The notes under the pieces: generated by a model
The model's input: the letters and a program-made list of their open reading frames with translations, nothing else
Told to the model about the DNA's origin: nothing
The model's database searches: none
Part shown: positions 1-64,000 of the stretch, piece after piece
Numbering within the stretch: position 1 is the stretch's first letter
Layout: every line of letters starts with the position of its first letter
Translations under genes and position numbers: made by a program
Assembly (NCBI GenBank): GCA_050633245.1
Contig: JBOEGD010000007.1
Location: 219,624-283,623 of the forward strand
Direction: 5' to 3'
Source of the DNA: Calditrichia bacterium
GTDB taxonomy: Bacteria > Calditrichota > Calditrichia > RBG-13-44-9 > J075
Length of the DNA: 64,000 nucleotides

Positions 1-350
1 AGCAGGGTCTCAATATTGCCTTCCATACGGTCTTTTTGAGAGTCAGCAACGAACACAACACCGTCTACACCATTCAGAATAATCTTACGGCTGGAGGCAT
101 AATAGACCTGCCCTGGTACCGTGTATAGATTAAACTTTGGTTTTTTACCCTTTATTCTTCCTACTTCGATCTGCATAAAGTCGAAAAAGATGGTACGGTC
201 TTCTTTTGTTTTCAAAGTAACGAGCTCGCCGGTCAGGGAGGGATCCAGCTTAGTATGAATATACTCGAGATTGGTTGTTTTACCGCTCATTCCCGGGCCG
301 TAATACACAATCTTGAGATTTATTTCCTGTAAAGCCCAATTAATAAACAT
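1..350 (-). CDS. mglA: MglA-family small Ras-like GTPase (3' end outside window; missing from the ORF track)
   Basis: Manual translation from ATG at 350: MFINWALQEINLKIVYYGPGMSGKTTNLEYIH...EDRTIFFDF...LYTVPGQVYY...GVDGVVFVADSQ. Shows the P-loop, the MglA intrinsic Arg-finger DRT motif and the MglA-type TVPGQ G3 motif. Lies directly downstream of mglB. Confidence 0.95.
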   Translation of the reverse strand, partial: MFINWALQEINLKIVYYGPGMSGKTTNLEYIHTKLDPSLTGELVTLKTKEDRTIFFDFMQIEVGRIKGKKPKFNLYTVPGQVYYASSRKIILNGVDGVVFVADSQKDRMEGNIETL

Positions 351-416
351 AATAATTCTCACTTCAATTTTAGAGTTTCAGCTCCATTAAATTCCAGGCG
401 ATCCGGCAGAAGAAGC

Positions 417-926
417 TTACTTAAATGATTCATCCAGCATGTCGCCGAGCATGCTGCTGAAATCCTGATCAATAATTTTACCGGCATCATCACCTGCTTC
501 AGAGGTATCGAATACAGTAAGCAGATTTTGTATGGCTTTCTTGGTATAGATTCGAACGAGTCCCAGCGTTACGCTGACGTCGAATACGACGACCAGAAAG
601 AAGTTATCACCAACATTAGACAGATATACATTGCGCTTTTCACCTTCGTGAAACAGCAGCTTAAACTTTGCATCTTCTCCAACCAGTTTCGCCATCTCGG
701 ACGTAGCGGCAAAATCACTAGCGGCCAGAGCAGACAAAATAGCGGTGTTAATATCATCTGTATTACCACGCTGGGTAATCAGCTGTCCGCTGATATCGGC
801 AAGCAAAATAGTCGATGCTTTCGTCTTAGCTGCCAGTTCAGACAGAATTTTTGTTATCTCATCGAACTGCTTAGCAGTTAAAATGATCTGACGACTTCCG
901 TCTTTCAACTTCTTGACTTGTACCAT
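417..926 (-). CDS. mglB: MglB roadblock/LC7-domain GTPase-activating protein
   Basis: ALAASDFAATSEMAKLVGE..FKLLFHEGEK..VFDVSVTLGLVR resembles MglB. Has a C-terminal helix DFSSMLGDMLDESF and is adjacent to mglA. Confidence 0.92.
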   Translation of the reverse strand: MVQVKKLKDGSRQIILTAKQFDEITKILSELAAKTKASTILLADISGQLITQRGNTDDINTAILSALAASDFAATSEMAKLVGEDAKFKLLFHEGEKRNVYLSNVGDNFFLVVVFDVSVTLGLVRIYTKKAIQNLLTVFDTSEAGDDAGKIIDQDFSSMLGDMLDESFK

Positions 927-954
927 GATATGAACTCTCCCTGAAATAGGTTGA

Positions 955-1749
955 CTAAAAACGGCCTATAGTCGATTTGGTTTTAAGCCGGGTAAGGCTG
1001 GTTTTAAGGCTTTCTTTCATTCTATCGATAGCAACTGCGAGCACCTGTAATTCATTTTTCGCCTTTACTTCAATCGGGGCGTTAAAATTACCCATGCTTA
1101 TCTCGTTTGCCGCCTCTGTTAACTTAATCACTGGTCGTGTCACCTGCACGGTAATCACTGCCAGGGCTACCAGAATAATAATCAGTGTTCCGATGGCAAT
1201 AACGGCACCGATTAAGAGCAGCGTACGATTAATCTGCTCATCGATAAACGATTTTCGCAGTCCAACGCGCACAAATCCGAGTAAACCATCCTTTATAGGA
1301 TAGGTAATATCGTATACTTCGCGCTCCTGTACTTTGTTTGGGGTCACCGAATACACTTCGCCGCTTGAGAAATCATAGTTCTCATAGATAGCGTTCGTCT
1401 CTGGCCCTGAAGACAGTTCCGCCGGAAGCTGCCCATTATAAGTGTCGGAAACGACTGCATAATCTGCATCTACTATCAATATATATTCATTACTTAGATA
1501 GTATCGGTATTTTTCAAGAATTTTCTTAAGTCCGACAACATCTTCTTCAATTAACTTTTCAGCGGCGAGCTCAGCTATACTCCCGGCGATAATTCTTCCC
1601 TGCTCTTCGAGGGATTTTTGCAGGGTATCGCCCAGAAAAGAAGAGGTAACTGCGATGATCACACCGCTAAAGACAATTGCACCAATCAAAATGTAAAGTG
1701 TAATCTTAAAGCGCAAATTGTTGAACAATCCTGTTGACTCTGCCATCAA
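955..1749 (-). CDS. Two-TM membrane sensor with a Cache-like extracytoplasmic domain and terminal HAMP domain, no output domain
   Basis: Two hydrophobic helices. HAMP signature TRPVIKLTEAANEISMGNF..NELQVLAVAIDRM, and the protein ends about 20 aa later. Confidence 0.85.
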   Translation of the reverse strand: MMAESTGLFNNLRFKITLYILIGAIVFSGVIIAVTSSFLGDTLQKSLEEQGRIIAGSIAELAAEKLIEEDVVGLKKILEKYRYYLSNEYILIVDADYAVVSDTYNGQLPAELSSGPETNAIYENYDFSSGEVYSVTPNKVQEREVYDITYPIKDGLLGFVRVGLRKSFIDEQINRTLLLIGAVIAIGTLIIILVALAVITVQVTRPVIKLTEAANEISMGNFNAPIEVKAKNELQVLAVAIDRMKESLKTSLTRLKTKSTIGRF

Positions 1750-2222
1750 ATCAATCCCTTTAGTTTTTGTAACATCTCTCGTTGAAACTCTATTCGTTTT
1801 TCATCATTGGAAATTTCCATGGTCAGCAGCTCGACCAGCTGTGGTAGCTGCCGTTTATCCAGATTGGCGCGGCTTCGCTTTAACTCACGCAGCATGTCAT
1901 CTACCAGGATTGCCGCCACCGGGCCAAGATAGTAGGTTAAGCGATACTCCAGTTCAGAAAATAGTTCGGCTGATACGTACGGATCGTTTCCATTGCTTTC
2001 CACCAGCTCGAGTAATCCGGCTTTTTCAAGTCGTTCAAAAAGCTCATGAGTCTCATCCATATTCAGTGCGAGGATTTCGCCAATCTGGCTCACGCTCTTT
2101 TCACCATTAAGCTGAGTAACAATAGCCCACTCCAGACTCTTCAGCTTCATTTCCGATGGCGAACGCTTGCTGTTTACGCGGAAGACCATGTTATCGTGGA
2201 TCGTTATGCCTGCCACGCTCAC
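1746..2222 (-). CDS. Winged-helix protein with a C-terminal helical 'LGPVAAILV' domain
   Basis: EWAIVTQLNGEKSVSQIGEILAL..ELFERLEKAGLL is wHTH-like. 4-bp overlaps with both neighbours. Confidence 0.7.
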   Translation of the reverse strand: MSVAGITIHDNMVFRVNSKRSPSEMKLKSLEWAIVTQLNGEKSVSQIGEILALNMDETHELFERLEKAGLLELVESNGNDPYVSAELFSELEYRLTYYLGPVAAILVDDMLRELKRSRANLDKRQLPQLVELLTMEISNDEKRIEFQREMLQKLKGLI

Positions 2223-2668
2223 TTCCCTTCCCGCATATTTTCCAGCATTATCTTCTCTACTTCATCGAGCCGAGCAGAATTTATATTGGTAAATTTCTGT
2301 TCGGGAAGCTTGCGAAGCGTCCTGCGCCATTTTTTCCCGTTGTCAATATCGTGTATCGCCACGTTCATTGCCATACGAATATGAGCAATTTCTACGGAAA
2401 GGCGTGCTATCACCGTCACATATAAGCGGGAGTGACTCCTAACGAAGACTAAACCGCGGTCGAATGGTAGTACTAATTCATCCATATCATATCGTAAATA
2501 CTCCAGCAAGCCAAAAATATGCTGAAAGGTTTCACCGGTTTCAACGAATACGCTGGGATTGTATTTCGGCGTATTCCATGAGTCGATAATCTGATTGCGA
2601 TTATCGTAAACCACCACAGCTTCGATGCCGTTAATTGCGATGAGTTCAGAAAATGCGTCTGTAATCAA
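2219..2668 (-). CDS. Divergent roadblock/LC7-like protein (MglB/MglC-like)
   Basis: FSELIAINGIEAVVVYDNRNQII..DELVLPFDRGLVFVR..LYVTVIA..EIAHIRMAM follows the roadblock secondary-structure pattern. Translationally coupled to neighbours. Confidence 0.65.
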   Translation of the reverse strand: MITDAFSELIAINGIEAVVVYDNRNQIIDSWNTPKYNPSVFVETGETFQHIFGLLEYLRYDMDELVLPFDRGLVFVRSHSRLYVTVIARLSVEIAHIRMAMNVAIHDIDNGKKWRRTLRKLPEQKFTNINSARLDEVEKIMLENMREGK

Positions 2669-3693
2669 AGTTTTATCCCCCGAAAGACCTGCCCCACCAG
2701 CTTTTGTGGGTCCAGCCGGGTAAGCTCTACATCGTAGCGATTTGCCAATTGCAGCACATCTTCGCTGATTTTGGCTAGATTAATACGTCTTGCTCGCCAG
2801 GTCGGCAGGCTTTTTAAAACGCGGTTGATTGCAATAACCATCCCTTGAATAAAGGTAGCATTGTGCAGCAGGCGGCGAACGGCGAATTGAGTTGCATTGA
2901 GAGTAATAACGCCACTGCTGGGGCTTAAAAATGGATAGTGATCTGCCAGTTCGGCACTCACCTTACTAAATGCCCCCTCAAAGCGATTCTTGCGAAACTG
3001 ATCGTTAACGAGCTTGCTTAAATAGTCAATCAGTTCTTTCCAAAAGGCCAGATAATTCTGATGCTGCCAGGGAATGAGAAATACATCTTCCTCGACAATC
3101 GTTGTAGGTTTTTTGGCGCGAAAAACTGAGACACTTGGCTGAATCATCTCGCCGATTGACTGAAATTTTTGATATACATTATCGCCCGAGGCCAATTTAC
3201 CGGAATTTGAGACAATCACGGCATCGGCCGGAATTCCTTCCAGATAGTAAACCGTCCCCTGCCCTTTTGTCCCGCTAAACTCTAAATCTACATAACCGGT
3301 TACAGAGTCTTTCTCCAGTAAATCAAAGATCTGACCGAGCGTATAATTACTCAATTCCTGGGCGGTTTTATACACCCGGGACTGAATCGCATATGCAAGC
3401 GCCAGAGCCACTTCGCTATTCAGCGCGTAGACTTCGATGGTCCCATCTTCGTCTTCAGCCTTTTCCATTAGACGAACAACGGCCTTCTCGTTGGTAAGAC
3501 GAACGTCATCTTCCTCTGAGTAAGCCTCGATCATACGTCCCATATCCATCACCAAAACGCCTTCATACTCCCAAAAGGTCAGCTTTACATAGCCACTGAA
3601 GCGGCTTTCTGCCTGTTGTTGAAGCAGCTGGTCGAATTTTGTAAACGACGTGCTGAGATTGCGATGTTTTTCTATACCTTGCGGTAGAAGCAC
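2665..3693 (-). CDS. Protein with two tandem DUF4388/DUF2226 (PATAN-like) domains
   Basis: Internal repeat: FDQLLQQQAESRFSGYVKL..EGVLVMDMGRMIEA versus IFDLLEKDSVTGYVDL..QGTVYYLEGIPADA. Confidence 0.65.
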   Translation of the reverse strand: MLLPQGIEKHRNLSTSFTKFDQLLQQQAESRFSGYVKLTFWEYEGVLVMDMGRMIEAYSEEDDVRLTNEKAVVRLMEKAEDEDGTIEVYALNSEVALALAYAIQSRVYKTAQELSNYTLGQIFDLLEKDSVTGYVDLEFSGTKGQGTVYYLEGIPADAVIVSNSGKLASGDNVYQKFQSIGEMIQPSVSVFRAKKPTTIVEEDVFLIPWQHQNYLAFWKELIDYLSKLVNDQFRKNRFEGAFSKVSAELADHYPFLSPSSGVITLNATQFAVRRLLHNATFIQGMVIAINRVLKSLPTWRARRINLAKISEDVLQLANRYDVELTRLDPQKLVGQVFRGIKL

Positions 3694-3704
3694 GGTGTTG
3701 CGCC

Positions 3705-4355
3705 TTATTTTAAGCTAACCTGTTTCAGAACTTTTTTAACCATTGTGGTAAACTCCGGCGTAATCACGCGATGGTCGGTTTGCACCACAATCAAGTTGGG
3801 TCGGAATTCGAATATAAAGTAGTAGCCGTCCCGCGTCCGCAGCTTCATAAACTGAAACATTTCGGAATAAAACAGATTCAGCATCTTCTTCAATTTATAC
3901 CAGATAAAGGTAAGTGCCAGAGGGTGAATAGCCTCTATTTTACCTTCTATTACCTGTCCGTTATAGTTTAAAACGAATACATTTTGAACATTTTTAAGAC
4001 CGGAGAGCAGCGCAAACAACTGCCTTGGAATGGGTGCAGTATGGGCTGTCTTCTCATCCATTACTCGCAACCCTTCCAGCACAACCGAATTCCAGGGCTG
4101 CATAATAGTCTGCGTTGGCGCATCGATATCGGCTTCGACCTTGAACTCGCCTTCTTCCAGAGAAAGCAATTCGTGCACAGCGCGTTCACCGACGAACGGG
4201 CCATATTCCGAATGCGTCATCGCGCCATTGGCGAAATAGATGGTGCCGGTTAAATCCATTGCCCGGACTGTCACGCGTGCTTTATTGCGCTCAATACAGT
4301 TTATCTGGATGATATTTGCCAGCCTAAGGTCTTTCAGATTGCCAACGAGGGCCAT
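3705..4355 (-). CDS. DUF4388 (PatA N-terminal-like) domain protein with a probable C-terminal roadblock-like domain
   Basis: MALVGNLKDLRLANIIQ..GTIYFANGAMTHSEYG..GERAVHELLSLEEGEF is typical of DUF4388. C-terminal LSGLKNVQNVFVLNYNGQVI is roadblock-like. Confidence 0.8.
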   Translation of the reverse strand: MALVGNLKDLRLANIIQINCIERNKARVTVRAMDLTGTIYFANGAMTHSEYGPFVGERAVHELLSLEEGEFKVEADIDAPTQTIMQPWNSVVLEGLRVMDEKTAHTAPIPRQLFALLSGLKNVQNVFVLNYNGQVIEGKIEAIHPLALTFIWYKLKKMLNLFYSEMFQFMKLRTRDGYYFIFEFRPNLIVVQTDHRVITPEFTTMVKKVLKQVSLK

Positions 4356-4358
4356 AGG

Positions 4359-4730
4359 TTATCCGAGTATCGTTAATACGTGTTGCTTGAGTTCGTGAAT
4401 ATCAAATGGTTTCTCCACATACCAGTCGGCACCCTTTGCATAGGCATCCTGCTTGCGTTCATCCGAACCATAAGCCGTTATCACCACGGCATGAAGCTCT
4501 TTGTTCAGCGCTTTCAGATGTGCCAGCAAATCGAGGCCATTGAGACCCGGCATAGAGATATCGGTTATCAAAATATCAAACGGGGAGGCTTCATAATGCG
4601 TAATTGCTTCTTCGCTGGATGAAGCGGTAACCACTTCACAGTCTATTGGGGCATTAATAAACGTTTGATAGAGGCTGAAGGTTAGCGTTTCTTCATCATC
4701 TACTATCAACAGGCGTTTTACCTCATTCAT
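4359..4730 (-). CDS. Single-domain response regulator (CheY-like receiver)
   Basis: LIVDDEE, ITDISMPGLNG, TAYG and EKPF motifs. Confidence 0.95.
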   Translation of the reverse strand: MNEVKRLLIVDDEETLTFSLYQTFINAPIDCEVVTASSSEEAITHYEASPFDILITDISMPGLNGLDLLAHLKALNKELHAVVITAYGSDERKQDAYAKGADWYVEKPFDIHELKQHVLTILG

Positions 4731-4766
4731 GTCAACATCCTTCTTCAGCGCAATCTTCCGGTAACT

Positions 4767-6002
4767 TTATTGTCTTGCCGGTAATGAGATTGTAAAGCGT
4801 GTACCTTCACCTTCCCTGCTACTTACTTCCAGCGTGCCTTCGTGCTCTTCAACGAGACGATTGCAGATGGATAACCCCAGTCCGGTTCCTTCAGGACGTG
4901 TGGTAAAAAACGGATTAAAAATTTTCTCCAGATGTTCGGGTGCGATTCCGCTGCCGCTATCCGAGATTTCAATGCGTATTATTGGCTGTTTTCCCGAGCG
5001 GGTTACGCCGCCTTTCCATTGCCGACGCTCGAGTGTCAATCGTCTTGCCTCAATAGCAAGAGCCCCACCATCCGGCATGGCGTCGATGGCATTGAGCAGC
5101 AAATTAAGCAGAATCTGCTCCATCTGTCCGCCATCGGCGTAAATCTGTAAACCGGCTTCAATATTTTCCTGCCAGTGAATTGCGTTTTTCTTCATCATCG
5201 CCAACAAGAGCAACCTCACGCCGCCGACCAGCTTCTCTACGCTGTGCTGCTGCATATCCGGACGCGAAGGACGGGCAAATCGAAAAAATTCATTTAACAG
5301 CTTATTTGAGCGATCCACTTCCCGAATTACCCTTTCGAGCAGTCCGCGGCGAGGATCTCCACTGTCGAATTGTTCTTCCAATACCTGTGATGCTGCCTTA
5401 ATTCCAGCCAGTGGATTTCGAATCTCATGCGCTATGCCGGCCGAGAGCTCGCCCAATAACGCCAGGCGCTCCATTCGGGTAACCTGTTCTTTTAACTGCT
5501 GTATCTCGGTAAGATCCCGAAAAGAAAGAATCAAACCTTCGAACCGATTATTATGATCATTTAGTGGAGACGCATTTATGTCTACGCGAATCTCACGACC
5601 ATCGCTGCAGGCAAATGTCGCATCCCAATCATCAATCTTATTGTCCGGCAACAGGGCCTCGGCAAGAAATCGATCGGCCTCTGCTCGTTCGGTAAAAAAG
5701 TTTTGCAGCCGCTTTCCCAACAGCCATTCCGTCTCGCAACCCAATAGCTTCGCAGCATTCTTGTTTGCAAAGGTGATTTCCCCTGCGCGATCCAGAGCAA
5801 GCAGCCCCAAATTAACGTTCTGAATAATGCTTTTGTGAAAATGGTATACCTGGTTTAACAGACGTTGCTGTGGGACAGAATCGCGGTGCGGTGAGCCAGA
5901 ATCCGCCTGCGCCGGTGGACTTGTTTCCTGATCGTTATCCCGGGGCTGCAAATTCAGCAAAGACAATATTTGCTTCTGCTTGTTCAATCGTGATGTCATC
6001 AA
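4767..6002 (-). CDS. Cytoplasmic PAS sensor histidine kinase (NtrB/AtoS-like)
   Basis: PAS domain, H-box AHEIRNPL, N-box NLLLNAIDA, DSGSG, FNPFFTT and GTGLGL. No TM helix. Confidence 0.95.
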   Translation of the reverse strand: MMTSRLNKQKQILSLLNLQPRDNDQETSPPAQADSGSPHRDSVPQQRLLNQVYHFHKSIIQNVNLGLLALDRAGEITFANKNAAKLLGCETEWLLGKRLQNFFTERAEADRFLAEALLPDNKIDDWDATFACSDGREIRVDINASPLNDHNNRFEGLILSFRDLTEIQQLKEQVTRMERLALLGELSAGIAHEIRNPLAGIKAASQVLEEQFDSGDPRRGLLERVIREVDRSNKLLNEFFRFARPSRPDMQQHSVEKLVGGVRLLLLAMMKKNAIHWQENIEAGLQIYADGGQMEQILLNLLLNAIDAMPDGGALAIEARRLTLERRQWKGGVTRSGKQPIIRIEISDSGSGIAPEHLEKIFNPFFTTRPEGTGLGLSICNRLVEEHEGTLEVSSREGEGTRFTISLPARQ

Positions 6003-6713
6003 TCTGCATTCCCGTTAAAGCACGCTGCCAATATAGAACATTTTTGCTCCAAAATAAACACATTTCTGCGTATTTATAGCGGTTCGATCAGGCAATCAAT
6101 TTGTTGATTTACAGGGTTTTACACTTGCTTTAATAAAAGATTCACCGGTGCCGCCACTACTTTGTAATAGTAGCGTGAGGCTATGGATTGAAACGGAGAA
6201 CATCTTATTCTCATATGATTACTGAATTCTAAACAGATTATGTTGCAAAATATCACACGCAAACCAGCGTTTTTTTTATGTTAAAAATGCAAACTTTAAC
6301 AAATCTCGTTTTTCATGTCATAAATTCTCACATTTATCCGATAATTAAACAGTAAACGCATAAAAAATGCGTAATCAGCGCAACCGGGGTGGATTTATTC
6401 ATTTTTTTTTGTCATATTGCATTCCTGTAACAGATTGACTTTCCCGATAACGCAGACTTCCGCATTAAAAGTGATATAACACTGACAGGATGACGCCCTC
6501 ATCTCGAACAACTGGTTCTTCTCCAGCGTCCTACTGTTATGATGTGTACCTGCTTAAGGGTTATGAAATACGAAAATTTAAATGTGCGCATGCGCATACA
6601 AGTCGGGTATTTGTACGCTAAGTTCATATTGCCTTTGCCCCTAAAGGTGCTGTCTGAACAGCTTTAGCGCATTACTTTTAGTCCGGAAAAACCGGTAGAT
6701 CAGGCAATTCGTC

Positions 6714-8948
6714 ATGAAAGAAAAAGTATTTTCTTCCCTCAACTTACTCCTCGACACTGTAGAAGGTGCAAATCTTCTATTGGAATACTATGCTTCGTTT
6801 AGTAAACGAGTAATGGGCGCACATGATTTCAAAACAATCCTGACCGTCTTTTCCGAAGAGCTAAAGCATATTTACGTCACTCAAAACATTGAAATAATCC
6901 TCTGGCAAAACAATAAGCGCCTGGTAAAGTTTTTATATGACGACACCAAAAAGCGCGTTTACCCTGCTGAAGAGTTTTCACAAAAGAATACGCTCTACAA
7001 CTACGTGCTGGAAAGACAGCAGATAGTACTCACCAATAGCTATGCCAGCTTCTGCGACAATGTTGGCCTTGGAAAAGGCCAGATTAACGCGAGCTCCTGG
7101 TTGGGCATACCTATGAAGGTGCGCGACAAAGTACTGGGTGCAGTGGTTGTCTGGGACCCCACAACGGAACATTATCTGCGGCTACAGGATCGGCACTTCC
7201 TGACGACGGTAACAGATATGGTCAGCTTCGCGATGGAGAACGTCTATCTATCGGATTACATCGTCGAGAAGAGCGATTCCTACAGTATTGTTGAGCTTGC
7301 TCTGCCGACCAAAAAGATACGCAATTCCACAAAAGGTGTGCTCAAACACCTGCATCACGCCATCAGTCGCCAGGAAAATGTGCTCTACAACGGCATCTTC
7401 CTGCGTCCCAGTGAAACCAATCGCTGGCAGTTGCTATCCGAGAATTATGAAAAGCCCATTCTTGGTAAACTGGGAATTCAGTTGCTTAATACGCTTCCAG
7501 CGTTTAACCACGCAAGCACCGAAGAGTCTGATATGTTGATATGGAAGAATACCGACAAAAACAATTTGCTCAATAAAACGCTTTCCGCACCGATGCGAAC
7601 GTTTGGAATTGAGAATGCACTATTCTTTCCTTTTGTCGTAAATCATAGCTATCTCGGCGCTTGGATTATCGCATTTGATGGCAAGACAACGTCCATCTCT
7701 CCCGATCAGCAGCAGTTGTATCAGTTTATTCTGTATATCATGACGCAGCTGATCGAGAAGCAGGCACTGCTTGAGCGCAAGCGCAAGTATGAAGCCTATA
7801 CGCGGCATTTAGAACGCATGAAATCTGTTGGGGAGGTGGCAAGTAGTTCGGCACACCACCTGAACAATGTACTTAGCGTTATTATCGGGAAAGGACAGCT
7901 TCTGCAAAAGAAGCTGGAAGGCACGCCGTATGAACGCGATCTATCGCTAATGTTGCAGGCAGCAGGTGATGGCGCCAATACCATAAGGCGCATGCAGCTG
8001 CGGGATGTGAACGATGTTGTCCCGCATGACGATTCGAAGTTTCTGGTGCTCAACTTCAATAATCTTATTCAGGAAGTCGTCGATATAGCTCGGCCACGGA
8101 TTGAGGCTGAATCGAAAAACCGTGGACTGCACTACGAGATTGCCCTTTCGCTGGGAGACATTAAGCCAGTTAAGGGCGATGCAACAGAATTGCGGGAGAT
8201 TCTTTTTAATCTCATCAACAATTCGATTGATGCCATGCCTCGAGGGGGCAAAGTAGCATTACAGACCACGCTGAAAGACAACAAGGTCATGATCTTCGTC
8301 AGCGATACCGGAATCGGCATCCCGGAAGGCATTCGCGATAAAATTTTCCAACCGTTCTACACCACGAAAGGGAAAAATGGAAATGGACTCGGCCTGAGTA
8401 TTGCACGCGAGGTTATTAGTAAGCATCGTGGTAAAATCTATGTCGATTCTATTCCACAAAAGGGCTCAATATTTATGATAGAGCTTCCCTTTACCAAAGA
8501 CGCACCTATGCCGCACACAAATGAAGACGTGTTGCTTAAACCACTTAATCACCGAATTCTTTTAGTTGAGGATGAAGGCGTCGTTCGCGAAACGGTAGCA
8601 GAGATTCTACAGGATGAAGGCTGCACGGTTATTTCCGCATCGAATGCCAATGAAGCACTCTTGAAATTTCAAAAAATTCAGTGTGATGCCGTATTTACTG
8701 ACCTCAGCATGCCTAACGTTAACGGAATCGAGCTATCGCATAAGCTGAAGAAACTGAATCCCAATATCCCAATATTTATTATTACCGGCTGGAATCAAAT
8801 GGACCCGGCAATGATAACAGCGAATGGCGTTATCGATGGCATTATTCAAAAGCCGCTGAATATCGACAATGTCCGCCAGGAACTTATGCGCATTACGACC
8901 AGCCGCAATGGCAATGGTGTCGCCCAAAAGAATGGTTTTCACGTATAA
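6714..8948 (+). CDS. GAF-containing hybrid histidine kinase with C-terminal receiver
   Basis: GAF (SWLGIPMKVRDKVLGAVVV), H-box SAHHLNNVL, NLINNSIDA, DTGIG, GNGLGL, then receiver LVEDE..TDLSMP..QKP. Confidence 0.92.
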   Translation: MKEKVFSSLNLLLDTVEGANLLLEYYASFSKRVMGAHDFKTILTVFSEELKHIYVTQNIEIILWQNNKRLVKFLYDDTKKRVYPAEEFSQKNTLYNYVLERQQIVLTNSYASFCDNVGLGKGQINASSWLGIPMKVRDKVLGAVVVWDPTTEHYLRLQDRHFLTTVTDMVSFAMENVYLSDYIVEKSDSYSIVELALPTKKIRNSTKGVLKHLHHAISRQENVLYNGIFLRPSETNRWQLLSENYEKPILGKLGIQLLNTLPAFNHASTEESDMLIWKNTDKNNLLNKTLSAPMRTFGIENALFFPFVVNHSYLGAWIIAFDGKTTSISPDQQQLYQFILYIMTQLIEKQALLERKRKYEAYTRHLERMKSVGEVASSSAHHLNNVLSVIIGKGQLLQKKLEGTPYERDLSLMLQAAGDGANTIRRMQLRDVNDVVPHDDSKFLVLNFNNLIQEVVDIARPRIEAESKNRGLHYEIALSLGDIKPVKGDATELREILFNLINNSIDAMPRGGKVALQTTLKDNKVMIFVSDTGIGIPEGIRDKIFQPFYTTKGKNGNGLGLSIAREVISKHRGKIYVDSIPQKGSIFMIELPFTKDAPMPHTNEDVLLKPLNHRILLVEDEGVVRETVAEILQDEGCTVISASNANEALLKFQKIQCDAVFTDLSMPNVNGIELSHKLKKLNPNIPIFIITGWNQMDPAMITANGVIDGIIQKPLNIDNVRQELMRITTSRNGNGVAQKNGFHV

Positions 8949-8997
8949 CGATGTATTGTAGCGACGCACAATTGTGCGTCGCTACAATACATCGTTA
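8946..8997. repeat. Perfect 52-bp palindrome with no loop, containing a GTAG-type REP-like core
   Basis: TAACGATGTATTGTAGCGACGCACAA|TTGTGCGTCGCTACAATACATCGTTA; the two 26-bp arms are exact reverse complements. Confidence 0.95.
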
Positions 8998-9002
8998 CCC
9001 AC

Positions 9003-9032
9003 TTGCCTTCCCCCCTTTCCGCTGGTTATATT
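9003..9032 (+). promoter_or_regulatory. Possible sigma70 promoter for apgM
   Basis: TTGCCT-N18-TATATT about 50 bp upstream of the start codon. Confidence 0.35.
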
Positions 9033-9081
9033 TGACCTTTCTATCAATATTTAATATTACCCGACACCAAAGGACGATACC

Positions 9082-10287
9082 ATGAAGCCGGAACTCCTCG
9101 CTGAATTGATCACCAAAAACGACAGTAAAATTATATTTATGGTTATGGATGGCCTCGGTGGTCACCCGATAGACGGCGACGGCTGCGAATTGGAGATCGC
9201 CAATACACCAAATCTAAACCGCTTTGCACGGGAAGGCATTACCGGTGTTCTCGATCCGGTTAGCCCGGGTATTACGCCGGGAAGCGGACCTGGTCACCTG
9301 GCATTATTTGGCTACGACCCGCTGGACAATCTTATCGGACGCGGCGTTTTATCCGCACTGGGTATAGACTTTGAATTGACCGGAAGAGATGTGGCCTGCC
9401 GCCTGAATTTCTGCACACTGGACGACAATGGAATCGTCATGGATAGACGAGCGGGCAGGATCGCCACAGAAATAAACGAAAAACTGTGTAAAATCTTAAG
9501 AGAAAATGTGTCGCTTGGCGACAATGTTGAGTTCTTTCTGCAATCCGTATCTGAACATCGTGCGGTATTGGTTCTGCGTGGAGACGGCTTAGGCGGTGAT
9601 ATTAACGATACTGATCCGCAAAAAACAGGATTGCCGCCACGCGAAGCAAAAGGTGCAAACGAGGCCTCACAAAAAACCGTTGGCTATATCAACTCCTTCT
9701 TGCAGCAAACACATGAGCTGCTTAAAAATGAAGCGCCTGCAAATATGGTGCTGGCAAGAGGGTTTGCCGCATTCAATCCCCTACCCACAATGGAAGAGCG
9801 TTATGGACTTAAAGCAGCAGCGGTAGCGCAATATCCAATGTATCGCGGGCTGGCGCGGTTGGTTGGTATGGATGTCTTTCCTCGCCCGGAAAGCTATGAT
9901 GCCATGTATCAGCAGATTCGCGATAACTACGACGCCTACGATTTCTTCTTCGTGCACTTTAAGAAAACTGACAGCAGCGGCGAAGACGGCGACTTTAACA
10001 AGAAGGTGAAGATAATTGAAGAGATTGATGCCTGGGCCGCTCAGTTACGCGATTTAAACCCGACGGTTCTTGCGGTTACCGGAGATCACTCGACACCATC
10101 CAAGTTCTCTGCTCACAGCTGGCATCCGGTACCAACGTTATTGTGGTCAGACAATTGTCGGCCAGACCGCGTAACGGAATTCGGTGAAAATGCCTGTATT
10201 GGAGGAGCAATTGGACGCATGGAAACAAAACATCTGATGATGTTGTGTATGGCGAATGCACTAAGACTGAATAAGTTTGGGGCTTAA
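9082..10287 (+). CDS. apgM: 2,3-bisphosphoglycerate-independent phosphoglycerate mutase (ApgM type)
   Basis: MDGLGG, TPNL, ITPGSGPGHLALFGYDP, DRRAGRI, HFKKTD..GEDG and TGDHSTP..HSWHPVP motifs. Confidence 0.95.
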   Translation: MKPELLAELITKNDSKIIFMVMDGLGGHPIDGDGCELEIANTPNLNRFAREGITGVLDPVSPGITPGSGPGHLALFGYDPLDNLIGRGVLSALGIDFELTGRDVACRLNFCTLDDNGIVMDRRAGRIATEINEKLCKILRENVSLGDNVEFFLQSVSEHRAVLVLRGDGLGGDINDTDPQKTGLPPREAKGANEASQKTVGYINSFLQQTHELLKNEAPANMVLARGFAAFNPLPTMEERYGLKAAAVAQYPMYRGLARLVGMDVFPRPESYDAMYQQIRDNYDAYDFFFVHFKKTDSSGEDGDFNKKVKIIEEIDAWAAQLRDLNPTVLAVTGDHSTPSKFSAHSWHPVPTLLWSDNCRPDRVTEFGENACIGGAIGRMETKHLMMLCMANALRLNKFGA

Positions 10288-10315
10288 AAGCAGGGGTCAG
10301 GGCAGAAAAATGTTA

Positions 10316-10379
10316 AGCAGTTTTGAAAAAGTGGAGCAGTTTTGAAAAAGTGGAGCAGTTTTGAAAACTGCTCCACTTT
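10316..10379. repeat. 19-bp tandem repeat (about 2.7 copies) ending in a 16-bp-arm palindrome; likely bidirectional terminator
   Basis: (AGCAGTTTTGAAAAAGTGG)x2 plus a partial third copy. AAAGTGGAGCAGTTTT-G-AAAACTGCTCCACTTT at 10347-10379 lies between convergent genes. Confidence 0.85.
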
Positions 10380-10389
10380 AATATCGGTG

Positions 10390-13300
10390 CTATCTAATCA
10401 ACGTCATTTTCTTCGTAATAACTTGCCCACCAGCCTTCAGGCGATAGAAATAAATTCCCGATTGAACAGGCTTTCCGGTATCATCCGTCGCACGCCAGGT
10501 TATCTGATGGCTTCCGGCAGCAATTTGCTCATCCACAAGCAAGCTTACTCGCTGTCCGAGAAGATTGTAGACTTCCAAGAGTACGCTTTCTGACTGCGCT
10601 AGTGCAAAGCGGATAACCGTTTCCGGGTTGAATGGGTTCGGATAGTTCTGAGCAAGGATAATCTGGTCAGGAACAATACCGCCTTCAACAGGATCAATTG
10701 AAAGCGCCAGATCTTCTTCAATCTCAAGAATCTGATTCACTTCCACTGCAGCAATTCGCTGAACTACGCCAGATGTCCACTCAATTCGAACAGAATCGAC
10801 ACGTGAGGCATTTGACAGGCCAAATTCGACGTCCAGACTGTTTTGGCTATTATAACCGGTCTGAGTCGATATTTCCTGCATCTGCCAGCGATCTTCGCCG
10901 TTAATGCGAGCTCGAACACGCACTTTTGTTCCAACGGCTTGTCCCGGAGCTATCTGCCCCTTCACGCGAAGCGTAATCCAGTTATTACCATTAACCTGAT
11001 CATTCTCATATAAAAAGTTACTTAACTCATTTGGTGCCTGATCGCCATTTGCAGCGAACAGATCCAAATCGCCATCACCATCATAATCTGCCCAGGTCAT
11101 ACTATTGGTACGGGCAACATCGGTAACAACCGGCTGATTCGTCACTGCAGTAAATCCACCAAATCCATCACCAAGATAAAGACGGTTCTGTCCGGAAACC
11201 GCATCGTCGCCAATGGCTAAATCCAGATCACCATCATTATCGAAATCACCAAAAGCCGCACCAACGGAAAGGCCGCCATCCGTTACCGGGTCAATGCCTG
11301 TAGCTGTAGTAAACGTTCCGTCATCATTGTTTAGATAAAGCGTATTGTTCTCATCAAAATAATTGGTAACGAATAAATCTAAATCACCATCTCTGTCTAC
11401 ATCAGCCCAACTTGCACCGACTGAATTACCTACATCAGTAGCGATATTTCCGCTTGTGACTGCTGTAAAGCTGCCGTCACCATTATTTGTGTACAAGCTG
11501 TTTACAACGCCGGATCCAAAGTTCGCGTTTGCGACAAACAGATCGGGATAGCCATCATTATTGTAATCTGCCCAGGAACAGCCCAGCGAAGGCGTATTTC
11601 CTGTAGCTACTACGCTACCACTGAGGCGTGTAAAGCTGCCAGAGCCAAGATTCTCATACAGAGCATTTGGCTGGTTATGGTTTGCAACAAACAAATCGAG
11701 ATCTCCATCCAAATCGAAATCTGCCCAGGCAGCACTCCATGAGCCATCGGCGTCGGTTGCCACCGGTCCATCCGTCACTTTCACAAAGCTGCCATTGTCA
11801 TTGCGATAGAGGAAGTTTGCCTGATTCTGACTGCTTCCGCCATTCACGACAAATAGGTCGACATCACCATCTTCATCATAATCTACCCAGTGGCTACCAT
11901 AAGAGAATCCGCCATCGGTAACCGGAGCAATGCCACTCACAGAAGTGAAGGAACCATTCCCTTCGTTTTCATAAAGAAGGTTATTACCATTAATAATATT
12001 TGCTACGAACAGATCGAGATCACCATCGTTATCGTAATCAGCCCAGCTGCCCCCTTCGGAGAAAAGCTGATCGTTGCCAATATCACCGGCACTGGCGCTC
12101 GAAAATGCACCCTGCTCATAGGTAAAGCTATTCAGTTCGCGTGAAGCTACGATCGAAAAACCATCCGTTGCTTCAATCATCCAGCTGTAGGTATCGCCGT
12201 CGTTAAGCAACGACAGATCCAGCGCAAATGAGGTATCGGAAATTCCAGAGAACGTGGTATCCAGACCATTGCCCTGAAGGCGCAGGTTAAAGCTGGTTCC
12301 CATTTCAGTTCCAAGCAGTCCGTTGCCACCGACCAGGTCCCAGCGAAAACGTGCAAAGTCCAGCGCACGAATTGTCTCTCCATCTTCCGGGAAGGTAAGA
12401 TCGACCTGGCGGATAGGAGCTACTTCACCGATGCCTTCGCGAATTTCAATGTGTCGATCAGCAGGAACGTCGTAAATACGATCGATTGCGCCAGCCGGCC
12501 AGTAAACAATAATTGAATCTGCAGTCGCTACAGTTCCAAGACCAAAATGCGCCGTCAGCAGGTCGTTCTGTGAGCAGAAACTATCGCCTGCCCGAATCTC
12601 ACGAATTTGCTTCATGCCGTTGGTATAAAGATCGATTCTGGCGCCCACTCCATGATAAGTAGACTGTGAGCCTCGAGTCGTAATCTTGATCCAGTGATTC
12701 GTGCCGCCATTGTTTATCATCAGGCGATTTTCCGGGCCACCTGCACTAAAAACATCCATCCAACCATCGTTATTAAAGTCTGCAACGGCCACTGCCTGAT
12801 GATTATCCTCAATAATTCCGGCACTTCCGGAGATATTGGTAAACGTACCATTACCCTGATTTTTATAAAGGCCGTGGTCAGTATTGCTGTTTCCGACGTA
12901 GATGTCGATCCAACCATCGTTATCAAAATCTGCTGCTGCTGTGGCATAGCTGGAGTTCGACGTGTTTCCCTGAACGCCCGCGGTAGCAGCCATATCAGTA
13001 AATGTGCCATCCCGATTATTCTTGTAGAGCACATTGCGGCCAACCTGAATACCGCCATGATTGGTATTTGCAATAAAAATATCCAGCCAGCCATCGTTAT
13101 CATAATCTAACCAGCTAATTCCCCAGCTGGCCAATGAGTCTGCCACTCCGGCCTGATAGTTCACGTCAGTAAAGGTATTATCGCCATTATTGCGGAGGAG
13201 GTGCTTTATGGAATTACTCGGGCTTCCATTACAGGTTGCGATAAAGACATCCGGGTAGCCATCATTATTATAGTCACCCCAAGACATACCATAAGAGTTG

Positions 13301-13899
13301 CCATTGGTTGGTGCATTAGAAGAAGAGGTTATTTCGATAAATCCACCGTTACCATCATTCAGAAACATCTGATTGTCACCAGTGTCTTCATTTACAAAGA
13401 GATCCAGCATACCATCGCGATTAAAATCGCTCCAGCCTGCACCCTGAGTCAGACCGAGAACATTCAGGCCAATCTGCTGATCGACTCGCTCGAACGTACG
13501 ATTTCCATTATTGCGAAAAAGACGGCTATTACTGGAAAAAGAAAAATCCTCAAAGAGGATATCCAAATAACCGTCATTGTCATAGTCACCGAAGACAGCG
13601 CCAAAAATGCTCGAGCCTTCATTAATGCCGGTGCTATTCATAATATTTGTAAAGCTGCCACCATTATTAATATAGAGTCTTCCCGGATGATAAATGTCCG
13701 GAAGCCCGTCATTGTTAAAGTCTGCAACACTACATCCCCAATCGAAACTGTTGTTGCGTGGAGAAAGCTGTATTGACGCATCGGTGAAGGTTTGCGCAGC
13801 AAGCGACAACTGCATTATAACCAACACCACTATAGTGGTGCAGGCGGCAGGCAGTATGTTCCCGGAGCGACTGGAATTTTCGTAACGAAACAGATTCAT
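10390..13899 (-). CDS. Secreted FG-GAP/VCBS-repeat protein with two tandem CRTAC1/ASPIC-UnbV-like modules and a C-terminal FlgD-Ig/T9SS-type sorting domain
   Basis: Many WADYDNDGDLD/DFNNDG repeats. Two ASPIC-like units (HFGLG..DSIIVYWPAG; EFGLS..DSVRIEWTSG) and QNYPNPFNP..GIYFYRL..KKMTLIR. Start placed at ATG 13899 behind a GGAGG RBS. Confidence 0.9.
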   Translation of the reverse strand: MNLFRYENSSRSGNILPAACTTIVVLVIMQLSLAAQTFTDASIQLSPRNNSFDWGCSVADFNNDGLPDIYHPGRLYINNGGSFTNIMNSTGINEGSSIFGAVFGDYDNDGYLDILFEDFSFSSNSRLFRNNGNRTFERVDQQIGLNVLGLTQGAGWSDFNRDGMLDLFVNEDTGDNQMFLNDGNGGFIEITSSSNAPTNGNSYGMSWGDYNNDGYPDVFIATCNGSPSNSIKHLLRNNGDNTFTDVNYQAGVADSLASWGISWLDYDNDGWLDIFIANTNHGGIQVGRNVLYKNNRDGTFTDMAATAGVQGNTSNSSYATAAADFDNDGWIDIYVGNSNTDHGLYKNQGNGTFTNISGSAGIIEDNHQAVAVADFNNDGWMDVFSAGGPENRLMINNGGTNHWIKITTRGSQSTYHGVGARIDLYTNGMKQIREIRAGDSFCSQNDLLTAHFGLGTVATADSIIVYWPAGAIDRIYDVPADRHIEIREGIGEVAPIRQVDLTFPEDGETIRALDFARFRWDLVGGNGLLGTEMGTSFNLRLQGNGLDTTFSGISDTSFALDLSLLNDGDTYSWMIEATDGFSIVASRELNSFTYEQGAFSSASAGDIGNDQLFSEGGSWADYDNDGDLDLFVANIINGNNLLYENEGNGSFTSVSGIAPVTDGGFSYGSHWVDYDEDGDVDLFVVNGGSSQNQANFLYRNDNGSFVKVTDGPVATDADGSWSAAWADFDLDGDLDLFVANHNQPNALYENLGSGSFTRLSGSVVATGNTPSLGCSWADYNNDGYPDLFVANANFGSGVVNSLYTNNGDGSFTAVTSGNIATDVGNSVGASWADVDRDGDLDLFVTNYFDENNTLYLNNDDGTFTTATGIDPVTDGGLSVGAAFGDFDNDGDLDLAIGDDAVSGQNRLYLGDGFGGFTAVTNQPVVTDVARTNSMTWADYDGDGDLDLFAANGDQAPNELSNFLYENDQVNGNNWITLRVKGQIAPGQAVGTKVRVRARINGEDRWQMQEISTQTGYNSQNSLDVEFGLSNASRVDSVRIEWTSGVVQRIAAVEVNQILEIEEDLALSIDPVEGGIVPDQIILAQNYPNPFNPETVIRFALAQSESVLLEVYNLLGQRVSLLVDEQIAAGSHQITWRATDDTGKPVQSGIYFYRLKAGGQVITKKMTLIR

Positions 13900-14003
13900 G
13901 TGTGAACCTCCAGACATGGATTTAAGTGTCTCTTTATACAGAAAAGGGGCACGCAAACTCCCCTTTTTAAAAGTGTTCTAATGTTCCCGAATAGGAATAG
14001 AAG

Positions 14004-14033
14004 ATGCTTCCGGCGAACAATCGCCGAAAGCAT
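14004..14033 (-). terminator. Stem-loop after the choice-of-anchor B gene (terminator or stabilising hairpin)
   Basis: Minus strand reads ATGCTTTCGGCGA-TTGT-TCGCCGGAAGCAT; only a weak U tract follows. Confidence 0.5.
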
Positions 14034-14058
14034 TACAGAATCTAAGATAGACTTTTTC

Positions 14059-16578
14059 TTAACGAATCAAAATCATCTTTCGGCTTTTTGCAACTCCACT
14101 GCTTTCCAGACGGTAGAAATAAACACCTGAACTAACGGCATTACCGTTATTATCGGTTCCATTCCACTCCACCTCAAATGTACCGCTATTAACCGTTTCG
14201 TTCAGTAACGATTTTACTTTTTGTCCCAATGCACTATAGACCGTTAGTGAAACCGGGCTTCGCTGCCCAACCTCAAAACGAATGGTTGTGGTAGGATTAA
14301 ACGGATTCGGGTAGTTCTGAGCAAGCTCGAACGTTCCCGGTAATGCATCTCCGATTGGCTCAATCGCTGAAATGACTGAGAACCAGTTCAGCACATTTGC
14401 AAACAGCTGGTTTCGCGTATTGGTATTGGTAATTACTTCCAGCCCGAAACCGAACAAAGCTGTTTTGGAGCCATTCGTTGTATTATCAAGAATGGTTGCC
14501 GCAGAAGGCCCACCGACATAAGTAAAGCTGCTCTGCGCCGCTGAGGAAGCCAATGGAGTAACCGCATCACGCGATTGTTGGGAAGCCGGAAACTGAACTA
14601 ATCCTGAAGTAATAGGATTTCCACCAACCGGGAAAATCAGCGGCGGGTTTGGTGCCGCGCCACTATACTCGGACTGGAAATAAGTTGCAAGAAAAGAAGG
14701 ATCGCTGCTGCCGAGCCCTTCAGCGATATCCGCTCCGGACAGAAGTAATTTGCCGCCATTGTCTAAAAAGCCCTTCAGACCATCAATTTCCGCTGTGTTC
14801 AATGCAGTCGTTCCGGCAGCTCCACTAAACCAAACAATTGCCGGGCTCTGCAATTGATTCACATCGCTGAAAGGCACGTCTGGCCCGTCTGCCTGAATCA
14901 ACCATTCAAATGCCTCAGCACCACTTGCCGCTATAGCATCAAGATAGGCAGCCGAAAAGTTCCCGTCCGGGTCATCGTTAACCAGAAGTAAATCTGCCGG
15001 TTGACGATTAAAGTCTATTGTCGTTGTTTGACCGCCAAGAACAACTGGTTCCTCAACCACTCTGCGAGTGTAGGGGAAGTCTTTTTCGATGGCAACCACG
15101 CGATAATCTGTCCATATACTGTCCGTTGCAGCAAGATCAGCAAAATTATATATGCCATCGCTTCCGGTAGTTACCGTAAGAACTGAAGGCTCAGACAAAA
15201 AGCGGCTTTCCAAAACCAGACCAACTTCTACACCGGCCAATGGCTGCGCGTTATTGTCATCAATAAGACCGCTAATATTACCACGCCCCGAGAGGTTGAG
15301 TGACACGGTAATACTGTCACTATTCCCCGGAACAGAGGTAAAGGCAATCTCTTGAAACTCGTATCCAAATGCACCGACGCGCAGAGTAAGGTTATCGGCA
15401 AATCCAACACCAGTGCGGAACACCCCATCGGCATTAGTTCGCGAAACAGTGGATGTCTCCACGATTTCAACCCAGGCATCTTCAATCGTCGCATTTGTAG
15501 TTGCATCTGTAATAGAGCCGCTTAGTTTATACGCAGTGGTATTATTGAATTCCAAAACGTATAGACCGGTTGCCATATCGCTTGCAACCACAAGACCATT
15601 CGAAGCATACGGATACATTCCCCAATTTCCGAAGGTCACCGGGTTTTCACCATTAATCGTATCGTAGTTACCAACTTCTATCATAATGCCGGGATTACTG
15701 ATATCAAGAATTTTTGCTCCGGATTGATAGTGCGAGACATAGGCATAGTCACCCTTTATAAATACATTATGCGCCAGCGTGCTTTCGCCAATATATTCGC
15801 TGGTAATGGAAACATTGCTCAGGTCGCGAATATCCCACATCTTAATCGACTTGCCAGCGGTTTCTTCAGTTGTAATCATATAAGAATCATCCGGGGTTGC
15901 CCACACATTGTGTACATAACCTGCGGCCGGAATGGTCACCCGCTCAATAAGAGATGGATTTAGTGGATCGGACACATCAATTATTGCGATTGTTGGGCGG
16001 ACACCTTCTGCTACATACAGACGTCCGTTTTGAGCAAAAACATCGTGTGCGTCGTTCGCAATGCCGGCCAGGGAACCAATCTCTACCGGATTTGCCGGGT
16101 CGGCAAGACTAAACATGGTTACCGGTTTCGCAAAGTTGAAGTCCTCGATTGCATAGAGAATAGCCGCCGAGGTATCAACAAAATTATTGTGTAATTCCGT
16201 AGCGAAATTACCAAACTCCCCGATAATCGTTGCAGACGTCGGCAGGTTAGCCAGATCAACAACTAAAAAGTTGTTGCTGGACTCGGTTGAGACATACATA
16301 TAATTTTGATACGTTTTCATATCATACCAGCCACCCTGCACCCAGGGGACAAACACAACTTCGCTGATATTCGATTGATCCGATATATCAACGATGCTTA
16401 CGCCACCACTCAGGCCAAGCAGGGCATAGTCCTTTCCATTGGCATCAGTATAGCCCCAGCAGTCCGTATAGTTTCCATAGTCATTAAGGTTTGCAACTAA
16501 AGACATATTACGATTTTGGGCCATTAATGCAGTAGTGAAGCATACAAAAAACAGAATACAGAAGTATCTAAACGTCAT
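14059..16578 (-). CDS. Secreted choice-of-anchor B / LVIVD-repeat protein with carboxypeptidase-regulatory-like domains and a FlgD-Ig/T9SS-type C-terminal domain
   Basis: Signal peptide, then DCWGY, YDMKTY, HDVF, HNVW, TTEE, AHNVFI, SHYQSG and WGMYP motifs, ending QNYPNPFNP..SGVYFYRL. AGGAG RBS precedes ATG 16578. Confidence 0.88.
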   Translation of the reverse strand: MTFRYFCILFFVCFTTALMAQNRNMSLVANLNDYGNYTDCWGYTDANGKDYALLGLSGGVSIVDISDQSNISEVVFVPWVQGGWYDMKTYQNYMYVSTESSNNFLVVDLANLPTSATIIGEFGNFATELHNNFVDTSAAILYAIEDFNFAKPVTMFSLADPANPVEIGSLAGIANDAHDVFAQNGRLYVAEGVRPTIAIIDVSDPLNPSLIERVTIPAAGYVHNVWATPDDSYMITTEETAGKSIKMWDIRDLSNVSITSEYIGESTLAHNVFIKGDYAYVSHYQSGAKILDISNPGIMIEVGNYDTINGENPVTFGNWGMYPYASNGLVVASDMATGLYVLEFNNTTAYKLSGSITDATTNATIEDAWVEIVETSTVSRTNADGVFRTGVGFADNLTLRVGAFGYEFQEIAFTSVPGNSDSITVSLNLSGRGNISGLIDDNNAQPLAGVEVGLVLESRFLSEPSVLTVTTGSDGIYNFADLAATDSIWTDYRVVAIEKDFPYTRRVVEEPVVLGGQTTTIDFNRQPADLLLVNDDPDGNFSAAYLDAIAASGAEAFEWLIQADGPDVPFSDVNQLQSPAIVWFSGAAGTTALNTAEIDGLKGFLDNGGKLLLSGADIAEGLGSSDPSFLATYFQSEYSGAAPNPPLIFPVGGNPITSGLVQFPASQQSRDAVTPLASSAAQSSFTYVGGPSAATILDNTTNGSKTALFGFGLEVITNTNTRNQLFANVLNWFSVISAIEPIGDALPGTFELAQNYPNPFNPTTTIRFEVGQRSPVSLTVYSALGQKVKSLLNETVNSGTFEVEWNGTDNNGNAVSSGVYFYRLESSGVAKSRKMILIR

Positions 16579-16778
16579 TTCCACTCCTAATAATAAGATT
16601 TATGGTATTGGCTCGTTGCGATAGTTTCGATGTTATAAACACGCGGTAAACTCAGGTTTCATCTCAGAGAGCAAACAAACATACATGCTGTTTCACAGAG
16701 AGACGATAGGTAAATAAAAAAAGTTCTAATCGATGTAGTCCAGCCTACAGTAACAGACGGCAGTCTAAACGTATTACG

Positions 16779-18053
16779 CTAGAGCGTTCGGGAAGTTGCA
16801 GAAGAAGGTACTGCGTAGACGCCTTGCCAATCACGTGGCGGCGGTTTTAGAAGGAATTCCTGGCAGCGTAGCAGGTAGATTCGCGACGGTTCATCATCGC
16901 CGTCAATCTGCAGCGCCTGACGAAAACGATTTGCTGAGAGCTCCCACTTACGATCCATATAAAGCTCCAGACCTTCATGGAAATGGTCGAGCAGCTCTAT
17001 TCGGCTGGCGCCGAGAGCTTCGTTTCGCAGCCCAAGCAGCTGATGCAGGTAAAGCGGCGCGTCTTCTCGAGGTAAACGAATACGCGAAAATTTTCGAGCC
17101 CATATATGCTCAGAAATCAACTCAAAACAGCGTTCGCTAAGCAGAATCCTGCTGCCATAGAGCGTATTGAGACGGGCAATTTGCTGGCTAGCCTGAGCAA
17201 CAGCACCACCGGCAGAAATTCGCTGCCACTTACCGGGCCCTACATTGCCAACCACTAATTTACCGCTGTGCATGCCAATTAACCAGCCCGCAGTATTGAC
17301 GCCGGGAAGCGCAGTCAATTTCTCCTCAACATCTCGTAGAGCCCGACGTATTTTTAACACGGCATTGCACGCGCTAATAGTTTGTTCGGGAACATTATCT
17401 GAGTGTTGCCAAAACGCTGCAACGGCGCCACCCGGGGCAATTTCGGCGATCCCCATGTGCCCTTTTACCAAAGAAACGATGAGTTCGTTGGCTTCAGCGA
17501 TTAACGGCATAATCAATTCAGGTTCAGAGCGTGCAAGCTGATCGTGCAAACAATCCAGTTCAATATACACACTGGTACCCTCAAAGCTTTTGCCCTGCAG
17601 GCTTAGTTGCTTTTCCTGTCCACGCAGCTGCCGAAGGATTGGGGAAGGAATTTGAGCAGCGAGTGGATCTCTTAAATCATATTCTTCACGATTGAGGATT
17701 GCCTGAATGGTGTAATATATTAAAAATGCCGTCCAGACGCTGAGAATCAACATTCCTGCAGAAAGCTCAACCTTTAAAGAAGACTGAATTGGAAGAGCAA
17801 TCAGACCAATAAAAACGGTGAGCATAATCGCAATAAGCATCCCCCCGGCGAGCCGGAAGCGCTGGTAGAGAAAAATACTTAAAATCGCAAAAAAAATCGT
17901 TAGCGCTACCGGCAAAGCCGAGAATTCAGCAACATGCGGAATACGCAACTGTTTCATTAGCTGTGCATATACGCCACTTGATGCACCAAGGAGTGCCCAA
18001 ATTGCCGCACAGGTTGCCAACAACAATTGCGATTTGTTTCTTGAAAACCACAT
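16779..18053 (-). CDS. Membrane-anchored class III nucleotidyl cyclase homologue with C-terminal TPR; catalytic residues degenerate
   Basis: Cyclase scaffold AAFW..SACNAVL..IGMHSGKLVVGNVG..LNTLYGSRILLSE and typical PP.DW.GV tail. Metal-binding Asp residues and the NxxxR motif are not conserved. Confidence 0.8.
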   Translation of the reverse strand: MWFSRNKSQLLLATCAAIWALLGASSGVYAQLMKQLRIPHVAEFSALPVALTIFFAILSIFLYQRFRLAGGMLIAIMLTVFIGLIALPIQSSLKVELSAGMLILSVWTAFLIYYTIQAILNREEYDLRDPLAAQIPSPILRQLRGQEKQLSLQGKSFEGTSVYIELDCLHDQLARSEPELIMPLIAEANELIVSLVKGHMGIAEIAPGGAVAAFWQHSDNVPEQTISACNAVLKIRRALRDVEEKLTALPGVNTAGWLIGMHSGKLVVGNVGPGKWQRISAGGAVAQASQQIARLNTLYGSRILLSERCFELISEHIWARKFSRIRLPREDAPLYLHQLLGLRNEALGASRIELLDHFHEGLELYMDRKWELSANRFRQALQIDGDDEPSRIYLLRCQEFLLKPPPRDWQGVYAVPSSATSRTL

Positions 18054-18067
18054 AAAGATCAGCCTGC

Positions 18068-19249
18068 TTAAGCGTTGTCAAATTCCATTAAAAGTTTTGT
18101 AAAATCGATAAGTTCTTCTTTAATATTATAGAAGTGCGGAGAAACGCGAATCTTCCCATCCCGCATCGAAACAAACATATTTTTTTCCTGAAGAAAGGCC
18201 AATAATTTTTCTGCTTCATGATGATAAAAGGTAACGATCCCAGAGCGACTTGCGTCCGTTGCGGAGGAAAACAGCCGATAACCTGCATTCGCCAACCACT
18301 CGCTTAGCCACTGACTATGTGACAATACCTGAGCCTCAATTCTTGCAGGAGCTGCATCTTCCAGTAGCTGAAGAGCCGCATTCGCCCCAATCACACCCAA
18401 CACGTTAAAAATGCCGGGTTCAAATCTACCGGCATCCGGCAAAAGTTTATAGTCCTGCGTAAAGAATGTCCAGGGATCTTCTACGGAGAGCCAGCCAGTT
18501 GCCATGGGAGCGAGTTTGTCAAAGATTGTTGGAGAGACATAAAAGAAGGACGTACCCCGAGGCCAAAGTAACCACTTTTGACCGCCACAAGCAAGAAAGT
18601 CTATTTTCATTTTTTGAACATCAAGCTGAAGTGCTCCCAGGCCTTGAATAGCATCTACGCAAAAGATCACTCCATGTTTCTGACAGATCCGACCGATTTC
18701 TGCCAGGTTGCTGCGAAAGCCGTTGAGAAACTGAACAAAACTGAGAGACAATACCGTGGTTTCGGGACGGATAGCAGCCTCAACTGCTTCAGGAGTGAGC
18801 ACACCGTTTTCGGCAGAGATAAAATCTATTTCAACACCCTTCTCGCGCAGTGCAAGAAAAGGGTTGACGTTTGAGGGGAACTCAAGATCGTTCAGGAGAA
18901 TGCGATCACCCTTTTTCCAGGTCAATCCCTGCGTAAGCCAATTGAGCGCCATTGACGTGCTATCGCTAACAGCAATTGAAGAGGCGGATGCGTTTATTAA
19001 CCGCCCCACTCTGTTCTTAAACTCTTCTCTTGCTTCGAGAGCATCCGGCCAATATTCTATCTCTCCGGTTGAACGCTGATACAGGCAGTCATTAACCGCC
19101 TGAATGACCGTTGTTGGCAAGGGTCCGGTAGCTGCATGATTGATGTAAGTCTTATTTTTCAGATATGGAAAAAGCGAGCGAAAGGAAGAAAGTTCGGCCT
19201 CGGTAAAGATGTCCTGCGTGGAATCTATCTTATGAGTTTCTGTGTACAT
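18068..19249 (-). CDS. PLP-dependent aminotransferase class V family protein
   Basis: YINHAATGP, EFPSN, VDAIQGLG, GGQKWLL (PLP Lys) and IRVSPHFYN. Confidence 0.9.
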   Translation of the reverse strand: MYTETHKIDSTQDIFTEAELSSFRSLFPYLKNKTYINHAATGPLPTTVIQAVNDCLYQRSTGEIEYWPDALEAREEFKNRVGRLINASASSIAVSDSTSMALNWLTQGLTWKKGDRILLNDLEFPSNVNPFLALREKGVEIDFISAENGVLTPEAVEAAIRPETTVLSLSFVQFLNGFRSNLAEIGRICQKHGVIFCVDAIQGLGALQLDVQKMKIDFLACGGQKWLLWPRGTSFFYVSPTIFDKLAPMATGWLSVEDPWTFFTQDYKLLPDAGRFEPGIFNVLGVIGANAALQLLEDAAPARIEAQVLSHSQWLSEWLANAGYRLFSSATDASRSGIVTFYHHEAEKLLAFLQEKNMFVSMRDGKIRVSPHFYNIKEELIDFTKLLMEFDNA

Positions 19250-19322
19250 ATCGCATCCCGTCGGTTTAGATCACCAATCTCATCCGTGGATCGGCAGTAG
19301 TTTCTTTTCATGAAGGCATCTG

Positions 19323-20921
19323 CTAATTGGTGTGATGAGATGCCAGAACATCGTCAAATTCGTTCACAAGCTTTCCGAATTGATCTCTGGTAAAGAATTT
19401 TACTTCGTGCAGCATGTTGTCTGGTTCCGGCTGAATCGGCAAGCGCCAGTTGACTCCTTTGGAGGCACCAACGACCGATTTAAGACGCCGGGAAGATTCA
19501 TCAATAAACATGCTCATATCAATGCGCACTTCAAATCCATCTATGTCTACAACAACGGCAATGTTATCGTTAAGTAAATGTTTCGGCGTAAAAACGACCG
19601 GGTAATCAAGCTGTTCTTTAAACGAAAAATAAATATGCAGGGCAAAAATCCATACCGGATAAGCAGCTTCCAGGTCTTCCAGATTAAATGGAGGAAGCTG
19701 ATTTTTACGCTGCCGTTCTGAATAAATCAATTTCCATAGTTCGTTCGGATTTATCACTTCATTGTGTACCGCGAGCCAGCTAAGAAACATTTCCAGAGTA
19801 TACACCGGCAGCTTGCGAAAAGTCTGATCAGTAATGTCCGATCGCACCATATTCAACTCTTCAACCTGCGTCATAAACTCCTGAAAATTTAGCTGGGTAA
19901 GCGCAAGCCAGTCTTCACTGTCGTGAATGCTTCGCAAATAATGAAACAACTCCTGTTGATTACTTTGATCACGCAGCACTGCTTTTATCAAATTTTTCCA
20001 CTGGTCGATTTCGCCTGACATCAGGAAATAGTTCTCCAGAAGTTGTCTGATCTCCATATCGGTTGAGTCTTGTCGGAACAATTCTTTCAACAGTTCAAGG
20101 CTTTTCTCTACCCGACCCATTTGCAGAATAATTAGCGCAATTCGCTTGCGCCAATAGTAGTTGGGCTTACGGCCGATCTCCTGCTGGATTGCTCTCAGAG
20201 ATTCTTTATATTTATCACGAGCTATCAAATAGTCCACTTCAACGTCAAGTAGTTCATCCGTTGCAATTTCGACATGCCCGGGTAGCGACATCTTTAAGAT
20301 TTCGTAAACATCTCTGGGAGATCGCTGGCTATTTTCAATGGAAAACTGTAGATAACGCTTCAGTAAACGACTATCATCGGAGTTTGCCAGCAGTGCATCG
20401 CGCATTTTATTAAATGCCTCTGGCTTACGTCCCAGCTTTAAAAGCGCTTCAGCCTGTAGTTCGGCAAAAAGGTTTGGCCGTTTTAGCAACTGCTGATAAT
20501 GGCGGATTTGCCCAAGGGCGGCATTCGCCAGACCCTCAACGATCAGCAACGGAATAAAACGCGCCAACACATAGGTGTCCTTATCGCTTCCGGTAAGCGC
20601 ACGTTCGTATTCTCGCAGTGCTTGCTTGGGTTGATTACACTGCTCAAATATTTTTCCGCGAAGGTAATAAGGAAAGGAAAGCTTGGCATTACTGCGAATC
20701 AGTCGATTAACAATAATCAGCGCTTTCTCCATCATGTCCAGCTTTAGATAAAGACTGGATAGTTGTCTGAGTAAAAACGGGTTGTCCGGAAGTTTCTCGA
20801 GTGCAACCAGCAGCGTTTCCTCAGCCTTTTTGTAGAGCTGTTGCTCCTGAAATTCCCTCGAAAGGTTAAGGTAGTTTTCCGCGACAGTCCTTTGAGCTGG
20901 CTGTATTGAAACCGTATTCAT
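19323..20921 (-). CDS. Tetratricopeptide-repeat protein with an uncharacterised C-terminal domain
   Basis: TPR-like helices (AEETLLVALEKLPDNPFLL; PYYLRGKIFEQ..ALREYERAL). Start placed at ATG 20921. Confidence 0.7.
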   Translation of the reverse strand: MNTVSIQPAQRTVAENYLNLSREFQEQQLYKKAEETLLVALEKLPDNPFLLRQLSSLYLKLDMMEKALIIVNRLIRSNAKLSFPYYLRGKIFEQCNQPKQALREYERALTGSDKDTYVLARFIPLLIVEGLANAALGQIRHYQQLLKRPNLFAELQAEALLKLGRKPEAFNKMRDALLANSDDSRLLKRYLQFSIENSQRSPRDVYEILKMSLPGHVEIATDELLDVEVDYLIARDKYKESLRAIQQEIGRKPNYYWRKRIALIILQMGRVEKSLELLKELFRQDSTDMEIRQLLENYFLMSGEIDQWKNLIKAVLRDQSNQQELFHYLRSIHDSEDWLALTQLNFQEFMTQVEELNMVRSDITDQTFRKLPVYTLEMFLSWLAVHNEVINPNELWKLIYSERQRKNQLPPFNLEDLEAAYPVWIFALHIYFSFKEQLDYPVVFTPKHLLNDNIAVVVDIDGFEVRIDMSMFIDESSRRLKSVVGASKGVNWRLPIQPEPDNMLHEVKFFTRDQFGKLVNEFDDVLASHHTN

Positions 20922-21228
20922 AATCCCCTGACGTCCCTGGAGTAAAATTCGTGGCAATGAAAGAAGAACTCTCAATCCGCGTGGCAATGTATTGCAAGGA
21001 AGGTAGAGGTTTTTAGTAATCTGGTCTTGATCTTTGACTCAACAATTGAAATGCAAAAAATAAATGAGGAGATTTTACAGCATTCATGGAAAAACGGCGG
21101 GGTTGATATCGAAAGGACAATCTGCAGAGGGCATACATTTCACTGTCATGTAGATCATTTTAAAATCTTCCCTGCCCTACTATTATCCATTTTTGTCTGG
21201 GATGTGGCGCTCGTGCTTTCTCAGTATG

Positions 21229-22062
21229 TTACACCATCAGCTGCGTCATAAAAAACCAGCACCATAGAAATGGACTCACAAATATTAGTGAATCAAAGCG
21301 ATCGAGAAGGCCTCCGTGTCCCGGAAGCAATGAAGAACTGTCCTTCACACCGGCATCGCGTTTAAAACGCGATTCAACAAGGTCTCCCATTTGACCAAAC
21401 ACACCGGCAATTAAACCTGTTGCCAACAAATCGCCTAAAGGTAGCTGCGGCAAAAGCAGCATGCCAATTCCAACAGCAGTTGCAATTGCTCCGACAAGCC
21501 CGGAAACAGCTCCCTCGATAGTCTTTTTGGGGCTCACCGATGGTGCCAGTTTATGCTTACCAAATGCCTTACCGCAAAAGTAGGCCGCAATATCGCATAT
21601 CCAGATAGCCAAAAATGCCAGCAGAATAAGCTTTCCACCGGCATAACCACTTTGGATTGAAGGATACCACGCTTCGAAATTCAAGCGCAAATGCAAGAGT
21701 GCTCCTAAAAAAACCGCTATGTAAAGAACACCGCTAACCGTAATGGCAGCATTAAGGCTTGCTATGGCTTCTTGTTTACGAATGGAAAGGAGTAGTAAAA
21801 TTGCAAAGCCAAGTAGCAAGACGACAGGTAACCAGATCAAGTTTAGTGCGATGGTCGCCAGAACGGCAGCGCCGATCACCACGCCGGGAACACGATAGGC
21901 GAACAGCTCTTTTTGCCGAAACATGGTATAGAATTCCCAAAGTGATACCATGCCGATAACCAGGGCCAGCAGCAGGAAATAATTGCCACCGCTTATAATT
22001 AGGAAAATGACCAGTGGTGCACCGATAACAGCAACCAGAATTCGTTTTATTAGTTCGTTCAC
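21229..22062 (-). CDS. cdsA: Phosphatidate cytidylyltransferase
   Basis: WICDIAAYFCGKAFGKHKLAPSVSPKKTIEG and GDLVESRFKRDAGVKDSSSLLPGHGGLLDRFDS. Probable GTG start at 22062. Confidence 0.96.
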   Translation of the reverse strand: MNELIKRILVAVIGAPLVIFLIISGGNYFLLLALVIGMVSLWEFYTMFRQKELFAYRVPGVVIGAAVLATIALNLIWLPVVLLLGFAILLLLSIRKQEAIASLNAAITVSGVLYIAVFLGALLHLRLNFEAWYPSIQSGYAGGKLILLAFLAIWICDIAAYFCGKAFGKHKLAPSVSPKKTIEGAVSGLVGAIATAVGIGMLLLPQLPLGDLLATGLIAGVFGQMGDLVESRFKRDAGVKDSSSLLPGHGGLLDRFDSLIFVSPFLWCWFFMTQLMV

Positions 22063-22170
22063 AGTATTCACCTCAGCTTGTACAGTTCCAAAGACAGGAA
22101 GCAATATACGCTTTTCCGGGCAAACTCGATAGAGGGGGGAGAAAAAAAGGAGGGAGAATTGTGAGGCTAT

Positions 22171-22923
22171 CTAATCAATTTGGCGACGCAAGGCTTCAAA
22201 ACGTGTATAAACGCCTTCGAGGCGATCAATGACACGGCCGAAGCTGCGCTCTTCAATTGCCTGATCCAGTTCACTCACGGATTGACGAATCAGATCGAGA
22301 TTGTAGTATTCCATTGCGGTATGTAGCTTAACACACTGACCGCGTAAGGCGGAATAGTCTGCATCAATTAAATAACGAATAAACTGCACGTACACGGCGT
22401 CAAAGTGCCAGATAAAACTGGTTTTCATACGCTGCTTCAGCTTATCGTCTATATTCAAAGTGCTAATGGTATCAAAAACCGTTTCGGTCAGCGAATGTTT
22501 TTCGCTGCGATCTTTAAGTACAAATTCGATCTTGCGGCGGGCATCTTCAAGCAAAAAAGGCTTGGTAATAAAATCGTCAGCACCATATTCGATGGCCTCA
22601 ATAAGCGTCTCAACATCTGTTCGTGACGTTACAATTACAACAGCAACATCATTCAGGTGTGGAATTTGACGCAGCTCCTCAAGCGCCATCAAACCATCCA
22701 TGTCTGGCAACACCAGATCGAGTAAAATAGCATCCGGGCGATTGTCGTAGAGATAGCGAATGGCATCGGAGGCAGTTTCGGCTACTATTGTATCGTGGCC
22801 TGCAGCAGTTAAAACCTGCCGAAAAGACTCGCGAACGACAGCGTCGTCATCGACGACCAGGATCGAAGCTCTCTCCTCTGATGTCGTTGCACCAGAGAGA
22901 GAATCATTGTTACTAAAAGTCAT
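22171..22923 (-). CDS. Response regulator with a C-terminal degenerate Hpt-like helical domain
   Basis: Receiver LVVDDD..LLDLVLPDMDG..ITKPF. C-terminal DYSALRGQCVKLHTAMEYYNL..SELDQAI resembles an Hpt fold. Confidence 0.8.
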   Translation of the reverse strand: MTFSNNDSLSGATTSEERASILVVDDDAVVRESFRQVLTAAGHDTIVAETASDAIRYLYDNRPDAILLDLVLPDMDGLMALEELRQIPHLNDVAVVIVTSRTDVETLIEAIEYGADDFITKPFLLEDARRKIEFVLKDRSEKHSLTETVFDTISTLNIDDKLKQRMKTSFIWHFDAVYVQFIRYLIDADYSALRGQCVKLHTAMEYYNLDLIRQSVSELDQAIEERSFGRVIDRLEGVYTRFEALRRQID

Positions 22924-22934
22924 TACGGCACCTG

Positions 22935-23870
22935 TTACAGATAGCGATCGATAAATTCTTTCAATTCGAACACGCCATCTTCCAGCACGATTTTATCAGC
23001 CAGCTCGATCGGCACTTCTTCGAAATAAAAGTTATCTACCTGTAAATTATCCACCTTTTTATCCAGAAGCTCGGTTGATTCGTTCTGCGAAAAGCGAACA
23101 GGGTAGGTTCGTTTTAACAACACCTTGCTGGTTTCACCTGCAATATATAGCGGCTTGTTCATTTCTTTGGCCAGCACGGCAATTGAGTGGGTTCCGGTCT
23201 TGTTAATATAAGACGTTTCGGTAAAGCGATCGGTTCCGGTCAGCACAAAATTACACTCATGAACGGCTCGTGCCATATCTGAGTCCGGAATGAGACGTAC
23301 TTTAATACCCGCCTTCGCTAAGCGCATGGCCATTTCGGCACCTTCATTCAGCGGTCTGCTTTCGGTGCAGATAACGCGAAAACGCTTCTTCTGCTTTCTT
23401 GCTTCCATCAAGATCGACTCGACGACACTACTTGCAGAATGTGTAAGCACAACATGGTGATCCAGAATCAGACGGCAACCCCACTTGGTGATGACACCGA
23501 CATTTTCTTCTGCAAAACCACGGAGTCGCTTTATCTCTTCCAGTGTAGAAACGCGGATTGCAGTGATATCTTTCTGCTCTTTGGGAATATTCTGAATAAA
23601 GTCCAGAACGAAGCGGGTGCGGTTGTAAATGAGCGCCATCAGAGGCTTTGCGCGTACCAGCGCATTACTCAACTTGGAAAGGGCCTGAATTAATTCGGTG
23701 CGATTGCGATAGAGCTGCTTTTCAACAAACGCCTCAACAATATCTAATGCCCTGTTTGAGAGGTAAATTGAGCCGTGCCTGGAATCTGCCCGAATTGTTT
23801 CCACATCATCACGCCAGTATTCCATTTCGGACTGATGGTTATCTTTTTCTTTCTTAGCCGACATGTTCAT
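22935..23870 (-). CDS. eIF-2B alpha/beta/delta family protein (R15P isomerase/MtnA-like fold)
   Basis: IRADSRHGS, KPLMA, VLTHSASS, TESRPLNEG, GTDR..INKTGT..LAKEMNKPLY and NFYFEEVP. Confidence 0.88.
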   Translation of the reverse strand: MNMSAKKEKDNHQSEMEYWRDDVETIRADSRHGSIYLSNRALDIVEAFVEKQLYRNRTELIQALSKLSNALVRAKPLMALIYNRTRFVLDFIQNIPKEQKDITAIRVSTLEEIKRLRGFAEENVGVITKWGCRLILDHHVVLTHSASSVVESILMEARKQKKRFRVICTESRPLNEGAEMAMRLAKAGIKVRLIPDSDMARAVHECNFVLTGTDRFTETSYINKTGTHSIAVLAKEMNKPLYIAGETSKVLLKRTYPVRFSQNESTELLDKKVDNLQVDNFYFEEVPIELADKIVLEDGVFELKEFIDRYL

Positions 23871-24174
23871 CCATCCATTTTAAATAGGTTGATAACCCAC
23901 GCATAACAGGCAGTGCCAGGATTTCCGGAACGTCATATGGATGCAACTCCAAAAGACGTTTCTCAAGACTGTCATAGACCTCAGCGCTGGTTTTTATAAA
24001 TAATTGTATCTCTTCTTCTTCACAAATATTGCCTTGCCACATGTAAACAGATCGGATACCCGGCACTAAATTGCAGCATGCAGCAAGACGTTCAGTTACT
24101 AACACATTAGAGATCTGCTTTGCCGTATCGTGGTCAGGCACTGTGCAAAACACGAGTATTGGATTCGTTTTCAT
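23854..24174 (-). CDS. cutA: Divalent-cation tolerance protein CutA
   Basis: LVTERLAACCNLVPGIRSVYMWQG..HPYDVPEILALP. Start placed at ATG 24174. Confidence 0.95.
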   Translation of the reverse strand: MKTNPILVFCTVPDHDTAKQISNVLVTERLAACCNLVPGIRSVYMWQGNICEEEEIQLFIKTSAEVYDSLEKRLLELHPYDVPEILALPVMRGLSTYLKWMDEHVG

Positions 24175-24433
24175 GAGATAAAAAAGGTAATCCTTACTGG
24201 AAAGCAAAATCAAGCGCATTTTTAAGCATATTTGGTGAATATACGCAACAACTCGTGTTGAAATACTGTCTAAATCACGCTAATCGAGGAATTGATTTTA
24301 AATTTTGTAAAATTCACGCCCCAAATTCAGTAAATTCTCGCTCACAATTGTGCACTATCACGTTCTCGAGAAAAAGATGAACGTATGTTATTGAGCTAAT
24401 TGCAGAACGAAAATTTAGATACCGGGATGTACT

Positions 24434-25447
24434 TTGGAGAACATGCATTTAATCGTGAGTAATCGGCAGGGTGAACTTATACATCTGAAAGAACTTCAAC
24501 CTGCTGGAATGAAGCTGGTTAAACCCGTTGCACTTGAAAAGAAAGATTTTATTCCTCTTCCTGCAGGAACCGTCATTAAACCATTGTTTGGCCGGGTGCC
24601 AATGGGTTATGACCCTGATTTGCAAAAATCTATCCGCCTGCATGACTATCGCGGTGAGCGCGTTTTCCCGGTGTCAGCGATTTTGCCTGAGTCGGCATTA
24701 CAAAATTACCGAAGTGCATATACCCTGGAATTGGATGCCCGGCGTCTGGAACCGGCAAATTATACTGCTGTAGGGGGTAACGAAGACAAAATATTCTCTG
24801 CCGCACTCCAGCTTCCGGCCCCGTCGACAACACGTCTGGACATCTCGGTAGAGGAGAGCGTGCAGCAAAATGAAAAGATAGCTGTCCATCTGCAAGACGA
24901 TCCAGAGCATATCGTTGTATTTCACTCCCTGTCTGAACTCAGTTCGGAGCTTGGTTCGATCTTCGAGAAGCTCTTAAATAAGTTGGAGGAAGAGAAAGAC
25001 CAGTGCTATATGGTCTGCAGTGCAAAAGTTTTGGCTGAAAACCCGCAATGGAAAAAACGATTTAAGCGCATTTCCCTGACTGCAAACTCGCTACAACCTC
25101 AATTTTACAATCGTTTTCACAGCTCAACAAAAGAAGCTTTTGAAGTAATGTCAAAACAGTTGGAAATACTTGCTGCAGAATCGAAAGCAGCTCTTGCCTA
25201 TCAGACATTTCCAGGTCTTACCGACCATCCGATGGAAATGGCCGCTTTAACTAAAGCAATTGAGACGTATAACATCGATCACTTGCAGGTTAACAATATA
25301 GCCTGTGATCCCGATTGGTATGTTGAGGAGCTTGCTCTTTTTCGCCAGCATCGACAAATGCTCGGCATGCAAGAATGGTGGTCCGAGCTAAATTCGCTGG
25401 ATATAGAAATTCATACTGTTACGCAACATGTAAGTACAGGCGTCTAA
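24434..25447 (+). CDS. Degenerate radical-SAM-family homologue lacking CxxxCxxC
   Basis: FIPLPAG..GRVPMGYDP..YTAVG at the N-terminus and NSL..FYNR..FPGLTDHP.E..LQVNNIACDPDWY at the C-terminus resemble a conserved uncharacterised radical SAM family (from memory). No cluster-binding motif. Confidence 0.65.
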   Translation: MENMHLIVSNRQGELIHLKELQPAGMKLVKPVALEKKDFIPLPAGTVIKPLFGRVPMGYDPDLQKSIRLHDYRGERVFPVSAILPESALQNYRSAYTLELDARRLEPANYTAVGGNEDKIFSAALQLPAPSTTRLDISVEESVQQNEKIAVHLQDDPEHIVVFHSLSELSSELGSIFEKLLNKLEEEKDQCYMVCSAKVLAENPQWKKRFKRISLTANSLQPQFYNRFHSSTKEAFEVMSKQLEILAAESKAALAYQTFPGLTDHPMEMAALTKAIETYNIDHLQVNNIACDPDWYVEELALFRQHRQMLGMQEWWSELNSLDIEIHTVTQHVSTGV

Positions 25448-26646
25448 TTCAGCTCGACCCCGACCATAGACATATCATCTCGGCTGACCACGCTGGCAGC
25501 ATTGGATTCAGCCACCCCAAATACCTTTTCGAGCACATCACTCATCGAGCGACTATGCACCTCTTCAATGCAGTCAATTAGTCGCGACGGATATATTGCT
25601 GAATTCTTATCCGCGTAAGCTCGCGTAACGCTATCAGAATAGATGTATATTCTTTCGCCATACTGAAGCTTTAGTTCCTGTGTAACATATTGTGCCTCTG
25701 GAAGTAATCCAACCGGCAGACCACCTTCTTTTACAAAAGCAGCCTCCCCATCAACATTGACCTTTACACAGGCAGGATATCCGGCAACGGTGAACCTTAA
25801 GATGCGTGACTTACGATTATAGACACCATAAAAGAGTGAAAAGAATTGCGGATTCTCGAAATCGTTCTGAAACTGTCGGTTTAACAAATCGATTACTTCA
25901 TTTGGCGTTCGCAAGTTATGCGCATCATCCGAAGAAGGCTTAAAAAGCGTATATCCGCCAAGTGACGGAGTCAGCATACGCGTTAGGCTTACAGACAACA
26001 ATGCAGCAGCCAACCCCTGGCCACTAACGTCGATGAGGTAAATACCAACATTCTCGTCATTCAGCTCAATCATGTTCAGCATATCACCAGATAACTCTCT
26101 CGAAGGACGCAGCTTCCACGCCAGGGAAAGGCCTTCGAAGGGCAATAATTTCTTTGGCAACAGAGACTGCTGGATTTGTGACGCGGCAACAAGCATTTGA
26201 CGCATTCGGTCGTTCACCCGCGTCAAATGTTGGTTGTCCTTATGCACCTCGGAGTTGGTAGCAAAAAGTATTTCTTCGTTGCGAATAATGCGTTCACCGG
26301 CACGAATCCGTGCACGCAACTCAGCTGGGTAGCACGGCTTACGCAAAAAGTCGTCCACACCGCTTTCTATTGCCTCAACCATTTCACTTTTCTTCTCGAC
26401 AGAGCTTAACATAATAATATAAACATAGCCGGAGCGAGGCACTTCGCGAATTTTCTTTACCAGATCAAGACCATTCATCTCGGGCATTAACCAATCCACT
26501 ATAACAATAGAGAAGGAATCCTGACAGAAAGATTTAAAGCCAGACAGCCCGTCGCGGCGCCACTCCGTTTCATACCCCCACTTGATAAGGCAACTTTTCA
26601 GGAATACACCAGTATTCTTTTCATCTTCAATTAGCAATACTTTCAT
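25444..26646 (-). CDS. Receiver + SpoIIE/PP2C phosphatase (RsbU/RsbP-like)
   Basis: Receiver LIEDE..VDWLMPEMNG, a coiled coil, then ASQIQQSLLP, LSGDML, DVSGQG, GLPVGL, YSDSVT and DDMS. Confidence 0.92.
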   Translation of the reverse strand: MKVLLIEDEKNTGVFLKSCLIKWGYETEWRRDGLSGFKSFCQDSFSIVIVDWLMPEMNGLDLVKKIREVPRSGYVYIIMLSSVEKKSEMVEAIESGVDDFLRKPCYPAELRARIRAGERIIRNEEILFATNSEVHKDNQHLTRVNDRMRQMLVAASQIQQSLLPKKLLPFEGLSLAWKLRPSRELSGDMLNMIELNDENVGIYLIDVSGQGLAAALLSVSLTRMLTPSLGGYTLFKPSSDDAHNLRTPNEVIDLLNRQFQNDFENPQFFSLFYGVYNRKSRILRFTVAGYPACVKVNVDGEAAFVKEGGLPVGLLPEAQYVTQELKLQYGERIYIYSDSVTRAYADKNSAIYPSRLIDCIEEVHSRSMSDVLEKVFGVAESNAASVVSRDDMSMVGVELN

Positions 26647-26799
26647 CGCACCACGCCTCCATTCTTTTCACCCTTTTTATCATCGAATCCTTTGCCGAAA
26701 AAATAAAAAGATTCTTCAATAAGTGGCTGAAAGCTCCGACAACGTAATTAGAAAAGAATAAGAAGTTGTGCAAATAGCTTGATAAAAAAAGGATAAGAT

Positions 26800-27123
26800 A
26801 TGACGGAGAAGCGGGAAATTCAGCTTGTAGAGCTCGATGGATCTCTTGAAGTAGGAAATGCACCAGAATTGCGTCATCAACTGCAAACAGAAGTAGAATC
26901 TGGTTCGGAGTGGGTAATCATCGATCTCAGCAGAGTAACGTTTATCGATAGCTCCTGCTTGGGCATTCTGGTAGTTGCATACAAAACAACACGTCGGAAG
27001 GGTGGAGTAATCAAATTTGCGAACCCTTCTTCGCAGGTAAGACAAATATTTGACCTCACAAGATTAAGCCAGCATGTTGAAATTTACGATTCCCTGGCCG
27101 AATGCGAAGAGAGCTTCGTCTGA
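26800..27123 (+). CDS. STAS-domain anti-sigma factor antagonist (RsbV/SpoIIAA-like)
   Basis: LDGSLE..IIDLSRVTFIDSSCLGILV..VRQIFDLTRL; phospho-Ser motif DSS is present. Confidence 0.93.
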   Translation: MTEKREIQLVELDGSLEVGNAPELRHQLQTEVESGSEWVIIDLSRVTFIDSSCLGILVVAYKTTRRKGGVIKFANPSSQVRQIFDLTRLSQHVEIYDSLAECEESFV

Positions 27124-30100
27124 TTAGACGCTGTTTCTTAGCGCAGATCCAATATCATGTAAATTGAAAGGCTTTGCAACGCATGCTGTGAAGCCGAAAG
27201 CCTTGTAGTTACTCATTATCGGATCATTTGAATAGCCGCTGGATACGATAGCATTTACATCCGGGTCAATTTCTTTGAGCATTAATATCGCATCCTTTCC
27301 ACCAATGCCTCCCGGAATGGTCAAATCCATAATTACTGCATCAAAACGCTCATCTTTGTCGAGGGCTTCTTTATAAATTTCAAAAGCCTCTCCTCCATCA
27401 ACCGCCGTCTCTACTGAATAACCCAGCCGGTTTAGCATCAAACCAACCAAACTGCGAATCGATTCTTCGTCGTCCATTATTAATACACGTCCTTCACCAG
27501 TCTGCATGGCCTCGGGAGATTCCTCGACAATGGCCTCTTTGTCGGGCACGGCTGGTAACAGAATAGTAAACATGGTCCCTTCGCCTTCGACAGAATCCAC
27601 GCGAATATAACCATCGTGTTTAGAAATGATAGAGTAGCAGGTTGCAAGACCAAGCCCACTCCCCTCTTCTTTCGTAGTAAAATATGGATCAAAAATTTTA
27701 CTGCGAATGTCTTCCGGAATACCGGGTCCCTCATCTGCAATGCTAATTTGCAAATAGTCTCCCTGCGGCATGGGATGATGTGGGAAATCCTGTTCCGATC
27801 GGATAGAAAGATTTCTACAAGAGACGTGCATTTTGCCCTTGCCTTTCATTTCCTGAAGCGCGTTAATAACAATATTATTCACAACCTGACTAATTTGTCC
27901 CTTATCCGCTTCAACTGGCCACAGATCATCTGGAAAATCGCAGCTGTAGGAAATCTTGCTGCCAACCAGAGTAAATTCGACCGTTTCCAGAACCAGTTCC
28001 CTAATGCTTGCGGGCCTTTTCAATGGAGCACCGCCTTTAGAGAAGGTTAGCAGTTGATGGGTTAAATCGCGTGCGCGATTGCTTGCACTTTCGGCTTCTT
28101 CCAAACGCTTGATGCTATTTGCTGAAATTTGATCATCAATTTTTGCAAGGGCAATGTTTCCAATAATGGCCGTTAACATATTATTAAAATTGTGTGCAAT
28201 TCCCCCGGCTAATATTCCTATAGACTCGAGCTTGAGCACTTTTTGGATTTCTTCTTCCATCTTTTGCTGATCGGTAATATCGCGAAAGGCAATTACAGTC
28301 CCGCTGATCTGGCTGTTCTCATCATTTATCGGTGCAACACTGAGGCTGATAATTGAAGGAGAATCGTTCTCTTGATGGAGCATGATATGGGCATGCTGTT
28401 CAACTTTACCGGTGCGTAACACTTCACGGGTCGGATCCAGCAGTTCCTCTTGCTTCTTCTCGGTTGACAACTTTAGCACATCAAGAATATTGCAGCCGAC
28501 GGCACGAAGTCGGTTTACACCTGTAATTTTTTCGGCAGCAGGGTTCATGAACAGAATAACATTTTCTTTGTCAGCAGTAATCACACCATCGGTAATGCTA
28601 TGCATGGTAACTCTTAACCGCTCTTGTTCACTGCTGAGCTCTTGCATGGAACGTTTGCGTTCGATGGCGCTGGCAATATGCTGTCCGACAAAGATCAACA
28701 GCTCCATATCCTTTTCACTAAAGCGAATATCTGAGCTGTAACTTTGCACAACGATCGCACCAAAACCACTATCTGCACGGACAAATGGGACACAAACCCA
28801 TTCAACGGCCATTTCTCCAAAGATATCATATCTACCTTCTTCAACCCCTTTCTTCATCCGTTCACGAGTGAGATGCAGCGGCTTACCCTCACGTATCGCA
28901 TATTCAGTAAGGCCATTCGTTTTAGTACGAGGCGTAGGAAAACTATCGAAGGCGTCGATAAAATAAGGGCAGTCCAGAGTGTCACTTGCACGATCATATA
29001 AAGCAATGTAGAAGTTTTCCGCATAGGTTAACTGTCCAACTACTGAGTGGATCGCTTCATAAAATTCATCCATGTCATCAGAGAATGAAGTAATAGCAGC
29101 AATACTATATAGCGCCCTCTGTCGCCTGTCCGCTTCCTTGCTTTCAGTAATATCACGAAAAACAGCCTGAACAACTTTCTTAGTTCCCATGCGGAATAAA
29201 TTTGCCGATACTTCGGCAGGGAAAACCACACCGCTGCGGTTAATAACATCTATTTCGAAGCGGACATAGCCTTTGCGGATCAGTTCGGTTGTGGCGGAAC
29301 GTAACAGAGCGTGCTGTTCTCTCGGATAAAAGCTACTGATATTCAAGGAAGTAACTTCTGCATCCAAGATGCCAAATTTTGACAACACCTGTTCATTGCA
29401 ATCCAGCAAGCGCCCGGAGATCTCATAAATTATGATGCAGTCATTCGAGAACTGAAACAAGTTACTATACTTTTCTTCACTAGAGCGTAGTGCGATTTCT
29501 GCCAGTCGCTTTTCGGTAATATCCTGATGAATAGACAAAATAGCCTTTTCACCCTGATAATTTACCAAAGCAGTATTGACGTCCATTAAGCGTTCGCGAT
29601 TATCTTTGCGCAGCTGACGCATCTCGAAATGGGTCGTACTTCCTTTTAAGACCGTTTCACGAATACAGAATTGCACCAGTGAAGGCTTTTTGGTAATGCT
29701 TTCAATTCGCATCTGCAAAAATTCTTCCTGGCTAAAGCCATAGACTTCGCAGGCACGTTCATTTACATCCAGAATGGAGTGGTCAGCAAGATTATATATG
29801 ATTATTGAGTCATGCACATTATCGAATAGCCCACGGAGGTCGCTTTCCTTTTGCTGCAATTCTTCCTCTTTGGTCTTTCGCTCGCGGATTTCTCTCTGCA
29901 GAGTTTTAATGGCGACGCCACGTTCTGCCACCATCTGATAGAGTTGGCGCAATCCGGGCCTGAATACGAAAGCACCCTCTAAAAATAAAACCAGCAGCAT
30001 GATCGCAAGAATCCAAACTTCTATTTCTTGAATCCAGGCAATCCGAACTTCCGATGCTGTTGCATAGTCGTTGGCCAGTTCATCCAGCTTCTGGATATAT

Positions 30101-30606
30101 GCCGCGCCATGAATCTGAATCAGATTCGTTAATTCTTCACGACTAATCTGAACCTTATCTTGTGATGTTTTTTGTTGAAAGACTGTTTCGATTAGCTGAA
30201 CTTTTTCCGCAACTCGCTGAAGATCCGGTTCTGCTTTTTCGAGTAAGACATGAGCTGTCTCAATAGGCGTGTAGCTTCCGACATCTCCCAGGGCGATGTC
30301 CAGCTTGTCGTGATAGTTCTGCAACATACCGAGCAAAGACTGGATGCGGCCGAAGATAATATCGTAGTTTGTTGTGTCGCCAGCCTGAGGCATTTCTTTT
30401 AACGCATCATTTAAATCGGCGATATAAACGCGCTGTCGACTGGCAATAGAGATAAGGCTAGAGTCGTTAGACTGTTGCACAAGGGAGTAGTAAATAACGG
30501 CGAATCCAGCCATCGCAAGAAAGGCGATAAAGCCAAGACTGATCATATAGCGAAATTTCAGCTTACCTTCGCTTACATATCGAACCTGCTTTGTACTGTC
30601 GCTCAT
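27124..30606 (-). CDS. Membrane-bound hybrid histidine kinase (NarX/PilJ-like sensor, PAS, GAF, PAS, HisKA, HATPase, REC)
   Basis: Two TMs with [14 protein letters not shown] repeats, [17 protein letters not shown] and receiver MDLTIPGG. Confidence 0.92.
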
Positions 30607-30777
30607 TCCCAACTCCAAGAGTATCTGCATTCATTGCAATAGCAGTCGCAATAAATCATGCGACATGCAACCCCACATGGGGTTTCCATTTTACTTGTCT
30701 GTGACGAACTGTCTATGTCTTACCGACAAGCCGGGTTAAGATTTTAGTTGGGCAGCCAAATCTTTTATGCTTACGTC

Positions 30778-33700
30778 TTATTCGTTTACTGAGTTTTGAT
30801 TTACAGCATCAGTAGTTGATTGTAAAATTTCTTTAAGCGCTTTACCCAAAAGCTGCACATTATATGGTTTAAGGATTCGCCCCTTAAAACCATGGGAAAG
30901 ATATTCAGCCATAACCGGGTCGTTGGAATAACCACTTGAAACAAGTGCATTAATATTCGGTTCTATTTTAATAAGTTCTTCGATTGCATCTTTTCCACTC
31001 ATTCCTCCCGGTACAGTCAGGTCGAGAAGAACAGCATCGAAAGGTTCGTTCTCCAGAATCGCCGTATTAAACGCATCGATTGCAGCTGCTCCGTCATGCG
31101 TTAAAACATAAGAATAACCAAGTTTATCGAGCATTGCGCTGGCAACGTCCAGAATTGTTTGCTCGTCATCCATTACCAGAATTTTACCCGTTCCGTTCAT
31201 TAGAGCCTTGCTAGGCTTGTTCTTCTTAACCATGAGTTCGGGAATGGCGGGAAGGAGGATTGTGAACTCAGACCCCTTCTGATAGTCTGATTCAACAAAG
31301 ATATAGCCATCATGACGCTTAATTATCGAGTATGATGTCGCAAGTCCCAGACCACTCCCCTTCTGCTTCGTGGTAAAGTATGGATCAAACACCTGTTCGA
31401 GATATTCCCTGGGAATCCCTACTCCTTCATCCCCAACCACGATACGAACGTAATTTCCAGGGATAAGCAGGATATCGCGAAAGTGGGTATTTTCGTAGAC
31501 CGGAAAGTTCTCGCACAACATATAGATTTTTCCGCCATTGGGCATTGCCTGTGCCGCATTTAGAACGAGATTGTTTATTACCTGGCTAATTTGCCCCTCA
31601 TCGACCTCCACATTCCAGAGTTTTGGAGCGATTAAAAATTCTGATTTGGATCTGCTTCCTCGCAAAGCAAATCCAGCGGTTTCGGTAATAATGTCCTGAA
31701 TTGAGGCCGCCCGCTTAATTGGCGCGCCACCCTTGGCAAAAGTTAATAACTGCTGAGTCAGCTCACGCGCACGCATTGCGGCCCGTTCTGCGTCGTCCAG
31801 ACGCAGGCTTACAACCTCATTATCTGAAACAGACAGTTTTCCAAGTGAGATATTCCCAATAATTGCAGTCAAAATATTATTAAAGTCGTGCGCGATCCCT
31901 CCGGCAAGAACGCCTAGCGATTCAAGCTTTTGGGTTCGTCTAACCTCTTCCTCGAGTGCAACCTGATGCGTAACATCCCGAAGCACAAGCACGGAGCCAA
32001 TTCGCTCTCGATCCGCATTATACATTGGCTTAAGCGTGCTGGTAATCTTGTATTTTCTGCCGTCGCGCTGCAAAATTTCAATAGGCATATTTTGCTGATA
32101 ATCTTCAGAATCTTCGAGAAGCTGAGACATACTACTGCCGTTATTTATTTTGAGATTTTGAGTTAGCGAGCGTAGACCTTTCCCGATAACCTCTCCCGAG
32201 TTGCAGTTAAGCAATCTACCGGCAACCTCATTCATCAAAATAACATTGTTCTGCGTGTCTATGGCTACAACGCCGTCACCAATACTTTTCACCGTTACAC
32301 TTAACCGTTCTTTCTCTTCAGCCAGCGCTTTCTGAAAACGCATATGATCGGTAACGTTGCGTGCCACGACACGCACTAGAGGTGCCCCCGTGACAGGTAT
32401 GCGTAACGAGTTGCGATATTCCAAAACAACGGTTTCACTGTTACGACTCAGAATACTTAAATAACCGGAGTTTTGTTCTTCATCGCGAAGTTTTTGCAGA
32501 TACTCTTCAAACGTTTCAACCGACTCTTCAGTAACGAAGTCTGCCAGTGAGGCATTATTTAATGAGTCTGACGCGTCTACAGCAAACAGTTCAACCATTG
32601 CGCGATTTACCGAGATCAACTTGCCATTGAAATCATGCGTAAAAATACAGTCCGTACTATTTTCCACGATATCGCGATAACGCTGCTCACTATCCACAAG
32701 AGCTGTTATCGCATTATTTCTCTCGGTAACATCCTCTGCCATAAGAATAATAAACTGTGGGTCATCATCAGAGTTTTTCACTAGTGTGGCAGTCAGCTGC
32801 ACCGAGATCTCCGGATTATCCCCCTGGCCAAGTCGGCATTCCAACTGATGGCGTCCGCCAGACAAATTCAATTTTTCCAACAGCTCAACATGATCGGGCA
32901 CACCCGCATCGGCACTATAGTAGTCTTTAAACAACTTGCCGCGCAAATTATAGTCTTCAACATAAAGCATTTTTTTAAGCGCAACATTCGATTCGAGGAT
33001 ACGACCGTCAAGTCGCAGAAGAAGAATCCCTATTCCTGCATTATCAAAAATTGTGCGGAAGCGCTCCTCACTTTCAGCAAGCGCCGTTTGAACAGTATTA
33101 CGATCTGTAATATCACGCGAGTTCACAACAATGCCGGCAATAATAGGATTATCAATAAGATTACTGGCCATTGCTTCAAGATAGGTCATTTGACCATTGC
33201 TATTTCGAATGCGATACTCCAGTGGCCCGTGAAAATCCGGCTCATCAATCAATCGCTTCACTTCCTGTTGCAATACGTTTAGATCATCCGAATGCACAAA
33301 ATCAAAAATACACGTGTTCAGCATCTCAGGTGCTTGGTACCCGAGTAGCTTTTCGACAGATGGGCTAATGTATTTAATCGTGCCATCCGGCTCCAAAACA
33401 GTAATGATATCGCTGGAATATTGAACAAGTGAACGAAAGCGTTCTTCCTTCTCACGAAGTGCTTTCTCGGTTGCTTTCCGTTCTGAAATATCTCTACCAA
33501 TTGCGAGCACCGTCTCACGACCGTTAAAGTCGAAGATCTGTGAATTTACCTCAAACGGGATGAGTTGTCCGTCTCTGGTCTTGCCATATATTTCGAGAAG
33601 CTGTTTTCTATTCCGCCGCAATTTTCTAAGCTGCAGTGGCAGTCGATGATACTCGTCCTCAGGTAAAAGGTCCTTCAGCCGCAACCCCTTCATTTCATCA

Positions 33701-35397
33701 ACAGAGTAACCAAAGATGCTGCACGCTACACTATTTGCCTCAATAATTTGAAAGGCGTTTTCCTCTATAATCGGAAATACCAGAACCACATCGCTCATCC
33801 CGCCAAAGAGCCTCTGATAGCGCGCTTCACTTTGTATTGAAGCAACGGCCAACTGATTGTTCTCGACAGCAACTCCGGCGATATCAGCAGCGATTCCCAT
33901 GAGTTCGATTTGGCGCATCGTAGGAACGATTGGCACATCGCTATATATTGTTAGTGCCCCAACGGCTTTATCATTCTGTAAGAAAACCGGCATTGAGCAG
34001 GAAGACTGAATATTAAACTCTTTAGCAAATTGCTTTACCGCCTCCCAATGCCGATCGTTCTGAACATCCTCACAAATAATCAATTTATTTTCAACAATAG
34101 AACCGACACATGGGCCGTTTCCAAGCTCACAGTTCATCACCGCGCTCAGGCGACGGAATTCTTCAGGCATACCAGGTGCTGCTGCCAAATTTATCGTATT
34201 TCTCTGTTCATCGAGAATTGAAATAGAGCATCGAATACCTGGAATTTGCTCTTCGATGAATTCTGCAACTTCCTTTAGAATTTGATCGAGTGTCGTGCCA
34301 CGAGCCATCGACTCGAGCAGTCGTTTCTGGCCGGTCAAAATGTCTTCTGAAGCCTTGCGTTCGGAATTGTCTCTAATCAGTGTTTGAATACTAATTTTTC
34401 CATCACTCTGAAAAGGCAGACTCGTCATTTCAATTGTCGCAGGCAAACCATTGGCGCGAACAATTCGCTGCTCATATAAATATTCCTGGACGCCATTCTT
34501 AACGATATTCTTGAAACGTCGACGCATATCTGCCACGACTTCCACCGGAAAAAAGGCAAGCAGATCCACACCAATCAGCGTTGTTTCTTCATCTGCGGCA
34601 AGAAGCTTTGCCCCGGCAGGATTAATAAACTCAATCTTACCCATGTCGTGAACAACGATCATTTCCTGGCTATGTTCGAGCAAGCGGCGATAGCGTTCTT
34701 CACTTTTACGCATCAATTTTTCAAAACGGCTACGCTCGGTTATTTCCTGCAGCGTACCTTGGAACACAACACCATCTACCGTGCTTAGTTTATCGCCCAG
34801 GGATTCAATTTGAATTTCACGGCCGCTGCTATGCAGTCCCCGATACTCCATATCCAATGGAGTGGAAGCCGTATTCAGGCAGTCTCGGATAGCTGAGGCA
34901 ACAGAGTCGCGGTCTTCTGAATGGACAAACTCGGAAAAATCTCTGCCATGCAAATAATCTCGTGTAACACCAAAAATTTCTCCAAACCTGGGGTTTGCAT
35001 AGGTAATTTTTCCATCCTCTACCCGATAAACTCCAACCAGAGACTTTTCAACTAATGTTTCATAGCGCGGACTAAGCTGTTCTTGCAGCGAATTCAGAAG
35101 TTGATAACTACCAAATAGCAAACAGACGAATCCCAGTGGAAGAAAGAGAAAACGAAAAGCGGCACCGAGTGGTACAAGGAGGGAATATTCCTGGATTAGT
35201 TCGGGAGTTAAATTGTGAAATGCGCTGCCAACCATTGAATTTGTCAGAATTAAGCCAATGCCAAGCCAAATCGTCCAGTATCCACGCAAAGGTATTTTTA
35301 TCAGCCTTTTAGTCAAACGATAAAATGCGATGCTGGCAACAACAATAATTGAAATACGCAACAGACTCAACCACAGCATTAGACGATCCTGGTTCAT
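30778..35397 (-). CDS. Multi-PAS/GAF hybrid histidine kinase with N-terminal TM helices
   Basis: About three TMs, several PAS/PAC repeats (SEERYR, RDISERK), GAF, AHDFNNIL, GSGLGL and receiver LDLTVPGG. Confidence 0.93.
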   Translation of the reverse strand: MNQDRLMLWLSLLRISIIVVASIAFYRLTKRLIKIPLRGYWTIWLGIGLILTNSMVGSAFHNLTPELIQEYSLLVPLGAAFRFLFLPLGFVCLLFGSYQLLNSLQEQLSPRYETLVEKSLVGVYRVEDGKITYANPRFGEIFGVTRDYLHGRDFSEFVHSEDRDSVASAIRDCLNTASTPLDMEYRGLHSSGREIQIESLGDKLSTVDGVVFQGTLQEITERSRFEKLMRKSEERYRRLLEHSQEMIVVHDMGKIEFINPAGAKLLAADEETTLIGVDLLAFFPVEVVADMRRRFKNIVKNGVQEYLYEQRIVRANGLPATIEMTSLPFQSDGKISIQTLIRDNSERKASEDILTGQKRLLESMARGTTLDQILKEVAEFIEEQIPGIRCSISILDEQRNTINLAAAPGMPEEFRRLSAVMNCELGNGPCVGSIVENKLIICEDVQNDRHWEAVKQFAKEFNIQSSCSMPVFLQNDKAVGALTIYSDVPIVPTMRQIELMGIAADIAGVAVENNQLAVASIQSEARYQRLFGGMSDVVLVFPIIEENAFQIIEANSVACSIFGYSVDEMKGLRLKDLLPEDEYHRLPLQLRKLRRNRKQLLEIYGKTRDGQLIPFEVNSQIFDFNGRETVLAIGRDISERKATEKALREKEERFRSLVQYSSDIITVLEPDGTIKYISPSVEKLLGYQAPEMLNTCIFDFVHSDDLNVLQQEVKRLIDEPDFHGPLEYRIRNSNGQMTYLEAMASNLIDNPIIAGIVVNSRDITDRNTVQTALAESEERFRTIFDNAGIGILLLRLDGRILESNVALKKMLYVEDYNLRGKLFKDYYSADAGVPDHVELLEKLNLSGGRHQLECRLGQGDNPEISVQLTATLVKNSDDDPQFIILMAEDVTERNNAITALVDSEQRYRDIVENSTDCIFTHDFNGKLISVNRAMVELFAVDASDSLNNASLADFVTEESVETFEEYLQKLRDEEQNSGYLSILSRNSETVVLEYRNSLRIPVTGAPLVRVVARNVTDHMRFQKALAEEKERLSVTVKSIGDGVVAIDTQNNVILMNEVAGRLLNCNSGEVIGKGLRSLTQNLKINNGSSMSQLLEDSEDYQQNMPIEILQRDGRKYKITSTLKPMYNADRERIGSVLVLRDVTHQVALEEEVRRTQKLESLGVLAGGIAHDFNNILTAIIGNISLGKLSVSDNEVVSLRLDDAERAAMRARELTQQLLTFAKGGAPIKRAASIQDIITETAGFALRGSRSKSEFLIAPKLWNVEVDEGQISQVINNLVLNAAQAMPNGGKIYMLCENFPVYENTHFRDILLIPGNYVRIVVGDEGVGIPREYLEQVFDPYFTTKQKGSGLGLATSYSIIKRHDGYIFVESDYQKGSEFTILLPAIPELMVKKNKPSKALMNGTGKILVMDDEQTILDVASAMLDKLGYSYVLTHDGAAAIDAFNTAILENEPFDAVLLDLTVPGGMSGKDAIEELIKIEPNINALVSSGYSNDPVMAEYLSHGFKGRILKPYNVQLLGKALKEILQSTTDAVNQNSVNE

Positions 35398-35711
35398 TTT
35401 TGAGCATGCACAATGGCATTTAGCTCGTTAGGGCAAACTGTATTGGATAGTAGAAGACTGGAATGCAAAATTACCTGCCGGGATGACAATCTCAGCGCTT
35501 ATCTTGCAAGTCATCGTTCTACATTATACAACTGAAAATTGCGAATGTATATATTATTTTGCGTAGACCGGAAAAATGTCTACAGGCAGGCGGGAAAGCT
35601 TCGAGGATACAAAAGCCTTCCTGCCTCGAACGTCAAAACCTCTCAACCCTCTCCATTCGAGAGATCAACCAGGACCTTACTATGTTCGAGACAGGAAGAT
35701 CTGCTTCTGTC

Positions 35712-36884
35712 TTAGTCCATTTGTTTTCTCAAGAAGGTCGGGATATCCAGATCTTCTATATCATTATCCATACGAACATTATCGGTACCGGTCTTAAGCT
35801 GTTGTCTGTTTGGAACCTCTTCAGGCTTTTTCTTCTCACGCATAAACGTAGGAAGGTCCAACAGCTTCGGACTTGTTTCTGCGGCGACCGTTTCCTGCTT
35901 CGGCGGCTCATTTGCAACGCGCTCTTCGACCATAAACCCGGTAGCAATTACGGTAATAAAAATCTCATCCGTCAGGTTATCATCGAGTACGGCACCAAAA
36001 ATTACGTTAGCATCTTCGCCAGCCTCTTCGTAAATAATCGTTGTGGCTTCACTAACCTCATAAAGAGACATGTCTGGTCCACCGGTAATATTAACCAACA
36101 CGCCACGTGCACCGTTGATGGAAACACCTTCCAATAGCGGACTGGAGATAGCCTGTTGGGCAGCCTGAATGGCCTTACCTTCGCCACGTGCGGCGCCGGT
36201 TCCCATAAGGGCATCACCCATTTCAGCCATAATGGTGCGAACATCTGCAAAGTCCAGATTGATAAGTCCGGGAACGGTGATGAGATCGGAAATACCTTTG
36301 GTTGCATGCAGCAACACATCGTCAGCAACTTTAAATGCGTCAAGTAGCGGAGTAGACTTGTCCACTACGGCAAAAAGACGCTGATTAGGTATAACAATTA
36401 GAGTATCGACAACTTTGCGCATTTCTTTAATACCTTCTTCAGCGCGTTTTAATCTTTTTATTCCTTCGAAATTAAAGGGCTTGGTAACGATACCAACAGT
36501 AAGTGCTCCAAGCTCTTTGGCAATCTCAGCAACCACAGGTGCAGCACCTGTTCCGGTTCCACCACCCATGCCGGCGGTAACAAAAACCATGTCGGCTCCG
36601 GTAAGCAACCGGGCAACTTCTTCACGATCTTCTTCAACCGCACGAGCACCTACATCAGGATTAGCACCGGCGCCGAGTCCCTGGGTCAACATTTGACCAA
36701 TTTGCAGCTTTTGCGGTGCAAGATTTGTCTCGAGTGATTGGGAATCGGTATTTACCGCAATAAAGTCTACACCAAACAACCCCGAATTCATCATCGTATT
36801 AATTGCGTTTCCACCGGCGCCACCAACACCAATAACCTTCAGTTTCGCGTTTCGTTCTGCTCTTTCGTCAAATTCAATGGCCAT
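35712..36884 (-). CDS. ftsZ: Cell division protein FtsZ
   Basis: GVGGAGGNA, tubulin signature [17 protein letters not shown] and C-terminal [11 protein letters not shown]. Confidence 0.99.
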
Positions 36885-36954
36885 AATTTCAGCCTCCTTT
36901 TAATGGTTGATCTCTTTTTGCTATTGATCTCTCGTCAATTTATATGCAATGCGC

Positions 36955-38187
36955 TTAGAAGAAGCGCTTAAAAAACTGGCTAAAGCTAGACATCACGTCT
37001 TCCCAGAGATTCACATCGTCTCCGCGAACAAAGGACGTCTTTTCATTATATTTTGCACCGTAAAGACAAAGCCCTACCGAAGTGCTATAGATTGGACTGC
37101 GAACAGAGTCTGTAAGACCACCAAGATATTTAGGTAATCCAAGTCTTACCGGAACACCCCATATCTTTTCTGCCATATCAGCAGTTCCCTCAAGAAGAGC
37201 ACCGCCACCGGTAATCACCGCTCCGGCAGCCATAAGTTCGAGCAAACCGGACTTATGCATCTTCTGATAGGCCAGGGTCAACAGCTCTTCCATGCGTGGG
37301 GCAACGATATCAACAAGAACCGATTTGGAAATCGTTCTGGCGGGACGCCCACCAACTCCCGGCACCATTATGGTATCGCTTTCGGTGAGGTTTTCGCGCG
37401 TTACGGAACCGTGCTGTAGTTTAATTTCTTCCGCTTGATCTGGCGGAGTACGCAATCCGATTGCGATATCATTCGTTACATGCGTTCCACCCAGCGCAAC
37501 GACAGAAGTATGCTGAATATGTCCATCGAAGAACATTGCAATATCAGCGGTTCCACCACCAAAGTCGACCAGCGTTACACCCAGCGATCGCTCATCATCA
37601 TCCAGAACAGCCAGGCTGGAAGCAAGCGGTTCCAGAATAATGTCTTCAACATCATATCCGGCGCGCTGCACGCTTCGCACTATGTTCTGTGCCGACGTAA
37701 CGGCAGCCGTTACAATGTGAACTTCTACTTCCAAGCGAACACCGGACATACCGATCGGATCCGGAATACCATCCTGATCATCCACTATAAATTCTTGTGG
37801 AATTACATGGATAATCTCACGATCAATTGGAAGAGCAAGTGCCTTGGCAGCATTTATAGCGCGATCGACATCTTCCTGTGTGATCTCATGATCATCGCGG
37901 GAAACACCGACCATGCCTTTGCTATTGAGGCTGCGAATATGGTCTCCGGCAATACCGACATAAACCGTATCGACCTCAACACCAGCCATAATTTGAGCTT
38001 CGTCCAGGGCAGAGCGCACCGATGAGACGGTCTTGTCAATATTGACAACCACCCCTTTGCGCAATCCATGCGAAGGTGAACTTCCGATGCCGACAACATT
38101 CAGTTTTCCGTCGGTATCCTCTTTGACGATAACAGCACATATCTTTGTCGTGCCGATATCCAGTCCGGTTATAATGCGACCTTCCAT
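36955..38187 (-). CDS. ftsA: Cell division protein FtsA
   Basis: GLDIGTTKI, GLRKGVVVNID, PIGMSGVRLE, DFGGGT and ITGGGALL. Confidence 0.99.
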   Translation of the reverse strand: MEGRIITGLDIGTTKICAVIVKEDTDGKLNVVGIGSSPSHGLRKGVVVNIDKTVSSVRSALDEAQIMAGVEVDTVYVGIAGDHIRSLNSKGMVGVSRDDHEITQEDVDRAINAAKALALPIDREIIHVIPQEFIVDDQDGIPDPIGMSGVRLEVEVHIVTAAVTSAQNIVRSVQRAGYDVEDIILEPLASSLAVLDDDERSLGVTLVDFGGGTADIAMFFDGHIQHTSVVALGGTHVTNDIAIGLRTPPDQAEEIKLQHGSVTRENLTESDTIMVPGVGGRPARTISKSVLVDIVAPRMEELLTLAYQKMHKSGLLELMAAGAVITGGGALLEGTADMAEKIWGVPVRLGLPKYLGGLTDSVRSPIYSTSVGLCLYGAKYNEKTSFVRGDDVNLWEDVMSSFSQFFKRFF

Positions 38188-38207
38188 ATTCAGACTCTCT
38201 GGTTTAG

Positions 38208-38984
38208 TTAGTCTTTCTTTTGCAAAATTATCCGATCCCTGAAGGTCAGGTCGAGACGCTGCACAGTCGGCAACATTTCGGCGATCGGCTTTTTATTCAA
38301 AAATTCACTCAGTAGAAACAAGCGTTCATAATGGCGTTCTTTTCCAAGACGAACCAGTGCCCCACCACGCACCAGATAGAGCTCTGGCCAGCGATCTTTC
38401 TTAATGTTAATCTCCGAAATCAATGAGAGTAGTTTTTCATCCACTTCACGGATTTTCTTGACTAGTTCTATGGCCTGAAAAAGCGGCGTGCGATCTTCTT
38501 CAAGTTCGGCAACACTGAGCCCGGTAACCAGCGGCAGGTTACCAACCGGCATACGTGGCAAACGCTCTAACATAGTTCCTGACTCGTCTACCATATAAAC
38601 AGATTTGTCGATCATATATAGAACAGGAACGCGTTCTTTCACGCTTATCAATACGGTTGCCGGCAGTGCACGAGCGACATTCGCAGCACGGATATATTTG
38701 TTCTCCATTAGATTGCTGGTTATATCCTCAACGCTCATTCGAAACATTGCTTCTTCAATTTCAATGCCGCTAGCCTCGGCAATATCCTCTTGCTCCAAAT
38801 AGTTGTTTCCGCTTATTTCCATGTTTTCAACACGAAAAAAGTCGCTGCGAAAGAACAGCTGCATGCCGATAGAATAGACGATGTAAAAACCAATAAATGC
38901 TACCGCCCAAATCAGAGCTTCCCGTGGAGAGGGATAAAACATCGTTTTTCGCTTTAAGACTTTCCGCTTCATTTCAGTATCCAA
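38208..38984 (-). CDS. ftsQ: Cell division protein FtsQ/DivIB (POTRA)
   Basis: Single TM, FFRVENMEISGN POTRA start, ISVKERVP and LDLTFRDRII. Positioned before ftsA. Confidence 0.9.
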   Translation of the reverse strand: MDTEMKRKVLKRKTMFYPSPREALIWAVAFIGFYIVYSIGMQLFFRSDFFRVENMEISGNNYLEQEDIAEASGIEIEEAMFRMSVEDITSNLMENKYIRAANVARALPATVLISVKERVPVLYMIDKSVYMVDESGTMLERLPRMPVGNLPLVTGLSVAELEEDRTPLFQAIELVKKIREVDEKLLSLISEINIKKDRWPELYLVRGGALVRLGKERHYERLFLLSEFLNKKPIAEMLPTVQRLDLTFRDRIILQKKD

Positions 38985-39007
38985 TAACAGGTATAGACCA
39001 TTTTTTC

Positions 39008-40135
39008 TTAACTCGACGCTGCCTTTGGCAGCATGTCCACTATTTCTTCAGCTATTCGGCCAGCAGCACCGGGGCGAGCCAGTGTCTTCCAGGCTCTTCC
39101 CTGCTCTGTTCGCTTTTCTGATGACTCCAGAAGTGTGCTTAAGGCATCGAAAAGATGATCCGCCCATTTTTCACCTTCTTTAACCATTATTGCGGCACCG
39201 GCTTCTTCGACCATTTGGGAATTTAATTCCTGATGATTTCCTGCGGCGTATGGATAAGGCACCAAGATAGTCGACTTTCCGGCAATCGCGAGTTCGGCAA
39301 GGCTGCTTGCCCCTGCTCTGCAAACGATGACGTCTGCTGCAGCAAAAGCAGCTGCCATATTCTCAATATATGGCAGAACTAAAACGCGCTTGTCATTTAC
39401 CGTAAGCTTTGACTTAACCGCCTCGTATTCCCCGCTTCCAGTTTGCCAGATTACTTGAACCGTTTTATCTGCCAAAAGCTGCGGTAGTAAGGCATTAATA
39501 GCATTATTGATTGCACGTGATCCCTGACTGCCGCCAAATACAAACAGCGTGCGTTTATCAGCTTCCAGCTTCCAGTGTGCAATCGCCTCTTCGCGAGTGG
39601 TCTCACCCATTTTGCGAATTGGATTGCCGGTTATTACCAACTTCTGTCGATACGCATCGAAATGCTTCGCAGCCTGCTCGAAAGCAAGACAAATTTTCTG
39701 GGCATAACGCGCCAGAAGGCGCGTTGTTACACCCGGATGAGCATCCTGCTCCTGTATCAGCACCGGCACCCCCGTACGGGAAGCCATGTATAAAATAGGG
39801 CCGGTTACATAGCCGCCCATACCAATGGCAACTTCCGGCTTAAAATCGCGAACAATTTTCCAACTGCTAATCAAACTGCTTACCAGCTTGAATGGAAACA
39901 GCAGGTTCTTCATGGTAAAACTCCGGGTAAAACCGGAAATCCAGATTGTGCGCATCGGAAGATCATGCTTTGGCACAATCTGCGTTTCGATGCCGCCTAT
40001 GCCACCGACATAAAGGAACTGAAAATTGCCACGTTCTTTCAGCGCTTCAATTGTTGCCAGCGCTGGGTAAACGTGTCCACCAGTTCCACCACCGGCGACA
40101 AGAATGCGTCCTGTATGTTCCGTGTTATTCACCAT
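39008..40135 (-). CDS. murG: UDP-GlcNAc:lipid I N-acetylglucosaminyltransferase
   Basis: GGGTGGHVYPA, GGYV, QEQD, TGNPIR, GGSQGS, RAGASS and HQELN. Confidence 0.98.
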   Translation of the reverse strand: MVNNTEHTGRILVAGGGTGGHVYPALATIEALKERGNFQFLYVGGIGGIETQIVPKHDLPMRTIWISGFTRSFTMKNLLFPFKLVSSLISSWKIVRDFKPEVAIGMGGYVTGPILYMASRTGVPVLIQEQDAHPGVTTRLLARYAQKICLAFEQAAKHFDAYRQKLVITGNPIRKMGETTREEAIAHWKLEADKRTLFVFGGSQGSRAINNAINALLPQLLADKTVQVIWQTGSGEYEAVKSKLTVNDKRVLVLPYIENMAAAFAAADVIVCRAGASSLAELAIAGKSTILVPYPYAAGNHQELNSQMVEEAGAAIMVKEGEKWADHLFDALSTLLESSEKRTEQGRAWKTLARPGAAGRIAEEIVDMLPKAASS

Positions 40136-40141
40136 AAATCC

Positions 40142-41353
40142 TTAAGCTGTACGACGTTTCTGACTCGTCTTTGCTCTTCCCTTTGTCGTCTTCGCCTTGC
40201 GTAGCGGCGGCTTTGTTGGACGATTCTTTTGCAAATTGTAACCTTTAACCTGTTTTTTGCCCAGCGTATCATTTGCAATGCGCATCAGCAAACCGGCATA
40301 CATGCAGGAGAACAAGAGTGCGGTTCCACCATAACTCACGAAGGGTAACGGTAGTCCGGTCGCTGGTAAAAGCTGCATGGTCACCATCATGTTCACCAGG
40401 GCATAGAGGGTAAAATGAGTTGTTAGACCTACCACCAGATAGAAATCAAATCTATTCTGCGTTCGCGAGGCGGTTTTGATGCCGCGTGCCAGGATAATCA
40501 GGAAGAGCGCAATTACCGCACAGGTTCCTAAAAAGCCAAGCTCTTCGCCGATGATTGCGAAAATAAAGTCTGTGTGTGCTTCAGGCAGAAAAAACATCTT
40601 CTGCGTACTGTGTGCAAAACCAACGCCGTTTATACCGCCGCTTCCAAAACTCACCAGCGATTGATATACCTGATATCCGCTTCCGCTTATATCATCTCCC
40701 GGTGAAAGGAATGACAGCATACGCTGCATTTTATACGGCGATATTATCACCGCGATTATCAGCATTGGTACAAAAGACAATCCTGTAAGTGCCAGATGCG
40801 ATAGTTTAACGGGCGAGACGAACAACATCGTCAGGCAAATAGAGATCAGCATAAATGCACTACTAAAGTCAGGCTGCATCAGCACGAGCAAGGCAAACAT
40901 TGCGATGTAAAACAGGTGCGGAAACAAGCCTTCAGAATAACTGTTCAAATAGCGCTCTTTGCGACTCAGCGAATCAGCAAAGAAGAAAATCAGCGTAAAT
41001 TTTGCCACGTCCACAGCCTGGAAATGAATAAAGCCCCAGTGAATCCAGCGTCCGCGTTCGATAAAAGCTGCGTAAAAAAGCAGTGCAAGGCTCAGCATTA
41101 AGAAATACCAGGTATACCCATAGAACTTGCGATACGGCAGGGCATACATAATTGTCATTCCGGCAAGACCAACGATGAGGTACATCAGATGGCGCTTCAG
41201 GAAAAACAGGTGGTCGCCCCAGTATTGTCGCGCATAGAAAGCACTTGAGCTGTAAACCATAATGATTCCCAGCACAATCAGCAGGAAGAACGATACGACC
41301 AGCCATTTGTCTATATAGTGCTTTTTCACAGATTTTGCTCCAGCTCTAAACAA
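40142..41353 (-). CDS. ftsW: SEDS peptidoglycan polymerase FtsW
   Basis: Polytopic membrane protein with MVYSSS, QPDFS, GYQ, LPEAHTDFIFAIIGEELG and TGLPLPFVSYGG. Confidence 0.97.
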   Translation of the reverse strand: MFRAGAKSVKKHYIDKWLVVSFFLLIVLGIIMVYSSSAFYARQYWGDHLFFLKRHLMYLIVGLAGMTIMYALPYRKFYGYTWYFLMLSLALLFYAAFIERGRWIHWGFIHFQAVDVAKFTLIFFFADSLSRKERYLNSYSEGLFPHLFYIAMFALLVLMQPDFSSAFMLISICLTMLFVSPVKLSHLALTGLSFVPMLIIAVIISPYKMQRMLSFLSPGDDISGSGYQVYQSLVSFGSGGINGVGFAHSTQKMFFLPEAHTDFIFAIIGEELGFLGTCAVIALFLIILARGIKTASRTQNRFDFYLVVGLTTHFTLYALVNMMVTMQLLPATGLPLPFVSYGGTALLFSCMYAGLLMRIANDTLGKKQVKGYNLQKNRPTKPPLRKAKTTKGRAKTSQKRRTA

Positions 41354-41390
41354 GAATTAATTAACGTATAAACGTCTATTTCTATTACGA

Positions 41391-42500
41391 TTACCGAACT
41401 TTAAATAGTGCAAGACTGAGAAGCGCTAAAAGCACGCCTACAATCCAAAAGCGCACAACGACCTTCGCTTCCGGCCAGCCTTTTAACTCAAAGTGATGAT
41501 GAAGTGGTGCCATCTTAAATATCCGTCTTCCCTCTCCGAATTTTTTTCGGGTATATTTGAAGTAAGACGTTTGCATAATCACGCTGATTGTCTCGGCGAC
41601 AAAAACTCCGCCAATCAGTATGAGAAATATTTCCTTCTTCACCAGAATGGCGCATGCTCCAAGCGTACTTCCCAAAGCGAGTGAGCCCGTATCTCCCATA
41701 AAAACCTGCGCCGGATAACTGTTATACCAGAGAAACCCCATTGCCGCGCCTACAATTGCCAGACAGTAAACGGCCAGCTCTCCACTTCCCGGTAAAAAAA
41801 CGATATTCAGATAGTCGCTAAACTTATAGTGCCCGGTTACATAACTTATTCCCGCGAAGGCCAACATGGCAATAGCCATCAAACCAGTCGCCAGTCCATC
41901 AAGGCCATCCGTTAGGTTAACCGCATTTGAAGAGGCCGTTAACACAAAAATGACCAGCGGGATATAGAAAATGCCAAATTGAATTTCATAATTTTTCAGA
42001 AAGGGAAGGCTGGTATTCGCGTTCAGCCCCTGAGCAATAAAGGCATCATTAAAGTAAATCGAGCAGCCCAGAATAAGTCCCAAGGTAAACTGACCAACAA
42101 TTTTGTATCGTCCAATAAGGCCACGCTTCATCTTCTTAACAACTTTCAGGTAATCATCGAGAAATCCAACGACGCCCATCCAAAGAGTACAAAGCAACAG
42201 CATCTGTACGTAGAAGTTATCGAGCTTGGCCCACATCATAACAGAAATCGTTACCGAGCCAAGGATAATGAGCCCGCCCATAGTTGGGGTGCCCTTTTTA
42301 GCAAGATGAGATTCAGGACCATCGAGACGGATTGTTTCACCAAGCTGATGTCGCCTTAGCAGATTGATAACACGTGGACCAATAACCAGGCAGAGGAAAA
42401 GCGAGGTAATGGCCGCAAGAGCAGCACGAACGGTGATATAACGAAAAACGTTAAACCCGAAGAAGAAATCCTTAAACTCAAATAAAAAATCTGCCAGCAT
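41391..42500 (-). CDS. mraY: Phospho-N-acetylmuramoyl-pentapeptide transferase
   Basis: KKGTPTMGG, GFLDDYLK, SNAVNLTDGLDGLA, FMGDTGSLALG and MAPLHHHFE. Confidence 0.99.
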   Translation of the reverse strand: MLADFLFEFKDFFFGFNVFRYITVRAALAAITSLFLCLVIGPRVINLLRRHQLGETIRLDGPESHLAKKGTPTMGGLIILGSVTISVMMWAKLDNFYVQMLLLCTLWMGVVGFLDDYLKVVKKMKRGLIGRYKIVGQFTLGLILGCSIYFNDAFIAQGLNANTSLPFLKNYEIQFGIFYIPLVIFVLTASSNAVNLTDGLDGLATGLMAIAMLAFAGISYVTGHYKFSDYLNIVFLPGSGELAVYCLAIVGAAMGFLWYNSYPAQVFMGDTGSLALGSTLGACAILVKKEIFLILIGGVFVAETISVIMQTSYFKYTRKKFGEGRRIFKMAPLHHHFELKGWPEAKVVVRFWIVGVLLALLSLALFKVR

Positions 42501-42520
42501 CCTCTAAATCCTTCCGGTTA

Positions 42521-43912
42521 CTACCGCCCGGTTGCCGCAACATCCATGTGGCTTAATACGGTCTCCATACGCATCCCGCGTGACCCTTTTAGTAACACAA
42601 TGTCGCCTTTCTGCAGATAGTCTTGCAGGTGATCGGCTATTGCTTCATGTGAACTATACCAGTTGCATTCAGTCTGATCCGCGTTTCCGCGAATCTCACT
42701 CAGCGCGGCTTTGCTTGCCGGGCCATACAACAAGACTAAATCTAACTGTTCATCAACAGCAAGCCGTCCCATGGCCTGATGTTCTTCCATCTCAAAATCT
42801 CCAAGTTCCAGCATATCTCCCATTACCAGAACTGCCCGACCACCCTTTTCCTTCATTGCAGCGAGATACCGTATTGCCGCTGCCATCGAGTCGGGATTCG
42901 CGTTATAAGCATCATTTAAATAAAGAATGCCATCGCGGCGAAAGTATTCCATACGCTTTCCCGTTGGGCGAAACGCTTCCAAAGCTTTTTTAATCTGTTC
43001 TACCGACAAACCGGCATTTAAACCCACCGCAGCAGCAAACAGCGCATTCATCAATTGGTGCTCACCGGGAATTGCCAGCTTAATATTCGTTTCACCGTTT
43101 AGAAGGAACGTTGCACAACCAAGATCATCCAGTTCTGCCAACATGCCCCATACCTCACAGTCTGCCGTTAAACCAACACGGATAGACCTGGCAGCTTTTC
43201 CCTTATAATTGCGTAACCGTTCATCTTCCATATTTATGAAGATGGTTCCGGATTCAACGGCGTCTAAAAGCGCCGTTTTTTCTTCATAAATTGCATCAAG
43301 ACCATCAAAGAAGCCGACATGACCTTTACCAACGTTCGTGACTAATGCATCATCCGGTTTCGCCAATGAGGCTAAGAGACCTATCTCACCCGGATGATTG
43401 GTTCCCATTTCCAAAATTGCAAATTTTGAATCAAAATCGAGATCCAACAGCATCAGAGGCAGACCGATATGATTATTTTTATTCCCCTCGCTACGAAAAA
43501 CAGAAAACCCTTCTGCCAAAACGGCCGCAATCATTTCACGAGTGGTTGTCTTTCCGTTTGAGCCGGTAACACCGATCACCTGTCCACCATAAAAACCGCG
43601 GTGCCAGGCCGCCAACTGCTGCAAAAAGTCCAGCGTATTATCTACTGCAACAACATCCCCCTCGAGTGGATGAGCGGCCAGCCAATCATGCTGAACAACC
43701 ACTGCACCTGCCTCTTTTTCCAGAGCAGTAGCGGCATAATCATGTCCATCATGATTCTCACCTTTTATTGCGATAAACAAGTCACCAGCCGCAATCGTCC
43801 GGCTGTCTATCGACAGCGGAAGATAGCCCGTTTCAGGGCTGCTCAGCTTTGCCTGACAGGGATAACCGTTCAGGAAATCGATCAGTGCGCGATGGTGACT
43901 ATTTGTTTTCAC
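42521..43912 (-). CDS. murF: UDP-MurNAc-tripeptide--D-Ala-D-Ala ligase
   Basis: SIDSR, DGHDY, TGSNGKTTT, GNKNNHIGLP, EMGTNHPGEI, NDAYNANPDSM, GDMLELG and KGSRGMRME (MurF-type motifs). 463 aa, single ligase. Confidence 0.96.
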   Translation of the reverse strand: MKTNSHHRALIDFLNGYPCQAKLSSPETGYLPLSIDSRTIAAGDLFIAIKGENHDGHDYAATALEKEAGAVVVQHDWLAAHPLEGDVVAVDNTLDFLQQLAAWHRGFYGGQVIGVTGSNGKTTTREMIAAVLAEGFSVFRSEGNKNNHIGLPLMLLDLDFDSKFAILEMGTNHPGEIGLLASLAKPDDALVTNVGKGHVGFFDGLDAIYEEKTALLDAVESGTIFINMEDERLRNYKGKAARSIRVGLTADCEVWGMLAELDDLGCATFLLNGETNIKLAIPGEHQLMNALFAAAVGLNAGLSVEQIKKALEAFRPTGKRMEYFRRDGILYLNDAYNANPDSMAAAIRYLAAMKEKGGRAVLVMGDMLELGDFEMEEHQAMGRLAVDEQLDLVLLYGPASKAALSEIRGNADQTECNWYSSHEAIADHLQDYLQKGDIVLLKGSRGMRMETVLSHMDVAATGR

Positions 43913-43939
43913 TAAATTCTCTCTACTTAAAAACTCTTG

Positions 43940-46069
43940 TTATGGTTTACAAAACAACATGACTTCAGCATTTCCGGCCAGCTTGCGACCAGGAGCCGGC
44001 GTTTGCTTCTGAACAATTCCATTTCCTTCAACGGAAACAGATACATCCCATTGTCCCAGCACCTGCAATGCTTCCTTCAAACTCAGGCCGGTCAGCTTCG
44101 GCATATTTTCCTCTGCATGCAGACGTTCCGTCCAAAGCTGCACATCCTCAACTTCTGTCAAATCGGTATAGGCTGCCGGGTGCTGTCTTACAACCATATC
44201 CCCTTCCCCAACTACCTGATATGATAGCCCCTTCAATGCAATAGAATGACCGGCATCAGTAACGCTTAGCCCTTCTACAGCAGGCAAATAATTCTTGATT
44301 CGCGGCAGATCTGTGCTCGCCAGTTGCGTTTGAAATGGTCTGAGGTCTTCACCGGGCAAACCGGCAATACGACGAGCTATTCGTTTGAATGCTGGTGCAG
44401 CAACCTGACTTCCATAGTAGCCATTACGTGGGTTATTGATCACTATCATCATAACAAACCGCGGCTCTTCTGCGGGAAAGAAGCCGACAAATGAGCCGAC
44501 ATGACTGCTGGACGAGTACGTTTTTGTAAGCGAGCTAATTTTCTGAGCCGTTCCGGTTTTACCTGCGATCGAAAAGTCTGCCAGCTTGGCTGTTTGACCG
44601 GTTCCGCGCTCAACAGCGCGCGTTAGAACCTTTCTGACACGTCCGGCAGTTTCGCTCGAAATAACCTGACGCAAAACCTGAGGGCTATTAGCAGCAACAA
44701 CCTCACCACGTTCGTTCAACACGCGTTTCATTACATAAGGCTGAAGCAGCATTCCACCATTTGCAATGGCCGCATACGCGGAGACAACCTGTAGCGGTGT
44801 AACCGCAACTTCGTAACCAATACTCATATAATAAATAGAGCCTTTTGAGTAATTTCCCGGCTGATGCAGGATTCCCGGAGACTCTGCGGGTAGATCGATA
44901 CCGCTGCGCGCGCCGAAACCGAAGTCACGGGAATAGCGATAGAAATCCTGCTTATCAAATTTGTCTGCCAGCTTTATCACACCGATATTACTTGATTGCT
45001 CGAACACCTGACTGGCAGAGAGATACTTAAATTTCTTGTGATCGCGAATCACCTTGTTTACCAGCTTAAAGCTACCGTTCTCACAATAAACCAGCTCGTT
45101 GTCAATATCGAGCTCCAGCTGCTCGAGCAGAAGCGTCATGGCAACCATCTTATAGGTAGAGCCTGGCTCATATGGGTCGGTAATCACGCGATTGCGGAAG
45201 TTAGCCAGCTTATAGTTGCCGTATTGGTTCGGGTTAAATCCAGGATAATTCGCCATACCAAGCACTTCACCGGTATGAGGATTAAGCAGCACGGCCGTGC
45301 CGTTTTTCGCTTTGTGTTCCTTAACAGCGTTCTGCAATTCTTCTTCAAGAATTCCCTGATAAACCATATCAATAGTCGTTTCGACGGTCAGACCATTTTG
45401 CGGCTCCACGGTAGGGAAATTGATATTCGGGAATTGATTCCCGAGTGCATCACGTAAATAAATGGACCAGCCAGACTGTCCGGATAGCAGCTTGTCATAC
45501 TGTAGCTCCAAGCCGCCTTTGGCATAGTTTTCATAGTCGCAATAACCAACCAGCTGCGCAGCTTGCTGTCCGTACGGGTAATAGCGGCTGAACTTTTTCT
45601 CCAGCTGAAGCCCCGGCAGTTTCAATGACCGGAGCTTTTCTGCCTGCTCCAGACTAACGCGTTTGTTTAAATAGACAAAGGGTTTACCGGCCGGCATCTT
45701 TTTAAGGAGGGATCGGGTTGGGACCTTTAATATCTCGGCAATACGTTTAGCTGCAGCCTGGCGATCATCCAACTGACCGGGACGAACAGCTAAAGTAAAC
45801 TGCACTAAATCAACAGCAATTGGTTGATTATTGCGATCAACAATAGAACCACGCATACCGGGCAGTTCGCGTCGATTTTCCAAATGCCCACGCGCGATAC
45901 TGCGATAGTGATCATGACGTACGATCTGTACGTAGATTAACCGCCCAATTATGGCGGCGAATCCCAGCAACCAGATTAGAGTCAGAATACCGAGTCTATT
46001 CTGAATACCCTGCTCTAAGGGGTTCTTGCTGAAGATCTTGCTTTTTTTCTTGCTGGTCTTTCTGAACAT
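43940..46069 (-). CDS. ftsI: Class B penicillin-binding protein FtsI with two PASTA domains
   Basis: TM, RGSIVDRN, GLELQYD, catalytic EPGSTYK, SSN and KTGTAQ, then C-terminal PASTA repeats. Start uncertain (46069 or 46078). Confidence 0.95.
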   Translation of the reverse strand: MFRKTSKKKSKIFSKNPLEQGIQNRLGILTLIWLLGFAAIIGRLIYVQIVRHDHYRSIARGHLENRRELPGMRGSIVDRNNQPIAVDLVQFTLAVRPGQLDDRQAAAKRIAEILKVPTRSLLKKMPAGKPFVYLNKRVSLEQAEKLRSLKLPGLQLEKKFSRYYPYGQQAAQLVGYCDYENYAKGGLELQYDKLLSGQSGWSIYLRDALGNQFPNINFPTVEPQNGLTVETTIDMVYQGILEEELQNAVKEHKAKNGTAVLLNPHTGEVLGMANYPGFNPNQYGNYKLANFRNRVITDPYEPGSTYKMVAMTLLLEQLELDIDNELVYCENGSFKLVNKVIRDHKKFKYLSASQVFEQSSNIGVIKLADKFDKQDFYRYSRDFGFGARSGIDLPAESPGILHQPGNYSKGSIYYMSIGYEVAVTPLQVVSAYAAIANGGMLLQPYVMKRVLNERGEVVAANSPQVLRQVISSETAGRVRKVLTRAVERGTGQTAKLADFSIAGKTGTAQKISSLTKTYSSSSHVGSFVGFFPAEEPRFVMMIVINNPRNGYYGSQVAAPAFKRIARRIAGLPGEDLRPFQTQLASTDLPRIKNYLPAVEGLSVTDAGHSIALKGLSYQVVGEGDMVVRQHPAAYTDLTEVEDVQLWTERLHAEENMPKLTGLSLKEALQVLGQWDVSVSVEGNGIVQKQTPAPGRKLAGNAEVMLFCKP

Positions 46070-46556
46070 AATAGTCAAACGCCTTCTGGTCTACCCTGAG
46101 CACGGAACGATTTCTTGCGGCATCCAGCCCGAGCCGCTCACGTGTCACCTTCAGGATGCGTTGATTGTTCTTCAACCTGGTATTAATATTGGCTTTCAGT
46201 CTACTATTCTCGCTTTGAAGGCGAAGAATTTTATCCTGAAGCACCTTGGTTTCTTTTACTGTTTCGGTAACCTTATACTCTTTCCATTGGTAGACCAGAA
46301 ATAATCCGGCCACTACCATAATTGCGGCAAAAATGGTTGTTATAACAGTCGCACCATAAAGCGTATTGCGCACGCCTTTGCGGAACTGTAGCTTGGCAAC
46401 TTCTGCCCGGGTTTGCTTTTTCTTGCGTTTCCGGGAAGCAGCTCTTGCTTTCGTCGTCGCAGAAGCAGCCTTGGAAGGATTGCCCTTCGCCGCGCTTTTA
46501 CGCTTAGCGGGCGCCTTCTTTGCCGTTTTTTTTCTGTTCTGATGCTGCAGAGCCAT
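45996..46556 (-). CDS. ftsL: FtsL-like bitopic coiled-coil divisome protein with a long basic N-terminus
   Basis: Lies between rsmH and ftsI. One TM followed by coiled coil LQDKILRLQSENSRLK and RERLGL. Confidence 0.75.
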   Translation of the reverse strand: MALQHQNRKKTAKKAPAKRKSAAKGNPSKAASATTKARAASRKRKKKQTRAEVAKLQFRKGVRNTLYGATVITTIFAAIMVVAGLFLVYQWKEYKVTETVKETKVLQDKILRLQSENSRLKANINTRLKNNQRILKVTRERLGLDAARNRSVLRVDQKAFDYYVQKDQQEKKQDLQQEPLRAGYSE

Positions 46557-47503
46557 TAGTAATCCAGTTCTTTATATGCCGTCAACTTCTTTGCAACCCG
46601 CATTCGGGCACTTCGGGAACGCGGGTTTTCTGCTACCTCTGCCTCACTGGCAACAACACCGCGTTCGAGTATCTTTACTTCTTTTTCCTTGTCGCAGCGA
46701 CACACAGGAAACTCTTGTGGACAAATACAGTCGCGCTGTTTTTCCTGCAAAAATCGTTTTACAATTCTATCTTCTAATGAATGGTAGCTTATTACAACCA
46801 ATCGCCCATCCTGCTTCAAAGAATCAAACGCCTGCTGTAGCGCTTTTTCCAATCTTTCCAGCTCACGGTTCACTTCAATTCGAAGCGCCTGAAAAACACG
46901 AGCAAGTGACTTATTCAAAAAGCGCTCGCCGGTAATTCGCCTTACCACATCGACAAGCTGTGAACTACGCGTAAAGGCCTCAACCTGACGCACAGCAACA
47001 ATATCTCGTGCAATCGCCCGCCAGTGACGTTCTTCTCCGTAACTGCGTATGATCCGCGCCAGCTCATCCTGCGAATAGTCATTCAGAATGTCTTCTGCCG
47101 TTAGACGTTGCCGCTGATCGAAGCGCATATCGAGCGGCCCATCTACGCGAAACGTAAAACCGCGTGAGGCCTCATCGATTTGGTACGACGATATCCCGAG
47201 ATCGAAGAACACACCGTCGACCGGGATCTGCATAAGCTCGTAGAGCACAACGTCCAGTTGATCGTAGAAGACCTGTCTGGCGTCAAAATTATCAAAGCGC
47301 TTTAACCGTTCGGTGGCGTAGGCTATTGCGTCTGCATCTGCATCGATGCCTATAACCCGGCCGCTGGTCCCCAGCGCGTCTAAAAATCGTTCGGTATGTC
47401 CGCCACCGCCAAGGGTGCAGTCGACATAGATACCTGATTCATTTTTTAAAAGGTGTGCAACACTCTCTTCCGGTAATACCGGGGCATGGTATTGACTGCT
47501 CAT
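46556..47503 (-). CDS. rsmH: 16S rRNA m4C1402 methyltransferase
   Basis: HAPVL, DCTLGGGGH, DLGISS, GPLDMR, FQALRIEVN, SYHSLEDRIVK and NPRSRSA. Confidence 0.99.
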   Translation of the reverse strand: MSSQYHAPVLPEESVAHLLKNESGIYVDCTLGGGGHTERFLDALGTSGRVIGIDADADAIAYATERLKRFDNFDARQVFYDQLDVVLYELMQIPVDGVFFDLGISSYQIDEASRGFTFRVDGPLDMRFDQRQRLTAEDILNDYSQDELARIIRSYGEERHWRAIARDIVAVRQVEAFTRSSQLVDVVRRITGERFLNKSLARVFQALRIEVNRELERLEKALQQAFDSLKQDGRLVVISYHSLEDRIVKRFLQEKQRDCICPQEFPVCRCDKEKEVKILERGVVASEAEVAENPRSRSARMRVAKKLTAYKELDY

Positions 47504-47539
47504 GGCCTGTTCCTTTCAACTGACTCCGGCGCATGCGCG

Positions 47540-47980
47540 CTAGATATCCAGATCCAGGGAGATGCGCTGAAACTCTGCTTCTGTTTTGCGCACATAGTCC
47601 TCATAGCGTGCCGGCTGCCAAAGCTCAATCTTTTGCTCGTAACCAACAACAAGAACTTCTCCTTCGAGCCCGGCGTAATCGATAAGATTGGTCGTAAGGT
47701 TCAATCGTCCCTGCTTATCGATTCGTTGCTCAGAGGCCTGATACATTAAGCGGCGAGAAATGACGGCAAACTCACGGTCACTCGTCAAGCGCGATTTAAT
47801 CGCGGCAACCGTATCTTGCCAGGATTGCAGGGGATACATTGCGATACAGGTTTCGGATGCACGAACGAGAATAAGCGTATCCTCGTCTTCTTCCCGAAGA
47901 TTCTTGCGAAACTTCGCCGGGAAGTTGATCCGTCCTTTCGTATCCAATGTGCTTTTAAAACTGCCCCAGAACCCACTCAT
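47540..47980 (-). CDS. mraZ: Transcriptional regulator MraZ
   Basis: Two AbrB repeats (LDTKGRINFPAKFR; IDKQGRL) and KIELW. First gene of the dcw cluster. Confidence 0.97.
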   Translation of the reverse strand: MSGFWGSFKSTLDTKGRINFPAKFRKNLREEDEDTLILVRASETCIAMYPLQSWQDTVAAIKSRLTSDREFAVISRRLMYQASEQRIDKQGRLNLTTNLIDYAGLEGEVLVVGYEQKIELWQPARYEDYVRKTEAEFQRISLDLDI

Positions 47981-48002
47981 TAGGCCTCTTTTCACCCTTT
48001 AG

Positions 48003-48068
48003 ATGGAATAAAGTGGAATTTTCTCCACTCAACACCACCAATATCACAGCTTTTTATTTATAAATCAA
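48003..48068 (-). promoter_or_regulatory. dcw promoter with MraZ-binding repeats
   Basis: Minus strand TTGATT-N17-GATATT is followed by GTGGTG-N4-GTGGAG. Two more (A/G)TGGAA boxes lie on the opposite strand in the same 10-bp phase. Confidence 0.65.
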
Positions 48069-48233
48069 GAAGAAAAGTAAAAATTGAGGAATAACAATAC
48101 TTCTCAGCTGCTGTCAGGGTTCGCTTAAACTTATCCCTGAAAATGAGACAAAATTCCGGTATATCTACTTAAATCTCCGGCTGAAGTCTGAAAAGCCAAC
48201 AATTTTGGAAGGGTAATATGAGCGATGGAGGAC

Positions 48234-48272
48234 AAAAAAAGCCCGCCGGAATGAATTCCGGCGGGCAAAAAA
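48234..48272 (-). terminator. Rho-independent terminator after queA
   Basis: GCCCGCCGGAAT-nn-ATTCCGGCGGGC, a 12-bp stem followed by T7 on the minus strand. Confidence 0.9.
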
Positions 48273-48309
48273 CATTAGAGAGCCAGGCGCGAAATGAAAA
48301 ATCACATCG

Positions 48310-49383
48310 CTACAGAATGAGCATCGAGTCGCCATAGGAATAGAAACGATACTTTTCTTTAACCGCCTGTTTGTAAGAATGCATAACAAACTCATGTCCA
48401 CCAAAGGCTGACGTCAGCATTAGCAGTGTGGACTGCGGCAGATGAAAATTCGTTATTAAGCGATCAACTGCACGAAACTGATGCGGAGGAAAGATAAAGC
48501 GGTCCGTCCAGCCAGTTCCCTGTCTGACAAATCCGGAACGGTCTGCAACCGTCTCAAGAACGCGAACAGATGTCGTTCCAACTGCAATCACGGAATTACC
48601 ATCATCGCGTGCCTCATTAATAGCACGTGCGGTTTCCTTGGTAATCTCATAGAACTCAGAGTGCATCTGGTGGCGAGAGATATCATCTACCTGCACCGGC
48701 TTAAATGTGCCAAGTCCGACGTGCAGCGTTACAGTCACGACATTCACTCCCTTGGCCTTCAACGCATCCATCAGCTCGGTTGTAAAGTGCAGACCGGCAG
48801 TCGGCGCTGCTACAGCTCCACGCCTGGTCGCGTAAACCGTCTGGTAATATTCACGATCACGCGGTTCCGGATCACGCTTGATATAGGGCGGCAGTGGTGT
48901 TTGACCCACTTCTTCCAATATTTCAAAGAAGTCGCCATCACAGTGCACTTCAATAATGCGTCCACCTGAGACCGTATTATCAATGATATCGCAGGAAAAG
49001 CGCTCATCAAATACAATCTTATTTCCAAGGCGCACTTTTCGAGCCGGTTTTACCATCACTTCCCAAATCCCGTTTTCGAGATTGCGAAGCAGAAACACCT
49101 CTACCTTGGCACCCGTTTTATCCTTCATCCCGATAAGACGGGCAGGAAAAACAGACGTGTCATTTACAACCAGACAGTCGCCGGGCTTAAAGTATTCGAG
49201 TATTTCATCGAATTTGCGATGTACGATTTCGTGTGTCCTGCGGTTCAAGACCATCATTCGACACTGATCGCGTTCTTCAAGTGGGTATTGTGAAACTAGC
49301 TTATCAGGAAGATTATATTCGAAATCTGCCAGTTTCAACTTAATGCTATTATCATCTTCAAAAAAGTTCTTGCTGGAATCCAT
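48310..49383 (-). CDS. queA: S-adenosylmethionine:tRNA ribosyltransferase-isomerase
   Basis: [44 protein letters not shown] and YRFYSYGD. Start uncertain. Confidence 0.98.
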
Positions 49384-50398
49384 ATCCCCTCTGCTCATAG
49401 TTAAAATGTTCGTAGGCAAATTTTGTAGCTACTCTGCCACGCGGTGTCCGCTTTATGAATCCTTCCTGGATTAGATAGGGTTCATAGATTTCTTCTATTG
49501 TGTCACCTTCTTCTCCAACAGCGACCGCCAGTGTACTGAGTCCGACCGGCCCGCCATTGTATTTTTCAACTATCGTTGCAATAATGCGCTTATCCATTTC
49601 GTCGAGTCCCATGGCATCGACTTCGAGCATCTTAAGCGCCATATCGGCTACTTCTTTGGTGATAACGCCATCGGCCTTCACCTGAGCGAAATCACGCGTT
49701 CGCCTCAAGAGGCGATTTGCCACTCGCGGTGTTCCGCGCGAGCGTCGTGCTATCTCCATTGCGCCTTCTGCTTCTATCTCAACATTCAACAAATCTGCAG
49801 AACGTCGCACAATATGATATAAATCTTCGGCCTGGTAGTAATCCAACCTTAAAACAACGCCAAAGCGGGCACGCATGGGCGCTGTCAGCAAGCCGGCACG
49901 CGTCGTTGCTCCTACCAGTGTAAACCGCGGCAGGTCAATTTGTATCGTACGGGCATTGGCTCCGCGATCAATCATGATATCGAGTTTAAAATCCTCCATC
50001 GCGGAATACAGATATTCTTCTACGACATGGTTGAGACGATGTATCTCATCAATAAAGAGCACATCATTGTCCTGCAAATTTGTCAACAGTCCGGCCAAAT
50101 CTCCGGCCTTATCCAGAACAGGGCCAGACGTCGTGGTGATGTTGACCTTCAGTTCATTCGAGATAATATACGCCAGCGTCGTTTTGCCCAGCCCCGGAGG
50201 CCCGTATAAAAGCACATGATCTAATGCATCCTCACGCTGCAACGTTGCTTCGATAAACACTTTCAGATTATCGGTTTGCTTTTGCTGGCCGACAAAATCG
50301 TCGAAGGCACTGGGACGCAATGCAGCATCAATCGCCTGCTCATCTCCACGCAGGAAAGGATCAATGGCATCTCTGTCCGGGCTGTGTTCGTCGTTCAT
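49358..50398 (-). CDS. ruvB: Holliday junction branch migration helicase RuvB
   Basis: [31 protein letters not shown] and [12 protein letters not shown]. Confidence 0.99.
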
Positions 50399-50399
50399 C

Positions 50400-51014
50400 T
50401 CAGGCTACCTTTAGTGCACGTTTAACCAATTCCTGTAGCGTCAATTCTTCGGGCGCAGCCTTTATCACCGCGTCCACTTTACGTCGAGCATCCGCATCTT
50501 TAAACCCGAGTGCCAGAAGCGCCTGTAGCGCCTCATACGCTATTCCGCCGGGTGCCGCAACCGGTTGCCCGCTTGCTGTACCGGTTTTCCCCAGAAGTTC
50601 TGTAGCGCCCTGGGTATAGATTTTTTCCTTCAATTCTAAAATTAAACGCTGCGCTGTCTTTTTACCAACACCGGGGATGCGAGTCAACATCGCTACATTT
50701 TCATTGGCTATCGCATTCCGTAAATCATCACTATTGCCTCCGGAAAGAATTGCCAGAGCCAACTTCGGCCCCACTCCGGAAATAGTAATCAGCAATCGAA
50801 AAATCTCTCTTTCCGCCAAATCGGCAAATCCATAAAGCTGCAATATATCTTCACGCACGTGTAGATGTGTGAACAGCTGCACGGCATCGCCACCACGCTC
50901 AATTATCTGGAAGGAATTCAGCGAAATATGAACGCCGACACCAAGTCCATGACAATCCAGCACGCAGAAGGATGGAGTTTTTTCAATGATTTGTCCGCTA
51001 ATGCGTTCAATCAT
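50400..51014 (-). CDS. ruvA: Holliday junction DNA-binding protein RuvA
   Basis: [20 protein letters not shown] and [16 protein letters not shown]. Start placed at ATG 51014. Confidence 0.98.
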
Positions 51015-51517
51015 CCCTGTCGTCTCGCAGTTTTCATTAGCAAAAATCGAATGCGGTGAAAATGACAAATTGCAGCGGCAAGTGCATCGGCAGCATCCTG
51101 GGGCTTAGGAGGCTTCTCTGTATTTAGTATTCTGGTGACCATAGCCTGAACCTGTTGTTTCGAGGCGGCACCCGATCCCACGGTAGACATTTTTACTTCG
51201 CGGGCAGAATACTCATAAACTTCTACACCTGATTGCTGAGCGGCTAACATCGCTATTCCACGAGCATGTCCCATTACAATTGCGGTGCGGACATTCTCGT
51301 GGTAAAATACTTCTTCAACAGCACAGTGTTTCGGCTGATATTTTTCTACAACTTCACAAAGACCGTCATAAATAACCCCGAGTCGTTCCGCCAGTGGTGC
51401 ATCCTTGGCGCGATTTCGAATTCCGCCAAAACCGAGACAGCGAGGTTTGTTTTTTATAATCTCTATAACACCAAAACCGGTAATACTTATCCCCGGATCG
51501 ATTCCCAAGATAATCAC
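51011..51517 (-). CDS. ruvC: Crossover junction endodeoxyribonuclease RuvC
   Basis: ILGIDPG, AVEEVF, GHARG, GSGAASKQQV and DAADALA. Confidence 0.98.
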   Translation of the reverse strand: MIILGIDPGISITGFGVIEIIKNKPRCLGFGGIRNRAKDAPLAERLGVIYDGLCEVVEKYQPKHCAVEEVFYHENVRTAIVMGHARGIAMLAAQQSGVEVYEYSAREVKMSTVGSGAASKQQVQAMVTRILNTEKPPKPQDAADALAAAICHFHRIRFLLMKTARRQG

Positions 51518-51562
51518 ATAAGTCTCATTTCTATAAGACGTTGTCTGGAAATGCCCGGGAGG

Positions 51563-52312
51563 TTAACCGCCCAGGCTTTCCATGACGGCATCATCTATTT
51601 CGAAGTTCGCGTACACATCCTGAACATCGTCATTGTCTTCCAGAGCATCCAGCAGCTTTAAGGTCTGCTCAGCTTTTTTTCCTTCCAGAGGAACGGTATT
51701 TTGCGGAATAAATGTCGGCTTTACAGACTCCATTTCAATTCCGGCTTTTTCCAGATTACCTCGAACGACATCCAGCTGTTCGAAAGGGGTATAAACTTCG
51801 AACATACCTTCTTCAGAGACAATATCATCTGCACCGGCATCAATTGCCGTCATCATCAATTCTTCTTCATCGTGCTCGCCCGCTGGAATAAGAATCAATC
51901 CCTTGCGTTCAAACATAAAGCTTACGCAGCCGCTTTCGCCAAGATTACCACCATGCTTGCTTAGCAGATAGCGCACTTCACCAACGGTTCGATTCTTATT
52001 ATCCGTGGTGCAAATAATATAAACTGCCACGCCACCGGGTCCATAACCTTCATAGGTAATCTCTTCATACACAACGCCGGGAATCTCACCGGTTCCCTTT
52101 TTAATGGCGTTATCAATGTTCTTATTCGGCATATTCGCACCACGTGCAGCCTGGATTGCTGAACGCAGCCTTGGATTCGCCTCAACATCGCCACCACCAA
52201 TTCGAGCAGCAATCGTAATCTCTTTAATTAGCTTGGTAAAAACTTTGCCTCTTTTGGCGTCCTGCCGTTCCTTGCGAAACTTAATGTTCGCCCACTTGGA
52301 ATGTCCTGCCAT
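51563..52312 (-). CDS. yebC: YebC/PmpR family protein
   Basis: [28 protein letters not shown] and [12 protein letters not shown]. Confidence 0.98.
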
Positions 52313-52349
52313 TTATCCTCCAATTTCGATCTGCCGGTTGAGATCCTTG

Positions 52350-52871
52350 CTAGTTACGCCCGGCCCGGGCTGCACTTACCTTTGCTTTTACAATCCACGA
52401 TGTTGGATAACCGCGCTTGCGTGCCATTTCACGTAGGTTTTCCGCCACATCTCTGGAAGCGCAATCACCGATGCGAACTTTATACATTGGTGAATCGAAT
52501 TCAATATAAACGCCGATTCCGTCGCCGTTAAATACAAATTCCGCTTCTTTCTTTTCCTGAGTCGCTTTGTCGATCTCTTTCGATGCAAACAGCTGAACAC
52601 GGTAGCCATCAATTCTTCTTGGTTTGGATTCTGTTTTTACTTCCGTTGCAGTCGTCGTGCTGGAATTGACTGAGCTGTCTTTATCCGGAAAGCTCAGATC
52701 TTCATCATTCAACGTTACCGGGTCAAAAGATTCATCTGCTCCCACATGAGGTCGATCGTTCGGTACTGTTATAGTAGTAGCGGGCTTGGTAGAACCACAC
52801 CCGACCAGTAATATTACCGCAACGAACATAAGCGTATATTTTATATAGGTAAAAAGCTTGCTCATCTTCAT
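52350..52871 (-). CDS. SPOR-domain lipoprotein
   Basis: Lipobox LLVGC and C-terminal GYRVQLFA..YKVRIG..GYPTSWIV. Confidence 0.88.
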   Translation of the reverse strand: MKMSKLFTYIKYTLMFVAVILLVGCGSTKPATTITVPNDRPHVGADESFDPVTLNDEDLSFPDKDSSVNSSTTTATEVKTESKPRRIDGYRVQLFASKEIDKATQEKKEAEFVFNGDGIGVYIEFDSPMYKVRIGDCASRDVAENLREMARKRGYPTSWIVKAKVSAARAGRN

Positions 52872-53272
52872 AGTTTCCTTTCATTGCCACCTTAAAAAAG
52901 TTGTCAAAAAATAACCTAAAATCGACGCCGATTCAAGCAAATTATTTTAGCGTCATTACCCTGTTTTTTTTTGTTTTCGATCCAGCCGAAATTTTAGTAA
53001 ATTTGCTCACTTCCAATCGAAAAATTATCAGGTTTTTAGAGATTTCTCACGCTCCTTGTGCATCTAATTATAATAGGTGGCTAATTTTTTACAGAGCAAT
53101 ACCAATTTTGAACCGCCCCGGGACGATAAATACTGCAAAGGTTATGCAATTCCGTTACCTTAACTAAATATACCGAATATACGGCTTTGATAATCATCAC
53201 AATAAATTTCACAAATTGTCGTTTTTTTATGCTGCATCTACTGAACTATCAATCATGACAGGAGCGCTGTTG

Positions 53273-53953
53273 ATGAAACAACGTAAACTAAAAACTGCAT
53301 TACTAATTACCGGATTAGCCGCGATGGCGGTTATTAATGGCTGCCTGCCATCCCCTGACTATGAACCACCGGTTGTAACAATACTAAATCCTGCTCCGGA
53401 AGAAGTTGTTGCCGCGAATGATAGGATTCCGATCCTCGCTGTTGCTTCAGACGACTTCGAGCTGAAAGAAATCGTTATTCTCATTGAGGGAGTACAAGTT
53501 TTATCTACATCTGATAACCCTGCAAAACACGATTGGACTGTGGTCGCCGGAGCCGTTGGCACAGACAATCAATATCATATTGCAGCTTATGCCGTAGATG
53601 CCGAAGACCATATCGGACCTTCTGCTGTTATCGCATGTAATTTACAGGCTGCTCCCGGTGCTCCGGCCGTTGAACCGCCAACCGCCGAGATTATCGCACC
53701 AGACAATGGCGCAGTGCTGAAACGTAGCGGCGAAAGTTATCGTATCGCAGTAGACGCTTTTGACAATACCGCTGTCGAACGCGTTGAGTTTTATGCTAAC
53801 GGTCAGTTAATTGGAGAAAGCACGGAAGCTCCTTATGAGCTGAACTGGAACGTAAAGAACTCTGGAATTTCCGGCCGCGCAAATATCTTTGTGAAGGCGT
53901 TTGACAATGAAGGCTTTAGCGGATCTCATGTTACAGCAGTAACGATTCGTTAA
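53273..53953 (+). CDS. Lipoprotein with two bacterial Ig-like domains
   Basis: AGGAG RBS, lipobox INGC, repeated PPVVTILNP/PPTAEIIAP, and DNTAVERVEFYANG..APYELNW. Confidence 0.8.
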   Translation: MKQRKLKTALLITGLAAMAVINGCLPSPDYEPPVVTILNPAPEEVVAANDRIPILAVASDDFELKEIVILIEGVQVLSTSDNPAKHDWTVVAGAVGTDNQYHIAAYAVDAEDHIGPSAVIACNLQAAPGAPAVEPPTAEIIAPDNGAVLKRSGESYRIAVDAFDNTAVERVEFYANGQLIGESTEAPYELNWNVKNSGISGRANIFVKAFDNEGFSGSHVTAVTIR

Positions 53954-53983
53954 GATCCTATTCTTCATTTCAATTCTTTTTAT

Positions 53984-54023
53984 ATTAAAAAAGCCTGCGA
54001 CACATGTCGCAGGCTTTTTTAAT
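53984..54023. terminator. Bidirectional intrinsic terminator
   Basis: ATTAAAAAAGCCTGCGACA-CA-TGTCGCAGGCTTTTTTAAT between convergent genes. Confidence 0.92.
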
Positions 54024-54795
54024 TCGCAATAATTCCAAGGCTCCTCGCCCTCATCCATCCGGACTTCCCATCGGGCAGTTCAATGCGAACCCAATCTCCA
54101 CGCTGTTCGGTTCGCCAGACCTTTACACCTTCATGCAAAAGAAACACCTCACTCCCCTGCTCACCAGGTGCACTCAGAATGTTTACCTTTGGCGTAAGCA
54201 CAATAGCATCTCGCTGATTATTCAGACGATTTGCCGTACTAATCAGCAGGATCGTTGAAAAGAATGTCATCACTGCCAGAGCAGCTAATGCGTATGCCGT
54301 TAAGCGCTCCGGAAGTTTTTCACGATAAAGCAGCCAACCAACAAGTGCAATAATGGTAAGTATATAAAGTATAGCCGTTAGCCAGGTCAACTGCGCCAAA
54401 CTAAAGGCCTTGGCCAAGCTATCCCACCAGCGATAAAAGAAAAGACGCGGCGGCTGCTGAATTCGGTCAATCACTCTGCTATTTGCCAGGTCGAGGTTAA
54501 ACTGAATTTCAGCATCACTCGGATCCAAGCGTAGCGCTTTCTCATAATAAAGCACTGCCGAACCAATTTCATCGAGCTTAAAGTAACAATTTCCAATATT
54601 ATAAAGCACTGCGCTGCCAGAATAACCGGTATCAAGAATTTTGGTATACCACTCCAGCGCTTTTTCATAATCGTTTGACCGGTAGGCGTTGTTGCCCTGC
54701 TCATAGAAGTAGTCACTACCGCTTTGTGCAAACAATCCGGCGCAAAAGATCTGTAGCAAAAGAAGAACTGCAGCTATAGTTTTTTTTATCGTCAT
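54019..54795 (-). CDS. batE: BatE-like TPR + SH3 protein
   Basis: GNNAY..YNIGNCYFK..AVLYYEKALRLDP, TM pair, and FLLHEGVKV..WVRIELPDGKSGW. Confidence 0.88.
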   Translation of the reverse strand: MTIKKTIAAVLLLLQIFCAGLFAQSGSDYFYEQGNNAYRSNDYEKALEWYTKILDTGYSGSAVLYNIGNCYFKLDEIGSAVLYYEKALRLDPSDAEIQFNLDLANSRVIDRIQQPPRLFFYRWWDSLAKAFSLAQLTWLTAILYILTIIALVGWLLYREKLPERLTAYALAALAVMTFFSTILLISTANRLNNQRDAIVLTPKVNILSAPGEQGSEVFLLHEGVKVWRTEQRGDWVRIELPDGKSGWMRARSLGIIAN

Positions 54796-54796
54796 A

Positions 54797-56632
54797 TTAA
54801 AAATGCTTACCCAATTTTTCCAATAGTTCTTCTGCGCGAGAATAAAAAGCTTCTGCGCCATCTGCGCCGTCTTTGCCCGGGGCAAATCGCTTAAAATCTG
54901 CCTCATCGAGATAGGTTAGACAATCGCGAACCAACTCATCTTCTACCTTCTGTTCTCGCAACTGTCGATCGACATCATCGCGCAACAAACCCGTGGCAGA
55001 AACATTACACTTGTCGGCAACATAGCCGATAACGCCTCGCGAAGCTTCGGCGTAAAACTCCTCAAACTTCTTTTCTTCCAATAGTTGCCGGGCACCTTTT
55101 AAACGCTGACTCGCCTGCTTTAGCGCCATCTTGCGGCGTGCATACCCCACATTGGAACTCATCTTATCCTGGTGACGGCGATAGCCAAACGCACCGACAA
55201 GGCCAACAAGCGGAAGAACCAGTGCCAGCAGAAACCAAGCAGATGTATACGGTCGATGAGACTGTGGAGTCAGCGAAAGGGAACCTTCCTTAATAAAATG
55301 GATGTCTTTTCCTAATAGCCGAACTTCGGATTTCGGTACGTAGGCTGCAACACTTCCGTCAGCATTTTTTCCACGTAAAACCGAGATATCGTAAGCCGGT
55401 GTCTGTAATGACTTATAGCGTTTCTGAATTGGATCGAAGTAGCTGATGTCGAAAGATTTTATTTGATAATCTCCCGCACTTCGCGGAATAAGCACATATT
55501 CAAGTTCGCGGGCGGCGAAAAGAGTACGACCGCTGCGATTGACGACTTCTTTTACCTTGGGATCATATTCTTCAAACCCGGCCGGAAAGTCGATTGGTAA
55601 ATCAGCAGCAGACTTCAGATTTCCAGAGCCTGAAATCTTCAATTTAAGTGAAATGGCTTCATTTGCCTCAACTTCGGTCTTGTCTAATTCAGAGGTAATG
55701 CTAAACGATCCTACCAACCCGGTAAAGCTCTCCGGCTTGTTGGCTGAGGGAAGCGATTTCACATTGATTTTCACTGAGCGCGTTGTCAGCACCTTTCGAA
55801 CGGCTTTTCCAAAGGGATCGTCGAAAAAATTATCGAAAAGATCGAATGGGTCTCTGCGTTTACGTCGATTAATTACATTTACCTGCAGCTGCATGGGAGA
55901 GATCGCAAGTTCACCGGCCTTAGTTGGAAAGATCGCCATTCTCTTTAGCTCTGCAACATTATACTGAACGCCATCAATGGTTTCCTGGCTTACCGGCACT
56001 TCCTTGGGAGAATCGAATTCCTCAACCCAAAAACCTACCGTCTCAGGCAATTTAAGAAATTCAGGGCTACGAACCGGGGAGCGGAAGTAGAGTTTATAGC
56101 TCAACGTCACCTGCTCATTTACATAGGCAGTTCGCTTCGAAGGAATGGCGCGCAAAAACACGCTGTTTGCAGGTTGAGATGTTCTCCCGCTGGTATTCGG
56201 CGTAGCGCCAGCCTGAGGCGGCGCGCCAACAGACTCTTTTACGGTTACGGTCAGAGGCTTACTGCTAAATTTTTTACCCTGATAAACAGCTGACACTGCC
56301 GGTATAGTGAACGTCCCGAGATTTTTCGGCATCAGCGTAAAGGAATAGCTCTTACTGGCGCTCATTGCACCATTTAAGATGCGATAATTTGTAGACGTTG
56401 ACGGTCCGGCGAGAATGCGGAAATCTTCCCAAACCGGCAGTTGTGGAGACGGTAAGTTCTGAGTGTTTCCACTAACCTCCACGCGTAAGTTGAACTGATC
56501 GTTTAATCCAATGGGATTGCGATCGACGGTCAGCTTAACGTTTATAGTTTGCCCTGCCAGAAGTATCGGCATGAACAAAACGCCACACATTAACACTGTT
56601 GATATAAACTTCAAGTTCACTATGTTTTTCAT
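54797..56632 (-). CDS. batD: BatD family protein
   Basis: Repeated Ig-like BatD domains (GPSTS, AYVNEQV, GFWVEE, VGSF, ISGSGN, YFDP) and a C-terminal TM. Confidence 0.9.
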   Translation of the reverse strand: MKNIVNLKFISTVLMCGVLFMPILLAGQTINVKLTVDRNPIGLNDQFNLRVEVSGNTQNLPSPQLPVWEDFRILAGPSTSTNYRILNGAMSASKSYSFTLMPKNLGTFTIPAVSAVYQGKKFSSKPLTVTVKESVGAPPQAGATPNTSGRTSQPANSVFLRAIPSKRTAYVNEQVTLSYKLYFRSPVRSPEFLKLPETVGFWVEEFDSPKEVPVSQETIDGVQYNVAELKRMAIFPTKAGELAISPMQLQVNVINRRKRRDPFDLFDNFFDDPFGKAVRKVLTTRSVKINVKSLPSANKPESFTGLVGSFSITSELDKTEVEANEAISLKLKISGSGNLKSAADLPIDFPAGFEEYDPKVKEVVNRSGRTLFAARELEYVLIPRSAGDYQIKSFDISYFDPIQKRYKSLQTPAYDISVLRGKNADGSVAAYVPKSEVRLLGKDIHFIKEGSLSLTPQSHRPYTSAWFLLALVLPLVGLVGAFGYRRHQDKMSSNVGYARRKMALKQASQRLKGARQLLEEKKFEEFYAEASRGVIGYVADKCNVSATGLLRDDVDRQLREQKVEDELVRDCLTYLDEADFKRFAPGKDGADGAEAFYSRAEELLEKLGKHF

Positions 56633-56636
56633 TCTA

Positions 56637-57191
56637 TTACCAGTCTTTTGCAACTTTTCCCTTAGCACGACCTTTTGGCTTGCGAAGGTTTTTGTTCTCT
56701 TTCTCTTTGCTGCGAAGCGCTTGCAAGATGCGTTCAGCTTCTTCTTTTGAGATTTCCTTCTTCTCTTCTTCCGCAGGTTGAGGCTTAGGCTGCTGCTCTT
56801 TATCCTGCTTTTCTTTATCCTGCTGCTCCTGATCTTGTTGCTCTTGCTCTTTTTGTTCCTGTTCTTTTTGCTCTTGTTCCTGCTGTTCCTGATCCTGCTG
56901 TTCCTGATCTTGCTGTTCCTGTTTTTCTTGTTTTTCTTGTTCCTGCTGCTCCTGATTTTGTTGTTGCTGCTGTTTTTCCTGCTCTTCTTTCAGCTTCTCA
57001 TAAAGAGTTCGCAGTTCAGGATGTTCCGGTTCGAGAGCTAATCCAAGCTCAACCGAAGTTAGAGCATCAGCAATATTGCCACCAATATAAGCCTGTGCCC
57101 CGGTATGATAAAGCGTATTCGCATCTTCTGCTATAAGCGATAGAGGAAAGGCAAGGAGCAATACAAAGAAAAAAGTTATCAATTTTTTCAT
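56637..57191 (-). CDS. BatC C-terminal-like protein with a Gln/Glu-rich low-complexity linker
   Basis: Signal peptide, one TPR-like unit, EQQDQ repeats and ISKEEAERILQAL..KDW end. Confidence 0.75.
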   Translation of the reverse strand: MKKLITFFFVLLLAFPLSLIAEDANTLYHTGAQAYIGGNIADALTSVELGLALEPEHPELRTLYEKLKEEQEKQQQQQNQEQQEQEKQEKQEQQDQEQQDQEQQEQEQKEQEQKEQEQQDQEQQDKEKQDKEQQPKPQPAEEEKKEISKEEAERILQALRSKEKENKNLRKPKGRAKGKVAKDW

Positions 57192-57868
57192 AGTGGATTC
57201 CCTATATCTACAACCGTTTTTATGCGATCGATAAACTGTTGATATGCCGAAACGGTCTGATCTTTTTCGAGTCCTTTAGACATTAAGTCATGAGCCTGTG
57301 GATACATGCGCATGGTAACAAGATTTTCTGCCTGTGCTTTGAGTTGCTTTGCATACTCAGAAGGCTTTACCTTCTCTTCATCCTTATTCTTATCCTGCTG
57401 CTGTTCTTTATCAGACTTTTCTTTCAGCTTGGCGCGGATTAATTCCAGATTATACTTTGCATCGACATCATCGGGGTTAAGTTCCAGGGCTTTTTTATAG
57501 GCATCAATGGATTCCTTGTACTTTTCCATTTTTGCCTGAACGTTCCCAATATTGTAATACGTATGCTGCTGTAATTCAATATCATCCGTAACCAGTGCCT
57601 TTTTAAGGGACTCAAGTGATTGCTCATAATTATCCTGCTTAAAAAATGTTGCGCCTAAATTATAGTGAATTTGCGGATTCTCAGGATCCGTCTTCAGCGC
57701 TTCCTGAAAGTTTGCCTGGGCTTGTGCCCAGTTTTGGCTTTTGTAGGCAGCGAGACCACGTTCAACCGCTTCTCTGTCTGCCAAAGCGCTACTCAGCATT
57801 CCACTTATCAATAGAAGGCCTAAAACAAGCTGCGGCATTCTGCACAGGCTCAATAGTCTTTTAGTCAT
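57188..57868 (-). CDS. batC: BatC-like TPR protein
   Basis: HYNLGATFFK, YYNIGN..YKKALELNPDDVDAKYNLEL. Confidence 0.75.
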   Translation of the reverse strand: MTKRLLSLCRMPQLVLGLLLISGMLSSALADREAVERGLAAYKSQNWAQAQANFQEALKTDPENPQIHYNLGATFFKQDNYEQSLESLKKALVTDDIELQQHTYYNIGNVQAKMEKYKESIDAYKKALELNPDDVDAKYNLELIRAKLKEKSDKEQQQDKNKDEEKVKPSEYAKQLKAQAENLVTMRMYPQAHDLMSKGLEKDQTVSAYQQFIDRIKTVVDIGNPL

Positions 57869-58887
57869 GATTTTACGCTCCGCTTTTGACGTCTGCGCTC
57901 GGTAAAAACAGCTTCAATCAGCAGTATGAGAAGCGCAATAGCCAGAACAATCTGAAATCGATCCTCGAACTGTGTGAACTCCCTGGAAGACAGTTCCTTT
58001 TTTTCCATACCTGCAATTTCATTAAAGATTCGAGCAAGCTCGGTGTTTCCAGTGCTCGCAACAAAAAATTGTCCACCGGTAGCAAAAGCAATTTTTTCCA
58101 GCGTTTCCACATCAAGCCGAGTTGTTACAATTTGTCCGGTATTATCCTTCAGATAGCCAATTCGTCTGCCACGGCGGTCATATTCTGGAATCGGTGCACC
58201 CTGGGGAGAGCCAATTCCGATAGTATAGATTACCATTCCAGCCTGAGCCGCCTCTTCTGCAATGGCAACCGGATCACCTTCGTGGTCTTCACCATCGGTT
58301 ATTAAAACGAGCACCTTGTGCTTCAGTTCCTTTTTCACAAAAGCTTCTGAGGCCGTGTTGATCGCTTCGGAAACCGCTGTTCCAGGCTGGGGAATGTCCC
58401 CTACTTCCACATCACTCAAAAAGAGCTTTGCAGCGCTATAATCAAGCGTTAATGGGCATTGTACAAACGCCAACCCGGAGAACGTAATCAATCCCACACG
58501 ATCCCCGGCGAGTTTATCAATAAATCGGGATATTTCATGTTTGGCCTTTTCAAAACGATTCGGGGCAATGTCCTCTGCGAGCATGCTTTTGGATATATCC
58601 AGCGCAATGAACACATCAATGCCTTCGCGCTTCACCTCTTCAAACCGCGTCCCAACCTGGGGATTAATCAGAGCTAAGATTAATAGGCCAATTGCCAGAA
58701 ACAGCAAGATTTGTTTCCAGATTTGACGCGTTTGGCTTACGCCGTTCATCAATCGCTCAACGAGTTCAGCGTCACCAAGTCTGGCAATCAGACTCTTTTT
58801 ATAGCGCCACGCCCAAACCAGAAAGACGCCGAGCAGTGGCAGCAGCCAGTAGAGGTGAAGGAAAAATGGATTTGCTATTCGTAACAT
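57865..58887 (-). CDS. batB: BatB vWA-domain protein
   Basis: BatA-type N-terminus, MIDAS DISKSM, PNRFEKAK, CPLTLDY and ITDGEDHEG. Confidence 0.9.
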   Translation of the reverse strand: MLRIANPFFLHLYWLLPLLGVFLVWAWRYKKSLIARLGDAELVERLMNGVSQTRQIWKQILLFLAIGLLILALINPQVGTRFEEVKREGIDVFIALDISKSMLAEDIAPNRFEKAKHEISRFIDKLAGDRVGLITFSGLAFVQCPLTLDYSAAKLFLSDVEVGDIPQPGTAVSEAINTASEAFVKKELKHKVLVLITDGEDHEGDPVAIAEEAAQAGMVIYTIGIGSPQGAPIPEYDRRGRRIGYLKDNTGQIVTTRLDVETLEKIAFATGGQFFVASTGNTELARIFNEIAGMEKKELSSREFTQFEDRFQIVLAIALLILLIEAVFTERRRQKRSVKS

Positions 58888-58941
58888 TGAACTATCAATT
58901 TATGATTTATTAGCGGTTCATTTACTATTTAGCTACAGACC

Positions 58942-58983
58942 GTGATCGGTGATCGGTGATCGGTGATCGGTGATCGGTGATCG
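58942..58983. repeat. Heptamer tandem repeat (GTGATCG)x6
   Basis: Six perfect copies in the batA-batB spacer. Confidence 0.95.
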
Positions 58984-59026
58984 GAATTTATTGTTTGGCA
59001 AGAGCATGCACCAGTTTAAGATTTTT

Positions 59027-59068
59027 CATTGCCCATTGCCCATTGCCCATTGCCCATTGCCCATTGCC
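59027..59068. repeat. Heptamer tandem repeat (CATTGCC)x6
   Basis: Six perfect copies in the batA-batB spacer. Confidence 0.95.
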
Positions 59069-59081
59069 CGTTACACGTTGT

Positions 59082-60071
59082 CTAGGGTATCTTACGCAAC
59101 CAGGTGTTTGCCAAAATCAGCTCCAGCAGGAGCAACCCCAAAGCAGCAAGGATAAAATTAACAAACAGCTCTTCGTAGCGCGTGAATTCTTTTACTTCGA
59201 TCTTTGTTTTCTCCAGCTCGCCAATTTGATCATAAATATCGCGCAGAGCCGTAGTATTGGTCGCACGAAAATACTGCCCGCCGGTAATGGTCGCAATCCG
59301 CGTTAACAATTCTTCATCAATCTCTACTTTTACCGGAACATAGCGCTTGCCAAAAAATGGATCATCAACCGGGACCATTGCCGTGCCTTTTGTTCCGGCA
59401 CCAATCGTATAGACTCGAATATTGTAGGTATTAGCGACCTGAGCAGCAGTAACCGGATCAATTTCACCCGCATTGTTTTCGCCGTCGGTCAGCATAATAA
59501 CCACTTTGCTGGTGGCCTTACTATCCTTCAAGCGTGCAACGGCTGTGGCCAAGCCATTTCCGATAGCTGTGCCATCCCACTCACGTGGTGCAGTTTCCGT
59601 CTTATCTAATATTTCCTGCAACACACCATAGTCGAGCGTTAATGGACACTGGCTGAATGCCTCGCCGGCAAAAATAACAAGCCCAATCGGATCGTCTCGG
59701 CGCCCGGCAATAAACTCACCTGCGACTGTTCTGGCAGCAGCCAATCGATTCTTCGGCTTAAAATCTTCTGCAAGCATCGATGTGCTCACGTCAATCACCA
59801 TCATAATATCTATGCCTTCTGTCAACACCTCTTCCTGCTTGCTGCCAGACTGTGGACGTGCAATGCCCAAAATCACCAGCGTAACTGCCGCCAGCCTCAG
59901 CAATGGAAGGTATCGCCGGAGAATTTGGCGCAGGGATGCGGGTATCTGCTTAAGATGCCGTAAGGTAGAGAACTTCATTTGTCCACCCGGGCGACGACGC
60001 CAGTAATAAACGACCAGCAAAGGCAGCAGTGCCAGTAGCGCAAGATACTCGGGATTTGCAAATCTAAACAT
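59082..60071 (-). CDS. batA: BatA vWA-domain protein
   Basis: FANPEYL, ARPQ, DVSTSMLAEDF.P.NRL, GTAIGNGLA, LTDGENNAG and TGGQYFRA. Confidence 0.92.
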   Translation of the reverse strand: MFRFANPEYLALLALLPLLVVYYWRRRPGGQMKFSTLRHLKQIPASLRQILRRYLPLLRLAAVTLVILGIARPQSGSKQEEVLTEGIDIMMVIDVSTSMLAEDFKPKNRLAAARTVAGEFIAGRRDDPIGLVIFAGEAFSQCPLTLDYGVLQEILDKTETAPREWDGTAIGNGLATAVARLKDSKATSKVVIMLTDGENNAGEIDPVTAAQVANTYNIRVYTIGAGTKGTAMVPVDDPFFGKRYVPVKVEIDEELLTRIATITGGQYFRATNTTALRDIYDQIGELEKTKIEVKEFTRYEELFVNFILAALGLLLLELILANTWLRKIP

Positions 60072-60201
60072 AGCGCATTATGAATTTATGATTTATTAAT
60101 GATGATTTATTAGTAACTACTCAGAAAAGGACAGTAAGAACTTGCCCTATTCACGTTTAGAACACACAAACCTTCGACAATAACCAGTTCGCACATTCTG
60201 T

Positions 60202-60223
60202 CTTCGACTGCGCTCAGCCTGAC
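60202..60223. repeat. Half of a REP-like element
   Basis: CTTCGACTGCGCTCAGCCTGAC resembles the arm of an intergenic repeat family I recall from Bacteroidota genomes. No partner arm in this window. Confidence 0.4.
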
Positions 60224-60244
60224 GCGGAATAATGTCTTGCCTTC

Positions 60245-61228
60245 TTACCTCTCGCTACTTGCCTCGGCTTCGCCCTCTGAATCTTCAACAACTTCCATAC
60301 GCTCAACTGCCTCAAATTCCAGCATTGTTCTTTCAATAAAGGCGCGCACCAATTTCACGGTGTCTTGCGTTTGCGGTTCCGATGGAACAAATTTGGCAAA
60401 CTTAACCAGATCGCAATTTGTAAGTGACTTTTGCAGATATTCGATATCATCTGCTGAAAGGTCGGCATCATTCATCGAGTTCAACAGTTCGCCCGTCGTT
60501 TCTTCCATCGCTTTGATGTAATAGCGTCCTTCAACATAACGTCGTAGAATATCAGACAGCATGGTAAAGAAACTTTTATGCTGCATATTTTCCAGCAGAT
60601 CGCTCTGTATAAGCGTATCTAACTCTTCCAGTGCAATCTCATGCGCCGGACGAATAACTTCTTTGCGAAATACGGGACCTTCGCCATTTTGCTTTCGATA
60701 ATACCACCAATTACCAAATGCTAGTCCGGCAATTAGCAGCAGACCGCCGACTATAAGCAGCCACTTTAGCCAATCACCGGGCAAATTAAACGGTGGTTTA
60801 ATGTCTCGGAGCTCAATATCGCCTTCTTTCAGAATACTCTCTACATAAATTTCCAGCGGCTCGGAGGTGATAAATTGTTGCTGGCTATCAGGGGACATAA
60901 ATGCAATAGGAAATGGAGGAATAACGTATGTGCCGGTATCAAAAACAGAAATGGTATAAGTAAACATTTCTCTTACCCGACCATCTTTGACCAACGGCTC
61001 TGCTACGGAATAGTCTTTAATCTCGAACGAGCCAAGATTTGCAGCATCACCCGGTGTTCGAATATCGAGGTTCTCGGCACGGTCGATCACCAGAGAATAG
61101 ACGATGCGATCACCAATCGTAATTCGATTGCGGTCGACCGCGGCATCTACCTCAATCAGCGACTGTCCTACCAGAGGAAGAATGCTGATAATGGCGAGCA
61201 GCAAAAGATGTAGCCGTTTTAAATTCAT
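60245..61228 (-). CDS. Bat-operon membrane protein (BatD-like Ig domain, TM, helical C-terminus)
   Basis: Signal peptide, VDRNRITIGD, FDTG, DIKPP, TM, and AHEIALEEL..LRRYVE..AMEETT..DLVKFAK. Confidence 0.8.
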   Translation of the reverse strand: MNLKRLHLLLLAIISILPLVGQSLIEVDAAVDRNRITIGDRIVYSLVIDRAENLDIRTPGDAANLGSFEIKDYSVAEPLVKDGRVREMFTYTISVFDTGTYVIPPFPIAFMSPDSQQQFITSEPLEIYVESILKEGDIELRDIKPPFNLPGDWLKWLLIVGGLLLIAGLAFGNWWYYRKQNGEGPVFRKEVIRPAHEIALEELDTLIQSDLLENMQHKSFFTMLSDILRRYVEGRYYIKAMEETTGELLNSMNDADLSADDIEYLQKSLTNCDLVKFAKFVPSEPQTQDTVKLVRAFIERTMLEFEAVERMEVVEDSEGEAEASSER

Positions 61229-61241
61229 TCTTTTAAGCAGC

Positions 61242-62135
61242 CTAACGCACTCGTTTCGAACGCATTTTAAAAAAATGCGTCAATGGCTTCACATAGGATT
61301 TATCTGTATAGATGTCAATATAGTCCATACCTATTGAGCGAAAGAACTTCTCAAGGCGCATTTTCTCACGCGATGTATTTTGGGCAATCCCGTCACGCAC
61401 CGAACGCACAGACGTGTCTATCAGGCGAATTTCGCCCGTCTCCAAGTCTTCCAATTCCAGCAATCCGACCGATGGAAGTGCTTCCTCCAGCGGATCAATG
61501 ATGTGTACGCCGACCAAATCGTGTCGCTTATTGGCGATTTGCAGATCCTTTTCAAACGCGTCATCCAAAAAGTCGCTAATCAGAAAAACCGTGGCGCGAC
61601 GCTTTTGAATTTGGTTCAAATATTCCAAGGCAACAGCAATATCGGTTTTGGTCGCGCGCTTATGTGCTTCATCGTATTCCACAAAAAGCAGTTCACGAAT
61701 AACGCGCAGCACGTGTTGGCGTCCTTTTCGCGGAGGAACAAATTTATCAATGGTGTCGCTGAATATAATCAGCCCAACCTTGTCATTATTCTTTATCGCA
61801 GAAGATGCCAGAAGAGCGGCAATTTCCGTAGCAATTAGACCTTTCATATTGCCGCGACTGCCAAAGACTTCCGAAGAGCTGCTATCAAACAGAATCATTA
61901 CCGTTAACTCGCGTTCCTCCTCGAAAATTTTCACGAACGGATGATTCATGCGCGCCGATACGTTCCAGTCTATCGTACGCACGTCATCTCCAGCCTGATA
62001 CTCCCGCACCTCGGAAAACTCCATACCACGCCCTTTGAAGACGGAATGATATTCTCCGGCAAACACCTCGTTCACAACGCCACGAATGCTCAGCTCAATC
62101 TGACGGACTTTTTTTAGAAGCTCTTTGGTTTCCAT
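61242..62135 (-). CDS. DUF58 (vWA-like) protein
   Basis: GEYHSVFKGRGMEFSEVREYQAGDDVRTIDWNVSAR, EEERE and LISDF. Confidence 0.95.
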   Translation of the reverse strand: METKELLKKVRQIELSIRGVVNEVFAGEYHSVFKGRGMEFSEVREYQAGDDVRTIDWNVSARMNHPFVKIFEEERELTVMILFDSSSSEVFGSRGNMKGLIATEIAALLASSAIKNNDKVGLIIFSDTIDKFVPPRKGRQHVLRVIRELLFVEYDEAHKRATKTDIAVALEYLNQIQKRRATVFLISDFLDDAFEKDLQIANKRHDLVGVHIIDPLEEALPSVGLLELEDLETGEIRLIDTSVRSVRDGIAQNTSREKMRLEKFFRSIGMDYIDIYTDKSYVKPLTHFFKMRSKRVR

Positions 62136-62140
62136 ATACC

Positions 62141-62207
62141 ATTGATGATTGATGATTGATGATTGATGATTTAGTAATTCATAACTAATAATTCATAATT
62201 CATCAAT
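62141..62207. repeat. Heptamer tandem repeats (ATTGATG)x4 followed by degenerate (AATTCAT)n
   Basis: Fills the moxR-DUF58 spacer; the two tracts are partly complementary. Confidence 0.85.
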
Positions 62208-62209
62208 GT

Positions 62210-63199
62210 TTATGGCACTTCAACGTGATTCAATACTCGGCGAACGATGTCTTCCGAGGTTACTTCTTCCGCTTCAGCTTCGTAGGTCAATAACACGCGA
62301 TGACGCAAGACATCAAGTCCTATTGCCTTAATGTCTTCAGGCGTAACATAGCCGCGGCGGCGCAGGAAGGCATGTGCTTTAGCAGCAGCCTTCAGGCTTA
62401 ATGAAGCACGTGGAGACGCGCCAAATGCCAACAACGGCTTTAAATCGCGCAGACCATAGCTTTCAGGGTCACGGGTAGCAAAGACCAAATCCACAATATA
62501 GCGTTCGATCTTTTCATCCATATACACTTGGTTGACCAACTTCCGCGCAGCAACAATTTCTTTCGGCTTAACAACCGCCTTTGTCTCGAGAGCAGCCCCA
62601 TCGCCCATTTGGCGAATAATCTTAAGTTCTTCATCCTTGGTAGGATAACTGACGCGCAACTTCAGCATAAATCGGTCTACCTGGGCTTCGGGCAGCGGAT
62701 AGGTTCCTTCCTGCTCGATTGGGTTTTGCGTCGCCATAACCAGGAAGGGGTCTTCCAGCTTATAGGTTTCGTCGCCAATGGTAACCTGGCGTTCCTGCAT
62801 CGCTTCAAGAAGCGCGCTCTGAACCTTGGCTGGAGAACGGTTTATCTCATCTGCTAATATGAGGTTGGCAAATATCGGGCCTTTATGAGTCGTAAAGGTG
62901 CCGTTTTTCTGATTGTAGATAAGAGTTCCCAACAGGTCTGCCGGTAGAAGGTCCGGCGTAAACTGAATGCGATTAAACTTGCCATCGATGACCTTGGCAA
63001 CGGTGTTTACCGTAAGCGTTTTCGCCAGACCGGGTACACCTTCCAGCAGAACATGCCCATTGGCAAGCAGGCCAATAACCAAGCGCTCAACCATATACTT
63101 CTGGCCGATGATAACTCGTCCCACCTCGCTGAGAATTTTTTCAACGAACGCACTTTCCTGCTGTATTTTTTCGTTTATCGCTTGAATATCGATTTCCAT
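62210..63199 (-). CDS. moxR: MoxR-family AAA+ ATPase
   Basis: GHVLLEGVPGLAKT, RIQFTPDLLPAD, LADEINR, ATQNPIEQEGTYPLPEAQVDRF and GASPR. Confidence 0.97.
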   Translation of the reverse strand: MEIDIQAINEKIQQESAFVEKILSEVGRVIIGQKYMVERLVIGLLANGHVLLEGVPGLAKTLTVNTVAKVIDGKFNRIQFTPDLLPADLLGTLIYNQKNGTFTTHKGPIFANLILADEINRSPAKVQSALLEAMQERQVTIGDETYKLEDPFLVMATQNPIEQEGTYPLPEAQVDRFMLKLRVSYPTKDEELKIIRQMGDGAALETKAVVKPKEIVAARKLVNQVYMDEKIERYIVDLVFATRDPESYGLRDLKPLLAFGASPRASLSLKAAAKAHAFLRRRGYVTPEDIKAIGLDVLRHRVLLTYEAEAEEVTSEDIVRRVLNHVEVP

Positions 63200-63208
63200 G
63201 ATGCCTCC

Positions 63209-64000
63209 TTAGGACGGACTGTTTTGTTCAAGCAAAAAGGATTCAATTGCATTGTATATGCTGCTAAACTCTTCAGGTTGCAGCTTCTTACCGGCAAAAC
63301 GCACCAGGTCGACTGTGGCCAGCGCATTTCCCAGCTTATCAGATTGCGAATTTTTTAAATCAGATGCGTTTACTGCAGCAAGCAAGTCTGTTGCTGTTTC
63401 CGTTCCACGCACGCTTTCTATCTTCGATGATAAATATCCAATAAACAATTTGGCAAGCTTCAGCACCATTTCATTTAGATTCGTACCCTTAGGGTCTATA
63501 TCTTGTGCAATTTGCTTCAAAAGCACTTCTTCTTCGGTCGCATTCTCAGCAGCAGAATCGGACTCTCTGGCTCTTCTCTTCTTCAAAAAGATCAAAATAA
63601 AATAACCAATCGTAAGCAGAAAAATACCGAGCAATACCATGTAAATCAGTGAAGAGACTGCATCGCTGCCTTCTGAAACCGGCGCAACAATTTCAACCAT
63701 TACGCGCTGTGAAACCAGCTTATCGGAAGCGCCGGTTTGGGTATCACGATAGTTAACCTCAAGGCCATCGATATAGGCCATTCCCTGTTCTACCGCTCGT
63801 AATTTGTAGGTAATCATTTTAGTCGAACGCAGACCACCGCTTTCAACCGGATCGAGTCGATTGGTTGAGCCACTGCCTTCCATTAAGAGATTGGTGAGCA
63901 CAGGTTGTGGGATCCCTGAAATTTGATAGCGGCTCATATCGCCGCTCCAGGAAAGCTCTAAATGGAAAAGAACATTTTGATTCAATGGAATCTGACCAGA
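63209..64000 (-). CDS. BatD-like domain membrane protein (5' end outside window)
   Basis: Frame is open to the window edge. Ig-like N-terminal part, one TM and a DLVRFAG C-terminal motif like that of 60245..61228. Confidence 0.65.
   Translation of the reverse strand, partial: SGQIPLNQNVLFHLELSWSGDMSRYQISGIPQPVLTNLLMEGSGSTNRLDPVESGGLRSTKMITYKLRAVEQGMAYIDGLEVNYRDTQTGASDKLVSQRVMVEIVAPVSEGSDAVSSLIYMVLLGIFLLTIGYFILIFLKKRRARESDSAAENATEEEVLLKQIAQDIDPKGTNLNEMVLKLAKLFIGYLSSKIESVRGTETATDLLAAVNASDLKNSQSDKLGNALATVDLVRFAGKKLQPEEFSSIYNAIESFLLEQNSPS

Follow-up and report, generated by a model that had tools for sequence, protein, structure and literature searches.

In the excerpted text of PMC4316618, mglA of Myxococcus xanthus and Bdellovibrio bacteriovorus is not placed near the genes for its interaction partners. 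The locus described here, from a Calditrichota bacterium, differs: mglBA share an operon with genes for a kinase, a receiver and a membrane sensor, as well as for PATAN/Roadblock adaptors and a DUF8082 protein. On balance, we lean toward the reading that the Group-1 MglA/MglB switch, the only one of the cell, is hard-wired by this operon to inputs and adaptors of its own. What was directly observed is the order and tight spacing of the genes, their domain content, domain fusions and conservation in two phyla. The window referred to below is the whole stretch of 64,000 nucleotides that was analyzed.

Organization of the operon

Nine co-oriented genes occupy the minus strand at the left end of the window, with mglB and mglA as the last two in the ORF layout:

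4767..6002, minus strand: HK, soluble PAS histidine kinase, 411 aa, first gene of the operon (Pfam PAS, HisKA, HATPase_c)
4359..4730, minus strand: REC, stand-alone receiver, 123 aa (Response_reg, 86 bits)
3705..4355, minus strand: g3, PATAN/DUF4388 followed by a Roadblock/LC7-like domain, 216 aa (DUF4388, 57.8 bits)
2665..3693, minus strand: g4, accessory protein with predicted tandem PATAN-like domains, 342 aa (AlphaFold2 model; DUF4388 in relatives)
2219..2668, minus strand: g5, probable small Roadblock-like protein, 149 aa (hhalign against the MglB alignment)
1746..2222, minus strand: g6, winged helix followed by DUF8082, 158 aa (weak winged-helix matches; PF26309)
955..1749, minus strand: g7, membrane sensor, 264 aa (sCache_3_2, 31 bits; HAMP, 44 bits)
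417..926, minus strand: mglB, Roadblock/LC7 GTPase-activating protein, 169 aa (Robl_LC7, 46 bits)
1..362, minus strand: mglA, Group-1 MglA small GTPase, 5' part only, the gene being cut by the window's left edge
6003..6713, no strand: A+T-rich intergenic region of 711 bp, separating the operon from a divergent GAF hybrid kinase

A preliminary description had reported nine co-oriented, tightly spaced genes with three 4-bp overlaps, and the gene coordinates confirm this (2665-2668, 2219-2222 and 1746-1749). The remaining gaps are 36, 3, 11, 28 and 54 nt, REC being encoded 3 nt upstream of g3 and the last two gaps separating g7 from mglB and mglB from mglA, respectively. The gene order given there also stands. 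mglA runs past the window's left edge: inspection of the sequence beyond it, which had been proposed, shows that mglA is complete in the genome (L002:9766-10362, 198 aa, or 194 aa from the likely start, an ATG four codons in) and is followed, outside the window, by an intrinsic terminator (L002 9740-9707) made up of a 14-bp stem and a run of T. A strong terminator is present only at this position downstream of mglA. The operon promoter is presumed to lie in 6003..6713, which contains no ORF of at least 60 aa wholly within it and in which no sigma-54-like site was found; GC content is 0.38 over 6001-7000, a span that includes the A+T-rich stretch upstream of HK, and promoter-like matches show no excess over chance. 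Three RNA runs, all poly-A, yielded 0 reads, which says nothing either way about transcription. The entire stretch is present without gaps in a 97%-identical strain, and, among the 40 differences listed between the two, all those in mglA (11/11), mglB (8/8) and g7 (15/15) fall at third codon positions.

The MglA/MglB switch

MglA matches the solved M. xanthus MglA with an E value of 8e-69 over residues 5-195 (191 residues aligned) and carries the motifs GPGMSGKT, DRT and TVPGQ. The Arg adjoining the G2 Thr (the Arg finger) and TVPGQ, both common to Group-1 MglA proteins of Myxococcus and Thermus, assign it by sequence to Group 1, and it is therefore not a conservon-type GTPase. MglB matches its solved M. 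xanthus counterpart (E 1e-23) and bears a conserved acidic C-terminal extension; the GTPase and GTPase-activating protein thus belong to the same families as those of M. xanthus and Thermus thermophilus, and mglB lies directly upstream of mglA as in the Myxococcus/Thermus module. Both genes are present in one copy each in this genome. Across Calditrichota, where MglA was found in 84 of the 86 genomes of the phylum set, identity is 80-96% for MglA, 73-97% for MglB and 23-75% for the adaptor proteins.

Kinase, receiver and adaptor proteins

The kinase gave tblastn matches at all 21 g4-positive and all 20 g4-negative Calditrichota loci. No match was obtained in 10 loci of a second phylum's cassette (L062-L071), nor in L058, and the kinase is therefore a lineage addition rather than part of the core. 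The stand-alone receiver keeps every phospho-acceptor residue: D11, D12, D57, T85 and K107 do not vary among 15 sequences drawn from the two phyla.

Among the adaptors, the g3 family carries DUF4388 in 20/20 members and Robl_LC7 in 15/20 (best 3.1e-5); the Pfam match of the window's own protein to Robl_LC7 is weak (E 0.016), and hhalign found no similarity between g3 and the MglB alignment (probability 0.2%). The g5 protein of the window matches no Pfam family and has none of its own, and its assignment as Roadblock-like is a modest one: hhalign aligns it with the MglB alignment over 104 columns (probability 61%, E 8e-5), weak Robl_LC7 matches are seen in 5 of 19 relatives, and 55% of the members of its Atlas neighbour cluster carry Robl_LC7 (score 0.90). 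Alignability of g5 to MglB-like Roadblock proteins also favors a different role for these adaptors, in which g3 and g5 would serve as an MglC-like partner of MglB or as an HK-REC scaffold, such that the cassette sets the position of MglB and not the nucleotide state of MglA; the excerpted text of PMC7949163 has the M. xanthus Roadblock paralogue MglC binding MglB. We consider this rather improbable, although as a variant of the operon logic of the hard-wired switch it fits the present observations equally well.

The third adaptor, g4, carries DUF4388 in 21 of 23 family members and DUF2226 weakly in 4 of 23, the window protein itself reaching 21 bits for DUF4388, under the cut-off. Its AlphaFold2 model (pLDDT 91, pTM 0.86) predicts a tandem pair of PATAN-like alpha/beta domains with a helical domain at the C terminus, for which comparison with solved structures returned no clear match (Foldseek E at least 1.4e-3; VIA best Z 5.3). 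Because g4 occurs in some genomes only (32 of the 86 in the phylum), with the cassette otherwise intact, it is accessory.

The membrane sensor and the DUF8082 protein

Initially recognized as a TM-HAMP sensor, g7 indeed has both elements, together with a Cache domain that had been overlooked: it is composed of a TM segment, a periplasmic sCache domain, a second TM segment and a HAMP domain, carries no output domain and ends 15 residues past HAMP, the short C-terminal tail being conserved. The winged helix previously proposed for g6 (AlphaFold2 model, pLDDT 86) is retained on weak fold and Pfam matches; the parallel with the DUF742 proteins of conservons is not, since g6 carries DUF8082 (PF26309 in precomputed annotation that includes the window's own protein) and is not DUF742-like by sequence, DUF742 being absent among the matched families listed. 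The DUF8082 family comprises 1070 representatives, many with an N-terminal PATAN fusion, and a g6-like protein is present in 85 of the 86 genomes of the phylum.

Outside the phylum, a HAMP-only receptor lies beside the DUF8082 gene in two of four loci (G146 and G203, but not G275 or G105), and the G146 cassette carries a sensor of the g7 architecture. Complex prediction of g6 with the g7 HAMP dimer gave an ipSAE of 0.51 (median of 0.35, 0.51 and 0.53) against 0.04 for the best control, the runs sharing at least 93% of contacts with a partner pLDDT of at least 72. Among the pairs used for calibration, 58 of 80 solved complexes and 2 of 110 mismatched pairs attained the mark, but scores of 0.60 or below accounted for only 7 of the 80 solved complexes and for both passing mismatches; the model thus lends weak support to the idea that g6 may bind the HAMP dimer of g7.

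The winged helix of g6 could bind DNA, and the switch and both sensors might then act via g6 on gene expression, not on polarity or pili. Precedents exist in the excerpted texts of PMC4316618 and PMC13343842, in which development and metabolism are under the control of conservons, and a role in transcriptional regulation is predicted for Group-3 MglA systems. We nevertheless regard transcriptional control as unlikely: characterized members of Group 1, to which MglA is assigned, control polarity, motility or predation, the PATAN partners indicate pilus motors, and the winged helix falls under every Pfam cut-off, its uniformly weak fold matches including protein binders such as GATOR1 subunits.

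Conservation of the cassette

The co-occurrence of the upstream genes with mglBA, on which the preliminary description depended, was found in 38/38 Calditrichota loci reaching mglA, with g4 optional and g5 checked in part. All nine genes are present in 18/18 g4-positive loci that reach mglA, three more being cut by contig ends, and 20/20 g4-negative genomes have HK, REC, g3, g6, g7, mglB and mglA in order, with g5 in all 13 inspected of the 20. Co-occurrence also extends beyond the phylum as a seven-gene core, devoid of the kinase and g4, which is ordered REC, g3, g5, PATAN-wHTH-DUF8082, sCache-HAMP, mglB, mglA in 11/11 loci of the second phylum; g5 was present in every locus inspected in both phyla.

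The flanks in Calditrichota are partly syntenic (GAF hybrid kinase, MFS, peptidase MA and PvlArgDC), and conservation there is therefore partly plain vertical inheritance. Carried further, this would make HK-REC, the PATAN/Roadblock genes, the sensor pair and mglBA functionally separate units that are still adjacent by descent, in keeping with the 54- and 28-nt gaps preceding mglA and mglB, into which internal promoters could fit, and with a g5-g6 gap of 0.3-0.6 kb in three loci. Mere adjacency by descent seems to us improbable, however, because the seven-gene order is kept in the second phylum despite different flanking genes, the start/stop overlaps are conserved, and g4 pairwise distances follow those of g3 (Spearman 0.90) and of g6 (0.88) over 120 non-independent pairs. 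Domain fusions also speak against it. REC-PATAN fusions with the domain order of REC then g3 are encoded in the same genome, the PATAN-wHTH-DUF8082 fusion recurs in many proteins, and in G203 the N-terminal half of g4 is fused to DUF8082 (hhalign probability 99.7%) in a gene adjoining a dCache-HAMP-only receptor; collectively, these fusions link the parts of the cassette.

Comparison with characterized systems

The proposed likeness to conservons survives as an analogy of composition only. As excerpted from PMC13343842 and PMC4316618, CvnA-D also combine in an operon a membrane HAMP sensor and a Ras-like GTPase with a Roadblock protein and a small protein whose function is unknown. However, conservon GTPases are of Group 2 (GTPGQ, no Arg), and CvnA is itself a kinase, whereas the HAMP sensor of the cassette is kinase-less and a separate soluble PAS kinase and receiver are encoded instead. 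The window's kinase does end in the LPxR tail known from conservon kinases, yet just 1/20 of its relatives has it; g6 has DUF8082, with no DUF742 among the matched families listed, and PATAN domains are a feature of the cassette, unlike conservons.

Shared with Myxococcus, with its MglC and RomR/RomX, is the combination of a receiver protein with extra Roadblock-type proteins. PatA-type regulators (cyanobacterial PatA and the Synechocystis PilB1 binders) have PATAN/DUF4388 in common with g3, but their receiver is fused to PATAN and here is a separate protein; also unlike these regulators, g3 joins its PATAN domain to a Roadblock-like one, and the cassette has an optional component in g4, a further PATAN-like protein of tandem build. 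In eukaryotes, Ragulator-Rag and related assemblies provide Roadblock/longin platforms for small GTPases. The encoding of several Roadblock-fold proteins with one small GTPase suggests, by analogy, a multi-Roadblock platform here, although homology is confined to the fold-family level, there is no lysosomal context and the GATOR1 winged-helix matches are weak.

Proposed mechanism and output

For the hard-wired switch, we envision that the soluble PAS kinase would phosphorylate the stand-alone receiver, which would in turn act on the g3 PATAN domain in the manner of PatA-type regulators, where REC and PATAN are fused. Together with g5, the Roadblock-like part of g3 may then form a second Roadblock platform next to the MglB dimer, which would tune the GTP/GDP state or the location of MglA. 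In parallel, the output-less g7 would touch the DUF8082 domain of g6 directly and so hand on a signal from the periplasm, and g6, which in other lineages has a PATAN domain of its own, would feed the same adaptor set, with g4 as an optional additional PATAN-type adaptor. Two inputs would in this way converge on the GTPase.

The preliminary description regarded this composition as uncharacterized. The literature searched contained no description of the whole cassette; the adjacency of PATAN genes and mglAB is already known, having been put in print in the excerpted bioRxiv text (10.1101/2021.06.11.447907), which also has PATAN regulators binding the pilus ATPase PilB1 in Synechocystis. The present genome has seven matches to the T2SSE ATPase family, of which two lie in open frames (418 and 421 aa). 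The most likely output of the cassette, yet still a guess, would be control over the activity of type IV pilus motors or their placement at the poles, and hence surface motility.

Organization and boundaries of the predicted operon

Nine minus-strand ORFs occupy the initial 6 kb of the window (G000:C7:219624-283623 of the source genome), and their coordinates confirm that the genes are co-oriented and tightly packed, as the preliminary description had claimed: adjacent ORFs overlap by 4 bp at three junctions, and the remaining gaps are 3 to 54 nt.

Genes of the operon (window coordinates)
6002..4767, minus strand: HK, PAS-domain kinase, 411 aa
4730..4359, minus strand: REC, receiver, 123 aa
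4355..3705, minus strand: g3, PATAN plus Roadblock-like protein, 216 aa
3693..2665, minus strand: g4, tandem PATAN-like protein, 342 aa
2668..2219, minus strand: g5, small Roadblock-like protein, 149 aa
2222..1746, minus strand: g6, winged helix plus DUF8082 protein, 158 aa
1749..955, minus strand: g7, membrane sensor, 264 aa
926..417, minus strand: mglB, 169 aa
362..<1, minus strand: mglA, cut by the window edge, 198 aa when complete

Inspection beyond the left edge, as had been advised, recovered mglA in full (L002:9766-10362 of the source locus, 198 aa, with a likely start four codons in), followed by a terminator with a 14-bp stem and a T run (L002 9740-9707). The genes beyond it are unrelated to the operon and encode an MFS transporter, a peptidase, PvlArgDC, an S41 protease and ExbBD/TonB. 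At the other end, a 711-bp A+T-rich spacer separates HK from a divergent gene for a GAF hybrid histidine kinase (window 6714-8948, plus strand, 744 aa, with HATPase_c and receiver domains). Sigma-70-like sites upstream of the operon did not exceed the number expected by chance, and no sigma-54-like site was found there. Of the 21 loci that carry g4, 10 keep the hybrid kinase gene in synteny, as do two further loci (L038 and L039), and in more distant families it is missing from this position; it may supply a further input to the operon or be a mere neighbor. MglA, MglB, g4, g5 and g6 are each encoded once in the source genome.

The terminal genes encode a Group-1 MglA/MglB module

Both mglB and mglA belong to the Group-1 MglA/MglB module, which the operon as a whole would resemble in the way it works; the features of this module, an arginine finger, TVPGQ and a coupled mglB, are all present here. 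The GTPase matches the solved Myxococcus xanthus MglA with an E-value of 8e-69. Excerpts of a survey of the family give an intrinsic arginine finger at G2 together with TVPGQ as the marks of Group-1 MglA (Wuichet and Sogaard-Andersen 2015, PMC4316618). In the alignment to the M. xanthus protein, an arginine adjoins the conserved threonine of G2 (KEDRTIFFDF against TETDRTLFFDF), and the G3 motif is TVPGQ (LYTVPGQVYY) rather than DxxGQ or GTPGQ; because of these two features, the window protein is, on its motifs, a Group-1 MglA. The mglB gene lies on the same strand, 54 nt from mglA. Its product scores 46.3 bits against Robl_LC7 (Roadblock/LC7; Pfam cut-off 23) and over residues 12-167 matches solved M. 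xanthus MglB (6hjm_A, E 1.1e-23; 6izw_B, E 1.2e-23). The NCBIfam MglB equivalog model gives 81 bits, under its cut-off of 200. MglB is thus best described as a putative Roadblock/LC7 GAP for MglA-GTP.

Signaling and adaptor proteins encoded upstream of mglBA

The kinase HK is soluble, with PAS, HisKA and HATPase_c domains in Pfam. REC is a stand-alone receiver in which D11, D12, D57, T85 and K107 are invariant among 15 sequences drawn from both phyla that carry the cassette. The sensor g7 consists of a transmembrane helix, an sCache_3_2 domain, a second transmembrane helix and HAMP, after which there is just a short conserved tail and no kinase domain.

Three adaptor genes follow REC. The DUF4388 (PATAN, PF14332) domain of g3 scores 57.8 bits against a Pfam cut-off of 25 and is matched in 20/20 relatives, and the C-terminal part matches Robl_LC7 in 15 of 20 family members. 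An hhalign comparison of g3 with MglB was negative, as was a search against the sequences of solved structures, and an Atlas search with the C-terminal half gave scores of at most 0.83, a lead only. For g4, DUF4388 reaches 21 bits, under the cut-off, in the window protein, and 21/23 of its relatives have a match, at best 2.3e-7. Its predicted model (pLDDT 91) shows two alpha/beta domains that resemble each other, plus a helical domain. Searched as a whole, a scope that says nothing on whether the fold is new, this model found no solved structure that would count as a convincing relative (Foldseek best E 1.4e-3, TM about 0.12; VIA best Z 5.3); the g4 sequence gave chance-level matches only against solved structures, and hhalign of g4 against the g3 and g6 families was negative. 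The small protein g5, with no Pfam family of its own, aligns to MglB in hhalign (probability 61%, E 8e-5) and weakly to g3 (probability 30%). Weak Robl_LC7 matches occur in 5/19 of its relatives (best 0.011), and in its Atlas neighbor cluster (score 0.90) 55% of members carry Robl_LC7.

PATAN proteins are encoded elsewhere in the source genome as well: two REC-PATAN fusions of 364 and 242 aa, the former with some 130 further residues C-terminal to the PATAN domain, and one cNMP-binding-PATAN-REC protein of 359 aa (together L024:1090-2184, minus strand; L025:1081-1809, plus strand; L029:1045-2124, plus strand). An adjacent PATAN pair of 377 and 498 aa lies on contig C9 (L027:1024-2157 and L028:679-2175, both minus strand); the C-terminal stretch of the 498-aa protein, which lacks a Pfam match, resembles by eye a degenerate P-loop NTPase.

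Conservation of the cassette within Calditrichota

The preliminary description had made its reading depend on co-occurrence of the upstream genes with mglAB in other genomes, and the neighborhoods show this co-occurrence, with g4 optional. Scanning genome contigs with a g4 alignment yielded 21 g4-positive loci (a single g4 protein as query yielded none), and every g4 relative with a named source belongs to Calditrichota. Three of these loci end at contig ends; in all 18 that reach mglA, the nine genes are present in the same order and on the same strand; tblastn sufficed to show this for 15, and in the other 3 a divergent g5 was recognized by ORF reading. In g4-negative genomes, the neighborhood of mglA holds HK, REC, g3, g6, g7, mglB and mglA in order in 20/20 cases; g5 was present in all 13 inspected (5 by tblastn, 8 by ORF reading), and in the remaining 7 loci its place is taken by 0.5-0.8 kb of unread sequence. 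Across the phylum, MglA is found in 84/86 genomes (52/53 of high quality), a g6-like protein in 85/86, and g4 in 32/86 (18/53 of high quality). Because g4-negative genomes keep the other genes, the Calditrichota core comprises eight genes and g4 is accessory. Since g4 occurs in seven of the eight families of the phylum and its pairwise distances track those of g3 (Spearman 0.90) and g6 (0.88) over 120 non-independent pairs, its history fits ancient membership followed by repeated losses better than it fits a recent gain. The operon flanks are themselves partly syntenic inside Calditrichota, which counts against the operon reading.

Identity to the window protein across Calditrichota loci
MglA: 80-96%
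MglB: 73-97%
REC: 50-68%
HK: 36-52%
g3: 31-75%
g6: 28-63%
g7: 27-65%
g4: 28-56%
g5: 23-59%

Since MglA and MglB are this strongly conserved beside fast-evolving adaptors, the identities suggest that the pair forms a hub with many contacts.

A closely related strain is represented in public run X1, as judged from a 58.8-kb contig that spans window 1-6100 at 97% identity, with 200 differences and no gaps. Among 40 listed differences, those at third codon positions number 11/11 in mglA, 8/8 in mglB, 15/15 in g7 and 2/4 in g6, and 2 more are intergenic. The runs with the largest shares bear host-organism or coral/marine metagenome labels; three poly-A RNA runs under the associated host label contributed 0 reads, a count that bears neither way on transcription. 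Partial g6 and g3 homologs (P0068 and P0334), 60-63% identical to the window proteins, carry the source label 'Nitrosopumilaceae archaeon', which probably reflects misbinning of a contig. Three relatives have 0.3-0.6 kb without a convincing gene between g5 and g6 (L016 3260-3581, L017 9478-10113, L018 9478-9966), possibly an internal promoter or an insertion remnant.

A related cassette in a second phylum

Of 215 genomes sampled outside Calditrichota, 18 have a g6-like match at E <= 1e-8. One of these genomes, G146, encodes on one strand REC, a PATAN protein with a C-terminal domain, a g5-like protein, a 266-aa PATAN-wHTH-DUF8082 fusion, an sCache-HAMP-only sensor, MglB (79% identical to the window protein) and MglA (84%); neither the kinase nor g4 is present in this cassette. 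The 266-aa fusion occurs in 18/20 genomes of the same phylum, and the seven-gene order is kept in 10/10 further loci fetched from it. The cassette is thus conserved phylum-wide in Calditrichota and crosses into a second phylum, with domain fusions tying its parts together, and HK is lineage-specific.

DUF8082 proteins and receptors ending at HAMP

The g6 family numbers 1070 representatives at E <= 1e-3, and precomputed annotation assigns DUF8082 (PF26309.1) to 92 of 93 proteins from the g6 profile search, including the window's own (P0054). Of the 17 members scanned, DUF4388 occupies the N-terminal part of seven, and a Ser/Thr kinase, a ParA-like ATPase or a STAND ATPase domain is found in some of the rest. 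When g6 was modeled as a complex with two g7 HAMP segments, the prediction scored 0.51 (runs 0.35, 0.51 and 0.53; best control 0.04). Calibration of the method indicates that most passing scores of 0.60 or less are false, except for pairings that were already likely. The runs share at least 93% of contacts, with partner pLDDT of at least 72. The model lends weak support to contact between g6 and the HAMP segment.

A DUF8082 gene lies near a HAMP-only receptor gene in two of four loci outside Calditrichota (G203 and G146), so the pairing is not universal: the DUF8082-type proteins of G275 and G105 have no such receptor nearby. In G275, a CheZ-like gene and one for a phage-type integrase lie close to the gene for the 240-aa protein (L060 9823-12183, minus strand). 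In G203, a 291-aa fusion joins 196 residues homologous to the N-terminal half of g4 (hhalign probability 99.7%) to DUF8082, and a dCache-HAMP-only receptor is encoded two genes downstream. The whole string (L059, G203:C43, 7000-11297, minus strand) comprises an unannotated 289-aa protein, the fusion, a 333-aa protein that by eye is a periplasmic solute-binding protein, and the receptor. Because this string has no mglAB, the DUF8082/receptor pair may work without the GTPase.

Relationship to known G-protein systems

The operon had been described as conservon-like, a label that holds for its composition only: its GTPase belongs to another group, its sensor bears no kinase and the LPxR tail is not conserved. 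The conservon, or actinobacterial G protein system, uses a Group 2 GTPase with GTPGQ and threonine in place of arginine in G2, whereas the protein studied here has TVPGQ and DRT. Its CvnA component combines a membrane-bound histidine kinase, HAMP and an LPxR motif at the C terminus; here, in contrast, the membrane protein g7 lacks a kinase and HK is soluble. We rejected LPxR in the HK tail as a conservon hallmark, as just 1/20 relatives shares with the window kinase an LPxR within the final 30 residues. DUF742 is the domain of the CvnC-type conservon protein; at E <= 1, 19 g6 relatives match 38 Pfam families, and the 25 of these that were listed do not include it.

Published work already places PATAN genes next to mglAB or mglB, as seen in excerpts of Wuichet and Sogaard-Andersen (2015, PMC4316618) and, through papers citing it, in Makarova et al. 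(2006). Judged by title or abstract, none of the papers listed in literature searches deals with a cassette of this composition, although table S2 of PMC4316618 may list related neighborhoods. Searches likewise found no reports on DUF8082, on DUF4388 with Roadblock or on MglA in Calditrichota, and nothing relevant that joins PATAN and Roadblock.

Proposed mechanism and significance

The cassette is real and conserved, and from its parts we infer a mechanism. The PAS kinase would phosphorylate the receiver, which would act on the PATAN domain of g3; g3 and g5 could form a second Roadblock platform beside MglB that acts on MglA or MglB; and the output-less sensor g7 may, as modeled, signal by contact to the DUF8082 domain of g6. 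For the output, our most plausible guess is type IV pili, because PATAN regulators bind PilB1 in Synechocystis, according to portions of a preprint (bioRxiv 10.1101/2021.06.11.447907), and the source genome has 7 T2SSE-family ATPase matches.

A broader proposal, which we consider rather unlikely, is that receptors ending directly after HAMP have in DUF8082 their missing cytoplasmic partner, such that a periplasmic Cache signal would pass by protein contact through HAMP and DUF8082 to PATAN/Roadblock adaptors and a Ras-like GTPase. If true, this would be a bacterial receptor-coupled G-protein pathway without need for a kinase, cyclase or methyl-accepting output, common to at least two phyla and with parts reused without MglA elsewhere, as in G203.

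In Myxococcus, genes for MglA regulators lie dispersed across the genome, and some of the regulators are specific to a lineage; to our knowledge the activation and cellular placement of Group-1 MglA are known in detail for Myxococcus only. For the whole of Calditrichota and a second phylum, the cassette provides a ready parts list encoded with the sole mglBA pair: a kinase and a receiver, PATAN/Roadblock adaptors (two or three), a protein with DUF8082 and a membrane sensor lacking an output domain. It thereby offers testable candidates for new MglA/MglB regulators, for the functions of PATAN and DUF8082, and for the targets of HAMP-only receptors.

Follow-up and report, generated by a model that had tools for sequence, protein, structure and literature searches.

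The dcw cluster and its closed slots

The window, a 64,000-nucleotide stretch from the genome of a sediment-type bacterium of the Calditrichia (G000; 59 contigs, 6.35 Mb, estimated completeness 97.13%), lies on an intact contig of 385 kb and carries a dcw cluster whose genes are all encoded on the minus strand in the order mraZ-rsmH-ftsL-ftsI-murF-mraY-ftsW-murG-ftsQ-ftsA-ftsZ. A first-pass annotation had reported this order and strand, which are borne out by the ORF ends and profile matches, as well as three short spacers, whose lengths are reproduced exactly from the ORF ends.

47540..47995, minus strand: mraZ (TIGR00242, 106.7 bits against a cut-off of 98.35)
46556..47503, minus strand: rsmH (mraW) (TIGR00006, 335.2 bits)
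45996..46556, minus strand: ftsL-like gene, a weak match (TIGR02209, 27.6 bits, below the cut-off of 42.45; DivIC, 24.9 bits) at a position conserved in relatives
43940..46078, minus strand: ftsI, encoding a class B PBP that ends in a PASTA domain (Transpeptidase 236.1, PBP_dimer 80.8, PASTA 48.5 bits)
43913..43939, no strand: 27-bp spacer (ftsI/murF), the murE slot of relatives, without remnant
42521..43912, minus strand: murF, D-Ala-D-Ala adding ligase (TIGR01143, 403.3 bits against a cut-off of 288.6, full length)
41391..42500, minus strand: mraY (TIGR00445, 391.8 bits)
41354..41390, no strand: 37-bp spacer (mraY/ftsW), the murD slot of relatives, without remnant in G000
40142..41353, minus strand: ftsW (TIGR02614, 340.2 bits against a cut-off of 337.5)
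39008..40135, minus strand: murG (TIGR01133, 308.4 bits)
38985..39007, no strand: 23-bp spacer (murG/ftsQ), the slot of murC, often with murB, in relatives
38208..38984, minus strand: ftsQ (POTRA_1, 61.4 bits)
36955..38187, minus strand: ftsA (TIGR01174, 443.5 bits)
35712..36884, minus strand: ftsZ (TIGR00065, 440 bits)

The products of ftsI, murF, mraY, ftsW, murG and ftsQ comprise 712, 463, 369, 403, 375 and 258 aa, respectively, and each is covered over its whole length by the model of its family, in agreement with the earlier statement that none of the slot neighbours is long enough to be a fusion. The accompanying claim of intact catalytic motifs holds at the level of full-length family matches, at which it was checked, and not of individual residues. 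The closed slots are also free of remnants, as had been proposed: tblastn of positions 35000-48500 with the MurC, MurD and MurE of relatives returned the paralogous murF as the sole match. A full elongasome (MreBCD, PBP2, RodA) is located 10–20 kb upstream of the window.

Comparison with relatives agrees with the reading of the three spacers as closed canonical slots. The order ftsI-murE-murF is found in G001, G003, G010 and G040, and the slots are likewise filled in the orders mraY-murD-ftsW and murG-murC-(murB)-ftsQ of relatives. The reduced order recurs in six further family assemblies, G004 (partly seen), G005, G007, G008, G011 and G012, and the murD slot of G008 and G012 holds a 98-aa remnant of the murD N-domain.

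Genome-level loss of murC and murD

Profile searches with curated cut-offs covered all 59 contigs of G000 and found no MurC or MurD above these cut-offs, the top match to the MurD model reaching 92.6 bits against a cut-off of 211.95, and tblastn of all contigs with the MurC, MurD and MurI of relatives gave neither a gene nor a fragment. Only five Mur-ligase genes are present in the assembly, namely MurF, a divergent MurE, Mpl, a paralog lacking the N-domain and FolC, and a scan of every frame with the Mur_ligase_M model did not add a sixth ligase domain. Simple relocation was thus rejected, no MurC or MurD lying elsewhere in the 6.35 Mb. The further suggestion of an acquired or relocated ligase set making a non-standard stem peptide found no support either, as no acquired replacement set was detected in G000. 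A new tripeptide-assembling enzyme was likewise not found, although one may exist.

Among the 16 family genomes sampled, G000 included, MurC and MurD are jointly absent from the same eight, including the single-contig G008 and the 99% complete G012; these eight genomes, which also lack MurI, are hereafter called the loss group. Outside the family, MurD is present in 54 of the 57 genomes of the phylum with at least 85% completeness. The distribution of the genes across the family rejects a single loss event. The loss of murC and murD claimed from the window is genome-wide in G000 and recurs in half of the family sample; it is a genome-level loss, more than a relocation.

The division of G000 into 59 contigs at less than full completeness, together with the loose pre-screen that opens the profile search and by which 2–3% of weak matches may escape, could mean that both genes exist but escaped notice, whether by a gap in the assembly, loss during binning or an insensitive tool. 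Such an artefact is scarcely credible, considering that the slots are closed inside an intact contig, that the independent tblastn was empty and that control genomes score as expected with the MurC and MurD models. An assembly gap in particular is rejected because seven other assemblies share this state, among them the single contig of G008 with its murD remnant in the slot.

Retained and relocated wall genes

The murE gene is missing from the dcw slot, as first noted, but not from the genome: contig C32 carries an intact MurE of the mDAP type with the DNPR motif (NF001126, 531 bits). This protein, which is not the usual vertically inherited dcw copy, is 35–41% identical to the dcw MurE of relatives and falls in a separate clade. 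The murB and ddl genes, also noted as absent from the cluster, both lie elsewhere, murB with murA on contig C23 and ddl on contig C16. Ddl was detected throughout the loss group (8/8, 303–332 bits), and murF-mraY-ftsW-murG in seven of its eight genomes, the seven where this region was seen.

Four loss genomes (G000, G004, G005 and G008) retain an intact MurE that bears the DNPR motif, and the Mur ligases of G007, G011 and G012 are limited to MurF, Mpl, the paralog and FolC. The sequences that flank murE in G008 adjoin each other on one contig of G012, a deletion scar in which all that survives of the gene is 195 bp from its interior (74% identity) and roughly 88 bp from its 5' end. Because MurE is absent from these three genomes and has left a scar in G012, it is dispensable in the family. 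MurA and MurB were not found in five relatives (G007, G008, G011, G012 and G014), absences that are less secure because G038, a closed canonical genome, also falls short of the MurA threshold; no AmgK/MurU pair was identified in the relatives without MurA/MurB.

The stepwise loss in the family, from MurI to MurC/MurD and then MurE, and the five genomes in which MurA/MurB were unfound could be taken to mean that the whole wall pathway is decaying, with the kept genes as leftovers and little or no peptidoglycan made. This is very unlikely, since the loss genomes have intact MurF, MraY, MurG, FtsW, FtsI and Ddl, with scores similar to those obtained for canonical relatives, the elongasome near the window is full, and Mpl and LdcA are kept in all eight genomes.

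Mpl and the source of the stem peptide

The Mpl of G000 passes its own model (TIGR01081, 411.3 bits against a cut-off of 388.7) and falls below the cut-off of the murC model (330.3 < 335.1), and among solved structures it scores highest with Mpl 3HN7 (281 bits, against 203 bits with MurC). Mpl-type matches occur in 8/8 loss genomes, as does LdcA. In the tree, the Mpl sequences of Calditrichia group in a single clade (SH-aLRT 98), separate from MurC (100), and Mpl branch lengths in the loss genomes resemble those in MurC-bearing relatives. The trmJ-mpl synteny is shared, and the Mpl-specific motifs, as named in PMC3060825 (CAFFDKRPKF, KRRME, FAHHPTAI, FEPRTNT and TNGSLGG), are identical in loss and canonical genomes. 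Because of this clade, these branch lengths, the shared synteny and the unchanged motifs, Mpl is identified as the ancestral orthologue rather than a retooled MurC. Gene content, spread among relatives, Mpl orthology and motif conservation are direct observations.

MurI was unfound in all eight loss genomes and scored over its cut-off in 27 of the 41 genomes searched; it was also unfound in three genomes that keep MurC/MurD (G003, G015 and G034). G000 does have three genes of the Asp/Glu-racemase family, together with a class IV aminotransferase scored as IlvE, from which some D-Glu might still come.

The stem peptide might be assembled de novo with replaced enzymes, Mpl standing in for MurC by adding L-Ala to UDP-MurNAc, an unrecognised enzyme adding D-Glu and the relocated MurE mDAP. 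L-Ala is used by the solved Mpl at a rate of 0.7 per min, and a murC(ts) mutant is complemented by E. coli mpl when that gene is carried on a multicopy plasmid (PMC3060825); in addition, G000 keeps MurA/MurB, and four loss genomes an intact MurE. We nevertheless regard stepwise assembly as unlikely. Mpl displays no shift to MurC, no motif difference and no rate change; the only spare Mur ligase, the paralog of about 400 aa, is found in 40 of 41 relatives irrespective of MurD; and neither mpl nor relocated murE has a conserved neighbour. Moreover, the loss of MurI leaves D-Glu without an evident source, and G007, G011 and G012, being also without MurE, have too few ligases for such a pathway.

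Peptidoglycan catabolism and the proposed route

Contig C13 of G000 carries a cluster composed of a NagZ-like/PBP4B fusion, a pair of solute:sodium symporters, a NagB-like gene, MurQ, two genes resembling L-Ala-D/L-Glu epimerases (scores of 220 and 166 bits with the epimerase models, under their cut-offs), a DgcN-like gene, DacB, LysA and an NlpC/P60 peptidase. The genome also encodes an Amidase_2 protein of 1064 aa that ends in a T9SS sorting tail. Because of this catabolic cluster and the secreted Amidase_2 protein, G000 is predicted to feed on peptidoglycan. No importer was identified in G000: AmpG (TIGR00901) gave no match there at E <= 1e-5. Nor was a cytoplasmic AmpD found, the sole Amidase_2 protein being the secreted one.

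The epimerase-like genes bring in a possible new off-nucleotide de novo route, in which free L-Ala-L-Glu, made by an L-amino-acid ligase or released by proteolysis, would be converted to L-Ala-D-Glu by an enolase-superfamily dipeptide epimerase, loaded onto UDP-MurNAc by Mpl and extended by the relocated MurE, replacing MurI, MurC and MurD. Its parts are all in G000, including a LAL-type ATP-grasp ligase (ATP-grasp_4 + LAL_C2) at C5:41186-42475; Mpl weakly accepts L-Ala-D-Glu (PMC3060825), and the loss of MurI would be accounted for. Such a route is decidedly unlikely, given that the epimerases stand within a plainly catabolic cluster (MurQ, LysA, DgcN-like), that the MFS transporter following the LAL gene is the usual layout for an exported dipeptide, and that relatives without MurE could not use it.

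Mpl-type muropeptide salvage, the first option named in the first-pass annotation, is favoured by the presence of Mpl, LdcA and Ddl in 8/8 loss genomes and of MurF in 7/8, by the absence of MurI and by the catabolic cluster. Mpl probably loads the stem peptide as a single unit that comes from salvaged muropeptides, and rebuilding from wall fragments taken from other bacteria is the most likely origin. With murE, murD and murC deleted from the dcw cluster, UDP-MurNAc would still be made by MurA/MurB in G000, and Mpl would ligate the tripeptide to it en bloc. D-Ala-D-Ala would then be added by MurF with Ddl, and the MraY, MurG, FtsW/FtsI and RodA/PBP2 steps would follow as usual. What we infer from these sequences is the flux direction, the step of uptake and the need for outside muropeptides.

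Against salvage stand the negative searches for an importer and a cytoplasmic AmpD, the genes that might provide some D-Glu, the three genomes in which MurI is unfound beside MurC/MurD, and the intact MurE in half of the loss group; because MurE is kept, the UDP-MurNAc-dipeptide intermediate is argued to be still present in those four genomes. The solved Mpl uses the tripeptide at 260 per min and the dipeptide at 1.4 per min, about 190-fold slower (PMC3060825). The C32 MurE may serve as a side route, extending UDP-MurNAc-L-Ala-D-Glu after Mpl has loaded a salvaged dipeptide, and may be heading towards dispensability. Nor is G000 a streamlined dependant, because its genome is large (6.35 Mb) and keeps MurA/MurB and Ddl.

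Comparison with known systems

In E. coli, Mpl is an ATP-saving accessory beside the essential MurC-MurD-MurE line. G000 resembles the pathway of E. coli and Psychrobacter arcticus (UDP-MurNAc:L-Ala-gamma-D-Glu-mDAP ligase with LdcA) in possessing both Mpl and LdcA, and its Mpl, besides passing the Mpl model, contains the Mpl-specific loop and C-domain residues and groups with Enterobacterales Mpl (38–41% identity, full length) and the solved 3HN7. It differs in that Mpl would be the sole stem-peptide entry, and in that AmpG and cytoplasmic AmpD were not found.

The 'missing murC' slot in a genome survey has a precedent in Verrucomicrobium spinosum, where the apparent absence is, according to PMC4803751, a MurB/C fusion. 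A fusion of this kind was rejected for G000, whose MurB has 380 aa and whose assembly holds no sixth ligase domain. Tannerella forsythia, of the FCB group, is described in PMC5790795 and PMC7670621 as lacking MurA/MurB and living on the wall material of its neighbours, which resembles the five relatives in which MurA/MurB were not found. The gap of T. forsythia lies in the sugar, its peptide ligases being present, whereas G000 keeps the sugar line and lacks the first two peptide ligases.

The nearest parallel is Fidelibacter multiformis IA91, a Gram-negative member of the FCB group from sediment/aquifer settings that belongs to the Fidelibacterota (formerly Marine Group A). For this strain PMC11652737 (also cited in PMC13507758) reports a wall built from exogenous muropeptides, a dependence shown in culture, and a Calditrichota species as closest cultivated relative by 16S. 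In that account, muropeptides serve IA91 as both wall material and food, recycling genes are kept, and the strain, with its 2.79-Mb genome, is unable to produce MurNAc, D-Ala, D-Glu, DAP or lysine. To this extent both are FCB-group bacteria that have lost wall-precursor synthesis and kept recycling genes, but the larger G000 genome keeps MurA/MurB, Ddl, MurF and MurE and is without only MurC, MurD and MurI. Katayama and co-workers are said to have suggested in 2024 (Nat Microbiol) that, by gene absence, muropeptide dependency may occur in 16 phyla. A muropeptide-scavenging life has so far been demonstrated in culture only in a phylum neighbouring Calditrichota. The dependence proposed for G000 would thus be of a known kind, with Fidelibacter as precedent, to which its family adds graded evolutionary intermediates and a pattern of absences that excludes one single loss.

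The reduced dcw cluster

The eleven dcw genes named by the first-pass annotation were found on the minus strand where it had placed them, and each gave a full-length match to the model of its own family. The canonical order ftsI-murE-murF-mraY-murD-ftsW-murG-murC-ftsQ was not encountered in this genome (G000), in which the murE, murD and murC slots are closed. As had been claimed, the spacers between open reading frame ends are 27 bp for ftsI/murF, 37 bp for mraY/ftsW and 23 bp for murG/ftsQ. The lengths of FtsI (712 aa, with a PASTA domain), MurF (463 aa), MraY (369 aa), FtsW (403 aa), MurG (375 aa) and FtsQ (258 aa) leave no space for a fused ligase, in agreement with the earlier statement that no neighbour has the length needed for a fusion. 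Remnants are likewise absent from the slots, since tblastn of window positions 35000-48500 with MurC, MurD and MurE of close relatives gave only a paralogous cross-match to murF. Read-derived contigs at the three junctions, obtained from runs with a low share of sampled words (0.20, 0.11 and 0.07), were short, of low depth and 90-99% alike, and none spanned a junction with 31 letters on each side.

Window positions 27124-35397, immediately downstream of ftsZ, encode two very large hybrid sensor kinases of 1168 and 1539 aa, rich in PAS and GAF domains, and a BatA-BatD / MoxR-DUF58-VWA aerotolerance-type operon occupies window positions 54797-63199.

Mur ligases of the whole assembly

The window corresponds to C7:219624-283623 of the G000 assembly, which comprises 6.35 Mb in 59 contigs and is rated 97.13% complete. 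The Mur_ligase_M model retrieved five genes from it, named by NCBIfam models as MurE (contig C32), MurF (in the window), Mpl (C24), a MurF-like paralog (C27) and FolC (C20). No G000 gene exceeded the MurD cut-off (TIGR01087, 211.95 bits), the top match being the Mpl gene with 92.6 bits against 385-435 bits for MurD of relatives. The MurC cut-off (TIGR01082, 335.1 bits) was not exceeded in G000 either; the Mpl gene again came first with 329.9-330.3 bits, and true MurC of relatives scores 481-574 bits. When MurC, MurD, MurE, MurB and MurI (glutamate racemase) of relatives were searched by tblastn against all G000 contigs, only the known ligase genes and MurB were matched, and MurI found nothing. 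MurB (215 bits) is encoded on contig C23 together with a divergent MurA, which scores 308.5 bits with TIGR01072 (below cut-off) and 312.3 with NF006873 (cut-off 297) and keeps the catalytic PGGC...GER loop, and Ddl is encoded on contig C16. From these model scores, tblastn results and loci, the absence first read from the window holds for murC and murD, which are not in the assembly, and fails for murE, present as a divergent copy on C32, and for murB, murA and ddl, which are merely elsewhere in the genome. The reduction of the cluster is not only a REARRANGEMENT, since profile searches and tblastn found neither murC nor murD in the assembly.

One gene of the inventory was considered as a substitute for MurD.

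Candidate MurD substitute in G000
C27:44044-45615 (locus L003:1006-2577; true start probably near L003:2217): MurF-like paralog, 213 bits, below cut-off

This paralog adjoins an MqnA-like gene and has about 400 aa, with the M and C domains and without the UDP-binding N-domain. It occurs in 40 of 41 relatives (33-61% identity), as a member of an uncharacterised Mur-ligase family that is widespread; its size and missing domain, its occurrence and its family rule it out as the substitute. A replacement enzyme from an unrecognised family may act in place of MurC and MurD; a search for conserved neighbours beside the relocated murE or mpl, as candidate new enzymes, returned none.

Distribution and loss among relatives

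Among the 16 species genomes of the family, MurD exceeded the cut-off in eight and was absent from G000, G004, G005, G007, G008, G011, G012 and G014 (loss genomes), and true MurC is missing from exactly the same eight. Seven of these assemblies are in multiple contigs; G008 is one 6.28-Mb contig, and G012 consists of 20 contigs and is 99% complete. In the set of 41 relatives, MurD and MurC were each over cut-off in 31. Beyond the loss genomes, MurD was missed in G030, which has a partial gene at the end of a contig, and MurC in G022, which has a fragment at such a position; both were missed in G035, which is 62% complete. MurD was found in 62 of the 71 genomes of the phylum with at least 85% completeness, and the nine misses are six of the loss genomes and the isolated G049, G068 and G070.

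The reduced order ftsI-murF-mraY-ftsW-murG-ftsQ recurs in G005, G007, G008, G011, G012 and, partly, G004. The full order ftsI-murE-murF-mraY-murD-ftsW-murG-murC-(murB)-ftsQ is found in G001, G002, G003, G010, G013, G016, G017, G038 and G040, with parts in G006 and G009. Two loss genomes keep traces of the deleted ligases.

Remnants of mur genes in loss genomes
G008, L065:8837-9130: murD N-domain remnant, 98 aa, between mraY and ftsW
G012, L067:11964-12257: the same murD remnant (34-36% identity in the two genomes, E about 1e-12)
G012, contig C13:178037-178266: murE remnant, a 195-bp internal piece (74%) plus about 88 bp of the 5' end, in G012 only

No murD N-domain remnant was found in the other loss genomes, G000 included.

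The MurE on contig C32 of G000 is of the mDAP type (NF001126 / TIGR01085; 531 bits against a cut-off of 373) and carries at about residue 410 the motif DNPR, which we take to be the mark of such enzymes. Its type occurs elsewhere only in G004 (66% identity), G005 (59%) and G008 (53%). It shares 35-41% identity with the dcw MurE of relatives, and in the tree its type forms a clade of its own (SH-aLRT 100) outside the clade of the dcw MurE of families f1 and f3 (99); judged by this placement, it is something other than the vertical dcw orthologue. No MurE was found in G007, G011 and G012, each of which has four Mur_ligase_M genes. The flanks of the G008 murE locus adjoin each other on contig C13 of G012, with 86-95% identity, and the murE site there is a scar left by deletion rather than a gap.

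In a quick-search tree built from eight concatenated dcw proteins of 18 genomes (3446 columns), all markers coming from one locus, the loss genome G011 pairs with canonical G003 (100), the loss genome G004 with canonical G009 (97), a fragmentary genome with 6% contamination, and G005 groups with G008 and G012 (98); the tree forces at least four changes. The AU test rejects a single clade of seven loss genomes (p = 0.00045), a group named after the first tree had been seen. The genus labels of G003 and G011 agree. Such repeated loss, or loss followed by regain, suggests an ancestor of the family that could already do without the de novo ligases.

The end branches of G003 are long for MurC (0.98, other family members 0.008-0.35) and MurE (0.58, others 0.20-0.26) and ordinary for the concatenate (0.28). 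With its full dcw cluster, unmatched MurI and unusually long MurC and MurE branches, G003 (locus L069 and contig C37) may represent the beginning of the erosion seen in the loss genomes.

Identity of Mpl

The Mpl of G000 (C24:59479-60870) scores 411.3 bits with TIGR01081 (cut-off 388.7), and the MurC model scores it lower, below its own cut-off. In PMC3060825, the loop (S/T/C)AFFDKRSK is described as specific to Mpl and missing from MurC-F, and the Mpl-specific C-domain residues RR, FAHH, EPRSNT and SNG are proposed to bind the tripeptide. The loop reads CAFFDKRPK in G000, with one S-to-P change common to all 21 Calditrichia Mpl rows, and the MurC rows have a gap there; the C-domain shows KRRME, FAHHPTAI, FEPRTNT and TNGSLGG, with two conservative S-to-T changes. 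These features are identical in loss and canonical genomes and missing from the MurC rows.

In a quick tree of 39 rows, Mpl and MurC split with an SH-aLRT of 100, and the Calditrichia Mpl form one clade (98) beside the Mpl of other phyla. The Mpl branches of the loss genomes are not longer than those of MurC-bearing relatives, and the trmJ-mpl and mpl-response-regulator synteny is common to both groups. Considering the clade, branch lengths, synteny and Mpl-specific motifs, the G000 enzyme is, as far as its sequence can tell, an ordinary, vertically inherited Mpl without sign of retooling for the job of MurC. The solved structure that it matches best is Psychrobacter arcticus Mpl (3HN7, 281 bits), with MurC at about 203 bits, and it is a putative ligase of L-Ala-gamma-D-Glu-mDAP to UDP-MurNAc.

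Other wall genes and peptidoglycan feeding

MurI exceeds its cut-off in 27 of 41 relatives and was not found in any of the eight loss genomes, nor in G003, which is 100% complete and has a canonical dcw cluster, G015 and G034. The other three of the 14 genomes below cut-off are G002 and G039, whose matches are partial or split, and G035, whose match is weak. D-amino-acid transaminase was rejected as a source of D-Glu, with none of the 16 family genomes over cut-off and the top G000 match scoring as IlvE. The only three genes of the Asp/Glu-racemase family in G000 and the IlvE-scoring aminotransferase are possible minor sources.

Searches for MurB (E <= 1e-10) and for MurA (E <= 1e-40) gave no match in G007, G008, G011, G012 and G014; these absences carry less certainty, as no MurA passes the same threshold in the closed canonical genome G038. 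This genome of another family has canonical murC-F and only weak MurB matches, and either its MurA and MurB are divergent or lability of the sugar branch extends to other parts of the class.

All eight loss genomes retain an Mpl-type match, Ddl over cut-off (303-332 bits) and LdcA, the last being present in 39 of 41 relatives; the seven loss genomes read at the cluster also have MurF, MraY, FtsW and MurG. A search for an AmgK/MurU bypass, which identified no such pair in the relatives lacking MurA and MurB, detected APH-domain ORFs in G000, G007, G008, G010 and G012, and among 35 ORFs scanned around 10 APH sites in G000, G007 and G008, none stands beside a nucleotidyltransferase.

Wall-degrading and recycling loci in G000
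C13:1-19677 (locus L187): peptidoglycan-catabolic cluster, genes on one strand, as follows
C13 cluster: NagZ-like/PBP4B-like fusion, 963 aa
C13 cluster: two solute:sodium symporters (SSS)
C13 cluster: NagB-like protein
C13 cluster: MurQ, 403 bits
C13 cluster: L-Ala-D/L-Glu-epimerase-like gene
C13 cluster: DUF1611/DgcN-like gene
C13 cluster: DacB, LysA and NlpC/P60 peptidase
C13 cluster: second epimerase/DgcA-like gene
C13 cluster, opposite strand: Gate-domain membrane protein
C2:258385-261579 (L250:3385-6579): 1064-aa protein with Amidase_2 (N-acetylmuramoyl-L-alanine amidase) domain and T9SS C-terminal sorting domain
C7:200691-211743 (L216): RodA, PBP2, MreD, MreC, MreB, then PurH and PurN, then LdcA, ROK kinase and alternative GlmU

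The C2 amidase is probably secreted and would remove stem peptides from foreign walls. The L216 block lies 8-19 kb upstream of the window, with LdcA, beside the ROK kinase and alternative GlmU, 10 kb upstream; the elongasome and a recycling enzyme are thereby close to the dcw cluster in G000. Together, the C13 cluster, the C2 amidase and the LdcA locus point to a cell that would cut foreign stem peptides and process muropeptides. The AmpG model had no match in G000, no AmpD-like cytoplasmic amidase was found there, and the only candidates for an uptake of muropeptides or stem peptides are the two symporters and the Gate-domain membrane protein of the C13 cluster.

Routes to the stem peptide

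The gene content, distribution, orthology and motifs described here were observed directly in the genomes. The simplest account of Mpl, LdcA, Ddl and MurF persisting without MurC, MurD and MurI would be that the tripeptide enters as such. Stem peptides would be set free outside the cell, brought in by a putative carrier and trimmed by LdcA, and Mpl would join the tripeptide to UDP-MurNAc before MurF completes the stem. For the relatives without MurE and its substrate line, tripeptide entry is nearly unavoidable, and the MurE retained by G000 suggests that the dipeptide is a second point of entry. Flux, uptake and dependence on muropeptides are what we infer from these genes.

Alternatively, the first half of stem assembly could have moved off the nucleotide in a lineage that does not depend on others. 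A dipeptide epimerase would turn L-Ala-L-Glu, derived from an L-amino-acid ligase or proteolysis, into L-Ala-D-Glu, which Mpl would load and the relocated MurE would complete to the tripeptide. Because the whole dipeptide is epimerised, free D-Glu, MurI, MurC and MurD would not be needed.

ATP-grasp ligases noted in G000
C5:41186-43608 (L248:1186-3608): LAL-type L-amino-acid ligase (ATP-grasp_4 and LAL_C2), then MFS transporter
C4:216631-217725: stand-alone ATP-grasp ligase resembling the N-part of cyanophycin synthetase (CphA-N-like)
C1:156781-157938: second stand-alone CphA-N-like ATP-grasp ligase

The C5 ligase and transporter may form a locus for a dipeptide product. The ATP-grasp set of G000 retrieved as side matches of the Ddl model comprises three biotin carboxylases, PurD, the two CphA-N-like ligases and the LAL-type ligase, and none could be linked to the wall. 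The dipeptide route, which would be a previously undescribed de novo branch of peptidoglycan synthesis, seems improbable.

Comparison with known muropeptide dependence

To our knowledge, MurC and MurD are regarded as universal and essential steps of wall synthesis and as drug targets. Half of this family, large-genome and apparently free-living sediment bacteria, lacks both and keeps the other wall machinery. Graded states are preserved: G003 lacks MurI only; G000, G004 and G005 lack MurC and MurD and keep a spare MurE; G008 bears a murD scar and G012 a murE scar; and MurA and MurB were unfound in five genomes. If salvage of the tripeptide is true, successive stages of the transition survive within the family and the order of events is testable, the need for a wall digest or tripeptide is a concrete reason for resistance to pure culture, and a natural case exists for whether Mpl alone carries the whole flux of wall synthesis.

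The cultured precedent is Fidelibacter multiformis IA91 (Fidelibacterota), which builds its wall from exogenous muropeptides. The abstract of the primary study reportedly proposes, from missing genes, that this dependency occurs in 16 phyla. Loss of de novo precursor genes with recycling genes kept, a feature of the IA91 kind of wall synthesis, is seen in G000, where MurC, MurD and MurI were not found and Mpl and LdcA are retained. In PMC11652737, the nearest cultivated relative of IA91 is Calorithrix insularis, a member of Calditrichota. No report of Calditrichota losing wall genes turned up in our literature search, which did not extend to the primary IA91 study. With this precedent and no such report, G000 would join a kind already known from IA91. 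Salvage, if true, would extend muropeptide dependence, with culture proof so far from one Fidelibacterota isolate, to Calditrichota, and its occurrence in large genomes would mean that it is not tied to genome streamlining. Compared with IA91, G000 differs in its large genome and its partial state of loss, and its family offers a series of intermediates.
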